From Candidatus Omnitrophota bacterium (lineage in GTDB: Bacteria; Omnitrophota; Gorgyraeia; 2-01-FULL-45-10): a stretch of DNA of 64,000 nucleotides. The number at the start of each line of letters is the position of its first letter. Positions within the stretch are counted from its first letter, which is position 1. The stretch spans positions 6,447-70,446 of the forward strand of contig JBAZUO010000002.1 in NCBI GenBank assembly GCA_041661345.1. The letters are read 5' to 3'. The notes under the pieces are model-generated. The model was not told the DNA's origin and did no database searches. It was given only the letters and a program-made list of their open reading frames with translations. Positions 1 to 64,000 of the stretch are shown one piece after another. A program made the position numbers and the translations under genes.

Positions 1-1
1 C

Positions 2-556
2 ATACCGTTTCTTATATCGCTGTTAGCCGAACCCGGCGATGGTCAATTACTCATTGGCATAAGGGCTAACGGTGAGAAGTTTGAATGGGCACTTATTCTT
101 TTTTCCCTCTCTACCGGGAAACAGGATATCTCAATAGGTCAAAAATCAGCAATTGCACTTACCAAAATAGGAGAATCAGTCGTTGAGCCGCTAATCACGG
201 CTCTCAAGAATGAAGATTTTGTTGCTCGATTTAACGCTGTAGAAGCATTGGGCAATACAAAAGATAACCGTGCCCTCGAACCATTAATAGCAGTTTTAAA
301 AGATGAATATCCACCAGTTCGCTTCAATGCCGTAATAGCATTAGGGAAGATAAAAGGCCGGCGTGCAATTACTCCGTTAGAAGATCTTCTTAAAGATAGT
401 GATTATGCGGTTCAGCGGGCGACAGCGGAATCATTAAAAATGATAACCGGAAAAGATTACAAAACAAAATTGCCGAAACAGCAAGTCGAGCCGGCATGCA
501 TTACTTACCCTATCGATAAATACAAGCTCTGCTATAAAGAATTTAAATATATCTAA
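2..556 (+). CDS. HEAT-repeat (PBS-lyase-like) protein, 5' end outside window
   Basis: The frame is open from the window start, upstream of the track ATG at 248. It has repeated ~31-aa units: EPLITALKNEDFVARFNAVEALG, EPLIAVLKDEYPPVRFNAVIALG, TPLEDLLKDSDYAVQRATAESL. Confidence 0.75.
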   Translation: MPFLISLLAEPGDGQLLIGIRANGEKFEWALILFSLSTGKQDISIGQKSAIALTKIGESVVEPLITALKNEDFVARFNAVEALGNTKDNRALEPLIAVLKDEYPPVRFNAVIALGKIKGRRAITPLEDLLKDSDYAVQRATAESLKMITGKDYKTKLPKQQVEPACITYPIDKYKLCYKEFKYI

Positions 557-584
557 AGGCAGGTGCATGGAAAGGACATAAAAT

Positions 585-1139
585 ATGAAATATAGGATCT
601 TTTTTATAGCTTTTGTTGTATTGGCTGTATCATTTTTTGGAATTATTGAGACAACAGTAGCCAAAGATAACCAAGCCGATAATAAAACAGCCGCTGTAAT
701 AAGCGACGCGGCGGTATTTAAGTTGCTGCTATTAGACCTCGGTTATAACATAGTCGGGTTAGGATGGCAGGATAGGGGAGCCGTAGGCGCAGGTAAGGCT
801 GATGTTGAGGCAGCCTGGCATAAAGTTCTGTCAAAATACAACATGACCCCTAATTATGTATTTTCAAATGTTATGCCGGAGGACAATGACCTTCCGAATC
901 CGCCGGGATTATCAGGCAGTAAAACTGAAAGTGGGGTAAATATTTATCTTAGATTGCCTGATAAATGGTGCGAGGTGCTCTTAGTGAAACAATCCGGCAG
1001 TCTTCCCGATGTTAAATTTAAAAATGGCGGGATAGGTATAAATCTAAATACCATGAAAGTTACCTTCGAGGACAAGACCGAATGTGCGATTAATGGAAAA
1101 GAGTACATTTATAATAATGGAAAATGGTTTGAAAAGTGA
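585..1139 (+). CDS. hypothetical exported protein
   Basis: 184-aa ORF with a signal-like N-terminus (MKYRIFFIAFVVLAVSFFG). I recognise no family. The region is visibly AT-rich. Confidence 0.5.
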   Translation: MKYRIFFIAFVVLAVSFFGIIETTVAKDNQADNKTAAVISDAAVFKLLLLDLGYNIVGLGWQDRGAVGAGKADVEAAWHKVLSKYNMTPNYVFSNVMPEDNDLPNPPGLSGSKTESGVNIYLRLPDKWCEVLLVKQSGSLPDVKFKNGGIGINLNTMKVTFEDKTECAINGKEYIYNNGKWFEK

Positions 1140-1246
1140 TATGACTATGATAAAAAGACATTTCGCAGATTGGCAGCGGTGAGAAAACAAGTTATTGCCC
1201 ATATTTTAAAGCTGACTTATGGAAAGGGTTCCCAGAAAGGAAAAAG

Positions 1247-1528
1247 ATGACTCAAATAAAAATAATAACTCTGCTACTTATTAGTTTATGTATTTCATTT
1301 AACATGGTAGAGGCCAAAGAATCTAACGAATTTTTGGTGACGGACTTTACGCTAATAGATGTTAAACCAACGTTAACTGGGCATGAGAATAAGGCGTTTG
1401 TGGACACAGAGATGGTAGGCGAGGCAGACAAGAAAGAAATGACGGTTTTTTGGATTAAAAATGACTCGTCCTGTAAATTAGCGGCCAAAACAGGCGGTTT
1501 AACATGGGGGACGGTGGTTTTACGATAG
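1247..1528 (+). CDS. hypothetical exported protein (possibly the N-terminal part of a split gene)
   Basis: Signal-like N-terminus MTQIKIITLLLISLCISFNMVEA. The ORF ends inside the next ORF, and a G5 run at 1506-1510 lies in the overlap. Confidence 0.45.
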   Translation: MTQIKIITLLLISLCISFNMVEAKESNEFLVTDFTLIDVKPTLTGHENKAFVDTEMVGEADKKEMTVFWIKNDSSCKLAAKTGGLTWGTVVLR

Positions 1529-1836
1529 GATCAAACGGAGAGAGTATCTACTCAGGTAATTCTCACGTTGCTATTAATGGTGAAACTCAATTTTTTGGGA
1601 ATTTAGATTATGACGGTTCAGTCTACATGTTTATAGGAAAAGTACGTTTAGCAGGATATGTTTTTGATGGCAATACAAAGAATCCGCTGTCTTTTAAATT
1701 GTCCAAAAATACAGGTTTTGTTTATGTGTCAGGGGACGGAAGCGTGACTACAAAAGATGGAGCTGTCCATAATTTCAAAAATGGAACTATATCAGATGCG
1801 GGCGTTGACAAACTTAAAAAAATGTTCGATTTGTAA
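1504..1836 (+). CDS. hypothetical protein (possibly the C-terminal part of a split gene)
   Basis: 110-aa ORF that starts immediately after in-frame stops. One extra G in the G5 run would fuse it to 1247..1528. Confidence 0.45.
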   Translation: MGDGGFTIGSNGESIYSGNSHVAINGETQFFGNLDYDGSVYMFIGKVRLAGYVFDGNTKNPLSFKLSKNTGFVYVSGDGSVTTKDGAVHNFKNGTISDAGVDKLKKMFDL

Positions 1837-1928
1837 AATTCCCAGCAAATAGGGGCCATCCCATAAGGGGACACCCTACGAGATAAAATATTTTAAAATA
1901 ATTGCAACAAAATAGCCTCTTTTTGCAT

Positions 1929-1953
1929 CTTTATATATAGGAGATATATAAGG
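1929..1953. promoter_or_regulatory. AT-rich inverted repeat, operator-like, upstream of the TA promoter
   Basis: CTTTATATAT-aggag-ATATATAAGG. 9 of 10 arm positions are complementary. It lies 11 bp upstream of the -35 element. Confidence 0.4.
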
Positions 1954-1963
1954 CGTAAAAGCA

Positions 1964-1991
1964 TTGACTATTATAAGATATAGTGTATACT
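1964..1991 (+). promoter_or_regulatory. sigma70-type promoter of the toxin-antitoxin pair
   Basis: TTGACT (1964-1969), 16-nt spacer, TATACT (1986-1991). GGAGG at 2013-2017 precedes the ATG at 2026. Confidence 0.6.
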
Positions 1992-2025
1992 TATTTACGG
2001 AAAGTAAGGACAGGAGGTGTACACT

Positions 2026-2340
2026 ATGAAAAAGACAGTAGATACGCGTAAAAGACGAAAACATTTTATGGACGATGAGGTATCTTTCAGGATGGCTATA
2101 ATATCATCGAGAGGCCAGGTAACCATACCACAGGATGTTCGGGATATTATGCGCATAAAAAGAGGCTCCGTTATTGGTTTTGAACCCACAAAAAAAGGCA
2201 TACTGATGGTAGCGATGAAGGTTGAGCCGGAATATCCTTACACGGAAGCAGAATGGGAAAAGATTGAAAAACTCTCTAAAAGTAAGGGCAAGATTTATAA
2301 TAACGTGGAAGATGCCAAAAGACATATTGCTAACTTATGA
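2026..2340 (+). CDS. AbrB/SpoVT-family antitoxin
   Basis: SRGQVTIPQDVRDIMRIKRGSVIGFE is a swapped-hairpin AbrB/MazE-type motif. I prefer ATG 2026 with a GGAGG SD over the track GTG at 2017, which lies inside the SD. Confidence 0.75.
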   Translation: MKKTVDTRKRRKHFMDDEVSFRMAIISSRGQVTIPQDVRDIMRIKRGSVIGFEPTKKGILMVAMKVEPEYPYTEAEWEKIEKLSKSKGKIYNNVEDAKRHIANL

Positions 2341-2615
2341 GATATGAGTTTAAGGCGTCGTTTGATAGATCAATAAAACGTCTTTCAGATGACGCTAAGA
2401 TCGATATTAAGAAAGCAATCTTTGAAATTCTCGATCTCGTTTCTACAGGAAAGACGGCCTCGAAAGGGCAGGGCTTTACGAGATTGCGTAAAGACTATTG
2501 GGAAGCAAGAACGACAATTAGGGAACGGATATTATTCAAGCTTACGGACGATTTAATTCAGTTTATGATTGTCGGTAACCATGAAGACATTAAAAGATTC
2601 CTGAAGCGAATATAG
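2337..2615 (+). CDS. RelE/ParE-superfamily toxin
   Basis: 92 aa with an ATGA overlap onto the antitoxin. The C-terminal pattern YWEARTTIRERILFKLTDDLIQFMIVGNHEDI matches the RelE/StbE-type layout. Confidence 0.65.
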   Translation: MRYEFKASFDRSIKRLSDDAKIDIKKAIFEILDLVSTGKTASKGQGFTRLRKDYWEARTTIRERILFKLTDDLIQFMIVGNHEDIKRFLKRI

Positions 2616-2636
2616 CCCACCTATCGGCGAATAGGA

Positions 2637-2665
2637 TTGACTTTGCCTGCCTTTTATGCTATTTT
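2637..2665 (+). promoter_or_regulatory. putative sigma70-type promoter upstream of yggS
   Basis: TTGACT (2637-2642), 17-nt spacer, TATTTT (2660-2665). Confidence 0.4.
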
Positions 2666-2674
2666 ATCAAGCCA

Positions 2675-3337
2675 ATGATTGCCGAGAACCTTAAGTCCGT
2701 AACACAAAGAATAACAAGGTGTTGCGAGAAATCAGGACGGCCCGCGAATGAGATCACCCTCATATGCGTTACGAAGGAAGCTACTATAGAAGATGCGTCC
2801 GAGGCGGTGCGTCTGGGCGCAGTCAATCTGGGTGAAAACAGGGTCCAGGAATTAGTTTCCAAGCACAAGGCGATAGGCGATAAGGCACTCTGGCATCTGA
2901 TAGGGCATCTCCAGACGAATAAAGTTCGCGATGCCGTAGGAATAGCCTCGCTCATCCATTCGGTAGATAGCGATAGATTAGCCAAAGAGATCGATAAAGA
3001 AGCGGCTAAGCTCGGCAAGGTTCAGGATATATTGATTCAGGTAAATGTTTCAGGCGAGGCGAGTAAATTTGGCATAGCGCCGGAGCATTTGAGTCAATTA
3101 TTAAAAGAGGTCAGTTTATACCGTAATATTGCCGTTAAAGGGTTGATGACCATTGCGCCCGAGGCAGAAGATATCGAGAAGGTAAGGCCGTTTTTCCATA
3201 AATTGCGCGAGCTGAAAGATAGGGCAGGCTTACAGCTTCTTTCGATGGGCATGACGAACGATTTTGAGATTGCGATAGAGGAAGGTTCGGACATCGTGAG
3301 GATCGGCCGCGCGATATTCGGATGGGACAGATCATGA
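2675..3337 (+). CDS. yggS: YggS-family pyridoxal-phosphate homeostasis protein
   Basis: LICVTKEATIE, NLGENRVQE, HLIGHLQTNKV, LSMGMTNDFEIAIEEGSDIVRIGRAIFG. Confidence 0.9.
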   Translation: MIAENLKSVTQRITRCCEKSGRPANEITLICVTKEATIEDASEAVRLGAVNLGENRVQELVSKHKAIGDKALWHLIGHLQTNKVRDAVGIASLIHSVDSDRLAKEIDKEAAKLGKVQDILIQVNVSGEASKFGIAPEHLSQLLKEVSLYRNIAVKGLMTIAPEAEDIEKVRPFFHKLRELKDRAGLQLLSMGMTNDFEIAIEEGSDIVRIGRAIFGWDRS

Positions 3338-4146
3338 CAAATAAAAAGATCGGGATAATCGGCGGCGGGAACATGGGCGAGGCTATATTCAGCCGCCTGT
3401 CGAATGTCATCGAAAAATCTACATCGCTTATGCTTAGCGAACTCGATGTCGCGAGGCGTGATTATCTGCAGAAGAAATATAAGATCATAGTAGAGATCGA
3501 CAATAATGTCGTAGTCAAATACTCGGATGTTATAATACTTGCCGTTAAACCGAAAGATTTCGATAAGATATTGAAACAGGAAGTGTGCTGCGGCGTATCA
3601 AAAAATAAATTGCTGATATCGATAGCCGCCGGCATCACGACCGGGTATATAGAGAATATTGTGGGCAAAGATATCCCTGTGATAAGGGTGATGCCGAATA
3701 TGCCGGCACTCATAGGCGAGGGTATGTCGAGCATTAGCGCCGGCCGTTCGGCGAGTTCCGGGGATATGGAAACCGCGAAGGAGATATTTTCTTCTATCGG
3801 TGAAGTGATCGAGGTGGAGGAGAAACTGGTCGATGCCGTAACCGCCGTTAGCGGAAGCGGGCCCGCCTATTTTTTCTACCTGGTCGAGGCGCTCGTGGAT
3901 GCGGGCGTCAAACTTGGCTTAAATCTTGAAACGTCGAAAAAGCTCGTATTGCAGACAGCGTTGGGCAGTATGAAATTATTGGAGGCACTTAAAGAGGAAC
4001 CCGAGACGCTGCGGAAGAGGGTAACGTCGAAAGGCGGGACGACCGAGGCCGCTTTGAAGGTATTCGAAAAGAAGATATTAAAGAACGTGATCAATGACGC
4101 CGTCAGGGCGGCGCATAAACGTTCAAAAGAACTTACGGGGGGATAA
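3334..4146 (+). CDS. proC: pyrroline-5-carboxylate reductase
   Basis: KIGIIGGGNMGEAI Rossmann motif, VMPNMPALIGEG, TSKGGTTEAAL. ATG 3334 forms an ATGA overlap with the yggS stop; the track start 3322 is also possible. Confidence 0.9.
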   Translation: MTNKKIGIIGGGNMGEAIFSRLSNVIEKSTSLMLSELDVARRDYLQKKYKIIVEIDNNVVVKYSDVIILAVKPKDFDKILKQEVCCGVSKNKLLISIAAGITTGYIENIVGKDIPVIRVMPNMPALIGEGMSSISAGRSASSGDMETAKEIFSSIGEVIEVEEKLVDAVTAVSGSGPAYFFYLVEALVDAGVKLGLNLETSKKLVLQTALGSMKLLEALKEEPETLRKRVTSKGGTTEAALKVFEKKILKNVINDAVRAAHKRSKELTGG

Positions 4147-4149
4147 AAC

Positions 4150-4449
4150 ATGTTTGTATTTGGTAATTTCCTGTTTGCCGTAACCACGATCATCGATTAT
4201 GCTCTGACGATAGTCAACTGGCTGATAATAATAAGGGCGCTCATAAGCTGGGTCAATCCCGATCCGTATAATCCGATAGTTCTATTTCTATATAAGACGA
4301 CCGAGCCCATCATGGCGCCATTCAGGCGCATCATACCGACCTACGCTATCGGCCTTGATGTATCGCCGATATTCGCGTTGATATTTGTGTGGTTCCTTAA
4401 ACTATTTTTGGTAAGAACGCTTTTCGGTTTGGCGATGAGATTGGGATAG
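4150..4449 (+). CDS. yggT: YggT-family membrane protein
   Basis: 99-aa membrane protein with LIIIRALISWVNPDPYNPI. It sits in the conserved yggS-proC-yggT context. Confidence 0.85.
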   Translation: MFVFGNFLFAVTTIIDYALTIVNWLIIIRALISWVNPDPYNPIVLFLYKTTEPIMAPFRRIIPTYAIGLDVSPIFALIFVWFLKLFLVRTLFGLAMRLG

Positions 4450-4459
4450 GAGAATAGAC

Positions 4460-5329
4460 ATGAGCGGCAAGATAGGGATAATAGGCGGCAGCGGTTTTTA
4501 TAATATCGGCGGTATAAAGGATGTAAAGGCCGTTGCGGTAAAAACGCCATTCGGAGACCCTTCCGATAAATTCATGTGCGGTGTGCTGGAAGGCGTTGAG
4601 GTAGCGTTTCTCGCGAGGCACGGCGCGGGGCATAAGGTCCTGCCGAGCGAAATTAACTATCGCGCGAATATTTACGCCATGAAGAAGCTCGGCGTCGAGC
4701 GCATCATATCGGTTTCGGCATGCGGAAGCCTGAAGGAAGAGTTGAAGCCGCTGGACATAGTTATACCGGATCAGTTTTTAGACAGGACGAACTACGGCAG
4801 GCGTATGACATTCTTTGGCGACGGGATAGTTGCTCATATACCGTTCGCTGAACCGGTTTGCGAGCATTTATCCAAAGCGCTGTACGATGCCGGGTGCAAG
4901 GTTGGAGCCAAAATGCATCTCGGTGGCACTTACGTAAACATGGAGGGGCCGCAATTTTCGACCAAGGCAGAGTCCAATCTTTATAGATCGTGGGGGATGG
5001 GCATAATAGGCATGACGAATCTTGCCGAGGCGAAACTTGCCAGGGAGGCCGAGATCTGCTACGCGACACTTGCTTGCATTACAGATTACGACTGCTGGAG
5101 GATGGATCAGGTCAGTGAGACCGTATCGTTGGAGATGGTAATGGGTAATCTCCTTAAGAATGTAGATGTATCGAAGAATATACTCAAGATTGTATTGCCG
5201 AAACTTGCCGATGCCAGAGAATGTGCCTGCGTAACGGCACTCAAGGATTCGATAGTCACGGCGCCGCAATTCATTCCGGCCGAGACGAAGAAAAAATTAG
5301 AGCTCATAATAGGGAAATATATTAAATAG
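4460..5329 (+). CDS. mtnP: S-methyl-5'-thioadenosine phosphorylase
   Basis: IGIIGGSGFY, TPFGDPSD, FLARHGAGHKVLPSEINYRANIYAMKKLG, GMTNLAEAKLAREAEICY. Confidence 0.9.
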   Translation: MSGKIGIIGGSGFYNIGGIKDVKAVAVKTPFGDPSDKFMCGVLEGVEVAFLARHGAGHKVLPSEINYRANIYAMKKLGVERIISVSACGSLKEELKPLDIVIPDQFLDRTNYGRRMTFFGDGIVAHIPFAEPVCEHLSKALYDAGCKVGAKMHLGGTYVNMEGPQFSTKAESNLYRSWGMGIIGMTNLAEAKLAREAEICYATLACITDYDCWRMDQVSETVSLEMVMGNLLKNVDVSKNILKIVLPKLADARECACVTALKDSIVTAPQFIPAETKKKLELIIGKYIK

Positions 5330-8086
5330 ATGGAATACAAAAACACACTGAATCTTCCGCGAACCGATTTTCCGATGAAGGCGGATCTGCCGAACCGCGA
5401 ACCGAAGATGTTGAAAGAGTGGCAGGATTCCGGCCTTTACACGAAGATCCGCAATGCGCGAAAAGGCAGTAAAAAATTTATTCTGCATGACGGGCCGCCG
5501 TACGCAAATGGTTCCATACACATGGGCCACGCTTTAAACAAGATCCTGAAAGATATCGTCATGCGGTACAAGACGATGCGCCTTCTCGATTCGCCGTATG
5601 TGCCGGGTTGGGATTGCCACGGTTTGCCCGTAGAGCATCAGCTATTCAAAGATCTCAAGATGACGAAATACGACATCGATCAGGTTAAGTTCAGGAAGAA
5701 GGCTTATGACTACGCGATGAAATACGTGGGCATCCAGAGGGATGAGTTTAAACGCCTGGGTATCATGGGTGATTGGGATAATCCGTATCTGACCATCAAG
5801 ACGGCCTATGAGGCCGAGATCATCAGATCGTTCGGAAAACTCGTCGATAAGGGCTACATATATAAGGGCTTAAAACCGGTGAACTGGTGTACTACCTGCG
5901 AAACGGCGCTCGCCGAGGCCGAGGTCGAGTACGAGAATAAAGTATCCCCTTCGATCTATGTGAAATTTGAATCGGTATATGATAACGCGCCGGCGCATTT
6001 TATAATCTGGACCACGACGCCCTGGACGCTGGTGGCAAACGTTGCGATTGCCGTTCATCCGGAATTGGATTACGTCCTGGTGAAAGCCAATGGCGAGCGA
6101 TATATTGTGGCAAAAGCCCGTCTCGAAGCTGTTATGGAAAAATTCGGATTCGAAGTTTATGAGACGGTAAAGACATTTAAAGGGAAAGATCTGAACGGCC
6201 TCGAGGCGAGGCATCCATTTATTGACAGGATTTCCAAAGTGGTGCTTGCCGAATATGTTTCGATGGAAGACGGCACCGGCTGTGTTCACACGGCCCCGGG
6301 GCATGGGCAGGAAGACTATATGACGGGGAAGCGCTGCAAGCTTCCGATACTGATGCCGGTCAATTCAAGAGGCAAGTTCGATGAAACAGCGGGCGAGTTC
6401 GGCGGAATGGATGTTTACAAGGCGAACAGGCCCATAATTGATAAACTCAAACTCCTCGGGAAACTCGTTCGCGAGGAAGAACTGACACATTCGTACCCGC
6501 ATTGCTGGCGCTGTAAAAAGCCCATAATATTCCGCGCGACCGAACAATATTTCATGAAGATCGATCACGACGACTTGAGGCGCAAGATAATGGAGGCGAT
6601 CACCAAAACTATAAAGTGGATACCCGCCGCGGGCCAGGCGCGGATATCGTCGATGGTCGCCAACAGGCCCGACTGGTGCCTTTCGAGGCAGAGGTACTGG
6701 GGGGTTCCCATAATCGCGTTTTATTGCGAGGGCTGTAAAGCGGTGCTTCTTGACGCGAAGGTTATCGAGCACGTCGCCGGCCTCGTAGAGAAAGAAGGCG
6801 CCGACATATGGTTCTCGAAGAAAGAAGAGGAGCTTCTTCCGCACGGGACGGAGTGCAAAGTTTGTAAGGGCCGTAAGTTTAGGAAAGAGACCGATATCAT
6901 CGATGTCTGGTTCGACTCGGGCGTCAGCCATCAGGCGGTACTGAAGAATAATAAATCGCTTGATTATCCCTGCGAGTTGTACCTGGAAGGCTCCGACCAG
7001 CACAGGGGGTGGTTCCAGTCGGCGCTCATCACGGCGATGGGGATCGATAACATCTCTCCGTATAAGAATGTGCTGACCCATGGATTCGTTGTAGATGGCG
7101 AAGGGAAGAAGATGTCGAAGTCGCTTGGCAATGTGCTAACGCCGGCTCAGGTCATGAAGAAATACGGCGCGGACATTTTAAGGCTATGGGTCGCGTCCAG
7201 CGACTACTCCGAGGACGTAAGGTTATCCGACGAGATCCTGACGAGGCTTGCCGACGCTTACAGGAAGATACGCAATACCTATAAATATCTTTTAAGCAAT
7301 CTGTATGATTACGATCCCGCGAAAAATTCCGTACCTCACGACCGGATGCTCGAAATAGACAGATGGGTCCTGTCGAAACTGTCCGGGCTTATAAGGCAGG
7401 TGGAGGGGCATTACGATTCATACGAATTCCACAAGATTTACAGGGATGTCTACAATTTCTGTGTCTACGAAATTTCGTCGGTTTACCTGGACATTTTGAA
7501 GGATAGAATGTATACTTTTAAATCCGATTCGCTCGAGCGAAGAAGCGGCCAGACGGCGATGTTCGAGATATTGACAAGCCTGCTTAAGATAATGGCGCCG
7601 ATACTAGCCATGACTACGGATGAGGCCTGGGCCTGCCTTAAATATGAAGGAAAGGGCGATTCGGTGCACCTTGAAGAATGGCCGAATGCAAATTACGAAA
7701 AGCTTTTCGACGAATCTTTGAATGAAAAATGGAGCCGCCTCATCGCAGTCAGAGAAGCGGTATTGAAAAAGTTGGAGGAAAAGAGAGGCTTGGGCGTCAT
7801 AGGTTCGAGCCTTGAAGCCAGGGTAACGCTTTCAACCGATTCCGCGGATTACAAAAAACTTTTAAGTGACAATAAAGATCTTTTAAGGTATATCTTCATA
7901 GTGTCTCAGGTCGAGCTTAATGATTCTCCCGTCAAGGGAGGCGAGGCCCTCGGCGGCATTCCTATCGCTGTCTATATAGAGAAGGCGAAGGGCCAGAAGT
8001 GCCAGAGATGCTGGAACTACAGCGAGTTGGTCGGCGCTAATAAAGATCATCCGGCCATATGTGAAAGATGTATTAAATCAATATAG
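5330..8086 (+). CDS. ileS: isoleucine--tRNA ligase
   Basis: 918 aa with HIGH-type motif PYANGSIHMGHALN, KMSKS, and C-terminal Cys pairs CQRCWNY...CERC. Confidence 0.97.
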   Translation: MEYKNTLNLPRTDFPMKADLPNREPKMLKEWQDSGLYTKIRNARKGSKKFILHDGPPYANGSIHMGHALNKILKDIVMRYKTMRLLDSPYVPGWDCHGLPVEHQLFKDLKMTKYDIDQVKFRKKAYDYAMKYVGIQRDEFKRLGIMGDWDNPYLTIKTAYEAEIIRSFGKLVDKGYIYKGLKPVNWCTTCETALAEAEVEYENKVSPSIYVKFESVYDNAPAHFIIWTTTPWTLVANVAIAVHPELDYVLVKANGERYIVAKARLEAVMEKFGFEVYETVKTFKGKDLNGLEARHPFIDRISKVVLAEYVSMEDGTGCVHTAPGHGQEDYMTGKRCKLPILMPVNSRGKFDETAGEFGGMDVYKANRPIIDKLKLLGKLVREEELTHSYPHCWRCKKPIIFRATEQYFMKIDHDDLRRKIMEAITKTIKWIPAAGQARISSMVANRPDWCLSRQRYWGVPIIAFYCEGCKAVLLDAKVIEHVAGLVEKEGADIWFSKKEEELLPHGTECKVCKGRKFRKETDIIDVWFDSGVSHQAVLKNNKSLDYPCELYLEGSDQHRGWFQSALITAMGIDNISPYKNVLTHGFVVDGEGKKMSKSLGNVLTPAQVMKKYGADILRLWVASSDYSEDVRLSDEILTRLADAYRKIRNTYKYLLSNLYDYDPAKNSVPHDRMLEIDRWVLSKLSGLIRQVEGHYDSYEFHKIYRDVYNFCVYEISSVYLDILKDRMYTFKSDSLERRSGQTAMFEILTSLLKIMAPILAMTTDEAWACLKYEGKGDSVHLEEWPNANYEKLFDESLNEKWSRLIAVREAVLKKLEEKRGLGVIGSSLEARVTLSTDSADYKKLLSDNKDLLRYIFIVSQVELNDSPVKGGEALGGIPIAVYIEKAKGQKCQRCWNYSELVGANKDHPAICERCIKSI

Positions 8087-8105
8087 AAAAAGGAGTAACT
8101 TAAAA

Positions 8106-8579
8106 ATGGCGAAAGCGAAAAAGTCGAAATCGGTAAAAAAAGTAAAAAAGGTAAAGAGGCTATCTAGACCTAAAAAGGTCCGCGTATCAAAACCGAAGGT
8201 TAAGGCACTGCCTAAATCAGAGCTTAAGATCTACAAGGCGCTTCTTCTTAAGGAGAGAGAAAAGGTTGGCGGCGGGTTGTCCCACATAACGGAAGCCACT
8301 CTCAATAAGTCTCAGAGAGAAGCATCGGGCGACCTTTCAGGATATTCCTATCACATGGCCGATATGGCCAGCGATGACTACGAGAGGGATTTCTCGCTGG
8401 GCAGGGCAACCGACGAACAGCGCATATTATACTCGATCGATGAAGCGATGAAGCGCGTAGAGGATGGCACTTACGGGGCATGCCTGCAGTGCGGAAAATC
8501 GATCCCGAAAAAGAGGCTGAAAGTGCTGCCGTACACCGAAACGTGTATCGAATGTCAGAAGGCAAAAGAGCATAAATGA
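8106..8579 (+). CDS. DksA/TraR-family C4 zinc-finger protein with a Lys-rich N-terminal extension
   Basis: CLQCGKSIPKKRLKVLPYTETCIECQ. ATG 8106 follows AGGAG at 8091-8095. The track start 8061 would overlap ileS. Confidence 0.85.
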   Translation: MAKAKKSKSVKKVKKVKRLSRPKKVRVSKPKVKALPKSELKIYKALLLKEREKVGGGLSHITEATLNKSQREASGDLSGYSYHMADMASDDYERDFSLGRATDEQRILYSIDEAMKRVEDGTYGACLQCGKSIPKKRLKVLPYTETCIECQKAKEHK

Positions 8580-9019
8580 CCGTTATCATAGCGCTGGCTG
8601 TGCTGGCGCTGGATAGAGTTACTAAAATAATGGCGCTGAGCCTGTTGTCGCCGGGAGACTCGATCAGCGCGATACCCGGAATATTTCATTTAACGCTGGT
8701 TTTGAATAATGGGACCGCATTCGGCCTATTCAAAGGTATGAATGCGTTTTTTATTTTGATCTCCACAGCCGTTATTACCTATATCATACTTTATGCGTGG
8801 AGAAACAGGCCTCTCGGGTTCGCCTGGTCATTGATATTGGGTTTCATATTGGGCGGGGCCTCCGGTAATCTTTTCGATAGAATAAAATTCGGACGAGTCA
8901 TCGACTTTTTAGACTTCCGTATCTGGCCGGTATTTAACGTAGCCGATTCCTGCATAACGATAGGCATGATACTATTGGCCTGGAAGATATTGAGGCATAA
9001 ATGCACCCCATCCTCCTGA
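8576..9019 (+). CDS. lspA: lipoprotein signal peptidase II
   Basis: Four TM segments, NNGTAFG, and FNVADSCITIG. ATGA overlap with the upstream gene. ileS-lspA linkage is conserved. Confidence 0.9.
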   Translation: MTVIIALAVLALDRVTKIMALSLLSPGDSISAIPGIFHLTLVLNNGTAFGLFKGMNAFFILISTAVITYIILYAWRNRPLGFAWSLILGFILGGASGNLFDRIKFGRVIDFLDFRIWPVFNVADSCITIGMILLAWKILRHKCTPSS

Positions 9020-9714
9020 AGTTTGGACCATTTACAATATATTCCTACGGCGTGATGGTGGCGATGGGATTCGCCGTCGCGACATTTTTAGCCCATAAAA
9101 GAGCCGCGAGATTCAATATAGACCCCGGTAAGGTTATCGACATAGCGATCATCCTGATAGCCTTCGGGATACTGGGCGCGCGCCTTTTATATGTGCTGTT
9201 GAACCTGTCATTTTATATTGCCAATCCGATCGATATCGTAAAGCTTTCGAATGGCGGGCTCGTCTGGTACGGCGGGTTCATATCGGCCTTTTTCGCGGTC
9301 ATCATATATGTAAGAAAAGCGAAACTGAATTTTTGGGCCGTCGCGGATCTATTTGCCCCGTACGTGGCCCTGGCGCAGGCCTTCGGACGGATCGGTTGTT
9401 TTTTTAATGGATGCTGTTATGGTAAAGACGGTATCCCCGTGCAGATTTATTCTTCCATAGCTCTATTGATAATATTTATCATCTTAAGGGTATGGCAGGA
9501 TAATAAACATTTTGCAGGCGAGATATTCTTGGGTTACTGCGTCCTGTATTCGCTTAAAAGGTTCCTGATGGAATTTTTAAGAGGCGATAATCCGGCCGTT
9601 TTTCACGGGCTTACCCTGTCTCAGGTCATCAGCGTATTTGTATTTTTCTTATCGTCGGCGTATCTAGCATATAAGGCAGTCCAATGGAAAAAGGCTCATT
9701 CAGATTCGAGATAA
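9001..9714 (+). CDS. lgt: prolipoprotein diacylglyceryl transferase
   Basis: YGVMVAMGF, GGLVWYGG, GRIGCFFNGCCYG. Confidence 0.9.
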   Translation: MHPILLKFGPFTIYSYGVMVAMGFAVATFLAHKRAARFNIDPGKVIDIAIILIAFGILGARLLYVLLNLSFYIANPIDIVKLSNGGLVWYGGFISAFFAVIIYVRKAKLNFWAVADLFAPYVALAQAFGRIGCFFNGCCYGKDGIPVQIYSSIALLIIFIILRVWQDNKHFAGEIFLGYCVLYSLKRFLMEFLRGDNPAVFHGLTLSQVISVFVFFLSSAYLAYKAVQWKKAHSDSR

Positions 9715-10595
9715 CCGAGGCCGACAGGCATAAGAGGCTTGATAAATTCCTCGTAGAAAATCTTCCTAGAAGCATTTCCCGTACATTCATACAGAAACTT
9801 ATATCGGACCAGGATGTCACTGTAAGCGGTAAGCCCGCAAAGCGGCATCATAACCTTGCTGTCGGCGAAATAGTGGATGTAAAAATTCCGGAATCGAAAC
9901 CGTCGGTGATCGCGGCGGAAAAGATACCGCTTAATATAGTCTACGAGGACAAGGATCTGCTAGTAGTGAATAAACCGATCAACATGGTTGTTCATCCAGC
10001 CCCGGGTAATTACGAAAATACTCTCGTAAATGCGCTACTGGCTCATTGTAAGGATCTATCGGGTATAGGCGGCGTGCTGAAACCCGGTATAGTTCACAGG
10101 CTTGATAAGGATACCTCGGGCTTGCTGGTTGTGGCCAAGAATGATGAAGCCCATAACGCTCTTGCCGTGCAATTTAAAGATAGGACGACAAAAAGAATTT
10201 ATGTCGCCCTTGTAAAAGGTGTGGTTGAGCTCGATAACGGTGTGGTTGATCTTCCGATAGGCAGGTCCCATTACTCCAGGCTGAAGATGGCGGTAGATTT
10301 TGACAGCACTAAAAATGCTGTTACCAAATATAAAGTGGTAAAGCGTTTCAAGGATTTTACACAGCTCGAGGTGACGTTAGGGACCGGCAGGACCCACCAG
10401 ATAAGGGTCCATATGTCCTATGTAGGGCACCCTATATTGGGCGATGCTAAGTATGGTTCGCGGGGAAAGCTTAAAAGGCCGGCGCTTCACGCGATGATGC
10501 TCGGATTTACGCATCCGAGAACAGGCAAGTTTATGGAATTTACAAGCCCTCTTCCCGACGACATGAGGGCCTTGATAGCAGAAGGCCATTTGTGA
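9684..10595 (+). CDS. rluD: RluA-family 23S rRNA pseudouridine synthase (RluD-like)
   Basis: N-terminal S4 domain (RLDKFL), catalytic HRLDKDTSGLLVVAK, and TGRTHQIRVH. Confidence 0.9.
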   Translation: MEKGSFRFEITEADRHKRLDKFLVENLPRSISRTFIQKLISDQDVTVSGKPAKRHHNLAVGEIVDVKIPESKPSVIAAEKIPLNIVYEDKDLLVVNKPINMVVHPAPGNYENTLVNALLAHCKDLSGIGGVLKPGIVHRLDKDTSGLLVVAKNDEAHNALAVQFKDRTTKRIYVALVKGVVELDNGVVDLPIGRSHYSRLKMAVDFDSTKNAVTKYKVVKRFKDFTQLEVTLGTGRTHQIRVHMSYVGHPILGDAKYGSRGKLKRPALHAMMLGFTHPRTGKFMEFTSPLPDDMRALIAEGHL

Positions 10596-10608
10596 TACCA
10601 TGTAATAT

Positions 10609-11892
10609 ATGAAATCATACAAGATCAAACCGATAAAAAAACTGTCAGGCGATATAATCCTACCCGGAGATAAATCCATATCTCACAGGGCCGTTATGAT
10701 CGGGGCCATATCACAGGGTGAGACGAGTGTAAGAAATCTTCTTGACTGCGATGATTGCAATTATACCATTCGCGCCTTTAGGAATATGGGCATCCAAATT
10801 AAAAACCATAAGGATAGAACTATAATATCGGGCAGAGGCTTGAGAGGCCTGGTTAAACCGAAGAGTTCGATCAATGTCGGCAACTCCGGGACGACGATCA
10901 GGCTTTTGGCCGGAATTTTATCGGGACAAAATTTTGAAACGGTTCTCGAGGGCGATACGTCTCTATCCAATCGCCCAATGACAAGGGTAGCGGCGCCTCT
11001 GCAGGCGATGGGCGCCGACATAAAAGTTGCCACGGGAGGTTATCCGCCGCTTAAGATTAAGGGCGGCGAACTGCATGCGATCGATTACAGGATGCCGGTA
11101 CCGAGCGCCCAGGTGAAGAGCGCGATTTTGTTCGCGGGATTGTACGCGAAAGGGACGACGACGGTCGAAGAGGTATTCAAAAGCCGCGATCACACGGAGC
11201 GTATGCTTAAGTTGTTTGGTTCCAACATAAAGGTAGATGGTCTTAAGGTCTCGGTTACAGGCGGCGGGGAGCTGACAGGTAAGTCGCTCGAGATCCCCGG
11301 TGATATATCAAGCGCAGGCTTCTTCATGGTGCTCGCAACTCTCCTCGAATCTTCCGCAATTAAAATAAGCAACGTATGCATCAATCCAACGCGGGCCGGT
11401 ATTCTGAATATTATGGTGAGGATGGGTGCCAAAGTAAAGATCATTAACAAACGCGACGTCTTTGAACCGATAGGGGATATAGAGGTTAATTCGAGCGGCA
11501 CCAAGGGTATGGTGATCGAGGAAAATGACATCCCGGGCATTATAGACGAGCTTCCTATAATATTCGTCCTCGCGGCGCTTTCAAAAGGCAAGACCGTGAT
11601 ACGCGGCGCCGAAGAATTAAGGGTTAAGGAGACGGATCGTATTACATCGATGAAGATGAATCTCGAAAAGATGGGCGCCAGAATCGAAGTCAGAAAGAAC
11701 GAGATCGTCATAGACGGGGTTAGCGCTCTCAAGGCCTCGAAGACTTTGAGAAGCTACGGCGATCACAGGACGTGCATGGCGATGACGATAGCCGCGCTTA
11801 CCGCGGAAGGCGAAAGCGAGATCGACGATATTGAGTGTGTCAATAAATCATTCCCGGAATTCTTCAAATATCTGGAGAGGCTGGGAAGATAA
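10609..11892 (+). CDS. aroA: 3-phosphoshikimate 1-carboxyvinyltransferase
   Basis: LPGDKSISHRAVMIGA, NSGTTIRLLAGIL, LRVKETDRI. Confidence 0.95.
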   Translation: MKSYKIKPIKKLSGDIILPGDKSISHRAVMIGAISQGETSVRNLLDCDDCNYTIRAFRNMGIQIKNHKDRTIISGRGLRGLVKPKSSINVGNSGTTIRLLAGILSGQNFETVLEGDTSLSNRPMTRVAAPLQAMGADIKVATGGYPPLKIKGGELHAIDYRMPVPSAQVKSAILFAGLYAKGTTTVEEVFKSRDHTERMLKLFGSNIKVDGLKVSVTGGGELTGKSLEIPGDISSAGFFMVLATLLESSAIKISNVCINPTRAGILNIMVRMGAKVKIINKRDVFEPIGDIEVNSSGTKGMVIEENDIPGIIDELPIIFVLAALSKGKTVIRGAEELRVKETDRITSMKMNLEKMGARIEVRKNEIVIDGVSALKASKTLRSYGDHRTCMAMTIAALTAEGESEIDDIECVNKSFPEFFKYLERLGR

Positions 11893-11912
11893 ATTTTTCG
11901 ATAAATTTATGT

Positions 11913-11941
11913 TTGACATTGCCATTATTTTCTGTTAATAT
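11913..11941 (+). promoter_or_regulatory. sigma70-type promoter of the mre operon
   Basis: TTGACA (11913-11918), 17-nt spacer, TAATAT (11936-11941). Confidence 0.6.
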
Positions 11942-11968
11942 CCATAACACTACATTTTAGGAGAGGAC

Positions 11969-13042
11969 ATGAATTTTAAACGGGCTTTCGGCAAAATAAG
12001 CAAATTGTACAACGATGCCTTGGGATTACTCTCCAATGACATGGGCATCGACCTTGGTACCGCAACCACATTAATCTACCTAAAAAATCAGGGAATAGTT
12101 CTGTGTGAACCATCCGTTGTGGCCGTTCAGGCGGGCACAACTACCGTTCTTGCTGTCGGCGAAGAGGCCAAGCGTATGCTTGGAAGAACCCCCGGCAATA
12201 TAGTCGCGATAAGGCCGATGAAGCACGGCGTTATAACAGATTTTGAAATTTCCGAGTCGATGCTGCGTTACTTCATTAAAAAGGTTAATTCCGCCAAGCC
12301 GCTTGTCAGGCCAAGAATAGTCATAGCGATCCCGTCCGGCATAACGGAAGTAGAGAAGAGGGCTGTCAAAGATTCAGCTTTGCATGCCGGTGCAAGAGAA
12401 GTATTTATGATCGAGGAGCCGATGGCCGCCGCGATAGGGGTCGGGTTACCGATACAGGATCCGTCCGGCAATATGATAATAGACATAGGCGGCGGTACCA
12501 CAGAGATGGCGGTCATATCGCTGGCCGGTGTCGTATTTTCGAAATCGGTAAGGGTCGGCGGAGACGAGCTCGACGAAGCGATAATAAATTACCTGAAGAA
12601 GAATTACAATCTTATGATAGGTGAAAGAACGGCCGAGGATATAAAGATAAAGATCGGCTCGGTCTATCCCCTGGAAGAAGAATTGAAGATGGAAGTAAAA
12701 GGCCGCGATCTTGTTGCGGGATTGCCGAAGACGGTGACGGTCACAAGCGAAGAGATAAGAGAGGCGATGAGCGAGCCGGTGGCGCAGATCCTGGAAGCGG
12801 TAAGGATAACGCTTGAGAGGACGCCGCCCGAACTTTCGTCGGACCTGATCGAGAAGGGCATAGTGCTTGCCGGCGGAGGATCGCTTTTAAGGGGCATCGA
12901 CAAACTAATATCGGAAGAGACCGGGTTACCGGCGCACCTGGCGGAAGATCCTATGACCGCCGTGGCGCTTGGGACCGGAAAAGTCTTAAGCGAGATCAAG
13001 TATCTGAGGAAGGTTACGGTATCGCCGAGGCTTGAAAGATAA
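11969..13042 (+). CDS. mreB: rod shape-determining actin homologue MreB
   Basis: [41 protein letters not shown]. Confidence 0.97.
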
Positions 13043-13057
13043 CGTTACGAAATAGAT

Positions 13058-13837
13058 GTGCACACCCCAAACAGCAGAATATTTAAAGCCCTCATAATAA
13101 TATCCGTACTCGCGCTGCTATTAGCAGGTTCCCAAAAGATAACAAGTCATACCAGGATCGGGTTCGTCGATTTCCTTGCCGGATCGATGAAATCTTTTCA
13201 CTCGTTAAACACCTCGCTCGCAAGAATAATTCCATTCGCCTCGCTAAGGGAAGAGAACAGGATCTTACGCGAGCGCATCAACTTACTTAACAGGAAAATA
13301 GATGAGCTTAAGATCCTGTCGGTTGAGAATGACCGCCTTAAGGCATTATTGAATTTCAGAAAGACTATACCATATACAACTATTTCCGCTCAGGTTATCG
13401 GACGGGATCCCGCAAATTGGTCGAACTCGCTTATAATCGATAAAGGATTGTCGGCCGGCATAAGGGAGAACTCCGCTGTGTTTTTTACCCGAGGCCTTAT
13501 AGGCAGGGTCGTGGAGGTGGGAAGATACTCGGCGAGGATACTCCTTATCACGGACCCTAATTCGAGGGTAGGAGTCATGATACAGAGAAACAGGCAGGGC
13601 GGGATACTCGTGGGCAGGCCGGACGGCCGCTGCAAGCTCATCTACATATCCCTGGATTCGGATGTCAGACCGGGCGATAAAGTGATAACGGCGGGATTTG
13701 GCTCCGTATTTCCGAAGGATATCCTTGTGGGGGAAGTCGTTAGAGTCGACAAGGAGCCCGGGAGGCTTTATAAATATGCTATCGTTAAGACGGCTGAAGA
13801 TCTTTCGAAGCTAGAAGAGGTCCTGTGTATAAAATAA
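13058..13837 (+). CDS. mreC: rod shape-determining protein MreC
   Basis: N-terminal TM segment, coiled coil (ENRILRERINLLN), and a beta-domain (VITAGFGSVFPKDILVGEV). GTG start. Confidence 0.85.
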   Translation: MHTPNSRIFKALIIISVLALLLAGSQKITSHTRIGFVDFLAGSMKSFHSLNTSLARIIPFASLREENRILRERINLLNRKIDELKILSVENDRLKALLNFRKTIPYTTISAQVIGRDPANWSNSLIIDKGLSAGIRENSAVFFTRGLIGRVVEVGRYSARILLITDPNSRVGVMIQRNRQGGILVGRPDGRCKLIYISLDSDVRPGDKVITAGFGSVFPKDILVGEVVRVDKEPGRLYKYAIVKTAEDLSKLEEVLCIK

Positions 13838-14337
13838 AAAGGGCTCACGTATATCTGCTGATATTCGCGGCGCTCATCCTTCAGGCGGGAGTTCTAAACC
13901 ACCTAGAGATATTGGGTTCGAAGCCCGACCTGATGACTGCGCTTGTGATATTTTTCGGCTTATTTCTGGGTAGCGGTATGGGGCTGGGGTCCGGGCTATT
14001 GGCGGGTTTTTTGAAAGATATATTTGCGCTCGATTATTTTTGGATGAATACTTTTACGTTGGGCTTAACGGGCCTCGTTGTGGGCGCAATAAGCGCGAAG
14101 TTTTTTAAAGAATCAAAAAGAGCGGAGTTCATTATAGCGCTTGTCTTCACTGCCTTCTTCATGTCACTGCACTATTTTTTTACCCTGCTATTCTCAAAAT
14201 ATCTTGCGATCGGTTATCGGGAATATTTCTTCAGTTCCATTATCCCGGGTAGTATATATACGGGCCTTCTATCGATCCCGCTGTACGCGCTGTTGATCAA
14301 TTCATATAATCTGAAAGAGGTTGATGATTTTATATGA
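13825..14337 (+). CDS. mreD: rod shape-determining protein MreD
   Basis: 170-aa polytopic membrane protein between mreC and mrdA. GTG start. Confidence 0.75.
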   Translation: MYKIKRAHVYLLIFAALILQAGVLNHLEILGSKPDLMTALVIFFGLFLGSGMGLGSGLLAGFLKDIFALDYFWMNTFTLGLTGLVVGAISAKFFKESKRAEFIIALVFTAFFMSLHYFFTLLFSKYLAIGYREYFFSSIIPGSIYTGLLSIPLYALLINSYNLKEVDDFI

Positions 14338-16055
14338 GAGACAGGGTATTGACCACGCTGGTATCCGCGCTTTTTCTGTATATCTTGATCGGACTTTTTT
14401 ACACGCAGATAATACGCTATCCTCACTACTCGAGATTGTCGAAGAATAATTCTATCAGGGTAATTCCGATAGACGGGCCGAGGGGGAATATATTCGACCG
14501 TAACGGGAAGGTGCTCGTAACCAACAGGCTCTCCTTTGATGTCGTTATAGTTTATCGGGAACTGTATAAACGCTCCGGGATAATACGCTTATTGAAAGAC
14601 GTTCTCGGAATGTCCGGAGGCGACATCGCCGAGGCCCTGGAGAAGGCCAGCCTAAGGCCAAACTCGCCTTACACGGTAAAAGGAGATGTCCCCAAGGAAA
14701 AGGCGATCGCGTTTGAAGAAGAAAGCTGCGGTTTGAGCGGCGTGTCGGTTCAGACGCGCTCGAAGCGCAGCTACTTGTATAATAACAGCGGGAGCCATCT
14801 ATTCGGCTATTTAAGCGAGGTAAGTGAGGAGGAGTTGGAGGATCTAAAAGATCTAGGATATCGTCAAAGAGACCTCATAGGCAGATCCGGCCTCGAGAAG
14901 CAGTATAACGATTATTTGAAAGGTGTAGACGGTGGAACGCAGGTAGAAGTGGATAGCCGCGGCCGTCAGGTAAAATCGTTAGGATTGCAGGAACCCGAAA
15001 GCGGTAAGGACTTGTATCTGACGATCGATGTAAGGCTTCAGGCGGTATGCGACAAACTGCTTGGAAGTCGTAATGGTGCTGTAGTCGTGATAAACCCGAA
15101 GAATGGCGAGGTTCTTGCGCTGGCCAGCCATCCCGCGTTCGATCCGAATATCTTTGTCAAGACAGGGACCTCGAGTGAAAGATTCAGGCTGCTAAAAGAT
15201 AGGATCGGCCGGCCCATGTCGAATAGGGCAATATCCGGGCTTTATGCCCCTGGATCCGTATTCAAAATAGTCACGGCATCAGCTGCTCTCGACACAGGAA
15301 AGATAAATCATAACACAAGCTTCGTATGTACGGGAAGTTATAAACTGGGGCGAGGTAAGCTTGACTGTTGGAAGGCCGAAGGTCACGGCCCTCAAAATAT
15401 ACAGAATGGGCTCATGAATTCATGCAATGTGTTCTTTTGTAATATCGGCCGGCTCGCGGGGGTTGATGCCCTGGAATCGTACGCGAAGCTTTATGGTTAC
15501 GGGAAAAAGACCGGGATAGATTTGCCCGATGAGGTTGACGGACTGGCGCCCGGCAGGGCCTGGAAGATGTCGCGTAATAAGGGCAGTTGGTATGAGGGGG
15601 AGACGCTCAACTATGCCATAGGGCAGGGGTACCTAATGGTTACGCCCATCCAGGTTGCGAGGATGACGGCTGTGATCGCGAATAAAGGCTCGCTTGTAAA
15701 ACCTTTTGTGGTAAAACAGATCGACAAGGTTCATATTTCCGCGGAAAAAGAAAAAAATATAGGTCTTAAAGACCGTACGATCGAAGAGATCAGGCGAGGG
15801 CTTTTTGAGGTAATTAATAATGAGTTCGGCACCGGCAAGCGCGCAAAGGCGGAGGGTGTAGCGGCGGCGGGAAAGACCGGGACCGCGCAAAATCCGCAAG
15901 GCAGGACGCATGCATGGTTCACGGGATTTGCCCCGTATGATGACGCGAAATTATGCCTCGTAGTCTTTTTGGAACATGGCGGTAAGGGCGGCGTCGAACC
16001 GGCGAGCATAGCCCGCGGCATATTTGAAGAAGCCAAGCGTATAGGATATTTATGA
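14334..16055 (+). CDS. mrdA: penicillin-binding protein 2 (elongasome transpeptidase)
   Basis: SVFK (SxxK), SCN (SxN) and KTGTA (KTG) motifs. ATGA overlap with mreD. Confidence 0.93.
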   Translation: MRDRVLTTLVSALFLYILIGLFYTQIIRYPHYSRLSKNNSIRVIPIDGPRGNIFDRNGKVLVTNRLSFDVVIVYRELYKRSGIIRLLKDVLGMSGGDIAEALEKASLRPNSPYTVKGDVPKEKAIAFEEESCGLSGVSVQTRSKRSYLYNNSGSHLFGYLSEVSEEELEDLKDLGYRQRDLIGRSGLEKQYNDYLKGVDGGTQVEVDSRGRQVKSLGLQEPESGKDLYLTIDVRLQAVCDKLLGSRNGAVVVINPKNGEVLALASHPAFDPNIFVKTGTSSERFRLLKDRIGRPMSNRAISGLYAPGSVFKIVTASAALDTGKINHNTSFVCTGSYKLGRGKLDCWKAEGHGPQNIQNGLMNSCNVFFCNIGRLAGVDALESYAKLYGYGKKTGIDLPDEVDGLAPGRAWKMSRNKGSWYEGETLNYAIGQGYLMVTPIQVARMTAVIANKGSLVKPFVVKQIDKVHISAEKEKNIGLKDRTIEEIRRGLFEVINNEFGTGKRAKAEGVAAAGKTGTAQNPQGRTHAWFTGFAPYDDAKLCLVVFLEHGGKGGVEPASIARGIFEEAKRIGYL

Positions 16056-17152
16056 TGCAGGCATCAAAGCGTTTAAAAGATTTTGATATAATGCTCATAG
16101 GGATAGCGCTGTTGATATTTGCCATAGGCATTGTAACGATCTACAGCGCGACGATGGCCAGGGGGCTGGCGCTCGGAGAAAGTTTCGTGTTTAGACAGGT
16201 TAATTGGTTTATTATCGGTATCATATTTCTTGCTTTGACGGTAATGGTCTCATACCAGCGTTTTATAGATATCTCGTATATCATATATACCGTGAATGTT
16301 CTAATGCTCGTGCTTGTGTTGCTCCTGGGCCACGCACGACTTGGTGCGCAAAGATGGTTTTCGATAGGAGGTTTCGCGTTTCAGCCGTCCGAGTTCATTA
16401 AGTTTAGCCTGATACTGGCCCTGTCCAATTATGTCGGAGGGAAAAAAGATTCGATGAGGGACCTAAGGGACCTCATCGTCCCGTGCATATTGATTGGTAT
16501 ACCGTTCGTTCTTGTATTGATGCAGCCGGATCTTGGGACGGCGCTCCTTCTTATCCCGATATTCTTTTCGATACTTATCGTTGGCGGCGCGGACCTTAAA
16601 TATTTAGGCTGGATGATCATGATAGGACTTGCGGGCCTGCCGTTTTTTTGGCATTTCCTGCGTGATTATCAGAAACAGAGGCTCCTCGTATTTTTGAATC
16701 CCAGCGTGGATCCGCTGGGCGCGGGATATACTATCATACAGTCCAAGATCGCGGTTGGATCCGGCGGACTGTGGGGTAAAGGATGGCTATGTGGAACGCA
16801 AAATCAGTTGAACTTTCTTCCCGAGAGGCATACGGATTTCATATTTTCTGTTATAGGAGAGGAGTGGGGGTTATTAGGCGCGCTCGCGATCGTATTCCTA
16901 TATTTTCTTATCGTTAGGCGCGCCTTTACGATCACGACGCTTACGAGCGACTTGTATGGTCAATGTATCGCGACAGGCATCGGCATGCTGATAGCGTTTC
17001 AGGTGATAATAAATATCTCGATGACGATCGGGCTCATGCCGGTAGTCGGCATTCCGCTTCCGCTCGTTAGCTACGGCGGTTCAAGTCTCATCGCAACACT
17101 CGTGGCAATAGGACTGCTAGTGAATGTCGAAATGCGTCGGTCAACGTTTTGA
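16052..17152 (+). CDS. rodA: SEDS-family peptidoglycan polymerase RodA
   Basis: FtsW/RodA/SpoVE pattern: FQPSEFIKF, PDLGTA, LPERHTDFIFSVIGEEWG, PLPLVSYGGSS. Confidence 0.93.
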   Translation: MMQASKRLKDFDIMLIGIALLIFAIGIVTIYSATMARGLALGESFVFRQVNWFIIGIIFLALTVMVSYQRFIDISYIIYTVNVLMLVLVLLLGHARLGAQRWFSIGGFAFQPSEFIKFSLILALSNYVGGKKDSMRDLRDLIVPCILIGIPFVLVLMQPDLGTALLLIPIFFSILIVGGADLKYLGWMIMIGLAGLPFFWHFLRDYQKQRLLVFLNPSVDPLGAGYTIIQSKIAVGSGGLWGKGWLCGTQNQLNFLPERHTDFIFSVIGEEWGLLGALAIVFLYFLIVRRAFTITTLTSDLYGQCIATGIGMLIAFQVIINISMTIGLMPVVGIPLPLVSYGGSSLIATLVAIGLLVNVEMRRSTF

Positions 17153-17168
17153 TGGATATCTTACGATT

Positions 17169-18416
17169 ATGTCAAACAAAATCATAAACTGCATTATAAA
17201 TTTATCGATGTTGTTTTTTGTGATTATATTTATTCTTGTGTTTTTTGAAATATTTCTAAGGATCGCATATCCAAGGTACAGGAACGCGGCAGAAGCGCAG
17301 TTTAGTATGAATCAGTCTAGAATTTTTGAAAATCCTAAAAATACAACATTATCTCGGCAGCACCCTGATTCAAAGAAAAAACATTCAGTAATTCATAATT
17401 CCCTGGGATTTAGACAGCACAGAGAATTTTCAAAAAATAAACCGGAAAATGTAATTCGCATTGGTTTTTTTGGAGATTCGTTTGCGGAAAATTTGGCCAT
17501 GGAATCGCAGTTTTCATTTACAGAGCCTCTCGATTACCTTTTAAATAAGACGGGCGGGAAATACGAAGTAATGAACTTTGGGACTAACGGATATGGCACA
17601 GATCAGATATACCTCCAGTATCTACAGGAAGGCGTAGGATTGGGGTTAGATTTCGTATTCTATATTTATTGCAGCAACGATTTACGAAATATTAATGAGA
17701 ATGACTTATTGAAGCTTGATCAACATGGGAATATTCAGGCTCGGCAATACAGTAATAATAGGTTTATCAGTCTCATCAGCAAACTTTGCATAACCTATTT
17801 TGTTCTGGATCATAGCGAACGCCTGAGAAATAGCCTGAAAATATATCAGGAAAAGGAACAAAATAATCAGCAAAAGGAACAAAAGAAAAGATTTCGCAAT
17901 CCAAGATATGTTGCCATACAAATGGATTTTATAAATGGCGTGGTTACCGATGACCTCAATAAGACGTTAAAATTATTTCTTGCAATCCTTTCCGAAATGA
18001 AAAAAATATGTAATGAGCATAATACCAGATTTTATGTAATTACGCTCCCGAAGGAAAAGGAAAACAGTATGTGTGAATTTTTAGTAAAAAATGGATTTAA
18101 CGCGATAGGCCTTTATGACAAATTTAAAAATATTTATCCGGAAGAAAAAAATTATAGATTTATAAATGATGGTCATTGGAATGAGGAAGGGAATAAGTTG
18201 GCTGCAGCATTTCTATTTAGATTTTTAGCAAAAGAATTATCGATCAGATATTCCGGCGAAGAATTTATTGAGCAGTCTTTATTTGAGTATTATAGTTCTT
18301 TTGAGCCGGGTGTAGTAAATAGTTATTTGATAAAAAAACATAATGATTTCCCTCCAGCTTTAAACCATTACGTTGTATCCAGGTATCTTTCCTTGGAGAA
18401 GAGAGACTTCAATTGA
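17169..18416 (+). CDS. membrane-anchored SGNH/GDSL-type hydrolase family protein
   Basis: N-terminal TM segment, then block I GFFGDSF, block III GTNGYGTD, and block V NDGHWNEEG. I prefer ATG 17169 over the track start 17124, which lies inside rodA. Confidence 0.6.
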   Translation: MSNKIINCIINLSMLFFVIIFILVFFEIFLRIAYPRYRNAAEAQFSMNQSRIFENPKNTTLSRQHPDSKKKHSVIHNSLGFRQHREFSKNKPENVIRIGFFGDSFAENLAMESQFSFTEPLDYLLNKTGGKYEVMNFGTNGYGTDQIYLQYLQEGVGLGLDFVFYIYCSNDLRNINENDLLKLDQHGNIQARQYSNNRFISLISKLCITYFVLDHSERLRNSLKIYQEKEQNNQQKEQKKRFRNPRYVAIQMDFINGVVTDDLNKTLKLFLAILSEMKKICNEHNTRFYVITLPKEKENSMCEFLVKNGFNAIGLYDKFKNIYPEEKNYRFINDGHWNEEGNKLAAAFLFRFLAKELSIRYSGEEFIEQSLFEYYSSFEPGVVNSYLIKKHNDFPPALNHYVVSRYLSLEKRDFN

Positions 18417-20128
18417 AGGTTTCCGCACAAGACAAACTTAATGACTTGTTGTTGACCGTGCAGAAGCCGGGGCGATACGTCGGCGGGGAATGGAATGCCG
18501 TAAAGAAGGACTGGGCCGACGATAAATTGAAGGTCTGCCTCGCGTTTCCGGATGTCTACGAGATCGGTATGAGTTATCTCGGCATTAAAATACTTTATGG
18601 CATACTCAATAATCGCGATGATTGCCTGTGCGAACGGGTCTTCGCGCCGTGGAAAGATTTTGAAACGGTCCTGCGCAATAATGATATAAAACTTTTCAGT
18701 CTTGAATCCAGGCGTTCCCTAAAAGATTTTGACATCGTCGGATTCAGTCTTGCCTACGAACTTGGTTATACAAATCTCCTTAATATGCTGAACCTCGGCG
18801 GCATTCCAATTAACGCTATGGATAGAGGCGATGACGATCCGGTTGTTATAGCAGGCGGGCCGTCTTGTTACAATCCTGAACCGGTGGCAGAATTTATTGA
18901 CGCGTTTGTTATCGGGGACGGAGAAGACGTTATAAATGAGATAGTTGATGTCGTCAAGGCTTCCGGGCCAAGAGCGAAGCGTTCGAGAAAAGAGATTTTG
19001 AAAGAACTCTCTAAGATCAAAGGAGTTTATGTCCCGTCGTTCTATAAAACAGATTACAATCCTGACGGAACGATCAGTGGATTTTGTCCCACTGAAGCGG
19101 GTGTTCCCGAGAAGATAGAAAAAAGATTTGTAAAAAATCTGGACGAGGCATTCTATCCTACGAAACAGATCGTCCCGAATATCCAGATCGTTCATGACAG
19201 GATCGCCATTGAAATAATGCGTGGTTGTAAACATGCCTGCAGATTTTGTCAGGCGAGCGCTACATACAGGCCGTGCCGTGAAAGGTCACGAAAAAATATA
19301 GTAAGGCTTGCGAAGGAGTCGTACGCGATGACTGGATACGACGAGGTATCGCTTTTGTCGCTGTCAAGCATCGACCATTCCGAGCTCGTAGGGATCATAG
19401 AGGACCTGAACCGCGAGTTCAGCGGCAAGGCGGTTTCTATTTCGGTCCCGTCGCTTAGGATCGAAGAGAATGTTAGCAGTATACCCGTGCTCGTATCGAA
19501 GGTGAAAAAGTCCGGCCTCACATTCGCGCCGGAGGCCGGCAGTGACCGCATGAGAAAAATATTGGGAAAGAATATAAGCGTGGAAAAATTGTCTTGCGCA
19601 GCGCTGGAATCTTTCAGGGCGGGATGGAAACACGTGAAACTCTATTTTATGATAGGGCTGCCCGGCGAAGAAGAAGCCGACTTGTCCGGCATTGCCGCAA
19701 TGGTGCAAAAAATATCGGATCTGAAGAGGGATGTCGATGGGCATAGCGCTAATATCACATTGAGCATAAACGCCTTTGTACCCAAGCCGCACACAGATTT
19801 TGAACTAAACGCGATGGACAGGGTCGACACCCTTGAGAAAAAGAGAAATTTCCTGAGGAATTGCGTCAAATCCAAGATGGTAAAGATGGATTTTCACTCC
19901 TACAATATGAGCCGCCTTGAGGCTGTTTTTTCAAGAGGCGACAGGCGGCTGTCGTGCGTTATAAACAAGGCATGGGAAAAGGGTGCCAGGTTTGACGGAT
20001 GGCAGGATGTATTTAACTTTGATATTTGGGTTAACGCGTTCCAGGAAACAGGCCGGAACCCGGATTTTTATACCACCAGGCCGAGAGATAAGTCTGAAAT
20101 GCTCCCATGGGGCTTTATTCACACGTAG
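18413..20128 (+). CDS. TIGR03960-like B12-binding-domain radical SAM protein
   Basis: MRGCKHACRFCQA (CxxxCxxC) and N-terminal VQKPGRYVGGEWN. TTG start overlaps the upstream TGA. Confidence 0.8.
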   Translation: MKVSAQDKLNDLLLTVQKPGRYVGGEWNAVKKDWADDKLKVCLAFPDVYEIGMSYLGIKILYGILNNRDDCLCERVFAPWKDFETVLRNNDIKLFSLESRRSLKDFDIVGFSLAYELGYTNLLNMLNLGGIPINAMDRGDDDPVVIAGGPSCYNPEPVAEFIDAFVIGDGEDVINEIVDVVKASGPRAKRSRKEILKELSKIKGVYVPSFYKTDYNPDGTISGFCPTEAGVPEKIEKRFVKNLDEAFYPTKQIVPNIQIVHDRIAIEIMRGCKHACRFCQASATYRPCRERSRKNIVRLAKESYAMTGYDEVSLLSLSSIDHSELVGIIEDLNREFSGKAVSISVPSLRIEENVSSIPVLVSKVKKSGLTFAPEAGSDRMRKILGKNISVEKLSCAALESFRAGWKHVKLYFMIGLPGEEEADLSGIAAMVQKISDLKRDVDGHSANITLSINAFVPKPHTDFELNAMDRVDTLEKKRNFLRNCVKSKMVKMDFHSYNMSRLEAVFSRGDRRLSCVINKAWEKGARFDGWQDVFNFDIWVNAFQETGRNPDFYTTRPRDKSEMLPWGFIHT

Positions 20129-20144
20129 AAAGCATCCCGCCAAT

Positions 20145-20173
20145 TTGACAATCACATGTATATATAGTATACT
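20145..20173 (+). promoter_or_regulatory. sigma70-type promoter in front of the GGDEF/pilus locus
   Basis: TTGACA (20145-20150), 17-nt spacer, TATACT (20168-20173). Confidence 0.6.
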
Positions 20174-20204
20174 TTCGTTAATATTATAACGCGAGGAGGG
20201 TTCT

Positions 20205-21611
20205 ATGGGGTTTTTTAGGAAGTTGACCGTTATTAATAAAGGGTTAAGATACAAGCTTCTGATCGCCTTCTGTCTTATGTCCATAATACCGCTTTTGGCA
20301 TGTGTTTACGTGATGTCCACCTATCTTTTTCCTCAACTCGATGACCTGCAAACTGTAAGCGTTGTCATCGTCGCGTCGCTCTTCATCGCGTTGCTTGGGC
20401 TATTTTTCGCGAAGAGCCTGATAGATCCCGTTGTCGATATGGCTATAGAGGCAAAAATTATAGCAAGCGGTGATTTTAACAGAAAAGTCGCGGCTCCGTA
20501 CGAGGACGAAGTCGGCAATCTCGCTCAATCCATTAACAATATGACCCAGAAAATAAAGTCGAACATGGAAGAGCTGAAAAGTTATGGCCGAAGGATGAAT
20601 GATGTTAATAGTGAGATACAAAAGAAGATGTTGGTGCTCTCGAGCCTGTTGCAGGTGGGGGATATAATATCTACCGGATCCACCGGCCTGGATTCTACGC
20701 TGGAGGTTGCGCTGGAGAAGGCCGCGTCTATATTCGATACGGGCTATGGGGTGCTTTACGCATCCAAAGGGGAGGGCCTGGATTTTACGGCGAGGGCCTC
20801 CTGCAATTTAAAGAATGAAAATTTAATGAACCTGGTGATAAAGGCGGACGGCCAGGGCATACTCGAAGACGCTATCCGGACCAAGTCGGTAGTTATTATC
20901 GATAAGGCCTCTAAAGCGTCGAAAGAACTATCCGGCTTCAAGACCTCGTCGAATATCGAAAATGCCGTGATAATTCCGCTCTTCTCAAACAAGAGGAACC
21001 TGGGGCTACTGATCCTGGGCAACAGATTGGAAGATTATAAGTTCAAGAATGACGATGTGGACATGGTAAAGGTTTTCGCAAAGCAGATGTCCATTGCCAT
21101 AGAAACAGATGTTTTAAGCAAGAAGGCGACTGAGCTCTCGATAACGGATGACCTTACAGGCTTGTACAACAAGCGCTTCATTTCGACACGCCTGGAGGAG
21201 GAGATAAAAAGAGCGATATTTTATCAGAGGCCGTGCTCGTTTATCATATTCAGCCTTGATGACATAAATGGCTTGCGGCAGGCGCATGGCGAACTGGCGG
21301 TAGAAGAAGCGCTTAAAAAGGTGGCGAAGTCCATAAAGGATAACATACTGCCCATAGGCAAGGCGGCGAGAATTTCCGGATTCGAATTTGCCATATTATT
21401 GCCGGAAAAAAATAAGAAAGAGGCGTCGCACATAGCCGAAGAGATGCGGCATAGAATTGAGGCGACAAATGTGCTAAGGGATGGAAAGATTTCGATGAAA
21501 GTAACGATTGGCCTGGGTGAAAATCCGATCGACGGGGCAACCAGTGATGAGCTTTTTAGAAAAGCGGAGGAATCCATAAGGGAAGCCAGAAATGCTGCAG
21601 GTAAAAGATGA
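20205..21611 (+). CDS. membrane HAMP-GAF protein with a degenerate GGDEF domain
   Basis: Two N-terminal hydrophobic segments, a HAMP-like DEVGNLAQSINNMTQKIK, and a GAF-like middle region. The GGDEF fold (DDLTGLYNKRF) carries SGFEF at nt 21375-21389 in place of GG(D/E)EF. Confidence 0.75.
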   Translation: MGFFRKLTVINKGLRYKLLIAFCLMSIIPLLACVYVMSTYLFPQLDDLQTVSVVIVASLFIALLGLFFAKSLIDPVVDMAIEAKIIASGDFNRKVAAPYEDEVGNLAQSINNMTQKIKSNMEELKSYGRRMNDVNSEIQKKMLVLSSLLQVGDIISTGSTGLDSTLEVALEKAASIFDTGYGVLYASKGEGLDFTARASCNLKNENLMNLVIKADGQGILEDAIRTKSVVIIDKASKASKELSGFKTSSNIENAVIIPLFSNKRNLGLLILGNRLEDYKFKNDDVDMVKVFAKQMSIAIETDVLSKKATELSITDDLTGLYNKRFISTRLEEEIKRAIFYQRPCSFIIFSLDDINGLRQAHGELAVEEALKKVAKSIKDNILPIGKAARISGFEFAILLPEKNKKEASHIAEEMRHRIEATNVLRDGKISMKVTIGLGENPIDGATSDELFRKAEESIREARNAAGKR

Positions 21612-21623
21612 TCGAGGTGTTGC

Positions 21624-22688
21624 ATGCCGAATGATATAAACAAGCTGTTGAAATTGATGTTTGATAAGGGCGCTTCAGACCTTCATATAACCGCGGGTTC
21701 GCCGCCCCAACTGAGGATAGACGAGAATCTCGTGCCGGCAGACGATAAGATACTGACCCCAGCCGATTCCGAAGAACTTATTTACAGCCTGATCTCCGCC
21801 GAGCAGAAGGGGAGGTTCGAGCAGGACCTGGAGCTCGATATGGCATTCGGCGTTAAGGGGTTAGGCCGTTTCAGGGTTAATGTTTTTAAACAGAGGGGAT
21901 CTGTCGCGTCCTCTATCCGTCTTATACCCCATGAGATGTGGTCATTCGAACAGTGCGGCTTACCGGCCAATGTCACGCTGGATCTATGCAACAGGCCGAA
22001 GGGGCTTGTTTTACTTACCGGCGCTACGGGAAGCGGTAAATCAACAAGCCTTGCATCTATGATAGACTGGATAAATTCCCACAGGCCGTGTCATATCGTT
22101 ACGATAGAAGATCCGATAGAATTTGTCCATAAGAATAAGAAGGCGATCGTTAATCAGCGTGAGGTTTACAGCGATACGCATTCGTTCGCGGAATCGCTCA
22201 AGCATGTGCTGAGACAGGATCCCGACGTAATACTTGTAGGCGAGATGAGAGACCTGGAGACGATCGAAGCGGCCCTGATCGTGGCAGAGACGGGCCACCT
22301 GGTATTTGCGACACTTCATACGTCAGACTGCGTCCAGACCATCAATAGGATCGTGGACGTTTTTCCGGCATCCCAGCAGCAGCAGATAAGAACACAGCTG
22401 TCTTTTGTGCTTATAGGTATTATGTCCCAGCAATTGATACCGAAGTTAAAGGGCCCCGGCCGCGCACTTGCCGTGGAGGTTTTAATCGCTACGCCTGCCG
22501 TAAGATCCCTGATCAGAGAATCCAAGGCGCATCAAATATATTCGGTTATGCAGACATGTCAAAAGGACGGGATGAACACGATGAACCAGGCTCTGTATGA
22601 CCTCTATCAGAAGAAACTCATATCGTATGAAGAGGCTTTTGACAGGACGACCGATCAGGAAGATTTGAAGAGAATATTTAAAAAGTAA
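21624..22688 (+). CDS. pilT: type IV pilus retraction ATPase PilT
   Basis: 354 aa with Walker A GATGSGKST, DPDVILVGEMRD, and a PilT-type AVRSLIRESK motif. Confidence 0.92.
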   Translation: MPNDINKLLKLMFDKGASDLHITAGSPPQLRIDENLVPADDKILTPADSEELIYSLISAEQKGRFEQDLELDMAFGVKGLGRFRVNVFKQRGSVASSIRLIPHEMWSFEQCGLPANVTLDLCNRPKGLVLLTGATGSGKSTSLASMIDWINSHRPCHIVTIEDPIEFVHKNKKAIVNQREVYSDTHSFAESLKHVLRQDPDVILVGEMRDLETIEAALIVAETGHLVFATLHTSDCVQTINRIVDVFPASQQQQIRTQLSFVLIGIMSQQLIPKLKGPGRALAVEVLIATPAVRSLIRESKAHQIYSVMQTCQKDGMNTMNQALYDLYQKKLISYEEAFDRTTDQEDLKRIFKK

Positions 22689-22696
22689 GGGTTCAT

Positions 22697-23143
22697 ATGC
22701 CGCCGATCAAAAGGATAGTGACAAAACAACTGGGTGAGCTCCTGGTGGAGAGGGGTATAATTAATGAATCCCAGCTGGAGAAGGCCCTTAGGATCCAAAA
22801 AGATAAGGGCGGGTTGATAGGGCAGATACTCGTAATGCTTGGTTTTGCCAAGGAAGAGGAGATAGCTCAAGCCCTGACGGTCCAATATGGATTTCCATAC
22901 CTTCCGCTGGAGTGTTATGAGATGAATGCCGATGCCGTGAAGATGATACCGGAAAACGTCTGCGTCCAATACAATCTCATAGCGGTTGATAAGATAGGAG
23001 ACACGCTAACCATAGCGATGTCAAATCCGCTGAACTTCCAGGCCGTAGAGGATATAGAAACGCTCACAAAGTGCAAGGTTCAGGTATTTGTCAGTACCAT
23101 GACGGATATAAATAATTCTATAAAAAAACATAATAAAAAATGA
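22697..23143 (+). CDS. stand-alone T2SSE_N / MshEN-like domain protein
   Basis: 148 aa consisting only of a GspE/PilB N-terminal domain. It has the tandem 24-aa motifs QLGELLVERGIINESQLEKALRIQ, KDKGG, LIGQILVMLGFAKEEEIAQALTVQ. There is no ATPase core. Confidence 0.8.
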   Translation: MPPIKRIVTKQLGELLVERGIINESQLEKALRIQKDKGGLIGQILVMLGFAKEEEIAQALTVQYGFPYLPLECYEMNADAVKMIPENVCVQYNLIAVDKIGDTLTIAMSNPLNFQAVEDIETLTKCKVQVFVSTMTDINNSIKKHNKK

Positions 23144-24876
23144 GCGTTGACTTAAAAGATAAACTCACCAAGATACTCATAGAGCGGAAGCTTCTGCAAT
23201 CCAGCGACCTCGAGAAGGCGCTTTCCGTCCAGAAGCAGAGAGGCGGATCTTTAAGCGATATCCTCGTGGAATTAGGCCTCGTTTCAAAGAACGACCTGAT
23301 GGTAGCTATAAGCCACGGGCTGGGCATTCCGCTGATAAATCTCTCCCGGTATAAGATCGATCCCGATGTGATAAAGCTGATCCCAAGAAAGACGGTAAAA
23401 AATTATAAGATAATGCCGATTGCCAAGATGGGCACTACGCTGACGATAGCGATGGCCGATCCTCTGAATGTGTTCGCCTTGGACGACCTTAAGGTCCTGA
23501 CGGGACTAAAAATAAATCCCGTCATAACGACCGACAAGGAGATCTCCGAAGCCATAGGGCGCTATTATGATCAGGATTCTTACGCTGCTATAGAGAAGAT
23601 AGTGGATGACATGTCCACTATCAGCGACATCAAGCTGATCGAAGATGCCGTTCATGGCGTAGAGCAGAATTCGTCAGATATAATGAAGATGACGCTGGAG
23701 GCGCCAGTCGTAAAGATCACAAATCTTCTGCTGACGGAGGCTGTCAACCTGAGGGCGAGCGACGTATTGATCGAACCTATGGAGGACAAGCTGAGGATCA
23801 GGTATAGGGTCGATGGTATATTACAGGAAGGCAGAAATCCGCCCATAGCACTGCATAGCGCTATAGTTTCCAGGCTGAAGGTCGTGTCGGAACTCGACAT
23901 AGCGGAGCGCCGCCTTCCTCAGGACGGAAGATTTAAGGTCAAGCTTCACGGCCGGGAAGTGGATTTCAGAATCTCGGTGCTGCCGACAAGCATGGGAGAA
24001 AAGGTCGCGCTCCGAATACTCGATAAGTCGCAGGCCACGCTCGATATTGATAAGTTAGGTTTTGACCAACTGTCCATAGACCTGATAAAGAAGGAAGCGT
24101 CGAAACCGCACGGAATGATACTCATTTGCGGGCCGACCGGATGCGGTAAGACGACGACGCTTTACTCTGTGCTGGAATATGTTAACTCCCCGGCAAAGAA
24201 TGTGATCACCGTAGAGGATCCGGTTGAATATCAGATCGAAGGCATAAATCAGGTTACGGCCAGGCCCGAGATCGGGCTCAGTTTCGCGAACGCCCTTAGG
24301 TCCATATTGAGACAAGACCCGAACATAATAATGATAGGCGAGATAAGAGATTTTGAAACCGTTGATATCGCGATAAAGGCGGCCCTTACCGGCCACCTCG
24401 TCTTGAGCACACTTCATACCACAACGGCAACCGGATCGATAATCCGATTAGTGAACATGGGGGTGGAACCGTTTCTCATCACATCATCCTTGATTCTCGT
24501 CGGTGCACAAAGGCTCGTGCGTAAGATCTGTCAGCAGTGCAAAGAACCATATGAACTGAGTAAAGACGCTATAGACAAACTCAAGATAAAACCGGATAAG
24601 GGCAAGGTAATTTTCTACCGGGGCAAGGGATGCAGTGCCTGCGGCAATACGGGATATAAAGGCCGCATCGGTTTGTTGGAGGTATTGGTGTTAAGCCCAA
24701 AGATAAAAGCTCTTGTATTGGAAAACGCGCAGGAGTATGTCATAAGAGATCTGGCAAGGAGCGAGGGCATGAAGACACTCAGGGAAAACGGTATACAGAA
24801 CGTTCTGAACGGATTGACAACGATAGACGAAGTCCTTCGCGTTACCGTAGGGGAACAGGACATAGATACGGTGTGA
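23140..24876 (+). CDS. pilB: type IV pilus assembly ATPase PilB/GspE paralogue 1
   Basis: 578 aa with a T2SSE_N domain, Walker A GPTGCGKTT, DPNIIMIGEIRD, and tetracysteine CQQC...CSAC. ATGA overlap with the upstream gene. Confidence 0.92.
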   Translation: MSVDLKDKLTKILIERKLLQSSDLEKALSVQKQRGGSLSDILVELGLVSKNDLMVAISHGLGIPLINLSRYKIDPDVIKLIPRKTVKNYKIMPIAKMGTTLTIAMADPLNVFALDDLKVLTGLKINPVITTDKEISEAIGRYYDQDSYAAIEKIVDDMSTISDIKLIEDAVHGVEQNSSDIMKMTLEAPVVKITNLLLTEAVNLRASDVLIEPMEDKLRIRYRVDGILQEGRNPPIALHSAIVSRLKVVSELDIAERRLPQDGRFKVKLHGREVDFRISVLPTSMGEKVALRILDKSQATLDIDKLGFDQLSIDLIKKEASKPHGMILICGPTGCGKTTTLYSVLEYVNSPAKNVITVEDPVEYQIEGINQVTARPEIGLSFANALRSILRQDPNIIMIGEIRDFETVDIAIKAALTGHLVLSTLHTTTATGSIIRLVNMGVEPFLITSSLILVGAQRLVRKICQQCKEPYELSKDAIDKLKIKPDKGKVIFYRGKGCSACGNTGYKGRIGLLEVLVLSPKIKALVLENAQEYVIRDLARSEGMKTLRENGIQNVLNGLTTIDEVLRVTVGEQDIDTV

Positions 24877-24877
24877 T

Positions 24878-26599
24878 ATGGCTGAATCATTAAAAGAAAA
24901 ACTGATAGATATACTGATAAAGGGAAACCTTGTAAAGCAGAAGGATCTTGACAAGGCCCTCGAAGTTCAGAAGAAATCCGGCGGGAATCTCGGCAAGATA
25001 CTCGTATCAAAGGGGTATATTTCGGAAAAGGACCTTATGGTGTCGATATCGAGGCAGCTCAGTATACCGCCTATAGACTTATCCAAATATAAGATAACGC
25101 CGATGGTCATCCAGCTTATTCCCGAAAAGACCGCCAAAAAGTATTCGCTGATTCCGGTCTCCAAACTTGGTATGACGCTTACAGTGGCAATGGCCGATCC
25201 GTTGAACGTCCTGGCAATGGATGAGGTCAAGATACTTACCAATTACAAAATAGATCCGGTCATTGCCACGGAGAACGACATCAAGGAAGCGATAGCCAGC
25301 TATTACGGTACACATACCCAGGAGATATCGAAGCTTCTGGAAGAGATGCCGCAGGAGGACGTGGAGGTTACCGAGGAAGAAGAAGAGAAAATCGATGTAA
25401 GCGAGGTGGCTGAGGAGAGCCAGAAGGCACCCATAGTTAAGGTGGTGGGGCTTATACTTAATGAAGCGATGAAGCGCCGCGCCAGCGACATACACATAGA
25501 GCCATCCGAGAAATTTTTACGGGTCAGGTACAGAGTAGACGGTACCCTGCATGAGGCACTGACGCTTCCCAAGAAGAACCAGAACGCGGTTATAGCCAGG
25601 GTGAAGATCATGTCGAAGCTGGACATAACAGAAACGAGAATACCGCAGGACGGGCGCTTCAAAATAAGCTTCGAAGGAAAGGAAATAGATTTCAGAGTCT
25701 CTGTGCTTCCGATACAATTCGGCGGCAAGATAGTATTAAGAGCCCTCGATAAATCCAGCTTAAGTCTAGGACTTGAGAAGCTGGGATTTTTGCCCAAGCC
25801 TTTGGCTACTTTTCAAACAGCGCTTAAGAGGCCTTATGGAATGATATTGGTAACCGGTCCGACGGGAAGCGGAAAGTCAACAACTCTATATTCTATTATC
25901 AATCAACTTAATACGCTGGAGCGGAACATCGTGACGCTGGAGGATCCGGTTGAGTATGAACTTGGCGGGATCACACAGATCCAGGCCAAGCCGGAGATAG
26001 GGCTTACGTTTTCTAATGGGCTTAAGTCGGTCTTGAGACAGAGCCCGGATATAGTGATGGTCGGTGAGATTAGAGACTCCGAGACCGCCGACATAGCGAT
26101 AAAGGCGTCTCTTACCGGACAATTGATATTGAGTACGCTGCATACCAATGACGCCGCCGGCGCGATAACGAGGCTTATAGATATGGGGGTGGAACCTTTT
26201 TTGGTATCCACAAGCCTCGTCCTATCTTCAGCGCAAAGACTGATGAGGAAGATCTGCATGAATTGCAGAGAGGCTATCGAAATACCTAAAAGCGTTCTGG
26301 AGAGGATCGGATTAAAACCCGATGAACTTTCAAAAAAGGGCATAAAAAGTTTTTACAAAGGTAGAGGATGCACGAAATGCAATAATACCGGGTACTACGG
26401 CAGGATAGGCATTCTCGAAACACTGCTTCTTGATGATAAGGTCAGGGATATGGTAATGAAAAGAGTTTCCAGCGACGATATAAAAAATTATGCCATAAAA
26501 GAACTCGGCATGTTGACATTGAGGGATAACGCGCTGGAGAATTTTGTTAATGGCATAACGACTCTCGAGGAAGTCATGAGAGTAACTTCGGAGGACTAA
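24878..26599 (+). CDS. pilB: type IV pilus assembly ATPase PilB/GspE paralogue 2
   Basis: 573 aa with a T2SSE_N domain, Walker A GPTGSGKST, SPDIVMVGEIRD, and tetracysteine CMNC...CTKC. Confidence 0.92.
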   Translation: MAESLKEKLIDILIKGNLVKQKDLDKALEVQKKSGGNLGKILVSKGYISEKDLMVSISRQLSIPPIDLSKYKITPMVIQLIPEKTAKKYSLIPVSKLGMTLTVAMADPLNVLAMDEVKILTNYKIDPVIATENDIKEAIASYYGTHTQEISKLLEEMPQEDVEVTEEEEEKIDVSEVAEESQKAPIVKVVGLILNEAMKRRASDIHIEPSEKFLRVRYRVDGTLHEALTLPKKNQNAVIARVKIMSKLDITETRIPQDGRFKISFEGKEIDFRVSVLPIQFGGKIVLRALDKSSLSLGLEKLGFLPKPLATFQTALKRPYGMILVTGPTGSGKSTTLYSIINQLNTLERNIVTLEDPVEYELGGITQIQAKPEIGLTFSNGLKSVLRQSPDIVMVGEIRDSETADIAIKASLTGQLILSTLHTNDAAGAITRLIDMGVEPFLVSTSLVLSSAQRLMRKICMNCREAIEIPKSVLERIGLKPDELSKKGIKSFYKGRGCTKCNNTGYYGRIGILETLLLDDKVRDMVMKRVSSDDIKNYAIKELGMLTLRDNALENFVNGITTLEEVMRVTSED

Positions 26600-26600
26600 G

Positions 26601-27815
26601 GTGGCAAACTTCAAGTATGTCGCTAAGGATCAGGAGGGTAAGAGCGTCACGGGTGTTTTTGAGGCGGCGAACAGGCAGGAGGTTATCAACGCGCTTAGAA
26701 AGAAAGACCTCATAATAGTTTCGGTTGGCGAGGCGTCATCTAAATTTAGCAGCATATTGTCTTTTGGGAGTAAGAAGAAAATAAAACTTGAAGACCTGGT
26801 TGTTTTTTCGCGCCAGCTTTCAACGATGGTCGACGCGGGCATACCGCTCGTTGGAGCTCTCGATATACTTGGCGAGCAGATGGACAATAAGACGTTCGGC
26901 GCTATTATAATAGGTGTCCGCAACGATGTTGAGACGGGTTTAAGCCTTTCCGACGCAATAGGTAAGCACAAAGACGTATTTTCATCTCTTTATGTGAACA
27001 TGGTCAAGGCCGGGGAGTCGAGCGGTATGTTGGATGAGATACTTGATCGTCTTGCCGAATATCTGGAGAAGACGAGCGCTCTTCAACATAAAGTGAAGGG
27101 TGCGCTTGTGTATCCGGCGGTTATTAGCTCTATGGCGCTGGGCATAACATTGATAATGCTTTTAAAGGTTATACCTGTGTTTAAGGATATGTTCGAAGGT
27201 ATGGGTGCAAAGCTTCCGACGCCTACGGCGGTTCTTATAACGGTAAGCGATTTTTTACGGCACTATTTCATCCTTGGAGCCGCGGCCCTGGTGGGCATAT
27301 GGATACTCTTATCGCGATACATAAAAACAGAGAAGGGGCGGCTGCAAGTTGATTCGATCCTGCTTAAAATGCCCATATTCGGTATATTGTTCAGGAAAGT
27401 CGCCATAGGTAAATTTACAAGGACTTTATCAACACTTATCAAGTCAGGCGTTCCGATACTTGCTGCCCTTGAGATAGTGGGCAAGACCGCCGGCAATACG
27501 GTGGTGGAAAAGGCCATAGAAAACGTCCGCTCCAATGTCAGGGAAGGCGAAAACATAGCTGAGCCACTCGCCAGATCTAAAATATTCCCACCCATGGTGA
27601 CGAGGATGGTGTCGGTTGGTGAACAGTCCGGAGAGCTTGAAAAGATGTTGTCAAAGATAGCGGATTTTTATGATGAACAGGTTGATACGGCTGTCGGTTC
27701 TCTTACAAGTATGATGGAACCGCTCATTATAGCGTTCCTGGGGATAGTGATAGGTTCGATCGTTATATGTATGTTCCTGCCAATATTCAAGTTAAGCTCC
27801 ATTGTCAGTTCTTAA
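26601..27815 (+). CDS. pilC: type IV pilus platform protein PilC (GspF family)
   Basis: 404 aa with a duplicated T2SSF domain (FSRQLSTMVDAGIPL and FTRTLSTLIKSGVPI). GTG start after a GAGGA SD. Confidence 0.92.
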   Translation: MANFKYVAKDQEGKSVTGVFEAANRQEVINALRKKDLIIVSVGEASSKFSSILSFGSKKKIKLEDLVVFSRQLSTMVDAGIPLVGALDILGEQMDNKTFGAIIIGVRNDVETGLSLSDAIGKHKDVFSSLYVNMVKAGESSGMLDEILDRLAEYLEKTSALQHKVKGALVYPAVISSMALGITLIMLLKVIPVFKDMFEGMGAKLPTPTAVLITVSDFLRHYFILGAAALVGIWILLSRYIKTEKGRLQVDSILLKMPIFGILFRKVAIGKFTRTLSTLIKSGVPILAALEIVGKTAGNTVVEKAIENVRSNVREGENIAEPLARSKIFPPMVTRMVSVGEQSGELEKMLSKIADFYDEQVDTAVGSLTSMMEPLIIAFLGIVIGSIVICMFLPIFKLSSIVSS

Positions 27816-27853
27816 TACGCAGTGTCCTTAGATGACAAAGGCCTCTCGAGGGC

Positions 27854-27882
27854 TTGACAATACGGGTTTTGTAGGGTATACT
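27854..27882 (+). promoter_or_regulatory. sigma70-type promoter of the major pilin gene
   Basis: TTGACA (27854-27859), 17-nt spacer, TATACT (27877-27882). It implies a ~170-nt leader before ATG 28059. Confidence 0.6.
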
Positions 27883-28058
27883 AACAATGAAGGGTCTAGA
27901 GGAGAAGGGTAGAAGAAGGATATATAGCTATAATAAATAAATTAAAAGAATGTAAAGTCTCCAAATAGACCTGTTGTTTGTGAAGAGTTATATGGTCTTT
28001 TGGGGATTTTTTGTTGGTAAAAAGCACCCAATCTTGGGGGAAAGGCAGGTGATTTAAG

Positions 28059-28409
28059 ATGATGATCAGGATGAATAGGAAAGGCTTTACGCTCGTTGAA
28101 ATTATGATAGTAGTCGCAATTATTGGTTTACTCGCGGCGATAGCCATTCCGAACTTCGTCAGGGCAAGAACAAGAGCTCAACAGGAAGCTTGTATAGCTA
28201 ACCTGAAGCAGATTGAAGGCGCGATACAGGTTTGGGCCGTAGATACGGGTCAGGCCGAGACCGCGACTCCTGCTTGGAGTGCGTTGACTCCTACTTATAT
28301 TAGGACGAAACCGAGTTGTCCGTCAGCGGGAGCTACCGCTTATGACACACTCCCGGCTGTTAGTGGAAGGCCGACTTGCTCTGCCGGTGGAACACACGTT
28401 CTGCCATAA
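28059..28409 (+). CDS. prepilin-type major pilin (PilA / GspG-like)
   Basis: Class III signal MMIRMNRKG|FTLVEIMIVVAIIGLLAAIAIPNF with Glu at +5. 116 aa with C-terminal Cys pairs. It has its own promoter and a strong terminator. Confidence 0.9.
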   Translation: MMIRMNRKGFTLVEIMIVVAIIGLLAAIAIPNFVRARTRAQQEACIANLKQIEGAIQVWAVDTGQAETATPAWSALTPTYIRTKPSCPSAGATAYDTLPAVSGRPTCSAGGTHVLP

Positions 28410-28447
28410 GGCGAGGTTTGGTATGACTGCATAATTTCTGCAGCTTG

Positions 28448-28486
28448 CCCCGCGTTTTCTTTAGGAAAGCGCGGGGTTTTTATTTT
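28448..28486 (+). terminator. Rho-independent terminator after the major pilin gene
   Basis: CCCCGCGTTTTC (28448-28459), loop TTTAG, GAAAGCGCGGGG (28465-28476), then TTTTTATTTT. Confidence 0.85.
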
Positions 28487-28502
28487 AAGAGTACCGAATA
28501 GC

Positions 28503-28531
28503 TTGACAAAGCGCCCTTTATGTGATAAATT
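28503..28531 (+). promoter_or_regulatory. sigma70-type promoter (extended -10) of the minor pilin operon
   Basis: TTGACA (28503-28508), 17-nt spacer ending in TGa, TAAATT (28526-28531). Confidence 0.55.
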
Positions 28532-28562
28532 TATATAAATATTATATATTATATTTATATAA
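28531..28562. promoter_or_regulatory. perfect 12-bp AT-only inverted repeat between the -10 and the SD of the minor pilin operon
   Basis: TTATATAAATAT (28531-28542), 8 nt, ATATTTATATAA (28551-28562), followed directly by AAGGGG and ATG 28569. Confidence 0.5.
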
Positions 28563-28568
28563 GGGGTC

Positions 28569-28925
28569 ATGACAATAACTTCCCGTAGAGGTTTTACGCT
28601 AGTCGAAATAATGATCATAGTTGCCATCATTGCAATAACGCTTTCTATCGCCGTCCCCAATTATCTGACGATCAGCAAAATATCAAAGCGCACCGTTTGT
28701 ATAAATAACATCAAGAAAATACTGGGGGCAGTGGAACAGTACGTGATCGAAAATAATATCAGCGTAGGCACCGCACTTTCCTCTACTCAGGAAGATGAAG
28801 TGTATTCGAAATACTTAAGGGGTGGGGTTCCGGTATGCCCATCGGGCGGGGAATATACCATAGAGACGATCGGATCCAATCCGCAGGTCAGCTGCTCAAA
28901 GGAAGAAGATGGACATACGCTTTAA
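28569..28925 (+). CDS. prepilin-type N-terminal cleavage/methylation domain protein (minor pilin)
   Basis: MTITSRRG|FTLVEIMIIVAIIAITLSIAVPNY. Confidence 0.85.
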   Translation: MTITSRRGFTLVEIMIIVAIIAITLSIAVPNYLTISKISKRTVCINNIKKILGAVEQYVIENNISVGTALSSTQEDEVYSKYLRGGVPVCPSGGEYTIETIGSNPQVSCSKEEDGHTL

Positions 28926-28926
28926 T

Positions 28927-29376
28927 ATGAGTTCAACTAACCGGAGAGGTTTAACGCTGGTCGAAAGCGTGGTCAGTATATTTATACTGACCATCGTGTT
29001 GATCGGTTTATTAAGCACATTCTACGTGGCTAAATCAACATCATCGCATGCAAAACATAGAATGGCCGCGATAAACATTCTGCAGGTGTATATTGAGCAG
29101 GAAGTCCTGGCCGGGTATGATGGCGGCGGAGGAACGACAGGTAATTATTTCGTTACGGTAACATCCGCAAGTCCTGTCGCTGTAGTTATGGATGAAAATT
29201 TAAACGGCGCGATAACGCCGGATCCCTATTTTCCGGATAATATTAAGAGTGCGGATGGAACTCTGCTGACGTATAAAGGCATACCGTATAAAATAGTCGG
29301 ATTTGTCGTAAGCTGGACTGAAAAAAATGGTCAGGCTTGCTCTGAAAGGGCATGTTGTTATGTATCCTATCATTAG
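28927..29376 (+). CDS. prepilin-type minor pilin (GspI/PilV-like)
   Basis: MSSTNRRG|LTLVESVVSIFILTIVLIGLL. I prefer ATG 28927, just after the upstream stop, over the track start 28909. Confidence 0.8.
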   Translation: MSSTNRRGLTLVESVVSIFILTIVLIGLLSTFYVAKSTSSHAKHRMAAINILQVYIEQEVLAGYDGGGGTTGNYFVTVTSASPVAVVMDENLNGAITPDPYFPDNIKSADGTLLTYKGIPYKIVGFVVSWTEKNGQACSERACCYVSYH

Positions 29377-29377
29377 G

Positions 29378-29962
29378 ATGAGAGGCCGAAAAGGTTTTAC
29401 GCTTGTTGAAATCATGGTGGCCACATTCATAACTTTGTATACCCTGATGGCGGCATGGTCCTCATATATCATGTTCTGGACGTGGTGGCATGAGACGAGC
29501 CCTGAAGTTGAGGCTCAGAGGATGGCCAGGATCACCATATCAGCGATTGTAAATGGTAAAATAGATCCGACGGCCGGGACTTATACCATCGGAACCACGA
29601 CATTTCATAGGCGAAATGGTATAGCACAAGCTACGATGGAGCCATCATTTCCTTCAACGCAAGCTATAAATTTTGGATTGGAACCGGACACCGCGAATGT
29701 AAGGTCGTATTATCTCGGGGTGGATCCCGAGACGAATCATAACGTCGTATATTACAAAGACAGCACTAGTACCGTTAGTAAAATAGATTCAACAATCGGG
29801 ATAACGGATTTGACATTCACGAACGTTTTCAATGGGTCGATAACGACCAACATGATCACGGTTACCGTTACCGTGGACAGGGATGTGATCGATATGGGCG
29901 GTAGAACGCGCACCATACATGTTGTTTATAGTCAACTGGTCTTCTTAAGGAATGTCTCGTAA
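29378..29962 (+). CDS. prepilin-type minor pilin (GspJ/PilW-like)
   Basis: MRGRKG|FTLVEIMVATFITLYTLMAAW. Alternative starts are 29360 and 29327. Confidence 0.8.
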   Translation: MRGRKGFTLVEIMVATFITLYTLMAAWSSYIMFWTWWHETSPEVEAQRMARITISAIVNGKIDPTAGTYTIGTTTFHRRNGIAQATMEPSFPSTQAINFGLEPDTANVRSYYLGVDPETNHNVVYYKDSTSTVSKIDSTIGITDLTFTNVFNGSITTNMITVTVTVDRDVIDMGGRTRTIHVVYSQLVFLRNVS

Positions 29963-31325
29963 AATGAAAAATAAAAAAGGTTTTATACTTGTAATAACGA
30001 CGGCCTTCATTGCATCCCTTCTTGTGGTGGCATTAGCCATCATAGGGATGAGTTGCGGAGAGATTATCCAAACCAGGGTTTACAACGATCAGTCGACCGC
30101 CTATTATGTAGCGCGGTCCGGGGCTGAGATGATGTACAACTACCTTAAAGCCAAGGAGGGCGAAACTATAACATGGCCTCAATCGATGCCGTCGGGGGAT
30201 AGCGTTGTCAGGACTCGCGGCAGCGGCGGAACGATCGTAGGCAATTTTGTGGCAACAGCGGATACAATTTCATCGAATATGTTTGGCATCGTATCAACCG
30301 GCTCCGTCAATGGCAGGACCGCCAAAGTCACCGTTAAATACGGTTGCGATGCGGCATTTGAAAATGGCCGCCCGATCGGGTGTGCCGGCGCCATGTCGCT
30401 TAAAGGAGCCGGCTGGTGGATCTTCAAATCATATGTCCGGGCTGAGGGGCCGCTCGCGAGCGGCTCTGCGATAACATCGAATAATTTCGTCCAGATATCG
30501 GGTACTACCCTGCAGAATCAGACCTTTGAACCGACGAATTTTTGGTGGAAATATAATTCGGCTACAGGTACTTGCAGCACTCCTAAGGCAGTCGGTGATA
30601 CAAACGGCGATAATGCTTATCTGACAGATGCAAATGGTGATGGTAGTATAACGCTTGCGGACGCGGGCGAAAATATTGCGGCGCAGGAAGCCTTTATTAA
30701 CGATGATATCAATAGCGACGGCGTGGTAAACAACAAAGACGCGTTCATTTCTTATTATACGGTTGAGCTCAATCACCAGGGGCTGAATATAGGGAAGAAC
30801 GAGACGCGCTATTACGGCAGTAGCCAGAGTTTTAATTACAATAGTATCCCGACCGGAGTTCCTATAGTATTTGTGAATGGTGATGTTAACATAAGTTTTA
30901 ACAGCACGGCGTGGTGGGCGCAGAATAGTAATAACACCATAGTTGCGACAGGTGATATCAATATAGCTCAACCGACGAATACCGCCGGAAACACGTTAAC
31001 GCTGATATCTTATGGTGATGTGAATACAGGCGGGGTCAATTTTTTCGGCGGAATTAGCGGGAATCTGGTGGTATGTTCGGTGGGGGATTTTAATGCCTAC
31101 TATGGCGGGAAATCGAATGGCGCGATATTTTCCAATGGACAAGTCAATATCGACACCGTGTACCCTATCTCGGGCTTACTCAACCGTGATATTAAAAAGG
31201 GAACGACTAATTGGAGTGATTCCACTAACTGGCCGTTAGGCCTTCCTCAGAATTATGGCAGTTGGCCTTTAAAGTTTGCCATAAAGGCCGATAGCGTCGT
31301 TAAACCGATATGGCAAAGGGAATAA
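29952..31325 (+). CDS. large PilX/GspK-like minor pilin with EF-hand/dockerin-type Ca loops and a beta-helix-like C-terminus
   Basis: KNKKG|FILVITTAF lacks Glu+5. It has a PilX_N-like STAYYVARSGAE and the loops DANGDGSITLAD and DINSDGVVNNKD. The C-terminus has repeats GDVNISF, GDINIAQ, GDVNTGG. Alternative ATG at 29964. Confidence 0.7.
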   Translation: MSRKMKNKKGFILVITTAFIASLLVVALAIIGMSCGEIIQTRVYNDQSTAYYVARSGAEMMYNYLKAKEGETITWPQSMPSGDSVVRTRGSGGTIVGNFVATADTISSNMFGIVSTGSVNGRTAKVTVKYGCDAAFENGRPIGCAGAMSLKGAGWWIFKSYVRAEGPLASGSAITSNNFVQISGTTLQNQTFEPTNFWWKYNSATGTCSTPKAVGDTNGDNAYLTDANGDGSITLADAGENIAAQEAFINDDINSDGVVNNKDAFISYYTVELNHQGLNIGKNETRYYGSSQSFNYNSIPTGVPIVFVNGDVNISFNSTAWWAQNSNNTIVATGDINIAQPTNTAGNTLTLISYGDVNTGGVNFFGGISGNLVVCSVGDFNAYYGGKSNGAIFSNGQVNIDTVYPISGLLNRDIKKGTTNWSDSTNWPLGLPQNYGSWPLKFAIKADSVVKPIWQRE

Positions 31326-31333
31326 ATGATTAA

Positions 31334-31825
31334 ATGAAAAAGAATATCAGGAAATATATAATTACAGCAATTACAGTAGCCGCGGTTGTTATAGTTTTTT
31401 TCTTAGCCGGAAAGCACGGGCGATATGCTGTAAATAAGTTTGAAATAAAAAAGATATCGCATCCGATATTACCCAGAAGCGAAGTGCCTGAGCGTGTTAT
31501 CTATAGTATCAATGATGTGAAAAAACCTTTGGCGGATGGACCCGCGGAAAAGGTCAATGACCTTGAGTCGATGTATAAAAAATATCCCAAAGAACGCGCC
31601 GGTATAAACATGATAGAGGAATGGTCGAAGGTGAAGCCCGAAGACAAGGCCGAGATGGCTAAAGGCATCACGGGAGCCATAAAAGAATCGGAAGAGAAGC
31701 TGATGGAGAACCCGGATGACAAACGCGCGAAGTCGAAATTGATCATATCGCAGATGCTGCAAAAATTGATGGCCAGCAATTTTAATTACAAGATTAAAGA
31801 GCAAGAGGCGGGCGATGGCAGATAA
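31334..31825 (+). CDS. hypothetical membrane-anchored charged protein in the pilus locus
   Basis: N-terminal TM segment IITAITVAAVVIVFFLA followed by a K/E-rich region. I recognise no family. Confidence 0.5.
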   Translation: MKKNIRKYIITAITVAAVVIVFFLAGKHGRYAVNKFEIKKISHPILPRSEVPERVIYSINDVKKPLADGPAEKVNDLESMYKKYPKERAGINMIEEWSKVKPEDKAEMAKGITGAIKESEEKLMENPDDKRAKSKLIISQMLQKLMASNFNYKIKEQEAGDGR

Positions 31826-32816
31826 CAAGGCCGCCAGGGTGGGCCTGGATATAGGCACGGACGCTGTTAAGATAGTCGCGGCCTCCTCCGCGGCCGATAA
31901 GACTACGCTCATAGCCCTTGGTATGAAAGATATACGCGGTGTGTCACGCCAGGAACTGCCGGAAGTCATAAAACAGCTTGCAGCAACCGCCAAAATATCA
32001 CAAAAGGATGTAAACATATCTATCTCGGGCTCATCGGTGATAGCGAGATTCATAACGATGCCGAAGATGGACAAGGAGGCCTTAAAGGGCGCAATAAGGT
32101 TCGAGGCCGAGAAATTTATACCGTTCGATATAAATGACTGCATGGTGGATTTTCAGGTGATGGAGAGGGATAAGGCCGAAAATAAGCTTAACATACTTCT
32201 CGTAGCGGCTAAAAAAGAGGTTGTCCTGGAAAAGATAAAAATCGCGGAAGCGGCCGGATTTTCTGTACGGTTAGTGGACGTAGACGGTTTCGCGCTGGCC
32301 AACAGTTTTTTTAAGAATTTTCCTGCTCTCGAGCCGGACAAGGCATGCGCCCTTCTGAATATAGGCGCAACTTTTACGAACCTATGCATACTAAAAGGCG
32401 GTTCGCTTTATTTTTCAAGGGACGTGGCTTTGGGCACCAACGAATTCTCGACTTCGATCGCAAAAAAATTAAATGTGGATCGAAAGGCCGCGGACGAACT
32501 ATCGGTGTCTGCCGGGCCCAAGGCCGCGGAAGTAACGGATTGTATGAAAACGGTTTTTGGCAATCTTCTCGAAGAGGTCAAGCTCTCTTTTAATTATTAT
32601 GAAAATCAGGGCGGCAAGAATATAGATGAAGTATATATATCGGGTGGAGGCGGCAGCCTCTTAAGTATAGCCGAGGTATTCGCGGAGTCCTTGGGATCGA
32701 AGCCATCTATCTGGAAACCGCTTGAGTTTATGGGTAAGCCGGCTGCAGGTATCGATGGAGAGCTTTTGGCGCACGAAAGTTTCTTTGCGATAGCGGCCGG
32801 CCTTGCGTTGAGATAA
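31815..32816 (+). CDS. pilM: type IV pilus assembly protein PilM (actin-like)
   Basis: VGLDIGTDAVKIVA, an FtsA/PilM-like fold, and YISGGGGSL. Confidence 0.88.
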   Translation: MADNKAARVGLDIGTDAVKIVAASSAADKTTLIALGMKDIRGVSRQELPEVIKQLAATAKISQKDVNISISGSSVIARFITMPKMDKEALKGAIRFEAEKFIPFDINDCMVDFQVMERDKAENKLNILLVAAKKEVVLEKIKIAEAAGFSVRLVDVDGFALANSFFKNFPALEPDKACALLNIGATFTNLCILKGGSLYFSRDVALGTNEFSTSIAKKLNVDRKAADELSVSAGPKAAEVTDCMKTVFGNLLEEVKLSFNYYENQGGKNIDEVYISGGGGSLLSIAEVFAESLGSKPSIWKPLEFMGKPAAGIDGELLAHESFFAIAAGLALR

Positions 32817-32820
32817 CTAT

Positions 32821-33528
32821 ATGATAGAGATTAATTTACTACCGGAAGAGTACAGGAAGAAAGAGCCTAAGTTCAAGTCGATAGATTTTGGCGGCTTTAA
32901 CATCGCGGGAATACTGCCGAAAAAGCTGCCGCTTGCCAAAATAGGCATTGTAGCAGCTATCGCGCTAGTATCTTTTCATCTGATATTATTGGCAATAGGA
33001 ATAAACAGCAAAACGTCATTCGGCTCTCTTTCAAAGAAATACGATTTGCTCCTTCCGCAAAAAAAGGAAGCGGATTTGCGTAAAACCGATCTTGAGTTGA
33101 TAAATAAAAAGGTGAGCGCTATAGACGGGCTGATGGTAAAGCGTTTCAGTTGGGCCAGGAAACTTAACAGCTTAAGCGATTGCATGACTCCCGGCATCTG
33201 GCTTAACGATTTATCATACGAAGAGAAGGAAGGCGATAGGGTCGTCATGGTCAACACCAAGCCGCAGAACGGCAAGACCAAAAAAACCGGCTCCAAGGCT
33301 GTCGCGGAGAAGGTTGTTTTACGATATCTGACTTTGTCCGGGTATGCTTCGAGTATGGGCGAGCAGGGCACGGCATTGATAGGTAAGTTTATAAAGAGCC
33401 TGAAGGATAACAGTCAATTCTTTTCCGATTTCAGTGAAATAAAACTCGACTCCATCAAGAGTGAAAAATTTATGGATCAAGAAGTCATGAATTTCAAGAT
33501 CACCTGTCAATTTAAGGAAAGCGAATAA
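32821..33528 (+). CDS. pilN: PilN-like pilus alignment protein
   Basis: N-terminal MIEINLLPEEYR motif, one TM segment, and its position after pilM. Confidence 0.75.
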   Translation: MIEINLLPEEYRKKEPKFKSIDFGGFNIAGILPKKLPLAKIGIVAAIALVSFHLILLAIGINSKTSFGSLSKKYDLLLPQKKEADLRKTDLELINKKVSAIDGLMVKRFSWARKLNSLSDCMTPGIWLNDLSYEEKEGDRVVMVNTKPQNGKTKKTGSKAVAEKVVLRYLTLSGYASSMGEQGTALIGKFIKSLKDNSQFFSDFSEIKLDSIKSEKFMDQEVMNFKITCQFKESE

Positions 33529-33544
33529 TAGGGGTAGCAGAAGA

Positions 33545-34117
33545 ATGGCATTGCAAATAGACATAAAGAATCCGAAACAGCAGATGATGATATTGATGGC
33601 GCTCGGTGTAGTCTTAGGCGTAGTGCTTTACTTTAGCCTGCTGCTTAAGCCCCAGGTCTTTGGTGTTTTTAACATAGCTGTAAAAAATAACAAGATGAAG
33701 GGCGATCTTAAGAGTATCGAAGGTGATATTTCGAACATAGAGAGATATAAGAAGGATATAGCGAGTTACAAAGATAAGGTTGATAAATATGAACGCATGC
33801 TACCGGCTGAACAGGAAATACCAAGCCTTCTGGAAACCCTCTCAAGTATGGCAAGGGGGTCGGGCGTTAAAATTGTAGGCATAATGCCGGTGCCGGTAAA
33901 AGAAAGCAAGGTTAAAGACGAGCAGATATATCAGGAGATACCTATTCTTATAAGTGCTAAGTCCGGCTATCATGAACTCGGGAGCTTTCTGGCAAACCTT
34001 GAAAATTCAGACAGATTTATGAAGGTCGTGGACATAGGTATCAAATCAAATAAACTGACGCCGAAAAAACATGATGTCGAACTTCTGGTGTTGACATATA
34101 TACTTCTGAAAAGGTGA
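33545..34117 (+). CDS. pilO: PilO-like pilus alignment protein
   Basis: One TM segment, a coiled coil, and IPSLLETLSSMARGSGVKIVGIMP. It lies between pilN and pilP/Q. Confidence 0.72.
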   Translation: MALQIDIKNPKQQMMILMALGVVLGVVLYFSLLLKPQVFGVFNIAVKNNKMKGDLKSIEGDISNIERYKKDIASYKDKVDKYERMLPAEQEIPSLLETLSSMARGSGVKIVGIMPVPVKESKVKDEQIYQEIPILISAKSGYHELGSFLANLENSDRFMKVVDIGIKSNKLTPKKHDVELLVLTYILLKR

Positions 34118-34120
34118 ACA

Positions 34121-34486
34121 GTGAAAAGAACAATTCTTACATGCTTGCTGATTTGCTTAGGTATGGTCCCGATGGCCGAATCCCAAATTTTTAGATACGA
34201 GTCCCACGGTAAGCGCGATCCGTTTGTGCCGCTGATCGGCCAGGACAAGGCCGCGGCAGCGGGATTGATAGACGTAACCTCCGTCGAAGATATAAAGATC
34301 GAAGGTATCGCCGTAAGGGCGGACGGTAAAAGGACGGCGATCATAAACGGCGAGCTGATGAAAGAAAATGATAAGGTAGGAGAGGTCGAGGTGGTAAAGA
34401 TCGATCCGAGATCAGTAACTATTTTGATAAGCGGTAAAGAGTTTAAGGTAAAATTGCCCGAAGAAGGAGGATCAAAGAGTGAATAA
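34121..34486 (+). CDS. pilP: PilP-like small periplasmic protein
   Basis: Signal-like N-terminus, a KRDPFVPL motif, and its position directly upstream of the secretin. GTG start. Confidence 0.6.
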   Translation: MKRTILTCLLICLGMVPMAESQIFRYESHGKRDPFVPLIGQDKAAAAGLIDVTSVEDIKIEGIAVRADGKRTAIINGELMKENDKVGEVEVVKIDPRSVTILISGKEFKVKLPEEGGSKSE

Positions 34487-36188
34487 AAGGTTTAGGGCCT
34501 CAGTCATTTTGATAACGATACTATCATTTAGTTTATCGACGATATTTTCGGGTTACTCTATGGCACAGGATAAGAAGGAAGCCGTGCAGCAAGAAACGGT
34601 GAACGCATCAGCGGCCGTGCCGACAGCAGAAAAGGCCACGCCTCCGGTTCAGGCATCTGCCGAGCCTGCAACCGAACCTGCAAAAGAGGCCGGCGGCGAG
34701 CCTCAGGTGGTGGTGACTGTTCCTGAAGTTCCGGAAAAGGCCGACGAACCTAAAGAAGAGGCCGCTCCGCTGGTTGAAGCTGGTAATATAACCGTAAACT
34801 TTAAAGGCGCCGATATCAAGACGGTCCTTGCCTATATATCCGAGGTCTCAAACGTAGATATCGTGCCGGCGCCCGATGTGAAGGGTGTAGTGGACTTAAA
34901 GCTTACAAATAAACCCTGGAAGGTAGCCCTCGACATAATTTTAAGAAATTACGGTTTTGCCTATGAGAGGGAAGGCGACATCATAAGAGTGGTGACCGTT
35001 AATCAGCTGAAGCAGGAAGAATTGACCAGCCAGGCGTTCAATCTTAATTACAGCAAATCTAAAGACGTAGTGGAATCGATAAAGAACATTGTGAGTGAAA
35101 AGGGCAAGGCGGCATACGACGATAGGACAAACACTATAATAGTTACCGATATACCGACCAATATTTACAAGATAAGCCAGATAATCACAAGGCTCGATCG
35201 GCAAACCAAACAAGTTTTGATAGAGGCCAGAGTTATAGAGACCGTTCTTGACGATAGTGAAAAACTTGGCATAGACTGGAATGTCAAATTCTCGGCATCC
35301 GGCGCTAAGAGGCCTACGACTTTCCCATTTGACCAGGTATCGGTACCTGCCGGGCTTACACACTATTTTCCTCAGGTCCAGACCAATACTGACACGACTG
35401 TTGCCGACACTGGCGGTGGCGCGACGGGATCTTCGGTAGTGTCTGCCGCTGTCTTTCCTAATACATATGGAGGGTCGCAAGCCTTTCCGTATGCTACTTC
35501 TACCGACTTCCAATATGGAACTCTTGATTTTTCAGAGTTTAAAGCTGTGTTGGAAATGATAAAATCAAGGTCAAATACGGATATCGTATCCAATCCAAGG
35601 ATCGCTACTCTTGACAATAAGGAAGCTATTATCAACGTAGGTCAGACGCTCAACATGCCGAAGTATGAGAGGAATTCTTCGACCGGCAAGATGGAAATAA
35701 CCGGCTATGAACCGAAGATCCTCGGTGTCCTGTTAAAGGTCACTCCGCATATCAATGATAATAACGAGATAGTGGTGGACCTCCAGCCGGAGATAAGCGA
35801 CCTATTAAGATATGATACCCTTGACAAATCCAGTGGAGTAGTCGCGCCGGTTTTTTCCAATCGATTTGCCAAGACCCAGGCTATGATAAAAGACGGCCAG
35901 ACCATATTTATAGGCGGCCTTATAAAAGAGAACGATGTCGATACGAAGACGAAACTGCCGTTTATAGGAGATATGCTTGGAGACGTTCCATATCTGGGGC
36001 TGCTTTTTACAAAGAAGTCGAAAACGAAACAGAAGACAGAGATGATATTTTTCGTTACGGTAAATTTGATGGCCGATGGCAAGGATATAAAGGGTTCACC
36101 TAAGGCGGATAAGGCGCTGAATCCGGCGTATACTATAACTCAAGAACCCGATCCGGGTGTCAAAAAGAAAGTTAAAAAGAGGCAATAG
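34479..36188 (+). CDS. pilQ: type IV pilus secretin PilQ
   Basis: Signal peptide, a P/A/E-rich linker, and N0-like NVDIVPAPDVKGVVDLKL. The secretin C-domain has QVLIEARVIE and LPFIGDMLGDVPYLGLLF. Confidence 0.92.
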   Translation: MNKRFRASVILITILSFSLSTIFSGYSMAQDKKEAVQQETVNASAAVPTAEKATPPVQASAEPATEPAKEAGGEPQVVVTVPEVPEKADEPKEEAAPLVEAGNITVNFKGADIKTVLAYISEVSNVDIVPAPDVKGVVDLKLTNKPWKVALDIILRNYGFAYEREGDIIRVVTVNQLKQEELTSQAFNLNYSKSKDVVESIKNIVSEKGKAAYDDRTNTIIVTDIPTNIYKISQIITRLDRQTKQVLIEARVIETVLDDSEKLGIDWNVKFSASGAKRPTTFPFDQVSVPAGLTHYFPQVQTNTDTTVADTGGGATGSSVVSAAVFPNTYGGSQAFPYATSTDFQYGTLDFSEFKAVLEMIKSRSNTDIVSNPRIATLDNKEAIINVGQTLNMPKYERNSSTGKMEITGYEPKILGVLLKVTPHINDNNEIVVDLQPEISDLLRYDTLDKSSGVVAPVFSNRFAKTQAMIKDGQTIFIGGLIKENDVDTKTKLPFIGDMLGDVPYLGLLFTKKSKTKQKTEMIFFVTVNLMADGKDIKGSPKADKALNPAYTITQEPDPGVKKKVKKRQ

Positions 36189-36510
36189 CCTGATCGCGCA
36201 TGTTTTTAATAGTAAGCTTAAAATAATTTTTCAAAAAAGCGGCTTGTTGCGTTTCATATCGCACTTGGACCTGGTTCGGCTGTTTCAGAGAGCGTCCAGA
36301 CGTTCCGGCCTGCCTGTGACAATGACGAAAGGTTTTAGCCCGCGTCTTAAAATAAGTATATCCAGAGCGCTGAAACTTGGAGTGGAGAGCGATCACGAGG
36401 AAGCGATATTTAGCATGGATGAGCCTGTCAAACCTCATGATTTTATAAAGGCTATAAACGAAAAATTACCGGTTGGCGTTCTGGTAACCAGCGCAGAAGG
36501 GATGAATTGA
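36157..36510 (+). CDS. TIGR03936/DUF2344-like radical-SAM-associated protein, about half the usual length
   Basis: LRFISHLDLVRLFQRASRRSGLPVTMTKGFSPRLKISISRALKLGVES. The 5' end overlaps pilQ by 32 nt, and the stop overlaps the rng start. Confidence 0.7.
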   Translation: MSKRKLKRGNSLIAHVFNSKLKIIFQKSGLLRFISHLDLVRLFQRASRRSGLPVTMTKGFSPRLKISISRALKLGVESDHEEAIFSMDEPVKPHDFIKAINEKLPVGVLVTSAEGMN

Positions 36511-38027
36511 TGCAGAGAGAGATATTTATCAATGTTACGCAGCATGAAAAACGCGTAGCTGTACTTGAAAATAAGCGCCTCGAAGAGTTTTATATCGAAC
36601 GGCCGGATAGCGTAAGGAGTTTTGTCGGCAATATCTATAAGGGGCGGGTCGATTCGGTATTGCCCGGTATGGGCGCCGCGTTTGTCAATATGGGACTGGA
36701 AAAGAACGGTTTTCTCTATGTTACCGATGTTGTGGCAGGCGCTTCGGATTACGACAAGTTGTTCGAGGAAAGTGCGGCTGAGGAAGAGGCCGCACCAAGC
36801 GAGAAACATAAGGCCTTCCCGCCGATAAATGAGTTATTGAAAAAAGGCGATGAAGTGCTTGTCCAGGTTGTCAAGGAGCCTATAGGCACAAAGGGCCCGA
36901 GGCTGACTACCCATATAAGTATACCTGGAAGGTTTCTGGTTCTCATGCCATTCGATAATCACATAGGGCTTTCAAAGAGGATAGAGTCGAGGGAGGAACG
37001 GGACAGGATACGTAAAATAATCGAGGAGTTGAGGCTGCCAAAAGAGATAGGTTTTATAGTGAGGACCGCCGCTATAGGAGCAACCCTGAAAGATTTTCAG
37101 AGGGAATCGAGGTATCTCCTGAATCTGTGGCAGCATATAAAAGGAAGGGCGCGCCGTGTAAAGCCCCCATATCTGGTTCACCAGGAGTACGATATCATAC
37201 TCAGGGTGGCAAGAGATATGTTCACCAATGACGTGGCGAGGCTTGATGTCGATTCAAGGAACGAGTTCAGGAGGATATCGCATTTTTTAAGGATACTGGC
37301 CCCGCATTTGAGAGCCAGGCTAAAATTGCATAATGACAGGATTTCGCTTTTTGAAAAGTACGGCATCGAAACGCAGATCGAGAAGATATACAACAGGATA
37401 GTTCAACTCAAGAGCGGAGGATATCTTATATTCGACCAGACCGAGTCGCTCGTCGCAATAGACGTCAATTCAGGCAAGTTCGTCGGAAAGCGCAATCTGG
37501 AAGACACCGTATACAAAACCAACATTGAAGCCGCGGAAGAGGTGCCCAGGCAGCTTAAGCTCCGTGATCTCGGCGGGATAATAATCATAGACTTCATTGA
37601 TATGGAGTATGCCGAACACAGGAGGGGCGTATTTAAAACCCTGGAGAGAAATCTCGAAGACGATAAGGCCAAGACCAAGATACTTAATATATCTAGCATC
37701 GGCCTTGTGGAGATGACCCGCCAAAGGGTGCGTTCGAGCATCGAATCCAAGAGTTATCAGAAGTGCCCGTATTGCGACGGCCGCGGTATAGTTAAAGCGA
37801 TACAGACGATTTCGATAGAGCTTATCAGGAAGCTGGAGCGCTTGCTGCAGGATACGAAATCGAGGGAAGTATTTGTCTCTCTTCATCCGGACGTCGCATG
37901 TTATATCTTGAGCCCTGAAAGAAATATGGTTCGGCCGTTGGAAAAGCGTTTCAGGAAAGCCATAAGGGTCATAGAGGACCCCAATCTTCACATAGAAGAT
38001 ATAAAGATAGACCAGAAAAATCCCTAG
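36510..38027 (+). CDS. rng: Rne/Rng-family ribonuclease (RNase G-like)
   Basis: S1 domain VGNIYKGRVDSVLPGMGAAFVNMG, DVNSGKF, IIIIDFIDM, and a CPYCDGRG zinc link. I prefer ATG 36510 (TGATG overlap) over the track TTG at 36507. Confidence 0.92.
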   Translation: MQREIFINVTQHEKRVAVLENKRLEEFYIERPDSVRSFVGNIYKGRVDSVLPGMGAAFVNMGLEKNGFLYVTDVVAGASDYDKLFEESAAEEEAAPSEKHKAFPPINELLKKGDEVLVQVVKEPIGTKGPRLTTHISIPGRFLVLMPFDNHIGLSKRIESREERDRIRKIIEELRLPKEIGFIVRTAAIGATLKDFQRESRYLLNLWQHIKGRARRVKPPYLVHQEYDIILRVARDMFTNDVARLDVDSRNEFRRISHFLRILAPHLRARLKLHNDRISLFEKYGIETQIEKIYNRIVQLKSGGYLIFDQTESLVAIDVNSGKFVGKRNLEDTVYKTNIEAAEEVPRQLKLRDLGGIIIIDFIDMEYAEHRRGVFKTLERNLEDDKAKTKILNISSIGLVEMTRQRVRSSIESKSYQKCPYCDGRGIVKAIQTISIELIRKLERLLQDTKSREVFVSLHPDVACYILSPERNMVRPLEKRFRKAIRVIEDPNLHIEDIKIDQKNP

Positions 38028-38041
38028 ATCAATCCTTCGCG

Positions 38042-39799
38042 ATGAGAACAATTAAGATTTTGATAATTGCGCTTGCCGTCATGGTGTGTTTTATCCTGGC
38101 GTCGGCAGTATATTTGAAATATTTAGCGCGTACAAACCTCGCCGTAAATTCCAAAATGGCGGATATCACCGACAGGGTACATTCTGCCCGTACAATGGCC
38201 GCCCATAACATAGAAGAATTCAAAAAGCGAATGAAGTCTTCAGCTGCCGGGATCACACAAAAAATTACCCCCAAAGAAACTCCTGAAGAGGCGATTGTAC
38301 TCGTCCTAAAACATGGCGGCAGGGTCGAGGGCAAACTTTTAGGCAAGACCAAGAATGACTACACAGTACTGTGGAAGAATGAGAAGTTTGTGGTCAGGAT
38401 GGACCAGGTGGCGCGCATTGAATCCACGAGCCGTAAAGAATTGGAGTGGAAGTATAAGAATGACGTAGTGGTAAGAAAGGTAAATGGTATAGTTGTCGAC
38501 GGGAAAATTATCGAAGTGAAGAATGGCGGCATCGTGGTTTCGCTTGACGACCGCGGCGGCGCCGAGATGGGTATTGATTTAAAAGATATCGGATATCTTG
38601 AGTTTGCCCCGGTATATAATGAAGAGTCAAGAAAGACCGAGGAAGACCTTAAGAGGTTATTTCCTAAGATGAAATTTTACCGGGAAGGCAATATCGTGAT
38701 AGTGACGGACTCTTACGCAACCTGGGTTACCGCTTATAAGAAAACGCTTAGGACCGTTTACACGGATATATACCTCAAATCATTTCGTTTGTTTGACGGC
38801 AGAAAACCGATTGCACAGAATTTTGTAGTTATATTCGATAACCCTGTCGATTTTGCGGAGTACTGCCTGACGGATGGAGTGCCTTTCTGGTTAGTTCTCG
38901 GGTATTTTAAACCAACCGATAAGGTGCTGTACCTGTACAATGCCTTTGGTAAAGAGATGGAGAAATACGCGTTTGAGGTTACCGCGAAATGGCTTGGCAA
39001 GCTCGACGAGTTTATCGATAAGGTTAAGGATGCCCATAAAATAGATGATAGATACGATATATTCATAGATGGCCAGATAAAAGAGGTCAAGGATAAGTTC
39101 TGGAATGCGTACAATTTTTACAAGGGAGAATTAACGGAGAGGACGCTTTCGACGCTGCGGCATGAATTTACACATGAGGTTTTTCATAATTGGGGCCTTC
39201 AGAACATAGTTCTTTCCAGCCCCAAAATAGACAAGGCAAAACTTATAGCAAAGAAGAAAGAGTTTCTCGATACTACCGATCTGGAGAAGAAGAAAGAGCT
39301 TTTTAAGATATTGATGAAGATGTCTGATCGCGAAGATGAAGGTGTCGAGTTCGAGGCGTCGCAGTCATGGTTAAACGAGGGGCTAGCCACTTATTTCGGA
39401 ACGGAAATCCCAGGGACTGTTGACGAGAATTGGCTGTTTCTTTATCAGGATATGGATAGGAAAAATGAGGTGAACCCGATAGAGTTTATCACCAATTTCA
39501 GGATGGGTAGTTTCCCTGGGCTTTGCCACAAGGCACAGCTTGGTGCCTATGCCCAAAGTTGGGCTCTTACCAATTTTTTGATGGACAGGTATCCGGACCA
39601 ATTCATGATGTATCAGAAGCGTCTTGCCGAACAAACAGTGAAGAACGATGACGACAGGCTATCCTGGCTTCTGGAGGCGTTAGGGAAGGATCTGCCGACC
39701 CTGGAAAAAGAGTTCAGGGTATATATGGCCGGCTTCAGGCAGACGGACGATCCGGATGTAAGGCAGTTTATGAAATATGATGAGATATTCCGAAGGTAG
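38042..39799 (+). CDS. membrane-anchored protein with a peptidase-MA-like HExxH domain
   Basis: N-terminal TM segment. HEFTHEVFH (HExxH) is followed ~70 aa later by WLNEGLATYFG. Confidence 0.5.
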   Translation: MRTIKILIIALAVMVCFILASAVYLKYLARTNLAVNSKMADITDRVHSARTMAAHNIEEFKKRMKSSAAGITQKITPKETPEEAIVLVLKHGGRVEGKLLGKTKNDYTVLWKNEKFVVRMDQVARIESTSRKELEWKYKNDVVVRKVNGIVVDGKIIEVKNGGIVVSLDDRGGAEMGIDLKDIGYLEFAPVYNEESRKTEEDLKRLFPKMKFYREGNIVIVTDSYATWVTAYKKTLRTVYTDIYLKSFRLFDGRKPIAQNFVVIFDNPVDFAEYCLTDGVPFWLVLGYFKPTDKVLYLYNAFGKEMEKYAFEVTAKWLGKLDEFIDKVKDAHKIDDRYDIFIDGQIKEVKDKFWNAYNFYKGELTERTLSTLRHEFTHEVFHNWGLQNIVLSSPKIDKAKLIAKKKEFLDTTDLEKKKELFKILMKMSDREDEGVEFEASQSWLNEGLATYFGTEIPGTVDENWLFLYQDMDRKNEVNPIEFITNFRMGSFPGLCHKAQLGAYAQSWALTNFLMDRYPDQFMMYQKRLAEQTVKNDDDRLSWLLEALGKDLPTLEKEFRVYMAGFRQTDDPDVRQFMKYDEIFRR

Positions 39800-39807
39800 G
39801 CATATCC

Positions 39808-39836
39808 TTGACTATGACAGAGCGCTATGATACAAT
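39808..39836 (+). promoter_or_regulatory. sigma70-type promoter (extended -10) of rplU-rpmA
   Basis: TTGACT (39808-39813), 17-nt spacer ending in TGa, TACAAT (39831-39836). Confidence 0.6.
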
Positions 39837-39852
39837 GCTTAATCTAATTGTT

Positions 39853-39914
39853 GTCCCTCGCAGCCGATAGTGAAATGGTCGGTAGTTCGGGACGATTTTT
39901 ACTTCGTAAAAATC
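39853..39914 (+). promoter_or_regulatory. structured 5' leader of rplU (two hairpins abutting the SD)
   Basis: Hairpin 1 pairs GTCCC (39853-57) with GGGAC (39889-93), with an inner GCCGA/TCGGT stem. Hairpin 2 pairs GATTTTTAC (39894-39902) with GTAAAAATC (39906-39914), a perfect 9 bp. GGGGG SD follows at 39915-39919. Confidence 0.5.
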
Positions 39915-39926
39915 GGGGGTAATTAA

Positions 39927-40247
39927 ATGTACGCAGTTATAGAAACAGGTGCAAAACAGTACAAAGTAACCAAAAATGACGTAATTTTGGTGGAGAAGCT
40001 TGAATCCAAAGACGGCTCAGATGTTAAACTGTCCAAGGTGCTTCTTGTTAAGGATGGTAATTCCGTTCACGTGGGGAGTCCATACATTAAGGGTGCTCAT
40101 GTCATCTGCGAGGTAATAGGGCGGGTGAGGCAGCCTAAGGTGATAGCCTTTAAGTACAAGAAACGTAAATCCGAAAAGAAGAAAATCGGCCACAGGCAGG
40201 ATGTGACCAAGCTTAAAATCAAAGAAATAGCGATGGCGAAAGGGTAA
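39927..40247 (+). CDS. rplU: 50S ribosomal protein L21
   Basis: [14 protein letters not shown], and [10 protein letters not shown]. Confidence 0.95.
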
Positions 40248-40251
40248 TTCT

Positions 40252-40482
40252 ATGGCACACGTAGTCAATGGACGAGACGGTCAGCCCAAAACCAGGGGCG
40301 TTAAAAAATATGGCAGCCAGGCAGTCAAGGCCGGGAATGTGATTTTAAAACAATGTGGTATGAAATTCAAGGCTGGGCGGGGCGTCGGTGTCGGCAGGGA
40401 CGGAACGCTCTTTGCGCTTGTCGACGGTAAAGTGCTTTTCAGGCCGGACAAAACAGTAAGTATTGTGCAGCCAACCAAGTAA
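40252..40482 (+). CDS. rpmA: 50S ribosomal protein L27 with a shortened N-terminal tail
   Basis: [49 protein letters not shown]. The usual KKxGGST segment after MAH is absent. Confidence 0.9.
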
Positions 40483-40495
40483 TGAATACCCACGC

Positions 40496-41500
40496 ATGAC
40501 CCACAAAGAAGGCGCGTCTTTCATAGACGAGGCGAGAATATTCGTTAAAGCCGGTGACGGCGGAGACGGATGCAGCAGCCGATTCAGGACTATAATCAAC
40601 AGGATCGGCTCTCCTGACGGAGGCCCCGGCGGTGACGGCGCAGATATAGTATTCAGCGCGGATCAAAATATACACACCCTCCTCGACTTCCAATTCAGAC
40701 AGCATTTCAAAGCGTCTTGCGGCACAAACGGCAGTTCCAATCATAAGAAAGGACACAGGGGCGAAGATCTTATTATAAGGGTTCCGCCCGGTACCTTGAT
40801 AAGGGACGCAAATACCGGACTCATATTGAGAGACCTGGCGAAGGTCGGGGACTCGGTTATAATAGCAAAGGGCGGCCACGGCGGGCGTGGCAACTCAAGA
40901 GGAAGGGAATCTACTCCGGGCTCGAAAGGCGATGAGTTGACCCTCCTATTGGAGCTTAAGCTTATAGCGGATGTCGGGATAATAGGCTATCCTAACGCAG
41001 GCAAGTCTACGCTCATCTCTAAGATATCGGGCGCGAGGCCGAAGATCGCCAGCTATCCTTTCACGACCAAATCGCCCAATCTTGGCGTGATCAAACTGGA
41101 TGATGATTTAAGAGTGCTGGTGGCCGACATTCCGGGCCTGATAGAGGGAGCGCATAGGGGCCGGGGGCTGGGGCATAAATTTTTGCGCCATGTGGAACGA
41201 ACGAAAGTTTTGATACACCTTGTAGACATAGCGGCCACGGATGCGCGCTCTCCTTGTTCGGATTATCTGAAGCTGAATGAAGAGCTCAAGCTTTATTCAA
41301 AAGAGCTCGCAGAGAAATTGCAGATCATAGCGCTGAATAAGATAGATTCTCCCGAGGCCAAAGCGCATATAAAGGAATTTAAAAAACGGTTTCCCCGCAA
41401 AAAATATTATGAAATATCCGCTATTACCGGAAAAGGCGTGGATAAGCTGATGAAGGCCGTGTGCAAGAAACTTAAGAGCGTAAAAGATGAAAAAATATAA
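40496..41500 (+). CDS. obg: GTPase Obg/CgtA
   Basis: FIDEARIFVKAGDGGDG, G1 motif GYPNAGKST, and DIPGLIEGA. I prefer ATG 40496; the track start 40463 overlaps rpmA. Confidence 0.93.
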   Translation: MTHKEGASFIDEARIFVKAGDGGDGCSSRFRTIINRIGSPDGGPGGDGADIVFSADQNIHTLLDFQFRQHFKASCGTNGSSNHKKGHRGEDLIIRVPPGTLIRDANTGLILRDLAKVGDSVIIAKGGHGGRGNSRGRESTPGSKGDELTLLLELKLIADVGIIGYPNAGKSTLISKISGARPKIASYPFTTKSPNLGVIKLDDDLRVLVADIPGLIEGAHRGRGLGHKFLRHVERTKVLIHLVDIAATDARSPCSDYLKLNEELKLYSKELAEKLQIIALNKIDSPEAKAHIKEFKKRFPRKKYYEISAITGKGVDKLMKAVCKKLKSVKDEKI

Positions 41501-42578
41501 AAGGATAGTAATTAAGATCGGAACAAAGGTCATAGCTTCCAGAGAGAGCGGGCTCGACGCCGGCCGCATAGACGGGATCGCCTGTCAGGTAGAGGCGGTT
41601 ATGGCCCAGGGCATCGATGTTGTTCTTGTGACTTCGGGCGCGATAGGCGCCGGTATGAGGCTGCTTAATATGAAGAAGCGTCCGACGGATCTTGCCTCGC
41701 TTCAGGCCGCGGCGGCTATCGGACAATATCATATGATGTATATGTACGGGGAATTTTTAAAGAAGAAACAGTATAAGGTGGGCCAGATCCTTCTGACCCA
41801 GGAAGATTTTAACGATAGAAAGAGATATCTTAATATTAAACATACGATCAATGCGCTCCTGGAGCATAAGGCCATTCCCGTTATAAATGAAAATGATACC
41901 GTAGCTACAGATGAGATCAGGTGCGGAGATAATGATAGGCTGTCAAGCCTCGTAGCGGATCTATGTGAAGCGGATCTGCTCATGCTTTTGACGGATGTTG
42001 ATGGTTTACTCGACGGAGAAGGTAATCTTATCAGAGAGGTCCTTGAGATAACCCCTCAGATATTAAAGCTTGGCGGAAAGAGTCACTGCGATCTTGGCAC
42101 AGGCGGCATGACGACGAAGCTGGAAGCCGCAGGTAACGCCACCGCTGCCGGCATTGACTGCATTATAGCGAACGGCAAAAAAGACCACGTGATAGACGGA
42201 ATAGTTTTGGGTGGCGAAAAAAATGGGACCATTTTTGAGGGGAAGGGCGGGAAGACGCTCGCAAGGAAACGCTGGATAGCCCATTCGTCCAAGCCGAATG
42301 GAATAATATCTATTGATGATGGAGCGAAGATAGCCCTGGTCGAGAAAGATAGGAGCCTTTTAGCCTCAGGCATTGTCGGGCTTGATGGAAATTTTCGATC
42401 CGACAGCGTAGTCAGCATAATAGATAAAAACGGAAAAGAGATCGCCAGGGGAATTACAAGTTATTCGTCGGGGGATCTATCGAAAATAAAAGGCCTTAAG
42501 ACAGGTAAATTTAAATCCATACTAGGTTTTGAAGGCCCGGATGAAGTCGTACATAAAGATAATCTGGTTTTGTTATGA
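41487..42578 (+). CDS. proB: glutamate 5-kinase (with PUA domain)
   Basis: IVIKIGTKVI, LVTSGAIGAG, NENDTVATDEI, and a C-terminal PUA-like region. Confidence 0.93.
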   Translation: MKKYKRIVIKIGTKVIASRESGLDAGRIDGIACQVEAVMAQGIDVVLVTSGAIGAGMRLLNMKKRPTDLASLQAAAAIGQYHMMYMYGEFLKKKQYKVGQILLTQEDFNDRKRYLNIKHTINALLEHKAIPVINENDTVATDEIRCGDNDRLSSLVADLCEADLLMLLTDVDGLLDGEGNLIREVLEITPQILKLGGKSHCDLGTGGMTTKLEAAGNATAAGIDCIIANGKKDHVIDGIVLGGEKNGTIFEGKGGKTLARKRWIAHSSKPNGIISIDDGAKIALVEKDRSLLASGIVGLDGNFRSDSVVSIIDKNGKEIARGITSYSSGDLSKIKGLKTGKFKSILGFEGPDEVVHKDNLVLL

Positions 42579-43831
42579 AAACAGAAGAGACGGTTAAAAA
42601 AATATGCGAGGCCGCGAAAAAGGCCTCGAGGGCTCTTGCCCTGGTAGATCGAAAGACTAAGGATGAGGCCCTGGTTGCTATGGGTAAAGCCCTCATCGGG
42701 AACTCATCCCGCATTATCAGCGAAAACAGGAAGGATCTCGTTCTCGCCCGAAAGGCAGGCTTATCGAAAGCCCTGGCCGACAGGTTATTTCTTGATTCGG
42801 GAAGAATCTCTTCTATGGCCGAGTCCCTGTTTACGATTGCGAAATTGAAAGACCCCGTCGGCGAAACGATTTCTTCGGTGAAGAGACCCAACGGCCTGGT
42901 GATAAAAAAGGTCAGGGTTCCCATAGGTGTCATCCTGATAATTTACGAGTCAAGGCCCAACGTCACGAGTGACTGCATAGGCCTTTGCCTCAAGTCATCT
43001 AATGCCGTTATATTGAGGGGCGGAAGCATTGCGTTAAATTCCAACATTGCCATATTCAACGTGATGAATAAGGAAGCCGTTAAACACGGCTTGCCCGAAA
43101 ACGCCATATCGATAGTAAGAGACACCGACAGAAAGATCGTTGATGCCCTGCTTAAGCAAAACAATTTCATTGACCTGGTGATGCCTAGGGGTGGAGAATC
43201 CCTGATCAGGGAGGTTACAGAAAAATCGCGTATTCCGGTTATCAAACATTACAAGGGTGTATGCCATATCTATGTTGACGATAGCGCCGATAAAAGAAAG
43301 GCCCTGGAAATATGTTATAACGCGAAGGTCCAGCGCCCCGGTGTATGCAATGCTATGGAGACGATGCTCGTCAGCCGTAAGATAGCCAGGTCGTTCCTTC
43401 CTTTGATGATCGAACGCTTCAGGAAATTCGGCGTTGAGATACGGGGGGACGCCGAGACATGTCGTATCGTCAGCGGTGTGAAGAGGGCAACCGAAGCTGA
43501 CTGGTACACGGAATATCTGGATCTCGTGCTTTCTGTCAAGGTGGTCAAGGATGTCGATGAGGCGATCGGCCACATAATGAAGTATGGCTCGTACCATTCC
43601 GACGCGATTGTTACAAAAAATAAGAAGAACGCGGCAAAATTTTTAAAGGAGATCGATTCCGCCTGCGTCTATGTCAATGCATCGACAAGATTTACGGACG
43701 GCGGCCAATTCGGCATGGGCGCCGAGATCGGTGTTTCCACAGATAAGATACATGCACGGGGCCCGATGGGAGTAGGGGAGCTTACATCGTATAAATACAC
43801 GATATACGGCAATGGCCAGGTCAGGAAGTGA
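42575..43831 (+). CDS. proA: glutamate-5-semialdehyde dehydrogenase
   Basis: IYESRPNVT, VILRGGS, CNAMETMLV, ASTRFTDGGQFG. Confidence 0.93.
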   Translation: MKTEETVKKICEAAKKASRALALVDRKTKDEALVAMGKALIGNSSRIISENRKDLVLARKAGLSKALADRLFLDSGRISSMAESLFTIAKLKDPVGETISSVKRPNGLVIKKVRVPIGVILIIYESRPNVTSDCIGLCLKSSNAVILRGGSIALNSNIAIFNVMNKEAVKHGLPENAISIVRDTDRKIVDALLKQNNFIDLVMPRGGESLIREVTEKSRIPVIKHYKGVCHIYVDDSADKRKALEICYNAKVQRPGVCNAMETMLVSRKIARSFLPLMIERFRKFGVEIRGDAETCRIVSGVKRATEADWYTEYLDLVLSVKVVKDVDEAIGHIMKYGSYHSDAIVTKNKKNAAKFLKEIDSACVYVNASTRFTDGGQFGMGAEIGVSTDKIHARGPMGVGELTSYKYTIYGNGQVRK

Positions 43832-43841
43832 GGAGTTAGAT

Positions 43842-44411
43842 ATGCGAATAGGAATACTGGGCGGGACATTCAATCCGATACATATAGGGCATCTGATATT
43901 GGCCGAGGAAGCGCTGTCGAAGCTTAAACTCGACAAAATAGTATTCGTTCCCACCTTCATACCGCCGCACAAGAACGTGGAAGGCGGTGTTGCGCCTAAA
44001 GACCGGTTGAATATGACAAAGCTGGCCATCGGGGATAATAAAGCCTTCGATGTCTCTACATTTGAGCTGGATTCGAAAAAGAGGTCATATTCTGTGGATA
44101 CGCTGAGGGAGTTCAGGCATATTTACGGTGATGAGGCGCAGTTGTTCTTCATAACGGGATCGGACCTGCTTAAGGACCTCTTCTCCTGGAAGGATGTAAA
44201 CGATATATTCAAGATGTCCAAGTTCGTGGTTGCCAATAGAGCCGGATATCCCGTGGAAGATGTACCGAGTCAGGCGGAGACGGTCGTCATCACGCCGATC
44301 GAGGTTTCAAGCGAAGACATACGCAGGCGCATAAAAGAGGGGAAATCGATAAGGTATCTTGTGACGGAGCCTGTCAGAAGCTACATAACGGCCCACAAGC
44401 TGTACATATAG
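43842..44411 (+). CDS. nadD: nicotinate-nucleotide adenylyltransferase
   Basis: MRIGILGGTFNPIHIGH and ISSEDIRRRIKEG. I prefer ATG 43842 over the track start 43812. Confidence 0.9.
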   Translation: MRIGILGGTFNPIHIGHLILAEEALSKLKLDKIVFVPTFIPPHKNVEGGVAPKDRLNMTKLAIGDNKAFDVSTFELDSKKRSYSVDTLREFRHIYGDEAQLFFITGSDLLKDLFSWKDVNDIFKMSKFVVANRAGYPVEDVPSQAETVVITPIEVSSEDIRRRIKEGKSIRYLVTEPVRSYITAHKLYI

Positions 44412-44429
44412 GTTTTAAGCCTAAGGCCC

Positions 44430-44458
44430 TTGACCTTAAGCCCATTATAGTGTATAAT
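44430..44458 (+). promoter_or_regulatory. sigma70-type promoter upstream of the small zinc-ribbon ORF / rsfS
   Basis: TTGACC (44430-44435), 17-nt spacer, TATAAT (44453-44458). Confidence 0.6.
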
Positions 44459-44486
44459 TTGACAAATTTAAAAGGGGGTGAAATAA

Positions 44487-44630
44487 ATGGCAGAAATAGG
44501 ATATTGCGTAAAGTGTAAAGCTAAGAAAGAGATGAAGGATACCCAGAAGGTCACGATGAAAAATAAGCGTCAGGCAATGAAGGGTAAATGTTCTACATGC
44601 GGCACAGGCATGTATAAGATAATGTCATAA
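44487..44630 (+). CDS. 47-aa zinc-ribbon protein (DUF5679-like), absent from the ORF track
   Basis: MAEIGYCVKCKAKKEMKDTQKVTMKNKRQAMKGKCSTCGTGMYKIMS has CxxC...CxxC. AAGGGGG SD at 44472-44478, 8 nt before the ATG. Confidence 0.7.
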   Translation: MAEIGYCVKCKAKKEMKDTQKVTMKNKRQAMKGKCSTCGTGMYKIMS

Positions 44631-44640
44631 CGAAGAAGGT

Positions 44641-45111
44641 GTGAGGAGTTTTATAAAGCCTAAGAATAACGCCCTGGCGATTGCCGGGGCTGCGTCGGAT
44701 AAGAAGGCGCTCGACATAGTTCTTGTGAACATGCGGAAGGTGCCGAGCGTCTGTGATTGGTTTGTAGTATCTAGCGGTACTTCTACCACCCACGTCAGGG
44801 CCATTTCTGACAGTATAATCAGGAAACTTAAAGAAAAAGGTCAAAGGCCGTGGCATGTCGAAGGCGAGCCGGATGCTTCCTGGGTGCTTATAGATTACGG
44901 CGATGTCGTTGCACACGTCTTCTTGGAAGAGACGCGCCGTTTCTATAACTTAGAGAAGCTTTGGCGTGAGGCGCCGCAGGAACATTATAAGGAAAGAGCC
45001 CGCGGCAAAAAGGTAAAGGTTAAGGCAAGGGCTAAGGTGAAAGCGAAGGCGAAACCTAAGTCGAGATCCAAAATCAAAGTGGTACGTAAGCCGCGTAAGA
45101 AGAAAAGATAA
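44641..45111 (+). CDS. rsfS: ribosome silencing factor RsfS with a Lys/Arg-rich C-terminal tail
   Basis: Core DWFVVSSGTSTTHVRAISD and WVLIDYGDVVAHVF, plus a 40-aa tail KERARGKKVKVKARAKVKAKAKPKSRSKIKVVRKPRKKKR. GTG start. Confidence 0.88.
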   Translation: MRSFIKPKNNALAIAGAASDKKALDIVLVNMRKVPSVCDWFVVSSGTSTTHVRAISDSIIRKLKEKGQRPWHVEGEPDASWVLIDYGDVVAHVFLEETRRFYNLEKLWREAPQEHYKERARGKKVKVKARAKVKAKAKPKSRSKIKVVRKPRKKKR

Positions 45112-46793
45112 TGCAGCATGGCGGAATCGAAAAAGAATTATCCCACGCAATTGAACGCGCCGCGGGCGCTGTTCTAAAAGACCGCGGTGTCCATCCGGAT
45201 AAAATCCAGGAATTAAAAGCAGAACTCGAAATACCCAAAGAAAAATCTCACGGTGATCTCTCCACGAATATAGCGCTAAAGGCCTGTAAGTTTGCCGGCG
45301 CATCCCCGATCGACCTGGCCGCCCTAATTAAGGCCAGGATCGAGATAGATACTCTGCATCAATTGAAGAATGAGATAGAGACTGTCGATATAAAGGCCCC
45401 TGGTTTCATAAATTTTTTCCTCAAGAGAGAATACCTGTGCAAACTTCTTCTGGATATAAAAAGAAGGAAGAATAGATATGGAAGCTCGAGTATAGGGCGC
45501 GGTATAAAGCTGCAGGTGGAGTTCGTCAGCGCCAATCCTACAGGGCCTCTTACCATAGCCCACGGCAGACAGGCCGCCATAGGCGATAGCTTAGCCAACA
45601 TATTGGAATTTCTCGGATACAAAGTAACCAGGGAATATTATTTAAACGATGAAGGCACGCAGATGGATAACCTCGGCAAGTCCATACGCGCGAGATACCT
45701 TGGATTGTTGGGTAAAGATGAGCCGTTTCCACAGGATGGGTACAAGGGCGCCTATGTGGCCGATATCGCGAAAGATTTCAAAAAGAAATTTCGTAATAAA
45801 CATATCGATACAACAGATATAAAGGTATTCAGGGAGTTTGGGCTTAAATGGATGCTCGTCGATATCAAGAACGACCTTAAGGATTTCGGCGTCAGATTCG
45901 ACGTCTGGTACAGCCAGAAGGGCTTAAGAAAATCGGGGAAGGTTGAGGCCGTTGTAAATATCCTGAAAGGGAAGGGATATATTTACGAGAATGAAGGCGC
46001 CGTATGGTTCAAATCCACCGCATTCGGCGATGATAAAGACAGGGTTATATTCAAATCCGACGGAAGCGCGACATATCTTACGCCGGATATAGCCTATCAC
46101 CTGGAAAAGTTTCGGAGAGGCTACAAGAAGATCATAGATATATGGGGCCCGGATCATCATGGCTATATCCCGCGCATGAAGGCGGCGATAAAGGCCCTCG
46201 GCTTTTCGGATGATTCGCTTACGGTGCTTATTGTGCAGCTTGCCACTCTTTACAGGGCAGGGGCGGTCGTTTCCATGTCCACGAGGGCGGGTGAATTTAT
46301 TACGCTGCGTGAAGTTATGGACGAGGTCGGCAAGGACGTTTCGAGATTCTGCTTTATGATGCGCAGGATCTCAAGTCATCTTGATTTTGATATCGACGCC
46401 GTGAAAAAGGAATCCCAGGAGAACCCCGTCTATTACATACAATATGCGCATGCAAGGATATGTTCGATCTTGGATCATGGCAAAAAGGAACACATACACG
46501 TCACGAAATTCGATTCCAATCTCCTGAAAGAAAATGAAGAGTTGGAGCTTCTAAGGATGTTAAGGCAGTTCCCTACGATAGTCACGATGGCGGGTAAATC
46601 CTGCGAACCATATATGGTGATGCAGTATTTGCAGGACCTGGCGACGGTATTCCATTCATTCTACAATAAACACAGGGTGGTGAGCGATGATCTGCCGCTT
46701 ACCAAGGCAAGGCTGGTCCTGGTCGATTGCGTCAGAATAGTTCTTGCCAACGGCCTGGATCTGCTCGGAGTCTCTCTTCCTAAAAAGATGTAG
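45111..46793 (+). CDS. argS: arginine--tRNA ligase
   Basis: VEFVSANPTGPLTIAHGR (HIGH-type), MSTRAGEF, and a DALR anticodon-binding C-terminus. Confidence 0.95.
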   Translation: MQHGGIEKELSHAIERAAGAVLKDRGVHPDKIQELKAELEIPKEKSHGDLSTNIALKACKFAGASPIDLAALIKARIEIDTLHQLKNEIETVDIKAPGFINFFLKREYLCKLLLDIKRRKNRYGSSSIGRGIKLQVEFVSANPTGPLTIAHGRQAAIGDSLANILEFLGYKVTREYYLNDEGTQMDNLGKSIRARYLGLLGKDEPFPQDGYKGAYVADIAKDFKKKFRNKHIDTTDIKVFREFGLKWMLVDIKNDLKDFGVRFDVWYSQKGLRKSGKVEAVVNILKGKGYIYENEGAVWFKSTAFGDDKDRVIFKSDGSATYLTPDIAYHLEKFRRGYKKIIDIWGPDHHGYIPRMKAAIKALGFSDDSLTVLIVQLATLYRAGAVVSMSTRAGEFITLREVMDEVGKDVSRFCFMMRRISSHLDFDIDAVKKESQENPVYYIQYAHARICSILDHGKKEHIHVTKFDSNLLKENEELELLRMLRQFPTIVTMAGKSCEPYMVMQYLQDLATVFHSFYNKHRVVSDDLPLTKARLVLVDCVRIVLANGLDLLGVSLPKKM

Positions 46794-46802
46794 TTATCTC
46801 AA

Positions 46803-48695
46803 ATGTTTGAATCTATAAAGATCTACCTTAAAGAAGAGATCGATTTAGAAGAGATATCCCTTAAACTGGTGGAGTACGGCTACCGTGCCTCCAAAAAAGT
46901 TTCCGAGGAAGGTGATTTCTCACGCCTCGGAGACACACTTACAATATATCCCGCGACATTTGAATATCCCCTGAGAATCGGTTTTTTGCATGATAAAGTC
47001 GAACGCATAACGAGCGTAGACCCAATCACCTATGAGAATGTTGAAAACCACGATGTCGCTATAATACTCCCGATAAAAGGTATTGCCAGAAAGAGGATCC
47101 GCCGCAAAGAGCTGGACACTGCCGAACAATCTCCGATCGATAACTTCGTTGACATAGAAGCCGGCGACTACATTGTCCACATAGAACATGGTATAGGTAA
47201 ATATCTCGGCGTAGAGAAGGTTAAGATAGACAAGAAGTATGTTGAGCATCTGGCGATAGAGTACGCATCCGGCAGCAGGCTCTATGTGCCGTTTACCGAT
47301 CTGGATAAGATACACAAATATTTCGGATTTGAGAAGAGACTTCCGAAGCTCCATAAGCTGGGTGCCAAATTGTGGAAAGCCCAGAAGGAGAGGGCGAAGG
47401 AAGGTGTATATAAAATAGCGGCTGAGCTTCTCGAACTGCAGGCAAAACGTTCATCGGCCCCCGGATTCAGATTCTCAACCGATACCGAGTGGCAGGCGAA
47501 GCTCGAGAAAGAATTCCCTTACAAAGACACGCCCGATCAGATGCGCTCGGCGATAGAGGTGAAGAAAGACATGGAGTCTTCCAAACCGATGGACAGGCTT
47601 CTCTGCGGAGATGTCGGTTATGGAAAGACGGAGGTTGCGATAAGGGCCGCCTTTAAGGCGGTGATGGACAATAAGCAGGTAGCGATCCTTGTACCTACCA
47701 CTATCCTCGCCGAACAGCATTTTAATACATTTACTAACCGCATGAAGAACCTGCCTGTGGTTGTAGAGATGCTATCGAGGTTCAGATCTAAGGATGAGCA
47801 GAATAGAATAGTGAAGGGTGTAGCCAGCGGCACCGTTGATATAATCATAGGCACACATCGTCTTCTTTCACAGGATATAAGATTTAAAGACCTGGGGCTT
47901 GTGATCATAGATGAAGAGCAGCGCTTCGGAGTAAAACACAAGGAGCATCTAAAAAAGATGCGGTTATCTGTCGATGTCCTGACGCTGACTGCCACACCCA
48001 TTCCGCGTACACTATACCTTGCGCTGATGGGCGGCAGGGACATATCGGTTATCAATACGCCGCCGTCCGAGAGGCTGCCTGTAGAGACGAAAGTTACACA
48101 CTATGACGACGCGCTTGTGCGGGATGCGATCATGAAAGAGAAACGTCGCGGAGGCCAAGTATTTTTTGTCCACAACAGAATAAAGGGGATAGAGAAACTC
48201 GCCAGGGACCTTGCCGCCCTTGTGCCCGGAATAAGCATTGCCGTCGGCCACGGGAGGATGAACGAGAGACAGCTCGAGGACTCCATGATCAAATTTATAG
48301 ACGGCAAGATCGACTGCCTTGTTTCGACGACGATCATAGAGAGCGGCATAGATATTCCAAACGCGAATACGATAATCATAAACAGGGCTGATACGTTTGG
48401 GCTATCGGAGCTTTATCAATTGCGCGGCAGGGTGGGCAGGTTCACGAGGGCGGCGTATGCGTACCTGCTTATTCCGAAGCATTTTGTCTTAAGCTCCGAA
48501 TCCCAGAAGAGATTGACTGCAATAAAGAAGTTTCAGGAACTCGGCAGCGGGTTCAAGCTTGCAATGGAAGATCTTCAGATCAGGGGCGCGGGCAACCTTC
48601 TCGGCGTCGAACAGCACGGCTATATCAACGCGGTCGGCTTCGACCTATACTGCCGCCTCCTCAAATCCGCGATCGATTCCTATAAGAAAAAATAA
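46803..48695 (+). CDS. mfd: minimal Mfd-like transcription-repair coupling factor (630 aa)
   Basis: UvrB/Mfd domain-2-like GDFSRLGDTLTIYP...PLRIGFLHDKVERITSVDP, CarD/RID GDYIVHIEHGIGKY, and SF2 motifs GDVGYGKTE, DEEQRFG, QLRGRVGR. TRG-like LQIRGAGNLLGVEQHG. It ends ~25 aa later. Confidence 0.8.
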   Translation: MFESIKIYLKEEIDLEEISLKLVEYGYRASKKVSEEGDFSRLGDTLTIYPATFEYPLRIGFLHDKVERITSVDPITYENVENHDVAIILPIKGIARKRIRRKELDTAEQSPIDNFVDIEAGDYIVHIEHGIGKYLGVEKVKIDKKYVEHLAIEYASGSRLYVPFTDLDKIHKYFGFEKRLPKLHKLGAKLWKAQKERAKEGVYKIAAELLELQAKRSSAPGFRFSTDTEWQAKLEKEFPYKDTPDQMRSAIEVKKDMESSKPMDRLLCGDVGYGKTEVAIRAAFKAVMDNKQVAILVPTTILAEQHFNTFTNRMKNLPVVVEMLSRFRSKDEQNRIVKGVASGTVDIIIGTHRLLSQDIRFKDLGLVIIDEEQRFGVKHKEHLKKMRLSVDVLTLTATPIPRTLYLALMGGRDISVINTPPSERLPVETKVTHYDDALVRDAIMKEKRRGGQVFFVHNRIKGIEKLARDLAALVPGISIAVGHGRMNERQLEDSMIKFIDGKIDCLVSTTIIESGIDIPNANTIIINRADTFGLSELYQLRGRVGRFTRAAYAYLLIPKHFVLSSESQKRLTAIKKFQELGSGFKLAMEDLQIRGAGNLLGVEQHGYINAVGFDLYCRLLKSAIDSYKKK

Positions 48696-48776
48696 AATTT
48701 CATGGCTCCTAAAAATGTGCTGTGTCGAGTGGCTCACAGGGACGCTCGGCCGCTCCAGCGGCGGCCTCGCTCCAGG

Positions 48777-48830
48777 TAAATTTTTGTGCCGCCGCTATTT
48801 AACAATAGCGGACCAATCCACAAAAATTTA
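48777..48830 (+). repeat. two-tier perfect hairpin H1
   Basis: Outer 12 bp TAAATTTTTGTG (48777-88) / CACAAAAATTTA (48819-30). Inner 8 bp CCGCTATT (48792-99) / AATAGCGG (48804-11). Loop TAAC. Confidence 0.9.
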
Positions 48831-49010
48831 CAGGCCCTGTTCACCACATTGCCACATCACATTCTGTAATCCGTAAAATTTTCCGACTCTCCTCAGGATT
48901 TTTTTTGCTTCTTAGTATCGGCGGAACTTTTGTATGCCTTATTATTCTTATACAGCCGCCCGGGGCAGTGGGGTTGAGCCGTGAAATTTTACGGGTGACC
49001 CTACTGAACG

Positions 49011-49086
49011 TAGAGACGCTTTCCGTGACCATCGGGAAACTGCCCCATTTATGACACTTTCCCGATTACCTCCGAAAGCGTCTCTA
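49011..49086 (+). repeat. two-tier perfect hairpin H3
   Basis: Outer 13 bp TAGAGACGCTTTC (49011-23) / GAAAGCGTCTCTA (49074-86). Inner 9 bp ATCGGGAAA (49031-39) / TTTCCCGAT (49058-66). 7x7 internal loop and 18-nt apical loop. Confidence 0.9.
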
Positions 49087-49126
49087 TCCCCCGATGTTCT
49101 CCCTAAGAAATTTTTCGATTCCTAAA

Positions 49127-49233
49127 GAGTCCCCCAAAGCGTTCGCGCCCAACCATATCTTCAAGATGTGATGTGGTGAACCACTCGACACATCACATCT
49201 TACGAATGGCTTGGGCGTGGAAGATGGGGGCTC
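49127..49233 (+). repeat. 107-nt extended imperfect hairpin H4
   Basis: Apical 13 bp perfect stem 49163-75 / 49189-201 around the loop GTGAACCACTCGA. Lower helices are 49151-56/49206-12, 49142-50/49213-21 (two G-U pairs on the + strand) and 49127-35/49226-33. Confidence 0.8.
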
Positions 49234-49261
49234 GAAGACAAAAAATTTCCCCATAATCCGT

Positions 49262-49291
49262 TTGACGTTATATTAGTATATATGTTACAAT
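49262..49291 (+). promoter_or_regulatory. sigma70-type promoter (extended -10) of the DHS-like/LPS gene block
   Basis: TTGACG (49262-49267), 18-nt spacer ending in TGt, TACAAT (49286-49291). Confidence 0.55.
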
Positions 49292-49315
49292 ACACACTTC
49301 GAAAGGGCGAAATAG

Positions 49316-50254
49316 ATGAATAGATGCAGGGCTGACCTGACCAAGATCAGGACGATACCGCTTAATGCGCGTAAGTGCAAAGTGGCCATAAAAGACTTTG
49401 CCAAGCTTACAAAAAAGGGCTCCAGTTTCAAGAGTTTCTACGAATCACTTCCCGATATACTCGCAAGCCAGAATTTTCGTGTTCTTGTCGATAGAATAGC
49501 CGAATCCTACAGAAAAGATAAGATGGTTATATTGATGATGGGTGCACATGTCATAAAATGCGGCCTATCGCCGCTTATCATAGATCTCATGAAACGCGGG
49601 GTGGTTAAGGCGGTCGCGTTAAACGGCGCGGGCGTTATTCACGATACAGAGATAGCGATGATCGGCAGGACGAGCGAAGACGTCGGTGAAGGAATACTCG
49701 ACGGGTCGTTCGGTATGGCGAAGGAGACGGCGAGCTTCATAAACGGCGCGATAAACGCCGGATTCGGCGATGGTATAGGGATAGGCGAGGCGGTCGGTTC
49801 GGCCATTGTAAATAATAAGCTGCTCCATAAAAATTTAAGCATACTTGCCAACGGATACGAATTGAACGTCCCCGTAACGGCGCACGTCGCGATAGGCACG
49901 GATATAATTCACCAGCACCCGTCGGCAAACGGTGAGGCGATCGGAGAAGGTTCGCTTCTGGATTTCAGGAATTTCATATACAGTATTTCGCGGCTCGCGG
50001 GAGGCGTGGCAATCAATCTAGGCTCCGCAGTGATCCTTCCCGAAGTATTTTTGAAGGCGGTTACTGTCGCCAGAAACCTCGGTAATAAGTTGGACGTATT
50101 TACTACCGCGAATTTTGACATGATAAGCCAGTACAGGCCGTATCAGAATATACTATCGCGGCCGACATCCAAGGGTGGCAAAGGCTACAATATCACCGGG
50201 CATCATGAGATAATGATACCGCTTCTTTACCGTTCCATTATCGAGAAGATCTAA
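49316..50254 (+). CDS. uncharacterised protein with a deoxyhypusine-synthase-like (DHS-like) pattern
   Basis: VILMMGAHVIKCGLSPLIIDLMKRGVVKAVALNGAGVIHDTE parallels the DHS segment GYTSNLISSGIRE...VDVLVTTAGGVEEDL as I recall it. NVPVTAHVAIGTDIIH and GVAINLGSAVILPE also parallel it. The assignment is by eye only. Confidence 0.35.
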   Translation: MNRCRADLTKIRTIPLNARKCKVAIKDFAKLTKKGSSFKSFYESLPDILASQNFRVLVDRIAESYRKDKMVILMMGAHVIKCGLSPLIIDLMKRGVVKAVALNGAGVIHDTEIAMIGRTSEDVGEGILDGSFGMAKETASFINGAINAGFGDGIGIGEAVGSAIVNNKLLHKNLSILANGYELNVPVTAHVAIGTDIIHQHPSANGEAIGEGSLLDFRNFIYSISRLAGGVAINLGSAVILPEVFLKAVTVARNLGNKLDVFTTANFDMISQYRPYQNILSRPTSKGGKGYNITGHHEIMIPLLYRSIIEKI

Positions 50255-50258
50255 AAGC

Positions 50259-51257
50259 ATGAAAACGCAAAATATGAATACGATAAGAAAGACGATAGCG
50301 AATTTTAAAGGCGTCAGAGTCATGGTCATAGGCGACCTGATACTCGACGAATTCCTGTGGGGGGATGTCTCCAGGATATCACCGGAGGCACCCGTGCCGG
50401 TAGTCTGGGTGAAGAAGGAAAGTTTCATGCCGGGTGGGGCTTCGAACGTCGCGAATAACCTAAGCTCTCTGGGCGCCAAGGTGTTTTTAGTCGGAGCGAT
50501 CGGGGATGATGAACGTGGCGCGATATTAAAGACTGAACTTGAACAGAAGGGCATTGACACGTCCGGAATATTTGTTGATGAGTCGCGCCCCACTACGCTC
50601 AAAACGCGGGTTGTTGCCCAGCATCAGCAGGTTGTGCGTATCGATAAAGAAAAGGTCGGCCCGCTAAGCCAGGACATCGTTTCCGAGATGATGAATTTTG
50701 TGCACGACAATATTAAATCGATGGATGCTTTGGTGATAGAGGATTACGGCAAGGGGGTTATATCGCCAAGGCTTTTGGCCAAGGTGGTGCCTTTCGCCAA
50801 GCGATGCAACAAGATCATATCCGTGGATCCAAAAGAAGAGCATTTCAAGTATTATAAAGGGATAACAGTTATCACGCCGAACAATCACGAGGCCGCCAAG
50901 GCCGTCGGGTTTGAGATTAAGGATGATGTGACGCTGCGCAGAGCGGGGCAGGCCTTATTAAATAGGATGCATTGTAAGATCGCGCTCGTGACTTTGGGCG
51001 AGAATGGTATGGCGGTATTTCAGAAAAATAAGCCGATGAAACACATACCGACGGTTGCTCAGGAAGTTTTCGATGTATCCGGGGCGGGCGATACGGTTAT
51101 TGCAAGCTACACATTATCATTAGCCGCCGGGGCAGATCCCATACGGGCTGCGCATATCGCGAATTACGCGGCAGGAATAGTTGTAGGCAAGGTTGGGATC
51201 GCGGTGGTTACACCGGAAGAACTCATAGATAGAATAAAAACGGAGTACGATAAATGA
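50259..51257 (+). CDS. hldE: D-glycero-beta-D-manno-heptose-7-phosphate kinase (RfaE/HldE domain I only)
   Basis: VMVIGDLILDEFLWGDVSRISPEAPVPVV, PfkB-type TPNNHEA, and DVSGAGDTV. No adenylyltransferase domain is fused. Confidence 0.85.
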   Translation: MKTQNMNTIRKTIANFKGVRVMVIGDLILDEFLWGDVSRISPEAPVPVVWVKKESFMPGGASNVANNLSSLGAKVFLVGAIGDDERGAILKTELEQKGIDTSGIFVDESRPTTLKTRVVAQHQQVVRIDKEKVGPLSQDIVSEMMNFVHDNIKSMDALVIEDYGKGVISPRLLAKVVPFAKRCNKIISVDPKEEHFKYYKGITVITPNNHEAAKAVGFEIKDDVTLRRAGQALLNRMHCKIALVTLGENGMAVFQKNKPMKHIPTVAQEVFDVSGAGDTVIASYTLSLAAGADPIRAAHIANYAAGIVVGKVGIAVVTPEELIDRIKTEYDK

Positions 51258-52003
51258 ATGCAATAGGCGTAATACCGGCGCGATGGGGCGCCACAAGGTT
51301 TGAAGGCAAGATCCTAGCTAATCTTCTCGGTAAGCCCGTGATACAGCATGTCTGGGAGAACGCCAAACGCGCGAAGACCCTGGATGATCTTATAGTAGCG
51401 TGCGATGATGAGAGGATACTGAAGGTTGTAGAGGCGTTTGGCGGAAAGGCGGTTTACACCTCTCCGGATCAACCCTCCGGCACAGACAGGATCGCCGAGG
51501 TAGTGAATCCTTTGGACGTCGCGATAGCGGTTAATATACAGGGCGACGAACCGCTGATCAAACCGATAATGATAGATTCCCTGGTTTTGGCGTTGGAAGA
51601 TGAAAAGGTCGCTCATATGGCGACCGTGATAAAAAAGATCGATGACCAGGAAGAGCTTACCAATTCCAATGTTGTTAAGGCTGTGATCGACAAAAATGGA
51701 TATGCGTTGTACTTTTCCAGATATGCGATACCGTATAACAGGACCGGTGAAACTGATCCGAAGAAGCGCCCCGTTTATTACAAACACGTGGGCCTTTACG
51801 CATACACAAAGGATTTTTTATTTACGCTTCGAAGCCTGTCCGTATCGCCCCTGGAGAACGCCGAGAAGCTTGAGCAGTTAAGAGTGCTTGAAAACGGTTA
51901 TAAGATAAAGACGGTGGAGACGAAATTCGACACTGTTGGTATAGACAGGCCGGATGACTTAAAGAAGGCCGAAGACCAACTGCTTAGAGAAAGAGAAAAA
52001 TAA
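51254..52003 (+). CDS. kdsB: 3-deoxy-manno-octulosonate cytidylyltransferase
   Basis: IGVIPARWGATRFEGK, VNIQGDEP, YKHVGLYAY. Confidence 0.93.
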   Translation: MNAIGVIPARWGATRFEGKILANLLGKPVIQHVWENAKRAKTLDDLIVACDDERILKVVEAFGGKAVYTSPDQPSGTDRIAEVVNPLDVAIAVNIQGDEPLIKPIMIDSLVLALEDEKVAHMATVIKKIDDQEELTNSNVVKAVIDKNGYALYFSRYAIPYNRTGETDPKKRPVYYKHVGLYAYTKDFLFTLRSLSVSPLENAEKLEQLRVLENGYKIKTVETKFDTVGIDRPDDLKKAEDQLLREREK

Positions 52004-52821
52004 TGGTAAAGGCAATCTCCATAGGTAAGATAAAGATAGGCGGTGCCAATCCGTTCGTGCTGATAGCGGGCCCGTGCGTCATAGAGTCTGAGGCTAGCGC
52101 CATAAGGCATGCCAGGGCGCTAAAAGAGATCGCCAGAAAGATAGACGTATCGCTGATATACAAATCAAGTTACGATAAGGCAAACCGCACCTCAATAAAT
52201 TCCTACAGAGGCCCCGGCCTCACGAGAGGTTTGAACATATTAAGACAGGTCAAAAAAGAGGTCGGCGTTCCCGTGCTTTCGGATGTTCACAGCACCGATG
52301 AGATAGAAGAGGCTGCTGATGTTCTTGATGTGATACAGATCCCGGCATTCCTATCGCGCCAGACGGACCTGATCCTGGAAGCGGCCAAAACAGGTAAAGT
52401 GGTTAATATTAAGAAGGGGCAGTTCCTGGCGCCGTGGGACATGAAGCATGTAATTAAAAAGATCGAATCCACGGGGAACAGAAAGATCATAATAACCGAG
52501 AGGGGCGTAAGTTTCGGCTACAATAATCTCGTGAGCGATTTCAGGTCGATATTGATCATGAAAGAATTTGGTTACCCGGTTGTATATGACGCGACGCATT
52601 CGGTACAGATGCCCGGAGGGCTTGGGGATAAATCAGGCGGGGAGAGGCGTTTCATACCGCATCTTTCAATGGCCGCGATAGCGTGCGGTGCTGATGGAAT
52701 ATTTGTCGAGGTGCACGAAGATCCCGACAAGGCGTTAAGTGATGGGCCGAACATGGTGCGGCTTAAAGACCTCGGCAAAATTCTTGCGAGGCTAAAAAAA
52801 ATAGAGAAAGCTATTTCCTAA
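52003..52821 (+). CDS. kdsA: 3-deoxy-8-phosphooctulonate (Kdo-8-P) synthase
   Basis: LIAGPCVIES, YKSSYDKANRTS, IQIPAFLSRQTDL, DATHSVQ. Confidence 0.93.
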   Translation: MVKAISIGKIKIGGANPFVLIAGPCVIESEASAIRHARALKEIARKIDVSLIYKSSYDKANRTSINSYRGPGLTRGLNILRQVKKEVGVPVLSDVHSTDEIEEAADVLDVIQIPAFLSRQTDLILEAAKTGKVVNIKKGQFLAPWDMKHVIKKIESTGNRKIIITERGVSFGYNNLVSDFRSILIMKEFGYPVVYDATHSVQMPGGLGDKSGGERRFIPHLSMAAIACGADGIFVEVHEDPDKALSDGPNMVRLKDLGKILARLKKIEKAIS

Positions 52822-53781
52822 ATGTCTAAGATGATAGCCAGGAAGGTTTTGAGGATAGAACGGGACGCGATATCGAGCCTCGAGAAGAGGATAGATTCTA
52901 ATTTTGAAAAGATCGTAAACGTTATCTGCAGGGTGAAGGGGCGGATAGTTGTTACCGGTATGGGCAAGCCCGGATTTATCGCGCAGAAGATATCGGCTAC
53001 GCTTTCATCCACCGGCACGCCGTCGTTATATCTGCATCCGGCGGAGGCCCTGCATGGAGACCTGGGAAGGGTGACGAAAGACGACCTTATTCTTGCTCTT
53101 TCAAACAGCGGTGAAACCGAGGAGGTTGTGAAGCTTCTCCCGATCGTAAAGAAGATAGGCGCAAAACTTGTCGCTATGACCGGTAATACGCTCTCGACGC
53201 TCGCAAAATTTTCCGATTACACGATCGATGTATCTGTCAAACGTGAAGCCTGTCCCCTGGGGCTCGCGCCCACGACATCCACCACCGCGATGCTGGCGAT
53301 GGGGGATGCGCTTGCAGTAGCGCTATTGGATAAGAAAAAATTCAAAGAGAAAGATTTTGCGTTCTATCATCCGGGCGGAATATTGGGAAAGCGCCTCATA
53401 CTGAAGGTCGGTGATATTATGCGTAAGGGCGCCGGCAATCCGATCGTGAAGAAGAATGCAAAAGTAAAGAAGGTTCTTCTCGCGATCACAAAGGCCCGCG
53501 CGGGAAGCGCCAGCGTTGTGGATTCGAATGGCAGGCTTATAGGTATATTTACGGACGGAGATTTGAGGCGTCAGCTTGAATTGACGCCGAACCTGGTGGA
53601 AAAAGAGGTCGGGTTTGTGATGACAAAAAATCCAACCGTGATAGACAAGGAACGCCTGGCCGCGGAGGCGTTTGATATTCTACGCTCCAAGAGGATAGAC
53701 GAGCTTCCGGTGGTAGACCATAAGTATCGCCCGATCGGGTTGATCGACGTTCAGGATTTATTGAAGGCGGGCCTGGTATGA
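52822..53781 (+). CDS. kdsD: arabinose-5-phosphate isomerase (KdsD/KpsF, SIS + 2 CBS)
   Basis: GRIVVTGMGKPGFIAQKISATLSSTGTPS, LSNSGETEE, and tandem C-terminal CBS domains. Confidence 0.92.
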   Translation: MSKMIARKVLRIERDAISSLEKRIDSNFEKIVNVICRVKGRIVVTGMGKPGFIAQKISATLSSTGTPSLYLHPAEALHGDLGRVTKDDLILALSNSGETEEVVKLLPIVKKIGAKLVAMTGNTLSTLAKFSDYTIDVSVKREACPLGLAPTTSTTAMLAMGDALAVALLDKKKFKEKDFAFYHPGGILGKRLILKVGDIMRKGAGNPIVKKNAKVKKVLLAITKARAGSASVVDSNGRLIGIFTDGDLRRQLELTPNLVEKEVGFVMTKNPTVIDKERLAAEAFDILRSKRIDELPVVDHKYRPIGLIDVQDLLKAGLV

Positions 53782-54305
53782 TAGGTCAGGATATTCTGGA
53801 TAGGGCCAAGCGTGTTAAGATTCTGATACTTGATATAGATGGGGTGATGACCGACGGCCGGATAATATATTCCGTTTACGGTGATGAGCTCAAGTTTTTT
53901 GATGTACAGGATGGTTTCGGCATATCGCTTTTAAACAAGGCCGGCATAAAGAGCGTAATAATCACCGCCAAGAAGTCCAGGATAGTAAAATTACGCGCCC
54001 GTGATATGAGGGTGGCAAGGGCATATCAGGGATTCGTTGACAAGACAATTCCCTTCAATGATGTAGTAAGGCGTTTTAAAGTGAAACCCGAAGAGATATG
54101 TTTCATGGGAGACGATCTTATAGACATCCCCGTGTTGAGGCGCGTGGGCTTCGCGGTAGCTGTTCCGAATGCGGTTGATGAAGTGAAGCGCTCGGTGCAT
54201 CACATTACATCTAAAATGGGCGGTCGTGGGGCCGTGCGCGAAATCTGTGATCTCATCCTCAAATCCCAGGACAAATGGGACCTTGCCGCTAAAAAATTTA
54301 TTTAG
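53778..54305 (+). CDS. kdsC: Kdo-8-phosphate phosphatase (HAD family)
   Basis: LILDIDGVMTDGRI, FDVQDG, MGDDLIDIP. Confidence 0.9.
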   Translation: MIGQDILDRAKRVKILILDIDGVMTDGRIIYSVYGDELKFFDVQDGFGISLLNKAGIKSVIITAKKSRIVKLRARDMRVARAYQGFVDKTIPFNDVVRRFKVKPEEICFMGDDLIDIPVLRRVGFAVAVPNAVDEVKRSVHHITSKMGGRGAVREICDLILKSQDKWDLAAKKFI

Positions 54306-54308
54306 AAT

Positions 54309-55199
54309 ATGAAATTCAAGTTAAGAAGATATTACCTGTACTATCTTGGCCGATCACTTGCCTTCGTTTTCTACCTTATCCCGCTCAATGTGGGAATTCA
54401 TATGGCGGAGGCCCTGGGCCGCGCCGCCTTTAACCTGCTCCCCAAATACAGGCACCTTACTATAAATAATCTTAAAGCCGCGTTTGGGTCCGAAAAGACT
54501 GAAGCCGAGATACAGCAGATAGCAAAGGGCGTATTTATAAATCTGGCGAAGAGCGCGGCGGAATTGGTTAACTTCCCAAAAATAAACGAAAGCAACATAC
54601 GCGATTATGTTACGCTGAAGAACCCCGAGATATTGGATTCGGCTTTTAGCAAGGGCAAGGGTGTGATAATAATAACGGCCCACATCGGCAATTGGGAGTT
54701 GATGGCTGCGGGCCTGAGGTTGTACGGTTATCCCGGCGTTACCGTGGGAAGAAGGATCTATTTTCACAAGTATGACAAGTATCTTAATTATTTAAGGAAG
54801 ACACATGATGTTAATGTCATATACAGGGACGAGTCGCCGCGAAAGATATTAAAGGTCCTTAGGGAAAATAGGATAGTGGGCATCGTTGCCGATCAGGATG
54901 TTGACGCCGTAGAGGGGGTATTTATCGATTTTTTTGGAAAAAGCGCTTATACACCGGCCGGTCCCGCGATGATAGCGGCAGTCAGTAAGGCAAGCCTGGT
55001 GCCGGTCTTTATAGTGCGAGAGGGTAGTCGCCATGAGCTTATCGTGGAAAAACCCATAGAGCTGACCGATACCGGCAACAAAGAAGAGGACCTAATTAAG
55101 AATACACAGAAATGGTCGAATGTGGTAGAATCATATATAAGAAAATATCCCGACCAGTGGGTGTGGATGCATCGAAGATGGAAGACCAAAAAATCTTAA
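54309..55199 (+). CDS. lipid A biosynthesis (Kdo2-lipid IVA) acyltransferase family protein
   Basis: LpxL/HtrB-type HX4E motif in ITAHIGNWELMA, VADQD, and PDQWVWMHRRWK. Confidence 0.8.
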   Translation: MKFKLRRYYLYYLGRSLAFVFYLIPLNVGIHMAEALGRAAFNLLPKYRHLTINNLKAAFGSEKTEAEIQQIAKGVFINLAKSAAELVNFPKINESNIRDYVTLKNPEILDSAFSKGKGVIIITAHIGNWELMAAGLRLYGYPGVTVGRRIYFHKYDKYLNYLRKTHDVNVIYRDESPRKILKVLRENRIVGIVADQDVDAVEGVFIDFFGKSAYTPAGPAMIAAVSKASLVPVFIVREGSRHELIVEKPIELTDTGNKEEDLIKNTQKWSNVVESYIRKYPDQWVWMHRRWKTKKS

Positions 55200-55204
55200 A
55201 GCCG

Positions 55205-55990
55205 ATGAAAAAGATCATCATATATCTTGTGCTTGTCTGTGCCGTCGTTTACGGCTGCGCGAAGAAGGAAGCGCCGAAACCGGTGGAGCCTCCAAAACAG
55301 GCGGCTGTCGAAACCCCGCCGGCGGATTTCGTAAAACATAAGGTCATGTCATTTGACCTGGAGGGGCTTAACGACAACGGTTCGAAGAAGTGGGATGTCA
55401 AAGGCGAGTCGGCGGAGGCCATTGCCGAAAATCAGGTGCAGTTAAATAATGTAGTTGCCAATTCCTACGGCGAGAATGATCAGGCGACGATCAGCGCGAA
55501 TAAGGGTATCTATGACAAGGTCAATAATAGCGTACGCCTGGAAGAGAATGTTAAGGCGACGATAGAGAATACCGGCCAGAATCAGGCGCCGGACATAATG
55601 AACTTCTCGGGATTGACGAATAGTTCCCCGGATCCAAAAGAACAAAAGGTCGACAAGGGAAAGAAGACGAGGACCCAGATCACATGCGATGGAGAGGCTC
55701 AGTTTAATTACGAAAAAAATTTGGCATATTTCAATAAGAACGTTAAGGTAGTGAATGAAGAGGGCTACATAAATGCGGATAAGATAACGGTCGATCTGGA
55801 CCCAGTTACGAAGAAGGTGTATCAAATCGTGGCCGAGGGTAATGTCAAAATTCAGAGGGGTGAGAATACGACGTACAGCAATAAGGCTACATACGTGGAA
55901 GCAGATAAGAAGATCATCCTGGAAGGCCAGCCGAGGCTTGTCATATATCAGGAAGGCAATCTCCAGGATAACGTATTCGGAAAGAAATAA
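55205..55990 (+). CDS. LptC/LptA-like (OstA-fold) lipoprotein
   Basis: Lipobox-like LVCAVVYGC. OstA-type strands include ADKITVDLDPVTKKVYQIVAEGNVKIQRGENTTYSNKATY. I prefer ATG 55205 over the track start 55112, which lies inside the upstream gene. Confidence 0.7.
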   Translation: MKKIIIYLVLVCAVVYGCAKKEAPKPVEPPKQAAVETPPADFVKHKVMSFDLEGLNDNGSKKWDVKGESAEAIAENQVQLNNVVANSYGENDQATISANKGIYDKVNNSVRLEENVKATIENTGQNQAPDIMNFSGLTNSSPDPKEQKVDKGKKTRTQITCDGEAQFNYEKNLAYFNKNVKVVNEEGYINADKITVDLDPVTKKVYQIVAEGNVKIQRGENTTYSNKATYVEADKKIILEGQPRLVIYQEGNLQDNVFGKK

Positions 55991-55991
55991 T

Positions 55992-56714
55992 ATGCATCTA
56001 TTGGAAGCCACAGGTCTTGTAAAACAGTACGGTTCGCGGCGTGTTGTTAACTCTATCGATATCGATGTCAAGAGGGGCGAGGTTGTGGGCCTTCTGGGGC
56101 CGAACGGCGCCGGCAAAACGACGACCTTTTACATGATCACGGGAATAGTGAAGCCGGACCAGGGAAGAATAGTTTTCGATAAACAGGATATAACCGACAT
56201 GCCGCTTCATGTGAGAGCACGGTATGGTATAGGTTATCTCTCTCAGGACCCTTCGATATTTAGAAAGCTTACCGTGGAAGAAAATATCATGGCTGTTCTT
56301 GAAACGCTGGAGTTCTCACCGCGCGAACGCAGGCGAAGATGCGATGAATTATTGAATGAACTGAAGATATCGCACTTGGGAAAGAACAAGGCGTACACGC
56401 TGTCCGGTGGGGAGAAGAGGCGGGTCGAGATCACGCGGGCCCTTGTAACGAATCCGCTATTTATTCTTCTCGATGAGCCCTTTAGCGGCATTGACCCGAT
56501 AGCTGTAGCGGAGTGTCAGGAGATAATCAAGGAACTTAAGGCAAAGGGTTTAGGGATTCTCCTCACTGATCATAATGTCAGGGAGACTCTTACCATCACG
56601 GATCGGTCCTACCTCATGGCGGGTGGGAAGATCCTGATCTCCGGCACAAAGGATGATCTTATATCCAGCCCCAAAGCCAGGGAATTATATCTCGGCGAAA
56701 AATTTACAATGTAG
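55992..56714 (+). CDS. lptB: LPS export ABC transporter ATP-binding protein LptB
   Basis: GLLGPNGAGKTT, LSGGEKRRVEI, ILLDEPFSGIDP. ATG 55992; the track start 55842 lies inside the upstream gene. Confidence 0.93.
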   Translation: MHLLEATGLVKQYGSRRVVNSIDIDVKRGEVVGLLGPNGAGKTTTFYMITGIVKPDQGRIVFDKQDITDMPLHVRARYGIGYLSQDPSIFRKLTVEENIMAVLETLEFSPRERRRRCDELLNELKISHLGKNKAYTLSGGEKRRVEITRALVTNPLFILLDEPFSGIDPIAVAECQEIIKELKAKGLGILLTDHNVRETLTITDRSYLMAGGKILISGTKDDLISSPKARELYLGEKFTM

Positions 56715-56731
56715 GATTTTTGTGATATAAT
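56703..56731 (+). promoter_or_regulatory. sigma70-type promoter (extended -10) of tig-clpP
   Basis: TTTACA (56703-56708), 17-nt spacer ending in TGa, TATAAT (56726-56731). It overlaps the lptB 3' end. Confidence 0.55.
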
Positions 56732-56761
56732 GCTTTTTCTTTAAATTTGAAAAAGGATACA

Positions 56762-58036
56762 ATGAAATCTAAATTGAAATCGATAGAAGAATGCACGACG
56801 CTATTTGAGATAGAAGTCCCCGCTAAAGATATCGCCACAGCATTCGAAGAGGTATACAACGAAATCACGAAGGTCGCGAACATCCCCGGCTTCAGGGTGG
56901 GTAAGGCGCCCAAGGAATTGGTAAAGAAGCATTACTCAAAGAACGCGAAGGATGAGGTTCTCCAGCGCCTCATCCCGGAGGCTTACAGGATGGCGCTTAC
57001 AGAGCACAAGGTAAATCCGGTGGGGCTACCCGAGATAAGCGATGTCAAATTTGAAGAAGAGAAACTTCTGTCATTCAAGGCGAAGGTCGACACGAGGCCT
57101 AAATTTAAGCTCAAGGATTACAAGGGTATAAAGGTGAGCAGGAAGAAGGTCAATATTTCCGCGGAAGATGTCGACAAAACGCTTCAAAATCTCCGGGAAC
57201 TTAACGCAACATACGTAACCGCTGAAGATAGGCCGGTACAGATGGGAGATTATGCCGTGAGCGACATGGAATGTTTTGTTGACGGCAAACCGCTCCATCA
57301 GAAAAGAGAGAACCTGTGGCTCTTCGTGGATAAGGATTCCACAGTGCCGGGGCTTTCCGAGCAGATGGTTGGCATCAAGAAGGGCGAGTTGAAGGACATA
57401 GAGCTTAACTTGCCGAAAAATTATCCTGATAAGTTTGCTGCCGGAAAGAGCGCCAAATATCATATCCTCGTGAAAGACATAAAGGTTCGCAAACTTCCCG
57501 AGATCAATGATGACCTGGCTAAGGGGTTGGGCAAGGATAGTATTGAAGATGTGAAAAAAGAGATATCCAAGGAACTCGAATACCGGGGTAAGATAAATGC
57601 CGAGGTCGAGTGCGAAAACGAGCTTCTCGGTAAGCTTATGGATGACAACGTTTTTGAGGTGCCATCCAATTTTGTTAATAGGCAGATCGAATACATGGTA
57701 GAGGATGCAAAGCGGCATCTCATGGAAAAAGGATTTAAAAAAGAAGATCTCGATAAAAAGAACGACGAATTGAAGGATAAATTCAAGAGCGATGCCGTAA
57801 GGCGAGTTAGGCTTTTATTTATACTCGATGACATAGCAAGAAACGAGAAGATAGAAGTGTCCGACAGCGATGTGCAGGATGCGTATAAATCGATCGCGAC
57901 CCAGACCGGCAAGGCTGAAGATGCCGTTAAAAATTACTACGAAAAGGAAGAGCTGGTTGACGGTTTGAAAGATAAAATAAAAGAAACTAAAGCAATACAA
58001 TTTTTGCTTAAAGCAGCTGAGATAACCGAAAAATAG
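56762..58036 (+). CDS. tig: trigger factor
   Basis: FEIEVPAKDI, IPGFRVGKAP (ribosome-binding signature), and a central FKBP-type region. I prefer ATG 56762 after AAGGA over the track TTG at 56747. Confidence 0.92.
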   Translation: MKSKLKSIEECTTLFEIEVPAKDIATAFEEVYNEITKVANIPGFRVGKAPKELVKKHYSKNAKDEVLQRLIPEAYRMALTEHKVNPVGLPEISDVKFEEEKLLSFKAKVDTRPKFKLKDYKGIKVSRKKVNISAEDVDKTLQNLRELNATYVTAEDRPVQMGDYAVSDMECFVDGKPLHQKRENLWLFVDKDSTVPGLSEQMVGIKKGELKDIELNLPKNYPDKFAAGKSAKYHILVKDIKVRKLPEINDDLAKGLGKDSIEDVKKEISKELEYRGKINAEVECENELLGKLMDDNVFEVPSNFVNRQIEYMVEDAKRHLMEKGFKKEDLDKKNDELKDKFKSDAVRRVRLLFILDDIARNEKIEVSDSDVQDAYKSIATQTGKAEDAVKNYYEKEELVDGLKDKIKETKAIQFLLKAAEITEK

Positions 58037-58048
58037 GGAGGTACGTTT

Positions 58049-58645
58049 ATGAGTATACTGGTTCCTATGGTAATCGAGACCACCGGAAGATCGGAAAGGG
58101 CTTACGATATCTATTCAAGGTTGCTTAAAGACAGGATAATATTCATCGGGACGGCGATCGATGATAACGTCTCGAATATCATCATCGCACAGCTTTTGTT
58201 TTTACAGATGGAAGATGGCGATAAGGATATAAGTGTATATATCAATACGCCGGGCGGATCAGTGACGAGCGGGCTTGCGATCTACGATACGATGCAGTTC
58301 GTAAAACCTGACGTAAATACCTATTGTGTTGGGCAGGCGTCTAGTATGGGAGCGCTTCTTCTCGCGGCCGGGACGGCAAAAAAGCGTCACGCGCTTCCGC
58401 ACGCGAGAATAATGATACACCAGCCATGGGGCGGCTTCCAGGGGCAGGCCACAGACATAAGCATACAGGCCCAGGAGATCCTGCGGCTGCGTGCAAGGAT
58501 AGAGGAGATACTGGCGAAACATACGAAGCAGCCTCTCGATAAGATCAAAAAGGATACGGACAGGGATTACTTCATGTCGGCCGAAGAGGCGAAGGATTAT
58601 GGAATAGTCGACGAAGTGATAGCTAACATTGCTAAGAAAAAATAA
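58049..58645 (+). CDS. clpP: ATP-dependent Clp protease proteolytic subunit
   Basis: [25 protein letters not shown] (catalytic Ser), IMIHQP. Confidence 0.96.
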
Positions 58646-58665
58646 AATAAGATAAGAGGACCCAG

Positions 58666-59799
58666 ATGAGCAAGAAATATTTGATGACGCCCGGCCCGAC
58701 GCCGGTGCCGGAAGAGATACGTAATGAGATGGCCAAGCCTATAATTCACCACAGGACGAAGGAGTACCAGGGGATATTCAAGGAAGTGACCGAGGGATTG
58801 CAGAAGATATTCAAGACCTCGGGCGACGTCTTCACATTTACTTCGAGCGGAACGGGGGCTATGGAAGCGTCGATCGTCAACGTGCTTTCACCGGGGGACA
58901 AGATCATAGTCGTGCGCGGCGGAAAGTTCGGCGAAAGATTCGGCGACATAGCCAAAGCATATAATGTCGAAGTGATACCGGTGGACGTGGAATGGGGATC
59001 GGCTCCGAAGCCGGAAGTGATCGCGGATGTTTTAAAGAAAAATCCGGATGCGAAAGCCGTTTACGCCACACTGTGCGAAACTTCGACCGCAACTGCGTAT
59101 GATATAAAGGCGATCGGAGAGATATTAAGAAAGACGAGCGCGCTTTTCATAGTGGATGCGATAAGCGGCCTGGGTGCCGACGATTTCGAAAATGACGCGT
59201 GGGGCGTCGACATCGCAATTTGCGGTTCTCAGAAGGGTCTTATGATACCTCCGGGTCTGGCATTCTGTACCGTGAGCCCCAAGGCATGGAAGGCGATCGA
59301 GACTTCGCAGCTGCCGAAATTTTATTTCAATTTCAAAAAATACAAAAAGGCGTATGCCGATACCGATACACCGTTTACCTCGGCAATAACACTGGTTATA
59401 GGATTGAAGAAAGCGCTGGAGATGATTAATACGAAAGGTGTCGATAATGTTATAGCCGAACATCGGAATCAGGCGAAGGCATTTCGCGAGGCGATGAAGG
59501 CGATGGGGTTGGGCATATTTTCAAAATCACCGTCCAATGCCGTCACCGGTGTAAACGCGCCTTCCGGGATCAATGCCGATGACATCATTAAATTGTTGAA
59601 GACCGAATACGGTGTTACTTTCGCGGGCGGGCAGGGGGATCTTAAAGGTAAGATCTTCAGGGTTGCCCACATGGGTGGTATCGATAAGGAGCACACGATT
59701 GAGTCTATCAGGGCTCTGGAACAGGCACTCGTTAAGTTGGGATATAAGTTTAAGGCGGGCAGCGGATTAACCGCGGCGCAAAAATTATTGAGAGGCTAA
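58666..59799 (+). CDS. class V PLP aminotransferase (serine-pyruvate / phosphoserine aminotransferase-like)
   Basis: LMTPGPTPVP, DAISGLG, CGSQKGLMIPPGL (PLP lysine). It is adjacent to serA. Confidence 0.8.
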   Translation: MSKKYLMTPGPTPVPEEIRNEMAKPIIHHRTKEYQGIFKEVTEGLQKIFKTSGDVFTFTSSGTGAMEASIVNVLSPGDKIIVVRGGKFGERFGDIAKAYNVEVIPVDVEWGSAPKPEVIADVLKKNPDAKAVYATLCETSTATAYDIKAIGEILRKTSALFIVDAISGLGADDFENDAWGVDIAICGSQKGLMIPPGLAFCTVSPKAWKAIETSQLPKFYFNFKKYKKAYADTDTPFTSAITLVIGLKKALEMINTKGVDNVIAEHRNQAKAFREAMKAMGLGIFSKSPSNAVTGVNAPSGINADDIIKLLKTEYGVTFAGGQGDLKGKIFRVAHMGGIDKEHTIESIRALEQALVKLGYKFKAGSGLTAAQKLLRG

Positions 59800-59801
59800 A
59801 G

Positions 59802-61388
59802 ATGGCATTTAAGGTTTTGATAAGCGATTCTCTTTCGAAGGAGGCCGTAGATATACTGCAGAAGGAAAAAGAGTTCAAGGTAGATGTCAACACCAAGCTT
59901 ACGCCGGAAGAGCTCAAAAAGGTAATTAAGGATTATGACGCGCTTCTGGTGAGAAGCGCTACAAAAGTAACCAAGGATATCATAAGCGCTGCCGATAAGC
60001 TTAAAATAATCGGCCGCGCAGGTGTCGGCCTTGACAATGTTGACGTGGAAGCCGCATCGAAGAAAGGTGTCATTGTAGTCAATACGCCGGGCGGAAATAC
60101 GATATCTACCGCGGAACATACATTCTCCATGATGCTCGCGCTTTCACGGAATATTCCGCAGGCCGATCTTTCTATGAGAAAAGGCGAATGGGAAAGAAAA
60201 AAATTCATGGGCGTGGAATTATATGGCAAGACGCTGGGTATTGCGGGCTTAGGAAGGATAGGTACAGAGGTTGCGAAGCGTGCGTTAAGTTTCGGGATGA
60301 AGGTGCTGGCGTACGATCCATACCTTTCTGCGGAGAAGGCCAAGGATTTGGGGATCGAGCCCGCAGATTTAAATCATTTATTTAAAGAATCCGACTATAT
60401 TACAGTTCACACGCCGCTGACGGATGAAACGCGGCATATGATCTCAGATAAAGAATTCGGTATTATGAAAAAGGGTGTACGAATACTCAACTGCGCGCGA
60501 GGCGGTATAGTAGATGAAGAGGCGCTCGCACGGGCTATAGAATCCGGGAAGGTGGCCGGTGCGGCATTTGACGTATACGAGGAGGAGCCTCCAAAAAATT
60601 CGAAATTGTCGAAATTCGAGAAAGTTGTTATGACTCCTCATCTTGGCGCTTCGACCGAAGAGGCCCAGGTTAATGTCGCGATAGATGTTGCAAATACCGT
60701 AAGAGATGCGCTTCTGGGCCGCGGCATCAGAAATGCGGTCAATGTACCGTGTGTTGACGCCGAGATGTATAAGGTGATAGAGCCGTATCTGAAGCTTGCG
60801 GAAAACATCGGATCGATGCATGCGCAATTGGCCGAAGGGCATGTTAAGCGTGTTAAGATCAGATATGTCGGCGATTTGGTTAAGTATGATCTGGCGCCTT
60901 TTACCGTATCGATAATGAAGGGCATGCTTACGCCGATACTTCAGGAAACCGTAAATTATGTCAATGCGCTGGTTATTGCGAAAGAACGCGGCATGAATAT
61001 AATCGAATCGAAGACCGCGGAACTGCGGGATTTTGCCAGCCTTATCGTGGTAGAAGTGGAGACGGACAAAGCCACTTCTGTGATATGCGGCACGCTCTTT
61101 ACAAAAGTGGATCCGAGGATCGTGAAGATAAACGAATTTTATGTCGATTGCGTTCCTACCGGGAATATGCTCATTGTATTTAATAAGGACGTTCCCGGTA
61201 TAATAGGCCAGCTTGGGACTATATTTGGTAAGAATGATATCAACGTGGCGAGCGTATCATTTGGCCGCGAGGAGAAGGGCGGCAGGGCGATCAGCGTATG
61301 GAATGTTGATAGCGATGTCCCGAAGAAGGTGTTGGATGATATGCGAAGCGCCAAGAATGTCGAAGCGGTAAAACTCGTTAAGCTGTAG
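59802..61388 (+). CDS. serA: D-3-phosphoglycerate dehydrogenase (with ASB and ACT domains)
   Basis: GIAGLGRIGTEVAKR, NCARGGIVDE, TPHLGAST, and a C-terminal ACT-like region. Confidence 0.93.
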   Translation: MAFKVLISDSLSKEAVDILQKEKEFKVDVNTKLTPEELKKVIKDYDALLVRSATKVTKDIISAADKLKIIGRAGVGLDNVDVEAASKKGVIVVNTPGGNTISTAEHTFSMMLALSRNIPQADLSMRKGEWERKKFMGVELYGKTLGIAGLGRIGTEVAKRALSFGMKVLAYDPYLSAEKAKDLGIEPADLNHLFKESDYITVHTPLTDETRHMISDKEFGIMKKGVRILNCARGGIVDEEALARAIESGKVAGAAFDVYEEEPPKNSKLSKFEKVVMTPHLGASTEEAQVNVAIDVANTVRDALLGRGIRNAVNVPCVDAEMYKVIEPYLKLAENIGSMHAQLAEGHVKRVKIRYVGDLVKYDLAPFTVSIMKGMLTPILQETVNYVNALVIAKERGMNIIESKTAELRDFASLIVVEVETDKATSVICGTLFTKVDPRIVKINEFYVDCVPTGNMLIVFNKDVPGIIGQLGTIFGKNDINVASVSFGREEKGGRAISVWNVDSDVPKKVLDDMRSAKNVEAVKLVKL

Positions 61389-61411
61389 ATCATAAGAAGA
61401 GGAAAAGTGAG

Positions 61412-62650
61412 ATGAAAAAACAGAATAAAATATACATTGTCGATGTTACCAACAGGGACGGTGTGCAGACTTCGCGGTTGGGGTTGGCAAAGCTTCAGAA
61501 GACGATGATCAACATGTACTTGAATGAAATGGGCGTTACCCAGTCTGAGTTCGGATTCCCAGTGACGAGACACGAGACAAATTATTTAAATGCTAACGTT
61601 GAGCTCACCAAGATGGGTGTTTTGAAGCCGATAATTTTGAGCGGATGGATAAGAGCCATTAGCGAAGACGTCGAGAAGGCCCACAAGATGACGAAGGTAG
61701 AGAATCTGAACCTGTCTATTTCGACATCAGACCAGATGATAAACGGCAAGTTTCAGGGCCGCATGAATAAAGACGATGTGATAAAAGAGATGGTCGAAGC
61801 CGTGCATACCGCAAAAAGGCTTGGATTTAAATATGTGGCCGTGAATGCCGAGGATGCGTCCAGGACGCACATCGACTATCTCATAAAGTTTTCCAGGGCC
61901 GCCAAAAAGGCCGGGGCCCAAAGGATAAGGTATTGCGATACGCTCGGATATGACGACCCATTTACAATTTACGAAAGAGTCAAAGTTCTTGCCGAGGAAG
62001 TCAGGCTTCCCATAGAACTTCATTGTCACAATGACCTCGGCATGGTAGTCGCCTGTTCGGTTGCGGGTGCCAAAGCCGCCATAGACGCAGGTGTCGATGC
62101 TTATATTAACACCACTGTCAACGGGATGGGTGAAAGAGCCGGTAATGCGGATTTAGTAAGTGTCATTCTCGCGTTAAAATATTCAAGCGGTTTTCACGGT
62201 AAGTACATTCTTGATGAGCGGGTGAAGCTCAGTCATGCGTGGAAAATAGCGAAATATGCCTCATATGCCTTCGGTGTGCCGATACCGATAAACCAGCCTG
62301 GTGTAGGCGCCAATGCGTTCGCTCATGAATCAGGGATACATGCGGACGGTGCGCTTAAGGACAGGAGAAACTACGAACTTTATGACTTCGAAGAGCTTGG
62401 CAGGGGTGAGCCCGAGATAATAGATACGGGCCGGCAGATCACGGCGGGCGAATATAGCGGCATAAAAGGGTTCAGGAACGTCTATGATAAACTAGAGGTG
62501 AAATTCAAGGATGATAAAGAGGCTACTAAGATACTGGAGCTTGTCAGATACGCAAATGTTCATACCCAGGAGCCTCTCACGGAAGACGAGTTGATATTTA
62601 TAGCGAAGTACCCGGAGATAGCGCGTAAAATTTTCACGATGTCGCCCTAG
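61412..62650 (+). CDS. HMGL-like 2-oxoacid:acetyl-CoA condensing enzyme (LeuA/NifV/CimA family, specificity unassigned)
   Basis: IVDVTNRDGVQT occupies the position of DTTLRDGEQ. It also has HCHNDLGM and HESGIHADG. Confidence 0.7.
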   Translation: MKKQNKIYIVDVTNRDGVQTSRLGLAKLQKTMINMYLNEMGVTQSEFGFPVTRHETNYLNANVELTKMGVLKPIILSGWIRAISEDVEKAHKMTKVENLNLSISTSDQMINGKFQGRMNKDDVIKEMVEAVHTAKRLGFKYVAVNAEDASRTHIDYLIKFSRAAKKAGAQRIRYCDTLGYDDPFTIYERVKVLAEEVRLPIELHCHNDLGMVVACSVAGAKAAIDAGVDAYINTTVNGMGERAGNADLVSVILALKYSSGFHGKYILDERVKLSHAWKIAKYASYAFGVPIPINQPGVGANAFAHESGIHADGALKDRRNYELYDFEELGRGEPEIIDTGRQITAGEYSGIKGFRNVYDKLEVKFKDDKEATKILELVRYANVHTQEPLTEDELIFIAKYPEIARKIFTMSP

Positions 62651-62659
62651 CGAACGGGC

Positions 62660-63307
62660 ATGAGGGCATTAATGCTTAAAAAAACAGTTGTTCTAACCGT
62701 CATTTTCGGATTTATTTTTTACTCATCCCTTTCTTTTGCCGAAGAGAAAAATGGGATATTTAAAAAATTAATCGATTTCAAGAATAAGGCTTTTGTTAAA
62801 AAGGATACGGTTGCGGCCGCAAAGGCCGAGACAAAAAAACCCGCCGCTATAGTCCCGGCGCCGGCAGCGGCTCCGAAGACAGCCTTCCCTGCGAAGATTT
62901 ACACAAGGGAAGAGATGATAGCTGATGTGAAAGAGATATTGGACGACGAGGAAGAGATACTGAATTTTGTACCCGGCCTGAAGAAGAGTGTGGCAGAGAA
63001 GGACAAATCGCTATACACTTACGAAGGTTTGAAACTGGAAGACCTTGATAAAGAAAAACTTAAGAAGATGTTTACGCGAGTGCGTCAGGAAGCTGCGAGG
63101 CTAAGGGCGAATAGATTAAATGAACAGATCGAGAACATAAGGCGCAACCAGCAGCTCACTGCCACAGCGGGAGGTGGTGCGCCTAAAGTGCCAGTTACGC
63201 CGCCCTCACCGCCGCGAATTTACAGTGCGCCAAGCGTGCCGAGAGTACCTACTCCGGTACCGCAGCCGCCGAGACCGCCGGCACCGCCGGTGACGCCTCG
63301 ACGCTAG
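62660..63307 (+). CDS. hypothetical exported protein with a coiled-coil middle and a Pro-rich C-terminus
   Basis: Signal-like LKKTVVLTVIFGFIFYSSLSFA. The C-terminus is PKVPVTPPSPPRIYSAPSVPRVPTPVPQPPRPPAPPVTPRR. Confidence 0.5.
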   Translation: MRALMLKKTVVLTVIFGFIFYSSLSFAEEKNGIFKKLIDFKNKAFVKKDTVAAAKAETKKPAAIVPAPAAAPKTAFPAKIYTREEMIADVKEILDDEEEILNFVPGLKKSVAEKDKSLYTYEGLKLEDLDKEKLKKMFTRVRQEAARLRANRLNEQIENIRRNQQLTATAGGGAPKVPVTPPSPPRIYSAPSVPRVPTPVPQPPRPPAPPVTPRR

Positions 63308-63312
63308 AATAA

Positions 63313-64000
<688 letters not shown>

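Follow-up and report, generated by a model that had tools for sequence, protein, structure and literature searches.

An open reading frame of 148 aa at positions 22697..23143 of the forward strand of the window (the whole 64-kb stretch of Candidatus Omnitrophota DNA analyzed here) is a complete MshEN domain and nothing else, and the gene that encodes it is genuine and under strong purifying selection. In 25 of 25 loci examined this stand-alone gene lies directly upstream of a PilB gene, and the pilB genes that follow it are complete. It is apparently conserved phylum-wide across Candidatus Omnitrophota as an invariable member of the type IVa pilus operon. We suggest, at about even confidence, that the protein serves as a receptor for c-di-GMP and acts in trans on the PilBs, the extension motors next to which it is always encoded; we infer both the binding and the interaction.

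The gene is the third in a string of six with the order GGDEF-pilT-mshEN-pilB1-pilB2-pilC, all on the forward strand and spaced, in order, by 12, 8, -4, 1 and 1 nt. At its head stands a gene for a membrane-anchored protein of 468 aa with Pfam matches to HAMP, GAF and GGDEF (20205..21611), on which the original prediction was silent. A sigma-70-like promoter candidate 5' of the string (TTGACA-17-TATACT, 20145..20173) is a consensus match only, at 11 of 12 positions. Next come pilT, for a 354-aa retraction ATPase (21624..22688; TIGR01420, 478 bits against a cut-off of 319), and the stand-alone gene, which runs from ATG to TGA and has an SD-like AAGGG 6 nt 5' of its start. Two extension ATPase genes follow, pilB1 (578 aa, 23140..24876; TIGR02538, 648 bits) and pilB2 (573 aa, 24878..26599; TIGR02538, 656 bits), and the string closes with pilC, for a platform protein of 404 aa with two Pfam T2SSF repeats (26601..27815). 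A 333-aa PilM is encoded at 31815..32816 of the same strand (PF11104 PilM_2, 166.9 bits, besides a weak T2SSL match). The coordinates, start and length of the stand-alone gene and its place between PilT and two PilBs were exactly as originally predicted. Its stop overlaps the pilB1 start in an ATGA (23140..23143), a candidate for translational coupling, and a 4-nt overlap of the two genes is also present in loci L001, L003, L005, L006, L008, L021 and L025 of relatives.

The domain assignment rests on profiles and on the predicted fold. The NCBIfam model NF053729, which describes the 53-residue MshE-type c-di-GMP motif, matched residues 11-63 over profile positions 1-53 of 53 (62.7 bits, cut-off 38, E = 2e-17), and Pfam PF05157 matched residues 64-145 (58.1 bits, cut-off 23.1). 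The latter match falls in an alpha/beta subdomain of MshEN_C or T2SSE_N1 type (residues 64-148, 22886..23140), a candidate protein-protein interaction surface. No ATPase domain was found in the protein: PF00437 gave no match, and TIGR02538 was matched only over positions 2-137 of 564 (79 bits versus a cut-off of 676). Pfam and NCBIfam profiles likewise revealed neither a PilZ nor a degenerate EAL domain, and MshEN is the sole domain found. The AF2 model has a pLDDT of 86.3 (86-95 over residues 61-140, 78 in the C-terminal tail). Its helix 1 begins at residue 12 after a disordered stretch (residues 1-9), and its alpha/beta subdomain has strands at 94-100, 103-108 and 127-132 with flanking helices. 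The best Foldseek match in the PDB was 5htl_B, the MshE N-domain with c-di-GMP (E = 9.7e-13, TM 0.78/0.82, rmsd 2.4 A over 137 columns), followed by PilF GSPII-A/B/C, X. citri PilB-N and XpsE-N. The alpha/beta subdomain also aligned, weakly (E 0.09-0.95), to EpsE/GspE N1 domains solved with EpsL/GspL (2bh1, 4pht). Profiles, model and structural matches therefore agree with the prediction that the protein is only the N-terminal domain of a GspE/PilB ATPase.

The stand-alone form defines a family of its own. We found 2,924 homologues, the best 120 of which are all 146-157 aa long, and in 25 of 25 loci the gene has 145-158 codons' worth of product (145-158 aa) and its own stop codon. Orthologues share the conserved N-terminus MP..KRIV.KQLG. 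No fused full-length form was seen among the Omnitrophota relatives. Named relatives down to 39% identity are all Omnitrophota, and most metagenomic matches carry no taxonomy. Two MAGs labelled Planctomycetia look mis-binned, and a short match called 'Wallbacteria GspE, partial' on a 1.4-kb contig may be a fragment. With dN of 0.09-0.14, mshEN has the lowest or joint-lowest value in the operon, and dN/dS (Nei-Gojobori) is ∼0.06 where dS is unsaturated; since dS is saturated in most pairs, the argument rests on the dN comparisons. The protein shares 33-36% identity with the N-domains of the neighboring PilBs, versus 57% between those of PilB1 and PilB2, and hence represents an old lineage, not a recent fragment.

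These data leave practically no probability to the idea that the ORF is what remains at the 5' end of a broken pilB, as a pseudogene or an assembly artefact. Such an origin could be read from the names 'type IV pilus assembly protein PilB' and 'GspE, partial' that JGI and some NCBI records give to homologues, and from some short representatives on ∼1-kb contigs, which may be truncated. However, the name 'PilB' is a mis-annotation, because the 148-aa protein lacks an ATPase domain and its stop is conserved, and no ATPase-coding remnant follows mshEN in any frame: pilB1 begins at the overlap. Conserved length, synteny, dN/dS and the low identity with the PilB N-domains led us to reject the fragment explanation. 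A disrupted pilB in related genomes, which the original prediction had considered, was not what we saw; relatives carry a separate, conserved gene.

The tandem motif occupies residues 11-63 (nt 22727-22885) and reads QLGELLVERGIINESQLEKALRIQ, KDKGG, LIGQILVMLGFAKEEEIAQALTVQ. Copy 1 (residues 11-34, 22727..22798) departs from the published motif at a single specified position, the first, where it has Gln. The spacer (residues 35-39, 22799..22813) keeps its length of 5 residues in 25 of the 26 family members. Copy 2 (residues 40-63, 22814..22885) has Leu for Arg at position 1, Ala at 12 and Ile at 17. Thus, the motif is essentially intact and copy 1 differs only by its Gln, as had been claimed, but the claim overlooked that copy 2 departs from the strict motif too. 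Both copies have Gly at 3 and 10, the hydrophobic and Leu positions and the terminal Gln, Ala12 and Ile17 of copy 2 being conservative. Neither copy matches the strict pattern or the relaxed pattern of Wang et al. ([RKPN]hG..), solely because of position 1; the motif was therefore judged residue by residue and with the NF053729 model. When Gln was allowed at position 1, a scan of the whole window found both copies only in mshEN, and besides these copy 2 of PilB2.

The motif positions are conserved within the family, with the ligand site under selection. G3 is present in both copies in 26/26 stand-alone proteins (copy 2 alone likewise 26/26) and Q24 of copy 1 in 25/26; G3 and Q24 occur together in both copies in 24/26. 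Position 1 is variable, with Q, P, K, L or R in copy 1 and L, F, Y or R in copy 2. The Gln of copy 1, a feature of this clade, belongs to none of the published sets, i.e. R (strict), R/K/L (extended, PMC11731258) or [RKPN] (relaxed, PMC5013675), and the Leu of copy 2 falls within the extended one. GSPII-B of T. thermophilus PilF, in which position 1 is hydrophobic (L196), binds c-di-GMP with KD = 6 nM (PMC11731258), and by this analogy the Leu of copy 2 is compatible with high-affinity binding. In PilF GSPII-A, on the other hand, a restored perfect motif conferred binding only once the helix-1 N-cap and the contacts between the subdomains had been altered as well (PMC12002112). Motif integrity is therefore necessary and not sufficient, and c-di-GMP binding by the stand-alone protein, as judged from its residues, is probable at best and not assured.

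The N-domains of the adjacent PilBs show the complementary pattern. In PilB1 both copies are degenerate (copy 1 KLTKILIERKLL.., copy 2 SLSDILV..HG); in PilB2 copy 1 is degenerate (KLIDILIKGNLV..) and copy 2 intact (NLGKILV..RQ). The statement that both PilBs have lost the first-copy motif glycines is thus correct, and the degeneracy extends to copy 2 of PilB1; the hydrophobic frame is kept, as had also been said. G3 and Q24 occur together in both copies in 0/23 PilB1 and 0/18 PilB2 N-domains, and PilB2 lost G3 of copy 1 in 18/18 orthologues. In PilF GSPII-A, binding is lost with Ser at position 1 and is weakened ∼30-fold when Gly at position 3 is changed to Ala (PMC12002112); copy 2 of PilB1 opens with S-L-S, that is, with Ser at position 1. 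Taken by their residues, the PilB N-domains are probably non-binders of c-di-GMP. They score 43.9 and 51.9 bits with NF053729, both above the cut-off of 38, and since both pass, the model alone fails to separate the PilBs from the stand-alone protein and was discarded as a discriminator of binders and non-binders. Given these scores and the intact copy 2 of PilB2, the PilBs might retain some residual binding. The two motors also differ in their His boxes, that of PilB1 being modified (LHTTTATGS). A natural split was found in locus L029, where the stand-alone protein has canonical RIG../RVG.. motifs, the next gene encodes a PilB1 orthologue of 413 aa without an N1 domain, and the PilB2 orthologue is without the four-helix subdomain.

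The membrane protein at the head of the string has two N-terminal hydrophobic segments. Its GGDEF domain, aligned to PleD, has SGFEF for GGEEF, LPIG for the RxxD of the I-site and R for N335, and the equivalents of D327 and K332 are changed as well. On these grounds we rejected it as the local source of c-di-GMP in this genome; no further GGDEF, EAL or HD-GYP candidates were found within the window. Its orthologues range from GGDEF, SGDEF or AGDEF to fully degenerate forms. As a conserved partner, the membrane protein recurs 5' of mshEN in nearly all related loci. In most loci the module includes a GGDEF-family gene, either next to mshEN or with pilT in between; in L020 and L025 this gene and mshEN overlap by 4 nt. 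The upstream gene encodes another signaling protein, with REC or GAF, in L026 and L028, and this partner is absent from L027. We consider the upstream membrane protein, whose counterparts in relatives are plain GGDEF, REC or GAF proteins, the likely signal-input partner of the module.

We propose that the stand-alone protein is a detached sensor that works in steps. Its four-helix N-subdomain would bind one c-di-GMP through the tandem 24-residue motifs, as motif, fold and conservation suggest. The ligand may then reorient this subdomain against the T2SSE_N1-type C-subdomain, as is established for PilF GSPII-B. The C-subdomain in turn would engage the extension motor or the docking site of the motor on PilM/PilC, and the second-messenger input lost from the PilBs' own N-domains would be delivered in trans. 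PilB1 is the first candidate partner, because its gene is putatively coupled in translation to mshEN via the ATGA overlap, and PilB2 is possible. By analogy, PilM could be the protein on which an N1-type domain docks: contacts of N1 domains with GspL/PilM are known, and PilMN cannot stimulate PilF without GSPII-C (PMC6325625). Action in trans on PilB1, PilB2 or PilT had been proposed originally. For the PilBs the inference is strengthened by the complementary degeneracy across 25 loci and by the PilB1 of L029 without an N-domain. PilT is disfavored and an unlikely target, because the modules of divergent relatives lack pilT (eight loci: L017-L020, L025, L026, L027 and L029), but mshEN and pilB stay adjacent throughout (25/25).

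Known systems offer parallels for parts of this arrangement. V. cholerae MshE (5HTL; PMC5013675) shares the fold, in which a four-helix bundle is joined to an alpha/beta T2SSE_N1 subdomain (TM 0.78-0.82), as well as the two 24-residue motifs with a 5-residue spacer, and G3, G10, the Leu triads and Q24 are conserved in both systems. In MshE, however, the domain is the N-terminus of a full ATPase, whereas the Omnitrophota domain is a separate 148-aa polypeptide, in which R9 and R38 of MshE (position 1) are replaced by Gln and Leu; the two share 32% identity. T. thermophilus PilF GSPII-B (8PDK) has Leu at position 1 of copy 2, as here, and its arginine-free site is the one for which the nanomolar KD was shown; the ligand reorients its two subdomains, and when isolated from the full-length protein the domain binds equally well (PMC11731258). 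In contrast to our protein, GSPII-B belongs to a tandem of three N-domains that are fused to an ATPase, it has Lys and not Gln in copy 1, and the structural alignment gives 23-24% identity. Sensing of c-di-GMP in trans for PilBs with degenerate N-domains is known from Xanthomonas and Pseudomonas, via FimX with or without PilZ (PMC8389850). In FimX-PilZ-PilB of X. citri and FimX-PilB of P. aeruginosa (PMC8389850; review PMC11656802), a PilB with a degenerate ND0/MshEN_N receives the c-di-GMP input from a separate docked protein. The sensor of those systems, FimX, is a degenerate EAL domain, bridged by a PilZ protein that is itself a non-binder, whereas here an MshEN domain would itself be the detached sensor, as a paralogue of the domain to be complemented; the likeness is functional only, without homology.

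MshEN proteins without a T2SSE ATPase have been listed before, namely PA3740 of P. aeruginosa (MshEN plus a diverged T2SSE_N1) and cce_1044 of Cyanothece ((MshEN_N)2), PA3740 being among the experimentally characterized proteins of Wang et al. 2016 (Suppl. Table 4, PMC5013675). By their descriptions both are set apart from our protein, as neither is described as a plain MshEN_N plus T2SSE_N1 beside pilB in a pil operon, and the same table has no 'MshEN alone' row. We found no report, in the literature searched, of a characterized full MshEN protein that stands alone within a pilus locus, in line with the earlier remark that no example of the arrangement was known. In GspE/EpsE with GspL/EpsL (2BH1, 4PHT), the N1 domain shares its fold with the C-subdomain (residues ∼64-148) and docks the ATPase on a PilM-like platform protein. 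That N1 domain differs in lying covalently within the ATPase and in lacking the c-di-GMP bundle, and its structural score, for the subdomain alone, is weak (E 0.09-0.95).

The same docking data permit a different role, which we think unlikely: a decoy or gatekeeper under c-di-GMP control, in which the free N1-type subdomain fills the PilM/PilC docking site or caps the PilB hexamer and so blocks or selects a motor (PilB1, PilB2 or PilT). The stand-alone protein would then be a negative or switching regulator and not a surrogate N-domain. The binding of GspE/EpsE N1 domains to GspL/EpsL, which are PilM homologues (PMC6325625), and the alignment of 2bh1 and 4pht to the C-subdomain fit such a role, as do the coexistence of two paralogous PilBs with different His boxes, for which a selector would be useful, and the two stand-alone MshEN genes beside two PilBs in L027. 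However, the PilB1 of L029 lost its own N1 domain while the stand-alone protein was kept, which fits substitution better than competition; the putative translational coupling to pilB1 suggests stoichiometric co-assembly, and PilF needed no GSPII domain for binding to PilMN (PMC6325625). A related proposal, which we hold to be quite improbable, makes the protein an exchangeable c-di-GMP-loaded 'N1 subunit' common to both motors, choosing PilB1 or PilB2 for the PilM/PilC platform according to second-messenger level and the state of the upstream sensor. If true, it would be a second-messenger-controlled motor-selection switch made from a split ATPase domain, with the split complete in some lineages (L029), where PilB is without its own N-domain.

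We rate equally low the chance that the protein serves the pilus motor as a structural subunit or adaptor without need of a ligand, with motif-like sequence kept for the four-helix bundle and c-di-GMP unbound. Gln at position 1 of copy 1 outside the published consensus would be in keeping with this, as would the MshEN fold of GSPII-A, a non-binder even with a restored motif (PMC12002112), the hydrophobic frame kept also in the probably non-binding PilB N-domains, and the fact that no active diguanylate cyclase is visible in the window. Yet what the stand-alone proteins specifically conserve and the PilBs have lost is G3 and Q24 in each copy, and these positions contact the ligand (PMC11731258) and are not the bundle-forming hydrophobics. 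Moreover, P, K, L or R at position 1 of orthologues are all within published binder sets, and helix 1 of the model appears not to be N-terminally extended, unlike that of the non-binder GSPII-A, although this evidence is weak. It is very unlikely, in our estimate, that the protein is the output or partner of the upstream HAMP-GAF-degenerate-GGDEF sensor, or a c-di-GMP buffer, with its main contact to the signaling protein and not to the PilBs. The presence of a GGDEF-family gene in most modules, its overlap with mshEN in L020 and L025 and the still signaling REC or GAF replacements in L026 and L028 speak for such a pair. However, the upstream gene is replaceable (GGDEF, REC or GAF) and absent in L027 while the downstream pilB is invariant, and the GGDEF protein has dN of 0.23-0.35 versus 0.09-0.14 for MshEN, a much faster evolution that counts against an obligate tight pair.

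The role of the N1/MshEN domain in PilB-type motors, and the way in which c-di-GMP is converted into pilus extension, are an acknowledged gap. The locus described here is a natural system in which this domain is a separate polypeptide, and one relative has a motor without an N-domain; the domain could be added, removed or mutated in trans in vitro with the ATPase left un-engineered. The database names 'PilB' and 'hypothetical protein' for the family are wrong or uninformative, and MshEN, which is among the few widespread receptor domains for c-di-GMP, gains a stand-alone architecture. Omnitrophota are an uncultured group, and no description of their pilus regulation was found in the literature searched. 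Our data suggest that Omnitrophota throughout the phylum control their type IV pili by c-di-GMP, and that the sensor now works as a separate subunit while the full-size motors have lost their own sensing site.

The mshEN gene lies at 22697..23143 on the forward strand (ATG start, 148 aa), as originally predicted, with an SD-like AAGGG 6 nt 5' of the ATG and a TGA stop that shares the ATGA at 23140-23143 with the start codon of the following gene. Residues 11-63 read QLGELLVERGIINESQLEKALRIQ, KDKGG and LIGQILVMLGFAKEEEIAQALTVQ. They match NF053729, the NCBIfam 53-residue model of the MshE-type c-di-GMP motif, over its full length (62.7 bits, E = 2e-17; cut-off 38 bits), and residues 64-145 match PF05157, the Pfam MshEN family (58.1 bits, cut-off 23.1). 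When the whole window was scanned with a loosened motif pattern that permits Gln at position 1, copies 1 and 2 were found together in the mshEN ORF only, and the sole further match was copy 2 of PilB2. The resemblance to the motif is thus not due to chance. Both PilBs also pass NF053729 (43.9 and 51.9 bits). The tandem motif had been described as intact apart from Gln at position 1 of copy 1; this substitution stands, but copy 2 also deviates from the strict motif, with Leu for Arg at position 1, Ala at position 12 and Ile at position 17.

The AlphaFold2 model of the protein (mean pLDDT 86.3, 35 sequences) places helices at residues 12-18, 24-37, 41-47 and 53-64, followed by an alpha/beta subdomain. 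Its top Foldseek match in the PDB is V. cholerae MshE-N with c-di-GMP (5htl_B; E = 9.7e-13, TM 0.78/0.82, rmsd 2.4 A), and next come three GSPII domains of T. thermophilus PilF, the X. citri PilB N-domain complexed with PilZ, and XpsE-N. By sequence models and predicted fold, the protein is a member of the MshEN domain family and not a PilB; it is probably of the c-di-GMP-binding type.

We found 2,924 homologues of the stand-alone protein among 5.8 billion proteins. The best 120 of them are all 146-157 aa long (77-100% identity), and the named entries among these 120 are Candidatus Omnitrophota MAGs. Among 1.84 billion 50%-identity representatives, scanned without a profile, there were 20,153 matches. 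An ATPase is present in only 20 of the best 150, while 63 are at most 200 aa long and lack an ATPase domain (some short representatives come from ~1 kb contigs and may be truncated) and 67 are longer, again without ATPase, 47 of them with several MshEN domains. Many metagenomic proteins are made up of 2-6 MshEN domains in tandem and show no detectable T2SSE ATPase (P0125, P0128, P0130, P0138, P0140 and others; for example, 473 aa with three domains and 1,325 aa with six). They form a further uncharacterised MshEN-only architecture, in which some members may be truncated gene calls.

The genomic neighbourhood was compared across 25 distinct loci, window included, whose stand-alone proteins span 39-100% identity. 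In 25/25 loci the protein is encoded by a separate ORF of 145-158 aa with its own stop codon, and a PilB-type ATPase gene follows directly 3'. The dN of mshEN (0.09-0.14) is the lowest or joint-lowest of the operon (PilT 0.10-0.18, PilB1 0.13-0.20, PilB2 0.11-0.18, PilC 0.12-0.21, GGDEF 0.23-0.35), and its dN/dS is ~0.06 (two pairs with unsaturated dS). The protein shares only 33-36% identity with the N-domains of the adjoining PilBs and 39-40% with Geobacter PilB N-domains; PilB1 and PilB2 are 57% identical to each other in their N-domains and 50% overall. The possibility raised with the original prediction, that relatives would reveal the ORF as the 5' fragment of a disrupted pilB, is ruled out by the separate ORF with its own stop in every locus, the low dN, the dN/dS and the low identity to the PilBs. 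On these sequence comparisons, stand-alone MshEN is an old, separate lineage. The module also occurs in two MAGs labelled 'uncultured Planctomycetia' (L010, CAZYZC010000125.1; L014, CAZHIO010000185.1), where the protein is 74-82% identical to that of the window; these contigs are probably mis-binned or mislabelled Omnitrophota.

The gene is located within a complete type IVa pilus locus, 5' of which lie mreD, PBP2, rodA and a radical-SAM gene. It is preceded by genes for a membrane-anchored HAMP-GAF-GGDEF protein (20205-21611) and PilT (21624-22688) and followed by PilB1 (23140-24876), PilB2 (24878-26599) and PilC (26601-27815). These first six genes are likely one operon, given their short spacing (12, 8, -4, 1 and 1 nt) and a promoter-like site upstream (20145-20173, 11/12 matches), a candidate by consensus matches only. 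Downstream of PilC are four N_methyl pilins and a 457-aa protein without family match, then PilM (31815-32816), PilN, PilO and the secretin (34479-36188); PilN is tentative, its Pfam match (21.1 bits) being slightly under the 22.8-bit gathering threshold. Another strong promoter-like site (27854-27882, TTGACA-17-TATACT, 11/12 matches) separates pilC from the first pilin gene, which suggests that the pilins are transcribed apart from the motor genes. The 457-aa ORF (29952-31325) has a hydrophobic N-terminal segment and may encode a large minor pilin or tip protein. The 430-aa ORF at 17124-18416, flanked by rodA and the radical-SAM gene, has no Pfam match; it contains a hydrophobic segment at the N-terminus and a GDSF block that recalls SGNH hydrolases. 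Since it is missing from the equivalent position in L001, L003 and L005, it is a lineage-specific insertion.

We located the tandem motif in all stand-alone proteins and all PilB N-domains of the 25 loci. Position-3 Gly is kept in both copies by all 26 stand-alone proteins, and 24 of them have both this Gly and position-24 Gln in both copies. No PilB N-domain does so. Among 23 PilB1 N-domains (two rows that are fragments of frameshifted genes are left out), Gly is found once in copy 1 and once in copy 2, none keeps the Gln of copy 2, and copy 2 usually starts S-L-S; among 18 PilB2 N-domains, Gly occurs in no copy 1 and in 11 copies 2. Motif loss in the PilBs had been placed in the first copy, where both are indeed degenerate, but PilB1 is degenerate in copy 2 too, and only PilB2 has its degeneracy confined to copy 1. 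In the GSPII-A domain of PilF, binding is lost with Ser at position 1 and is ~30-fold weaker with Gly-to-Ala at position 3 (PMC12002112). The hydrophobic frame is retained in all three groups alike; it is therefore the ligand-contacting residues that set the stand-alone family apart. Judged from these residues, the putative ligand site is under selection in stand-alone MshEN and degraded in the PilBs. The pattern is most extreme in L029 (7001-10405), where a stand-alone protein with canonical RIG.../RVG... motifs, ending at a normal TAA stop, is followed by the gene of a PilB1 orthologue (51% identity to PilB1, 46% to PilB2). This orthologue of 413 aa starts at the linker before the N2 domain, without any N1/MshEN domain; the four-helix subdomain is missing from the PilB2 orthologue, and the stand-alone protein is the sole predicted MshEN c-di-GMP site of the module. 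Both PilBs retain the catalytic Glu, Walker B and two CxxC pairs. The two paralogues differ systematically across L001-L029: PilB2 and orthologues have a canonical Walker A (GPTGSGKST) and the His box LHTNDA.GA; PilB1 and orthologues read GPTG(C/S)GKTT and LHTTTA.GS. Because catalytic residues are kept and the PilB1 His box is modified, both are probably active but specialised extension motors.

In MshEN and PilF GSPII-B, c-di-GMP is contacted by backbone amides of position-2 Leu and position-3 Gly, its phosphate is bound by position-24 Gln, and its guanines stack on two Leu triads, with each guanine capped by the position-1 residue (PMC11731258). Stand-alone MshEN has every contact position except position 1 (Gln in copy 1, Leu in copy 2). 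Its copy-2 Leu is shared with GSPII-B (L196), which binds with KD = 6 nM without any arginine and led its authors to widen the consensus to (R/K/L)LG (PMC11731258). The copy-1 Gln is outside all published sets; orthologues have P, K, L or R, all inside them. Restoring a perfect motif in the non-binder GSPII-A was still insufficient; binding also required removal of inter-subdomain contacts and an extended, N-capped helix 1 (PMC12002112). Helix 1 of our model begins at residue 12, after disordered residues 1-9, and in this it is like binders and unlike GSPII-A, although the model is not decisive. We consider c-di-GMP binding by the stand-alone protein a likely prediction.

The signalling protein encoded upstream of mshEN differs between loci. 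Most have HAMP-GAF-GGDEF; L025 has a GGDEF protein of 304 aa, L029 a GGDEF-AAA_16-HEAT protein of 1,364 aa, L026 a receiver domain and L028 a GAF protein. L027 has neither an upstream signalling gene nor any GGDEF gene; besides the MshEN upstream of pilB1 it carries a second one of 150 aa between pilB2 and pilC (11034-11486; motifs LLGQILL.., YIGDILI..). The HAMP-GAF-GGDEF gene evolves two to three times faster than other module genes, and its orthologues range from GGDEF/SGDEF/AGDEF through to DSDSL/DENIL. Compared with PleD, the window GGDEF domain is degenerate: SGFEF replaces GGEEF, the I-site RxxD reads LPIG, and the equivalents of D327, K332 and N335 are S, N and R. A role as sensor or scaffold thus suits the upstream protein better than one as local cyclase, which is disfavoured by SGFEF, the lack of an RxxD I-site and Arg in place of N335. 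No further GGDEF, EAL or HD-GYP candidates were found in the window.

PilT had been listed among the possible targets. Only in L028 and the closer clade is pilT found between the GGDEF gene and mshEN, and the module lacks it in L017-L020, L025, L026, L027 and L029. With pilT variable and the downstream pilB invariant, PilT is an unlikely target. By its position, mshEN is tightly, probably translationally, coupled to pilB1. In homologues, c-di-GMP binding reorients the MshEN subdomains (PMC11731258), N1 domains of GspE/EpsE dock onto GspL/EpsL, and stimulation of PilF by PilMN requires the ATPase-proximal GSPII domain (PMC6325625). A separate protein can supply c-di-GMP input to PilBs whose own N-domains are degenerate, as FimX does with or without PilZ (PMC8389850). 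We suggest that the stand-alone protein would bind c-di-GMP, then engage one or both PilBs, or the site on PilM/PilC where these dock, and so would act as a detachable regulatory N-domain. Since the effect could be either activation or inhibition, it could instead be a decoy or gatekeeper, a free N1-type subdomain that blocks or selects which motor engages the platform; we accord this a low probability. The original reading of a detached sensor acting in trans on pilus motors is now better supported by the comparative data and appears largely right.

Wang et al. (2016) describe MshEN fused to ATPases, glycosyltransferases, REC, HD-GYP, CheA and other domains, as well as (MshEN_N)2 proteins and PA3740, with MshEN and a diverged N1, but their table has no plain stand-alone MshEN (PMC5013675). 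In the searchable literature we found no description of a stand-alone MshEN in a pilus locus or of Omnitrophota pilus regulation. Proteins with PF05157 only will be listed in domain databases, so such an architecture is not new as such. The novelty lies in its being a conserved operon component throughout the phylum, with a predicted ligand site complementary to the degraded sites of its cognate motors. Overall, the architecture is unsurprising in itself, yet it provides a naturally split system in which to ask what a PilB N-domain and its c-di-GMP site do.

Follow-up and report, generated by a model that had tools for sequence, protein, structure and literature searches.

The last and largest minor-pilin gene of a type IVa pilus operon in Candidatus Omnitrophota very probably encodes a ComZ-like pilin of the PilX class, in which a large beta-solenoid is predicted to be grafted into the pilin fold and a pair of EF-hand-type loops is set within the solenoid. 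Taken as a whole, the likely explanation is that of a tip pilin stabilised by a structural calcium clasp. The combination of pilin and beta-solenoid is a known design; the calcium-type loop pair that it carries here was previously unreported.

The pilus operon

The gene is found in the window, the 64-kb stretch of DNA that was analysed, where one operon encodes PilT, two PilB proteins, PilC, four prepilins, PilM, PilN, PilO, a PilP-like protein and a secretin. The type IVa pilus operon is complete and comes from a MAG of Candidatus Omnitrophota; the same gene order occurs in two further Omnitrophota MAGs (L001 and L008). All features of the operon, and of the tip pilin gene within it, are on the + strand. 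The motor and platform genes (21624-27815) specify PilT, a stand-alone MshEN protein, two PilB/GspE ATPases and PilC/GspF, as identified by the Pfam models T2SSE, MshEN and T2SSF. Next comes the gene for the probable major pilin (28059-28409), a GspG/PilA/ComGC-like protein of 116 aa that matched N_methyl at E 2e-9 and scored below the cut-offs of the NCBIfam pilin models. It is flanked by a promoter-like site (27854-27882) and by a terminator with a 14-bp hairpin (28447-28477).

Three prepilin genes follow (28569-29962), specifying proteins of 118 aa, 155 aa (probable start 28927) and 211 aa (probable start 29378) with matches to N_methyl and weak matches to GspG/H and GspI/PilV/ComGE; a search of the PDB by sequence with two of these upstream minor pilins found no relatives. 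Gene order and size suggest that the three, together with the tip pilin that ends the set, correspond to an H-I-J-K-like group. Directly after the tip pilin gene is an ORF for a membrane-anchored protein of 163 aa without a family match (31334-31825); homologues of it follow the tip pilin gene in L001 and L002, in L003 a gene of the same size follows it, and in L008 none does. Genes for the alignment complex and outer-membrane channel complete the operon (31815-36188), encoding PilM, PilN, PilO, a T2SSB/PilP-like protein and the secretin (Pfam PilM_2, E 7.5e-49; PilN, PilO, T2SSB and Secretin).

No ORF of the size of PilY1 is present in the 64-kb window, the largest being that of a 918-aa IleRS. 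A prepilin peptidase, competence genes and the 'symbiotic' F-type ATPase, which has been reported beside some Omnitrophota pilus loci, were looked for in the window and none was found. Pfam scans covered 54 window proteins, with a few longer ORFs (e.g. 58049-58645 and 62660-63307) lying outside this set; the remaining scanned ORFs are housekeeping genes.

The leader and pilin domain of the probable tip pilin

The tip pilin gene (29952-31325) is an ORF of 457 aa when read from the ATG at 29952. Its translation is the one quoted in an earlier note on this DNA, made from sequence alone, and the motifs named there are all present at the residues and nucleotides given. The ATG at 29964 is probably the true start, giving a protein of 453 aa, because an upstream stop codon (29960-29962) ends 2 nt before it, AAGGA is found at 29947-29951, and the NCBI record of an identical protein from an Omnitrophota MAG has a length of 453 aa. 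Residue numbers used here are those of the 457-aa version.

The protein begins with a class III prepilin leader, MSRKMKNKKG (29952-29981), which was read off the sequence and is predicted to be cleaved between G10 and F11. A leader of this class without Glu at mature position +5 (KKG/FILVI) had been noticed earlier, and the feature proved to be a family trait. Among 38 homologues, which make up the family set (mean column identity 48%), G10 is kept in 35 and F11 in 33, while position +5 is I, L, V or M in every one and never Glu. Beyond the leader, residues 11-67 (29982-30152) form a long N-terminal alpha-1 helix that includes the PilX_N-like STAYYVARSGAE (AF2 helix 8-67), and a pilin-domain beta-sheet is predicted at residues 85-133 (30204-30350; AF2 strands 85-87, 95-107, 110-119 and 122-133). 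The C-terminal segment (aa 421-457; 31212-31322), with conserved W421, P-L-G-L-P and W454 and an AF2 strand at 438-440, probably supplies the last strand of this sheet, a return that is suggested by the topology of ComZ (PMC6561018).

Scans of the tip pilin itself against Pfam and NCBIfam returned nothing significant, the one match being a spurious one to Membralin; PilX_N (PF14341) did not match at E≤1, T2SSK was absent among the Pfam matches and GspK models were absent among the NCBIfam matches. PilX_N did match two of the 38 family members (best E 0.021), and it scored 26.1 and 25.2 bits, around its cut-off of 25.5, on remote relatives that were found with the family profile. A DUF7305 protein, which is PilX-like, was aligned by hhalign with 89% probability over aa 4-150, covering the pilin domain only and leaving the solenoid unaligned. 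The earlier assignment to the PilX/GspK class of minor pilins is therefore sustained by the leader, by the position and size of the gene in its four-gene set, and by the relatives that match PilX_N.

Beta-solenoid architecture

The AF2 model of the tip pilin had a mean pLDDT of 84.4. Its solenoid is in two parts, one at aa 136-211 (30357-30584), a run of short strands that gave Foldseek matches to ComZ and to DUF3494 ice-binding solenoids, and the other at aa 292-416 (30825-31199), recognised from the strand pattern and from G-[DN]-[VIF]-N strands. These motifs start at residues 310, 334, 355, 378 and 396, a spacing of 18-24 residues, are conserved in the family, and each lies on a predicted beta-strand. 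The earlier note had suggested a beta-helix in the C-terminal ~150 aa; a beta-helix is indeed predicted, but it spans about 136-416 and is not confined to the tail.

When the model was compared with the PDB by Foldseek, ComZ of Thermus thermophilus (6qvi) was the sole match at E≤0.001 (3.9e-8 to 1.3e-6, probability 1.0), and the next matches were DUF3494 ice-binding beta-solenoids (E 1.4e-3 to 5e-2). The family profile (positions 80-132) also aligned to ComZ 80-135, at E 0.005, so that model, fold search and profile all point to a pilin-like N-terminal domain and a large beta-solenoid in one chain. Superposition on ComZ was poor (TM 0.22-0.27, rmsd 15-19 Å), with ~10% identity over the Foldseek alignment. 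The low TM-scores mean that a shared architecture is supported, but a close structural relationship is not. In the model, the D-rich segment (216-276) interrupts the solenoid as an excursion, at what appears to be the place of the 216-301 loop and helix of ComZ and of the long helix of ice-binding proteins. The solenoid gave no sequence-level match to DUF3494 or DUF7305, and nothing suggests that the tip pilin would bind ice.

Calcium-type loops

Two segments of the excursion fit the strict loop pattern D-x-[DN]-x-[DN]-G-x-[ILV]-x3-[DE], and they are its sole matches across the six frames of the 64-kb window. Loop 2, DANGDGSITLAD (aa 226-237; 30627-30662), and loop 3, DINSDGVVNNKD (aa 252-263; 30705-30740), both fit the canonical EF-hand scheme of 12 residues, in which positions 1, 3, 5 and 12 would supply oxygen ligands, position 6 is Gly and position 8 is hydrophobic. 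Given the composition of the protein, 6.6e-4 matches would be expected; at least one match was obtained in 0.05% of 20,000 shuffles, and two in none. The key positions are also well conserved, both in loop 2 (D1 in 35/38 homologues, G6 in 31/38, V/I/L8 in 35/38, D12 in 34/38) and in loop 3, the ancestral one (D/N1 in 37/38, D5 in 36/38, D12 in 38/38). The two canonical loops that the earlier note had pointed out thus fit exactly, are far from chance and are kept by the family. A further member of its series, loop 1, DTNGDNAYLTDA (aa 216-227; 30597-30632), which contains DTNGDNAYLTD at aa 216-226, is a partial loop; it is of the D-x-N-x-D type and conserved at D1 (36/38), N/D3 (33/38) and D/N5 (29/38), but its position 12 is not acidic and it shares D226 with loop 2.

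The loops are flanked by two predicted helices, a linker helix that joins loop 2 to loop 3 (aa 242-251; 30675-30704), which is seen in the full AF2 model and at positions 35-44 of the sub-model, and the helix DAFISYYTVELNHQG (aa 261-276; 30732-30779), in which D263, Y269, T270 and L273 are invariant and which may be equivalent to the helix of ice-binding proteins. No helix leads into loop 2. In the full model DSSP assigned a beta-bridge between I233 and V259, the residues at position 8 of the two loops, and the bridge recurred in the sub-model (positions 26 and 52), resembling that of paired EF-hands. The sub-model, of the isolated 77-aa module (208-284), had a pLDDT of 91.8, and the full model had values of 88-94 over 210-290. 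Neither loop satisfies the strict pattern in 9 of the 38 homologues, 4 of which have Lys at position 5 of loop 2, so calcium binding may not be universal in the family. On balance, calcium binding by loops 2 and 3, in a mainly structural role, is the reading that we favour for the tip pilin.

Family and evolution

The tip pilin family was found only in Omnitrophota in the collections searched, where a genome-collection scan seeded with a ten-sequence alignment recovered six loci and one seeded with the single tip pilin recovered none. Its remote relatives are missing aa ~195-247. The closest of them, P0072 and P0074, have kept a canonical loop 3 and the helix, and the others have a degenerate remnant of loop 3 and a conserved aromatic helix. 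Because only the last loop and the helix are retained among remote relatives, the loop pair appears, from the sequences, to be a clade-specific accretion, with loop 3 and the helix being ancestral and loops 1 and 2 inserted later. It would provide an example of a paired calcium site that was assembled by adding loops beside an existing single loop and helix.

Alternative explanations

One rival reading, which goes back to the earlier note, is that the D-rich module is a true dockerin; through a calcium-dependent contact it would bring a cohesin-bearing partner, for instance a giant or surface protein, to the tip of the pilus. Several observations favour it: Dockerin_1 matched 7 of the 38 family members at E≤1 (best E 1.3e-4), two dockerins (2y3n_B and 5lxv_B) aligned with the sub-profile over both loops (E 0.02 and 0.034), the isolated module is predicted, with the high pLDDT given above, to fold alone, and giant proteins rich in dockerins occur in some Omnitrophota (preprint 10.1101/2023.11.21.568195). 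However, the tip pilin itself has no Dockerin_1 (PF00404) match in Pfam, and EF-hand proteins score equally with dockerins in both profile and fold searches. EF-hand_5 matched five family members (best E 0.021), and the 40 weak matches of the sub-profile in the PDB were nearly all EF-hand proteins, dockerins or lanmodulin, while phmmer with the tip pilin against PDB sequences retrieved one dockerin only, at E 0.49. Neither an EF-hand model nor a structure matched the module significantly (profile best E 0.017, Foldseek best E 0.5), and the Foldseek matches of the 77-aa module had TM values below 0.45 and dockerin-normalised TM values of 0.37-0.44. The description 'spaced like a dockerin' holds approximately, since the loop starts are 26 residues apart as against 31-33 in the two aligned dockerins. 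The two segments agree at 7 of 24 positions, all in or beside the loops, and the duplicated segment of ~22 residues is absent; a conserved A-D-A-G shortens the exit helix of the first loop. Relatives that have no calcium loops still possess the second helix, which is ancestral, invariant and aromatic, and it is therefore unlikely to be a free cohesin-binding face. The module, moreover, lies within the solenoid and not at an end of the chain, and no cohesin domain was detected among the 54 window proteins run through Pfam. On fold search, loop spacing, duplication and ancestral helix the dockerin fold was rejected, and a true dockerin is considered most improbable; the loop pair is probably a calcium clasp. 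It is also very unlikely that the loops are a mere sequence resemblance within an acidic, Asn/Gly-rich linker that holds no metal. The absence of a significant database match for the module, the nine homologues without a canonical loop and the abundance of N (9.8%) and G (11.2%) throughout the tip pilin would agree with such a linker, but two exact 12-residue matches 26 residues apart are expected by chance at ~2e-7, the ligand positions are conserved far above the family mean for column identity, and the position-8 bridge and high pLDDT over 210-290 suggest an ordered unit in the model. Lanmodulin was considered since it was among the weak profile matches and has closely spaced loops. A Pro at loop position 2 marks lanmodulin loops; the residue at this position is A, T, V or I in the tip pilin, and a lanthanide-selective, lanmodulin-like reading was rejected.

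Two further alternatives concern the machine that the protein serves. As ComZ is the sole significant structural match and binds DNA (PMC6561018), the tip pilin might, as has been proposed for ComZ, be the DNA receptor of a competence pilus; PilT is available for retraction, and the probable major pilin scored 49.6 bits on the ComGC model, under its 75-bit cut-off. This is thought unlikely. At ~10% identity, and with DNA binding by ComZ needing specific lysines (PMC6561018), a similar architecture is not enough to transfer that activity; solenoid and module have an acidic or neutral composition, with 12 D+E against 2 K+R in segment 212-280, and competence families had no match among the scanned window proteins (ComEA, ComEC and DprA were not sought by name). 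Moreover, the type IVa pili of Omnitrophota have been connected with the attachment of these bacteria to host cells (PMC10066038). The operon could instead be type II secretion-like, with the tip pilin capping, as GspK does, a short pseudopilus in the periplasm in place of a surface pilus, given that two of the small pilins match the GspG model (E 2e-13 and 5e-10, under its cut-off), that T2SSB-like and T2SSL-like matches are present, that the secretin has a GspD N0 domain, and that GspK is a structural relative of the ComZ pilin domain (PMC6561018). Such an assignment is quite unlikely in view of the encoded retraction ATPase PilT and of PilM_2, PilN and PilO, and no matches to T2SSK, GspC or GspM were found with Pfam and NCBIfam; in addition, such loci have been assigned to type IVa pili across Omnitrophota, and V. 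archaeovorus expresses pili of this class (PMC10066038). A role in secretion or DNA uptake may nevertheless be left open by the major pilin, which is small and GspG/ComGC-like.

Proposed function and significance

For the preferred reading, that of a PilX-class tip pilin with a structural calcium clasp, the following course of events is envisaged. Prepilin peptidase would cut after G10, and the hydrophobic alpha-1 helix would then pack with the three smaller minor pilins encoded upstream, giving a complex of four minor pilins that would prime filament assembly and end at the pilus tip. The tip location, as we infer it, follows from the bulk of the solenoid, which is too large to be accommodated elsewhere. 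The triangular, ice-binding-type beta-solenoid, grafted into the pilin fold as in ComZ and the cyanobacterial PilX proteins, would probably cap the filament and act as its contact surface, taking on some of the work that PilY1 does elsewhere. Loops 226-237 and 252-263 would form a paired EF-hand-like unit, preceded by a partial third loop (216-227), and the helix that leaves the last loop (261-276; invariant D-A-F-x-x-Y-Y-T-x-x-L) would be the ancestral helix of the solenoid family. Outside the cytoplasm the loops may bind calcium and serve as a clasp that holds this helix and both solenoid halves in place. The stability of the tip complex and, through it, pilus formation or adhesion would then require calcium, as has been demonstrated for PilY1 of other bacteria.

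A more active role for calcium was also entertained, in which the tip subunit is a calcium-switched adhesin that arose by accretion of an EF-hand pair onto the ancestral helix of a ComZ-type solenoid. Although this is doubtful, it would mean that tip stability, priming, adhesion or retraction depend on external calcium, and that a single pilin unites the plug and calcium-sensing roles of PilY1, in bacteria that are ultra-small and possibly host-dependent.

Type IVa pili are near-universal in Omnitrophota and have been proposed to serve attachment to host or prey cells (PMC10066038). The tip component of these pili that would make the contact had not been singled out before, and the tip pilin family is an obvious candidate for it. 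The solenoid tip pilin design of ComZ and cyanobacterial PilX is here extended to a third, distant phylum, and the occurrence of a solenoid pilin in a third phylum supports the view that pilins of this kind take the place of PilY1 in systems that lack it. The EF-hand-type pair within the solenoid offers a simple, testable handle on a possible calcium dependence of tip-complex stability. Should the loops be purely structural, the finding would amount to no more than a useful annotation of ~40 'hypothetical proteins'.

Relation to other pilins and calcium-binding proteins

Calcium is bound in the crystal structure of GspK, the tip pseudopilin of type II secretion. GspK is, like the Omnitrophota tip pilin, the last and largest of its minor subunits (I-J-K), is without Glu5 and caps its filament. 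The topology of its pilin domain is related to that of ComZ, but it has an alpha-helical insertion elsewhere in the sheet and no beta-solenoid (PMC6561018).

A comparison with the calcium site of PilY1, made in the earlier note, is a reasonable one, particularly as the window is without a gene of that size. An EF-hand-like calcium motif stabilises PilY1 and is required for pilus formation (PMC8833165), and PilY1/PilC, like the tip pilin as envisaged here, is a component of the tip complex with a D-x-[DN]-x-D-G-type motif. PilY1 is not a pilin, however; it is far larger, is built on a beta-propeller and shows no homology, and its site is a single 9-residue inter-strand loop as opposed to a helix-flanked pair of 12-residue loops. 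The solenoid pilin may have taken over part of the role of PilY1, which is absent from the locus.

Type I dockerins and paired EF-hands (polcalcin, calmodulin lobes and lanmodulin) likewise have two 12-residue D-x-[DN]-x-D-G-x-[IV]-x3-D loops, with a helix after each loop and a position-8 bridge, but their loops are 31-36 residues apart, not 26, and the Omnitrophota module sits within a solenoid, with an ancestral helix as its base. DUF3494 ice-binding proteins share the triangular, right-handed beta-solenoid with a helix alongside.

ComZ has the greatest likeness in overall plan, with a GspK/PilX-type pilin domain, a grafted triangular beta-solenoid and a long mid-solenoid excursion that includes a helix (216-301 in ComZ, 212-291 in the Omnitrophota pilin); it also lacks a canonical pilin signature and is encoded alongside smaller minor pilins. 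It differs in coming from another phylum and in binding DNA via lysines, where the Omnitrophota module is strongly acidic. ComZ has been described as a competence-associated tip pilin of solenoid design, with no mention of calcium (PMC6561018). The cyanobacterial PilX homologues, as described in a preprint (10.64898/2026.02.12.705559) that does not mention calcium-binding loops and from whose description the likeness is known, are PilX-class minor pilins interrupted by an ice-binding-like solenoid, and have been proposed as a tip plug in organisms without PilY1. Paralogous minor-pilin sets can coexist in cyanobacteria, and the same is seen in L002 and L003, where a DUF7305 PilX-like paralogue adjoins the family member and has the pilin domain in common with it.

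Gene Product and Distribution

The open reading frame at 29952-31325 (+) encodes a prepilin-type subunit without Glu5, which belongs to a type IVa pilus operon together with three smaller minor pilins and is predicted from structural modelling to carry a ComZ-type solenoid. A ComZ/PilX-type solenoid-bearing pilin, with its place at the tip predicted, is a design already known; what is new is the embedded, clade-specific pair of EF-hand-type loops, putative calcium sites, within it. The 457-aa frame described in an earlier note was present, with the translation as quoted, and all of the motif positions listed there were confirmed. The true start is more likely ATG 29964, giving a product of 453 aa (residue numbers used here count from ATG 29952). 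The gene upstream ends with a stop codon at 29960-29962, 2 nt ahead of this ATG, with AAGGA at 29947-29951, and an identical public protein of 453 aa ('hypothetical protein WC738_00640, Candidatus Omnitrophota bacterium') comes from a 97.5-kb contig. The two genes upstream have in-frame ATGs (28927 and 29378), each 2 nt past the preceding stop. The longest-ORF starts of the three consecutive genes (28909, 29327 and 29952) overlap the preceding gene, and judged from sequence the alternatives 28927, 29378 and 29964, each of which yields a short basic prepilin leader, are the likelier ones.

Homologues numbered 42, mostly full length (about 445-498 aa) and 31-81% identical, all from metagenomes or MAGs and, where an organism label was given, always Omnitrophota. 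When 1.84 billion representatives were searched exhaustively with a profile, just 35 matched at E<1e-30, and a tail of ~500 weaker matches covered the pilin portion, the late solenoid or the two together. Among GTDB species representatives there were six loci, five of them from Omnitrophota and one labelled Planctomycetia. The homologue at the latter (L006; CAYGRZ010000053.1, 'uncultured Planctomycetia bacterium') is 51% identical, and the label probably stems from faulty binning or labelling, the alternative being horizontal transfer. G-1 and F+1 are conserved family-wide, and Glu never occurs at +5. A Pfam scan of the protein itself gave no match; PilX_N matched two family members weakly, and its score in remote relatives rose to 26.1 bits, with 25.5 as the cut-off. 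With hhalign, aa 4-150 aligned to a PilX-like paralogue of the DUF7305 family (89% probability).

Pilus Operon and Neighboring Genes

The gene sits within a complete type IVa pilus operon, all on the + strand. PilT (21624-22688) is followed directly by a stand-alone protein of 148 aa comprising only an MshEN domain (22697-23143), two tandem PilB/GspE ATPases, both with MshEN domains (23140-24876 and 24878-26599), and PilC (26601-27815). Prepilin genes of 116 aa (28059-28409), 118 aa (28569-28925), 155 aa (28909-29376) and 211 aa (29327-29962) precede the gene studied here, and a membrane-anchored ORF (31334-31825), PilM (31815-32816), PilN (32821-33528), PilO (33545-34117), a T2SSB/PilP-like protein (34121-34486) and the secretin (34479-36188) follow it. 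From this gene order, the protein is the last and largest of an H-I-J-K-like minor-pilin set. The 116-aa protein is the probable major pilin, since its gene is preceded by a near-consensus promoter-like site (TTGACA-17-TATACT, 27854-27882) and followed by a strong 14-bp GC-rich hairpin with a T-run (28447-28477). Such a layout is usual where a major pilin is strongly expressed and part of the transcription continues into the minor pilin genes. Two further Omnitrophota MAGs (loci L001 and L008) have the same gene order, with homologues 57% and 35% identical. In L001, pilC and the major pilin gene are separated by an extra 498-aa gene without a Pfam match (6304-7800), which the window lacks.

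A HAMP-GAF-GGDEF protein is encoded directly upstream of pilT (20205-21611). Together with the MshEN-only protein and the MshEN domains of both PilBs, it suggests c-di-GMP control of pilus extension and a division of roles between the two extension ATPases. The product of the 163-aa ORF at 31334-31825 combines a membrane anchor at its N-terminus with a charged helical domain, and matched no family. Its homologues follow those of the pilin at L001 (11385-11861; 49% identity) and at L002 (7229-7732; 27%), the L002 copy belonging to an orphan minor-pilin cassette, and none follows the pilin homologue at L008. Other genes of the window are housekeeping (MreBCD, PBP2, RodA, tRNA synthetases, KDO and Lpt genes), and neither cohesin, PilY1, prepilin peptidase nor competence genes were found among the window proteins scanned. 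ORFs at 17124-18416, 49316-50254 and 585-1139 (430, 312 and 184 aa) had no Pfam match at E<=1e-5, and a 585-aa ORF (38042-39799) downstream of the RNase E/G gene had only a weak match to DUF1570.

Predicted Architecture

The AlphaFold2 model, built from an alignment of 38 homologues (the core family), had a mean pLDDT of 84.4. It comprises a long helix (aa 8-67), three long antiparallel strands (95-133), a series of short strands (136-211), a helical excursion (212-291), further short strands (292-416) with a period of 18-24 residues at conserved G-[DN]-[VIF]-N motifs, and a final strand (438-440). A Foldseek search of the PDB gave three matches at E<=0.001, each to a ComZ chain from Thermus thermophilus (6qvi), with probability 1.0 and E between 3.9e-8 and 1.3e-6; DUF3494 ice-binding proteins came next, at E 1.4e-3 and weaker. 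Independently, the best PDB match of the sequence profile was also ComZ (E 0.005), across the pilin sheet. Global TM-scores between model and ComZ were low (0.22-0.27), so the proposal goes no further than a common architecture and, probably, distant homology. In ComZ, a GspK-like pilin domain bears a triangular solenoid akin to ice-binding proteins, inserted ahead of the final strand of the pilin fold; residues 216-301, a loop and a helix, connect the two ends of this solenoid, and the protein has been argued to fit nowhere but the pilus tip (PMC6561018). According to a 2026 preprint (10.64898/2026.02.12.705559), every PilX homologue of cyanobacteria shares the ComZ design, which is proposed there to replace the PilY1 plug. 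The 'beta-helix-like tail' of the earlier note is real in the AlphaFold2 and Foldseek results, but larger than was claimed, with the D-rich segment inside it.

Calcium-Type Loops

By their sequence, loops 2 (aa 226-237) and 3 (252-263) of this segment are canonical EF-hand-type loops. In the 38-sequence alignment, loop 3 has D/N at position 1 in 37/38, D at position 5 in 36/38, I/V at position 8 in 35/38 and D at position 12 in all 38; for loop 2, D at position 1 occurs in 35/38, G at position 6 in 31/38 and D at position 12 in 34/38. Loop 1 (216-227) has ligands 1-3-5 and shares D226 with loop 2, but position 12 lacks an acid. The strict pattern D-x-[DN]-x-[DN]-G-x-[ILV]-x3-[DE] has an expectation of 6.6e-4 per protein of this composition, appeared twice in one shuffled sequence in 0 of 20,000 shuffles, and had no match elsewhere in the window in all six frames. 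Modelled separately, aa 208-284 gave a pLDDT of 91.8. This model and the full one alike contain an isolated beta-bridge at position 8 of both loops (I233, V259), and the module helices span 242-251 and 261-276; a bridge at position 8 with such helices is how paired EF-hands are arranged. Database matches were consistent with this likeness but weak. Dockerin_1 matched 7 of the 38 family members (best E 1.3e-4) and EF-hand_5 matched five, while a sub-profile of the module had 40 PDB matches (E 0.017-3.7), nearly all EF-hand proteins, dockerins or lanmodulin. The same three classes made up the top matches of a fold search, none of them significant (best E 0.5, TM <0.45).

The suggestion of the earlier note that the module could be dockerin-like and bind a cohesin partner was unsupported and is very improbable. 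The loop starts are 26 residues apart, compared with 31-33 in aligned dockerins, and the two segments are alike in their loops only, with no wider duplication. A conserved A-D-A-G truncates the exit helix of loop 2, and the module is internal to the solenoid. Ancestry also speaks against it. In an alignment, remote PilX_N-positive relatives lack aa ~195-247, and with these the linker helix and the first two loops, but retain the aromatic helix and an element resembling loop 3; this element is canonical in two of the proteins (P0072, P0074), degenerate in three (P0085, P0102, P0165) and gone in P0079. Since the aromatic helix is retained without loops 1 and 2, helix 261-276, in which D263, Y269, T270 and L273 are invariant, is an ancestral part of the solenoid domain, and its position suggests that it corresponds to the long helix in ice-binding proteins. 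Loops 1 and 2 are additions within the core Omnitrophota family; the strict pattern and the helix motif D-x-F-x-x-Y-Y are essentially confined to that family and its nearest relatives (111 representatives, at least 300 aa). Two metagenomic proteins, P0070 (589 aa) and P0071 (501 aa), in which the loops have multiplied further, have an enlarged acidic region with about five more D-x-D-x-D-G-type loops at the same insertion point, ahead of the conserved D-G-F-I-Y-Y-T helix; this insertion point seems to be a hot spot for gaining calcium-type loops. The overall interpretation of the earlier note is partly supported, in that pilin class, loops and beta-helix stand, but not the dockerin-cohesin idea or the extent of the tail.

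Proposed Role

Judging by GspK, ComZ and the complexes of minor pilins with PilY1, the protein would prime assembly together with the other minor pilins and then cap the filament, with its solenoid as the exposed surface. The loops would bind calcium outside the cytoplasm and act as a clasp on the ancestral helix and both halves of the solenoid, so that the stability of the tip complex would depend on calcium. This would parallel Myxococcus PilY1, whose calcium-dependent stability is required for pilus formation (PMC8833165). The pilus most likely serves attachment to other cells or surfaces, a role already proposed for Omnitrophota pili (PMC10066038), with DNA uptake or secretion as the alternative.

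P0042 (498 aa), the family member that diverges most, lies outside any pilus-machine operon, in a tandem pair of minor-pilin cassettes (at locus L002, 2394-7732, and likewise at L003, 340-5678), the first of which ends with a different PilX-like solenoid protein of 411 aa (Pfam DUF7305). The arrangement recalls the two priming complexes described for cyanobacteria.

Follow-up and report, generated by a model that had tools for sequence, protein, structure and literature searches.

The Correia elements of Neisseria and the ERIC (IRU) elements of enterobacteria are non-coding sequences of ~100-200 nt with terminal inverted repeats and a long imperfect hairpin. They occupy intergenic positions, are often co-transcribed with their neighbours and are often flanked by TA. 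MITEs are defined as small elements (under about 400 bp) that lack a transposase gene and have terminal inverted repeats and a target-site duplication; they are dispersed in many copies over a genome and have a related autonomous IS with matching termini (PMC3184786). REP sequences are G+C-rich palindromes of 20-40 nt that carry a GTAG or CGTC tag and are linked to RAYT (PMC3733652). BOX elements of S. pneumoniae are transcribed together with neighbouring genes and are thought to be non-autonomous mobile units (PMC3184786).

Here we describe an intergenic island in a 64-kb stretch of a Candidatus Omnitrophota genome (the window), which carries housekeeping genes. The island is composed of at least four non-coding, hairpin-forming units from dispersed repeat families of one Omnitrophota clade, and it is probably a mosaic of clustered palindromic repeats that are non-autonomous, comparable to a MITE cluster or a BIME.

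The units resemble the MITEs of the Correia/ERIC type in that they are non-coding, ~100-200 nt long and dispersed in intergenic DNA, with terminal inverted repeats, an imperfect hairpin and often TA flanks. However, there is no sequence similarity between the two groups, the Omnitrophota termini are AnTn boxes, and the Omnitrophota unit is Y-shaped, with two inner hairpins that vary by subfamily, and is piled up into mosaics of 500-600 nt. Like the BIMEs of E. coli, which are clusters of REP sequences, the islands are mosaics of palindromic units in either orientation with short conserved linker motifs, they are intergenic and lie mostly just past stop codons, and compensatory changes keep their stems (PMC3184786, PMC3733652). 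In contrast to the REP units, which are 20-40 nt long, GTAG/CGTC-tagged and RAYT-linked, the Omnitrophota units are ~100-190 nt long and bounded by AT boxes, and their tag is inconsistent. Because of this difference in unit size and in the GTAG/CGTC tag, the island was not filed as a REP/BIME, though the cluster behaves like one.

The BOX elements are also modular (boxA, a variable number of boxB, and boxC) and form stable structures (PMC3184786), but their order A-Bn-C is fixed, whereas the Omnitrophota modules are nested, shuffled and bidirectional, and the sequences are unrelated. Finally, the large RNAs of Rfam (OLE, GOLLD, ROOL, HEARO, RNase P, tmRNA, and 6S) are similar to the island in length and predicted stability. 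Unlike them, the island matches no covariance model of Rfam, is multi-copy, modular and non-syntenic, and shows strand-symmetric pairing.

The spacer downstream of mfd

All genes of the window are on the + strand. The genes for IleRS, mreBCD, PBP2, RodA, a type IV pilus cluster, RNase E/G, L21, L27, Obg, proBA, nadD, rsfS, argS, and mfd lie upstream of the island, and an LPS/Kdo operon including the PfkB, KdsB, and KdsA genes lies downstream. The mfd-like ORF (46803-48695, + strand) encodes a protein of 630 aa with the domains UvrB_inter, CarD_TRCF_RID, DEAD, and Helicase_C. Its stop is at 48695, and no further supported ORF begins before 49316, which leaves a gap of 620 nt (48696-49315). The remaining gaps >300 nt in the window contain small genes on the + strand, namely pilins with N_methyl, L21, L27, a MazE-like protein, an MshEN protein, and DUF5679. 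Since every one of these gaps is occupied, 48696-49315 is the largest non-coding stretch of the window, as the initial annotation had stated. The same annotation had seen no recognisable family in the ORFs of this stretch, which agrees with our search, where they had no protein family and no Pfam match. A sigma-70-like promoter of the downstream operon (49262-49291, + strand; TTGACG, an 18-nt spacer and TACAAT, with TG) lies outside the repeat island and sets its right limit. The tRNA/tmRNA scan gave no hit, and the phage, plasmid, and viral collections contained no match. When the island was compared with the window by self-BLAST, a second copy outside the island was not found; together with a search by the M1 model described below, this showed that the 64-kb window contains one such island only.

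A stretch of this kind might be decayed coding sequence, such as a dead gene or the C-terminal domain that Mfd lacks here. The Mfd of the window has only 630 aa without a match to the TRCF domain, and the ORF 48559-48876 leaves the 3' end of mfd in another frame. However, the ORFs of the island belong to no family, and palindromic units that are found elsewhere explain the sequence. Mfd relatives were drawn from 185,579 species genomes, and all those from Omnitrophota match residues 1-630 and stop at the same place whatever follows. A decayed Mfd C-terminus was therefore excluded, and we give the decay explanation as a whole practically no weight.

The structure of the island is far beyond chance. 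The z-scores of the RNA fold were -10.6 on the + strand and -11.9 on the - strand, and none of 20 shuffles equalled the island (48696-49315). The DNA fold gave a z-score of -11.6, which was not equalled in 100 shuffles. With our own script, the island had a z-score of -8.8, compared to -2.0 to +1.9 for nine other gaps of the window.

The stems named in the initial annotation (H1, H3, H4, and an inverted repeat) are all present in the sequence. H1 is a two-tier hairpin with an inner 8-bp stem and the loop TAAC, as described, but its outer stem (48776-48788 / 48819-48831) has 13 perfect pairs instead of 12. The outer stem of H3 (49011-49023 / 49074-49086) and the stem of H4 (49163-49175 / 49189-49201) likewise have 13 perfect pairs each; the former is part of 32-nt arms with 81% complementarity, and the latter is nested in 49133-49230. 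The inverted repeat is formed by two A/T boxes (boxes 4 and 5, see below) with their flanks (GTAATCCGTAAAATTTTCCGACTC / GAGCCGTGAAATTTTACGGGTGAC; 48866-48889 / 48976-48999); it is 24 nt long and 79% complementary, and encloses the segment termed D. For the GC-only 8-mer of the region, the proposed partner GCCGCCGC exists, but at 48788-48795 and not at 48888-95. In addition, a long-range inverted repeat of 26 nt (48712-48737 vs 49176-49201, 88% complementary) had been overlooked. It pairs the core of the first unit (el1) with the core of the last (F), 438 nt apart.

Within 48400-49600, no stem of the + strand is followed by a T-run and there is no intrinsic-terminator site, consistent with the earlier remark that the stems lack a U-tract. 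A run of eight T (48899-48906) sits 17 nt beyond unit 1. An intrinsic terminator was thus rejected, since no U-tract lies directly 3' of any + strand stem.

The stability predicted for both strands, and the lack of family support for its ORFs, would be compatible with a single dedicated large structured ncRNA of ~560 nt between mfd and the next operon. This possibility, raised in the initial annotation, is highly improbable in light of the comparison with databases and relatives. The search against Rfam gave no match at gathering thresholds in the 64 kb, and with permissive thresholds the region itself returned only miRNA and lncRNA hairpins at chance level (E = 0.9-9). There is no promoter-like site before the island and no terminator after it on either strand. 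Moreover, the closest relative, L002, has an Mfd that is 83% identical and the same flanking genes, but its spacer measures only 184 nt, carries a different 18-bp hairpin and lacks the island. The promoter region of the window (49261-49306) is the sole part of the spacer that aligns with L002 (85%). Across Omnitrophota, the mfd 3' spacer is 4, 15, 39, 59, 184, 213, 463, or 620 nt long, and the island is not conserved at this position. Furthermore, its parts recur independently of each other, in both orientations and in differing orders. In other Omnitrophota lineages, different repeat families were seen in comparable positions; in L016, one and the same unit follows both mfd and an rsmA-like gene.

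Unit 1 and the M1 repeat family

Matches to the arms of el1 were first found after mfd in L004. In L003, these arms lie 3.8 kb downstream of mfd, after an rsmA-like gene. A metagenome scan with the 16-nt core pattern GTGTCGAGTGGYTCRC returned at least 120 loci, most of which were chance matches in unrelated coding DNA; among the matches listed, the true family members were only those in L083, L137, L157, L177, and L195 (two copies in L195). In a second search, the translation of the unit was compared with a protein database in order to catch spurious gene calls. It yielded four 'proteins' over the unit (P0001-P0004), none of which has a Pfam domain, and the contigs L202, L203, and L204. The reading frames are interrupted in several copies. 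M1, as we call this unit, and the island were therefore rejected as coding sequence on the grounds of broken frames and the lack of a protein family. Altogether, at least 12 copies of M1 were found at the DNA level, on 11 contigs from ~10 datasets, and P0002 marks a thirteenth place that comes from a protein record.

The M1 unit is ~177 nt long, and seven full copies align with a mean column identity of 81%. Its terminal inverted repeats TAAAATTTTTCG ... CGAAAAATTTTA are present in L157, L004, L202, and L204, and variants of them in L195, L003, and the window. The unit folds into a Y shape with two inner hairpins, a and b, on a main stem that is imperfect, containing a bulge and mismatches that are conserved. 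Hairpin a has the loop CCATG and hairpin b is flanked by boxes. We built a covariance model, R1, from these seven copies, which are all of other contigs and none from the window. Against the window, R1 aligned over positions 1-177 of 177 to 48691-48884 with 84.3 bits (E = 2e-21) on the + strand, and with 47.9 bits on the - strand. It also recovered all other M1 copies, as well as four copies of a sister subfamily, M7, with 62-70 bits. M7 has the inner hairpins of M1, with the apical loop CCATG of hairpin a conserved in both, but its outer arms are others. In L003, mfd is followed directly by an M7 unit. Judged by this alignment, unit 1 of the island belongs to the dispersed ~177-nt M1 family.

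Unit 1 (48691-48884, + strand) is a full M1 copy. Its left end falls on the mfd stop codon (TAA, 48693-48695), which overlaps box 1, and box 4 forms its right end. The left arm AATGTGCTGTGTCGAGTGGCTCACAGGGAC (48714-48743, + strand), the core TGTGTCGAGTGG of which is invariant in four copies, pairs imperfectly with the right arm GGCCCTGTTCACCACATTGCCACATCACATT (48833-48863, + strand). Between the arms, inner hairpin a (48744-48770, + strand) contains the GC-only 8-mer GCGGCGGC at 48758-48765; this hairpin is GC-rich and replaces the AT-rich CCATG-loop hairpin of the other M1 copies. Inner hairpin b is H1 (48776-48831, + strand), whose outer stem is formed by boxes 2 and 3; the model aligned it to the box-flanked hairpin b of M1.

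The neighbours of M1 vary. The gene upstream is mfd in the window and in L004, the rsmA-like gene in L003, and other ORFs in L195, L157, L083, L137, and L203, and in L202 and L204 the unit adjoins divergent gene starts. Eight to nine of the 12 copies lie directly after a co-oriented ORF.

The pairing of M1 was evaluated in 11 copies, with the caveat that the alignment was fitted to the model and that the copies are related. Standard pairs made up 97% of 437 cells, and 20 of the 46 pairs were changed on both sides. None of 500 shuffles reached any of five measures of covariation, and when the partners were slid, pairing fell to ~40%. This pairing level and the compensatory changes indicate that the hairpins have been maintained. 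Only five of the 437 cells were G.U and two were A.C; since the pairing is almost purely Watson-Crick, the complementarity is equally good on both strands, and such strand-symmetric pairing fits DNA palindromes better than an RNA-only constraint. On the other hand, the unit directly after a stop codon had the same sense in 10 of 10 cases. This bias may reflect the strand of transcription or that of replication, which are inseparable here because the genes are co-oriented. Like the strong covariation, the orientation rule could be a sign that a function of the units is under selection.

It is thus possible, with a probability well short of even, that the units are more than selfish DNA and are selected cis-acting elements, namely structured, multi-copy modules of 3' UTRs or insulators whose action would lie in the transcript or in DNA. 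In RNA, they might protect against 3' exonucleases, be processed by RNase E at AAAUUU boxes, or terminate transcription independently of a U-tract; in DNA, the AnTn boxes might be bent or serve as protein binding sites. The maintenance of the Y fold by covariation, the CCATG loop common to M1 and M7 and the constant sense of the stop-adjacent units all point in this direction, as do the location of the islands between a stop codon and the next promoter and the presence of an RNase E/G gene in the window (36507-38027). However, close relatives have no such element at the mfd junction, where the spacers are 4-59 nt, and the units also occur inverted and beside divergent gene starts. The near absence of G.U pairs is unusual for helices selected as RNA, and the orientation bias is confounded with the replication strand, as the genes of the window are all co-oriented. 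This explanation overlaps with the repeat mosaic that we favour, because many known repeats are both.

A/T boxes and the joining of modules

Seven boxes of the form A3-6T3-5, which had been missed in the initial annotation, start at 48694, 48778, 48822, 48875, 48984, 49108, and 49240. Boxes of the form A3+T3+ occur 7 times in these 555 nt compared to 43 times in the remaining 63.4 kb, a density that predicts ~0.4. The spacings between the boxes (84, 44, 53, 109, 124, and 132 nt) showed no regular helical phase. The boxes delimit the units of the island (48694-49248), and equivalent boxes bound the modules of the islands in L003, L004, L195, L157, and L204.

Segment D, between boxes 4 and 5 (48883-48983, + strand), is weakly structured and includes the run of eight T. 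Its motif GGCGGAACTTTTGT (48920-48933) is common to 'M3/M5' modules elsewhere, with a 14/14 match to L195 7981-7994, and related motifs were found in L157, L004, and L007. These short motifs hint weakly that segment D is an M3/M5 module. The motif CACCCGTAAAA(A)TTT of the inverted repeat around segment D recurs in L005, L195, and L204.

Unit E (48984-49115, + strand) begins with the left terminus AAATTTTACGGGTGAC, which is common to modules in L195, L204, and L005, and ends at box 6. Its body is the hairpin H3 (49011-49086), and comparison with the other islands revealed no relative of this body. Unit F (el5; 49108-49248, - strand) corresponds to H4 and is an inverted variant related to M1, with an M1-type terminus, AAATTTTTCGATTC, and an inverted M1 core of 39 nt at 49163-49201; the inner hairpins a and b are absent, and there are additional outer stems (49133-49152 / 49211-49230). 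As the full M1 covariance model does not detect unit F, its membership in M1 is based on the core and one terminus only.

Similar islands exist elsewhere. The 11.7-kb contig L195 contains three of them (1-480, 3026-3610, and 7752-8319), each ~480-580 nt long, and repeat mosaics thus account for ~14% of this contig. We distinguished the module types M1, M3/M5, M6, M7, the 'CGGGTGAC' unit, and the 'ACTGG' unit. The three islands of L195 share one set of modules, which differ in order and orientation. At least five kinds of module were found as the downstream neighbour of M1, and the junction was always at a box. For example, L204 reads GAAAATTTTA|TCGGGTGAC, and at this point L195 has ~98 nt more and a second box; this difference is the gain or loss of a module at a box.

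Both orientations of the units occur in the window (el1 on the + strand, F inverted) and in L195, L204, and L003. The units are clustered in intergenic spacers, mostly after ORFs, and face in opposite directions, as is typical of BIMEs. The islands lie between a stop codon and the next promoter. Assemblies break inside such islands in L001, L004, and L083 and at the start of L195. Contig ends within islands of this kind are a usual symptom of repeats.

Mobility, function, and significance

The units are ~100-190 nt long and contain no transposase gene, which agrees with the MITE definition in size and coding content. A transposase enclosed by the M1 termini, which would be an autonomous partner, was not found, and the annotated ORFs of the 64-kb window include no transposase. 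The flanks are TA..TA in four complete M1 copies, TG..TG, a non-palindromic direct pair, in one copy, and discordant in two. The TA..TA flanks may be part of the inverted repeat, because TA..TA is itself palindromic and extends the palindrome. In a search for an empty site at the 3' end of the rsmA-like gene, the relatives were too divergent and had other repeats or none. The initial annotation had proposed a non-autonomous element (MITE/PATE) as the second possibility, and held that dozens of near-identical copies with target-site duplications would reveal a mobile repeat. The proposal of a non-autonomous element stands in substance, as there is a dispersed ~177-nt family with terminal inverted repeats, in the islands of which contigs often break. 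Copies of the form held to reveal a mobile repeat did not turn up: at ~81% identity the M1 copies are not near-identical, so that recent mobility is only a possibility, and any target duplications would merge with the inverted termini.

It is unlikely that the units are substrates of a single-strand DNA transposase (HUH/Y1, of the RAYT or IS200/IS605 type), and would thus be REP/REPIN- or PATE-like and not classical double-strand MITEs. Such an enzyme would suit the imperfect hairpins, with the conserved mismatches and the bulge of their main stem, and the compensatory changes that maintain these hairpins; the orientation bias could then reflect the replication strand. The tetranucleotide GTAG is found 5' of the stem in L195b, L177, and L004, but this is only ~3 of 11 M1 copies, the others having ATAG, CTAG, GTAA, or none. 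The unit of ~177 nt with its AT-rich termini is also unlike the G+C-rich palindrome of 20-40 nt (PMC3733652), so that it agrees with REP in neither tag nor size, and its termini form classical terminal inverted repeats. In addition, no transposase, including Y1_Tnp, was present among the annotated ORFs of the 64-kb window.

For the mosaic of non-autonomous repeats, the following course may be envisaged. The units would be, or would have been, mobilised in trans in a MITE-like manner and would land in or beside AnTn boxes or a TA dinucleotide. With such landing sites, growth would be confined to a few harmless places, and the islands would extend by side-by-side and nested accretion where insertion does no harm, from the stop codon to the next promoter. 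Recombination from box to box would add or remove modules. As a by-product, read-through from mfd would give transcripts with several very stable hairpins in a row at the end, which could possibly block 3' exonucleases, insulate the Kdo operon, or be cut by RNase E at the AU boxes.

A further reading is that M1 and M7 are more than junk and form a structure-selected and orientation-specific family. Its members would be multi-copy RNA modules for mRNA 3' ends and operon insulation, or substrates of an undescribed system of recombination or single-strand transposition that builds cassette-like mosaics at AnTn boxes. We regard this as doubtful; it is prompted by the strong covariation, the conserved CCATG, the sense orientation in 10 of 10 cases, and the joining that always takes place at boxes. 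With regard to its RNA version, Omnitrophota may be noted as a phylum with few canonical terminators.

A full-text search of the available literature found nothing on such repeats in Omnitrophota. The M1 family is an addition to a familiar kind of genomic repeat, and we found no description of the family itself. For the present, it extends the list of bacterial intergenic repeats incrementally. For annotation, the islands should be masked as repeats and treated neither as genes nor as novel large RNAs; the four spurious 'proteins' over M1 are already in public databases. In the assembly of Omnitrophota MAGs, they are places where contigs break. As for the biology of these bacteria, the islands show that dense palindromic-repeat mosaics are tolerated, or put to use, in an uncultivated phylum whose genomes are small and tightly packed. 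The units have an unusually clear modular grammar, in that they are nested, Y-shaped, and bounded by boxes. Should a mobilising enzyme or a role at the RNA level come to light, the growth of such mosaics could be studied in this family as a tractable model.

Genes of the window and the flanks of the island

The Mfd-like ORF upstream of the island (46803-48695) encodes a short form of 630 aa, in which UvrB_inter, CarD_TRCF_RID, DEAD, and Helicase_C domains were matched. The usual N-terminal module was largely absent, and no match to the C-terminal TRCF domain was found in this protein. Its length and stop position were common to all Omnitrophota relatives, whereas the matches in Chloroflexota spanned about 2.4-2.6 kb. 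The GC skew was negative over the island (48696-49300), with a minimum of -0.31, and positive in the + strand genes flanking it. The first gene 3' of the island (49316-50254), which heads a PfkB-kinase/KdsB/KdsA/KpsF/KdsC/LpxL/LptCAB operon, encodes a product of 312 aa with only a sub-threshold Pfam match to deoxyhypusine synthase (E = 0.0011). The identity to its counterpart in L002, the closest relative by Mfd, was 86%. Elsewhere in the window, the pilus cluster (21624-26599) contained three T2SSE-type ATPase genes in succession (21624-22688, 23140-24876, and 24878-26599), as well as a small separate ORF with a MshEN domain (22697-23143).

Gene calls and a possible solitary terminus of the M1 repeat

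Public gene calls of 65-98 aa, P0001-P0004, were found on the antisense strand of units of M1, the palindromic repeat family of the island, in ENA contigs (L202, L203, and L204). Their translation reads MWRCGEQG…SLRTTRHSTF. No Pfam domains were found in these four calls, and their reading frame was interrupted in other M1 copies. P0001-P0004 are spurious ORFs arising from the repeat.

Within the window, the stop codon that closes the EPSP synthase ORF (10609-11892) is directly overlaid by TAAATTTTTCGATAAATTT (11891-11908). This sequence matches an M1-type terminus exactly (AAATTTTTCGAT) and continues into a second A3-6T3-5 box, with a TTGACA promoter-like hexamer shortly afterwards. The site may represent either a solitary M1 terminus or the scar left by an excised member of the M1 family.

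Hairpin islands in related contigs and other lineages

The 11.7-kb contig L195 (Ga0315284_10013187) carried three hairpin islands (1-480, 3026-3610, and 7752-8319), accounting for about 14% of its DNA. These islands had a common module set, namely M1, its sister subfamily M7, M3/M5, M6, an 'ACTGG' unit, and a 'CGGGTGAC' unit, while module order and orientation differed among the three. L016, from a different Omnitrophota lineage, had its own, unrelated repeat (…CTATTTGTCTCCGCCATCAAATCGCACGAGCGATTTGTGGACGGATCCGTCCTCTG…) at 5917-6153 and 9723-9806, present 3' of mfd as well as 3' of the rsmA-like gene. A GC-rich hairpin island was also observed 3' of the rsmA-like gene in L006. Lineage-specific intergenic repeats seem to be common across the phylum Omnitrophota.
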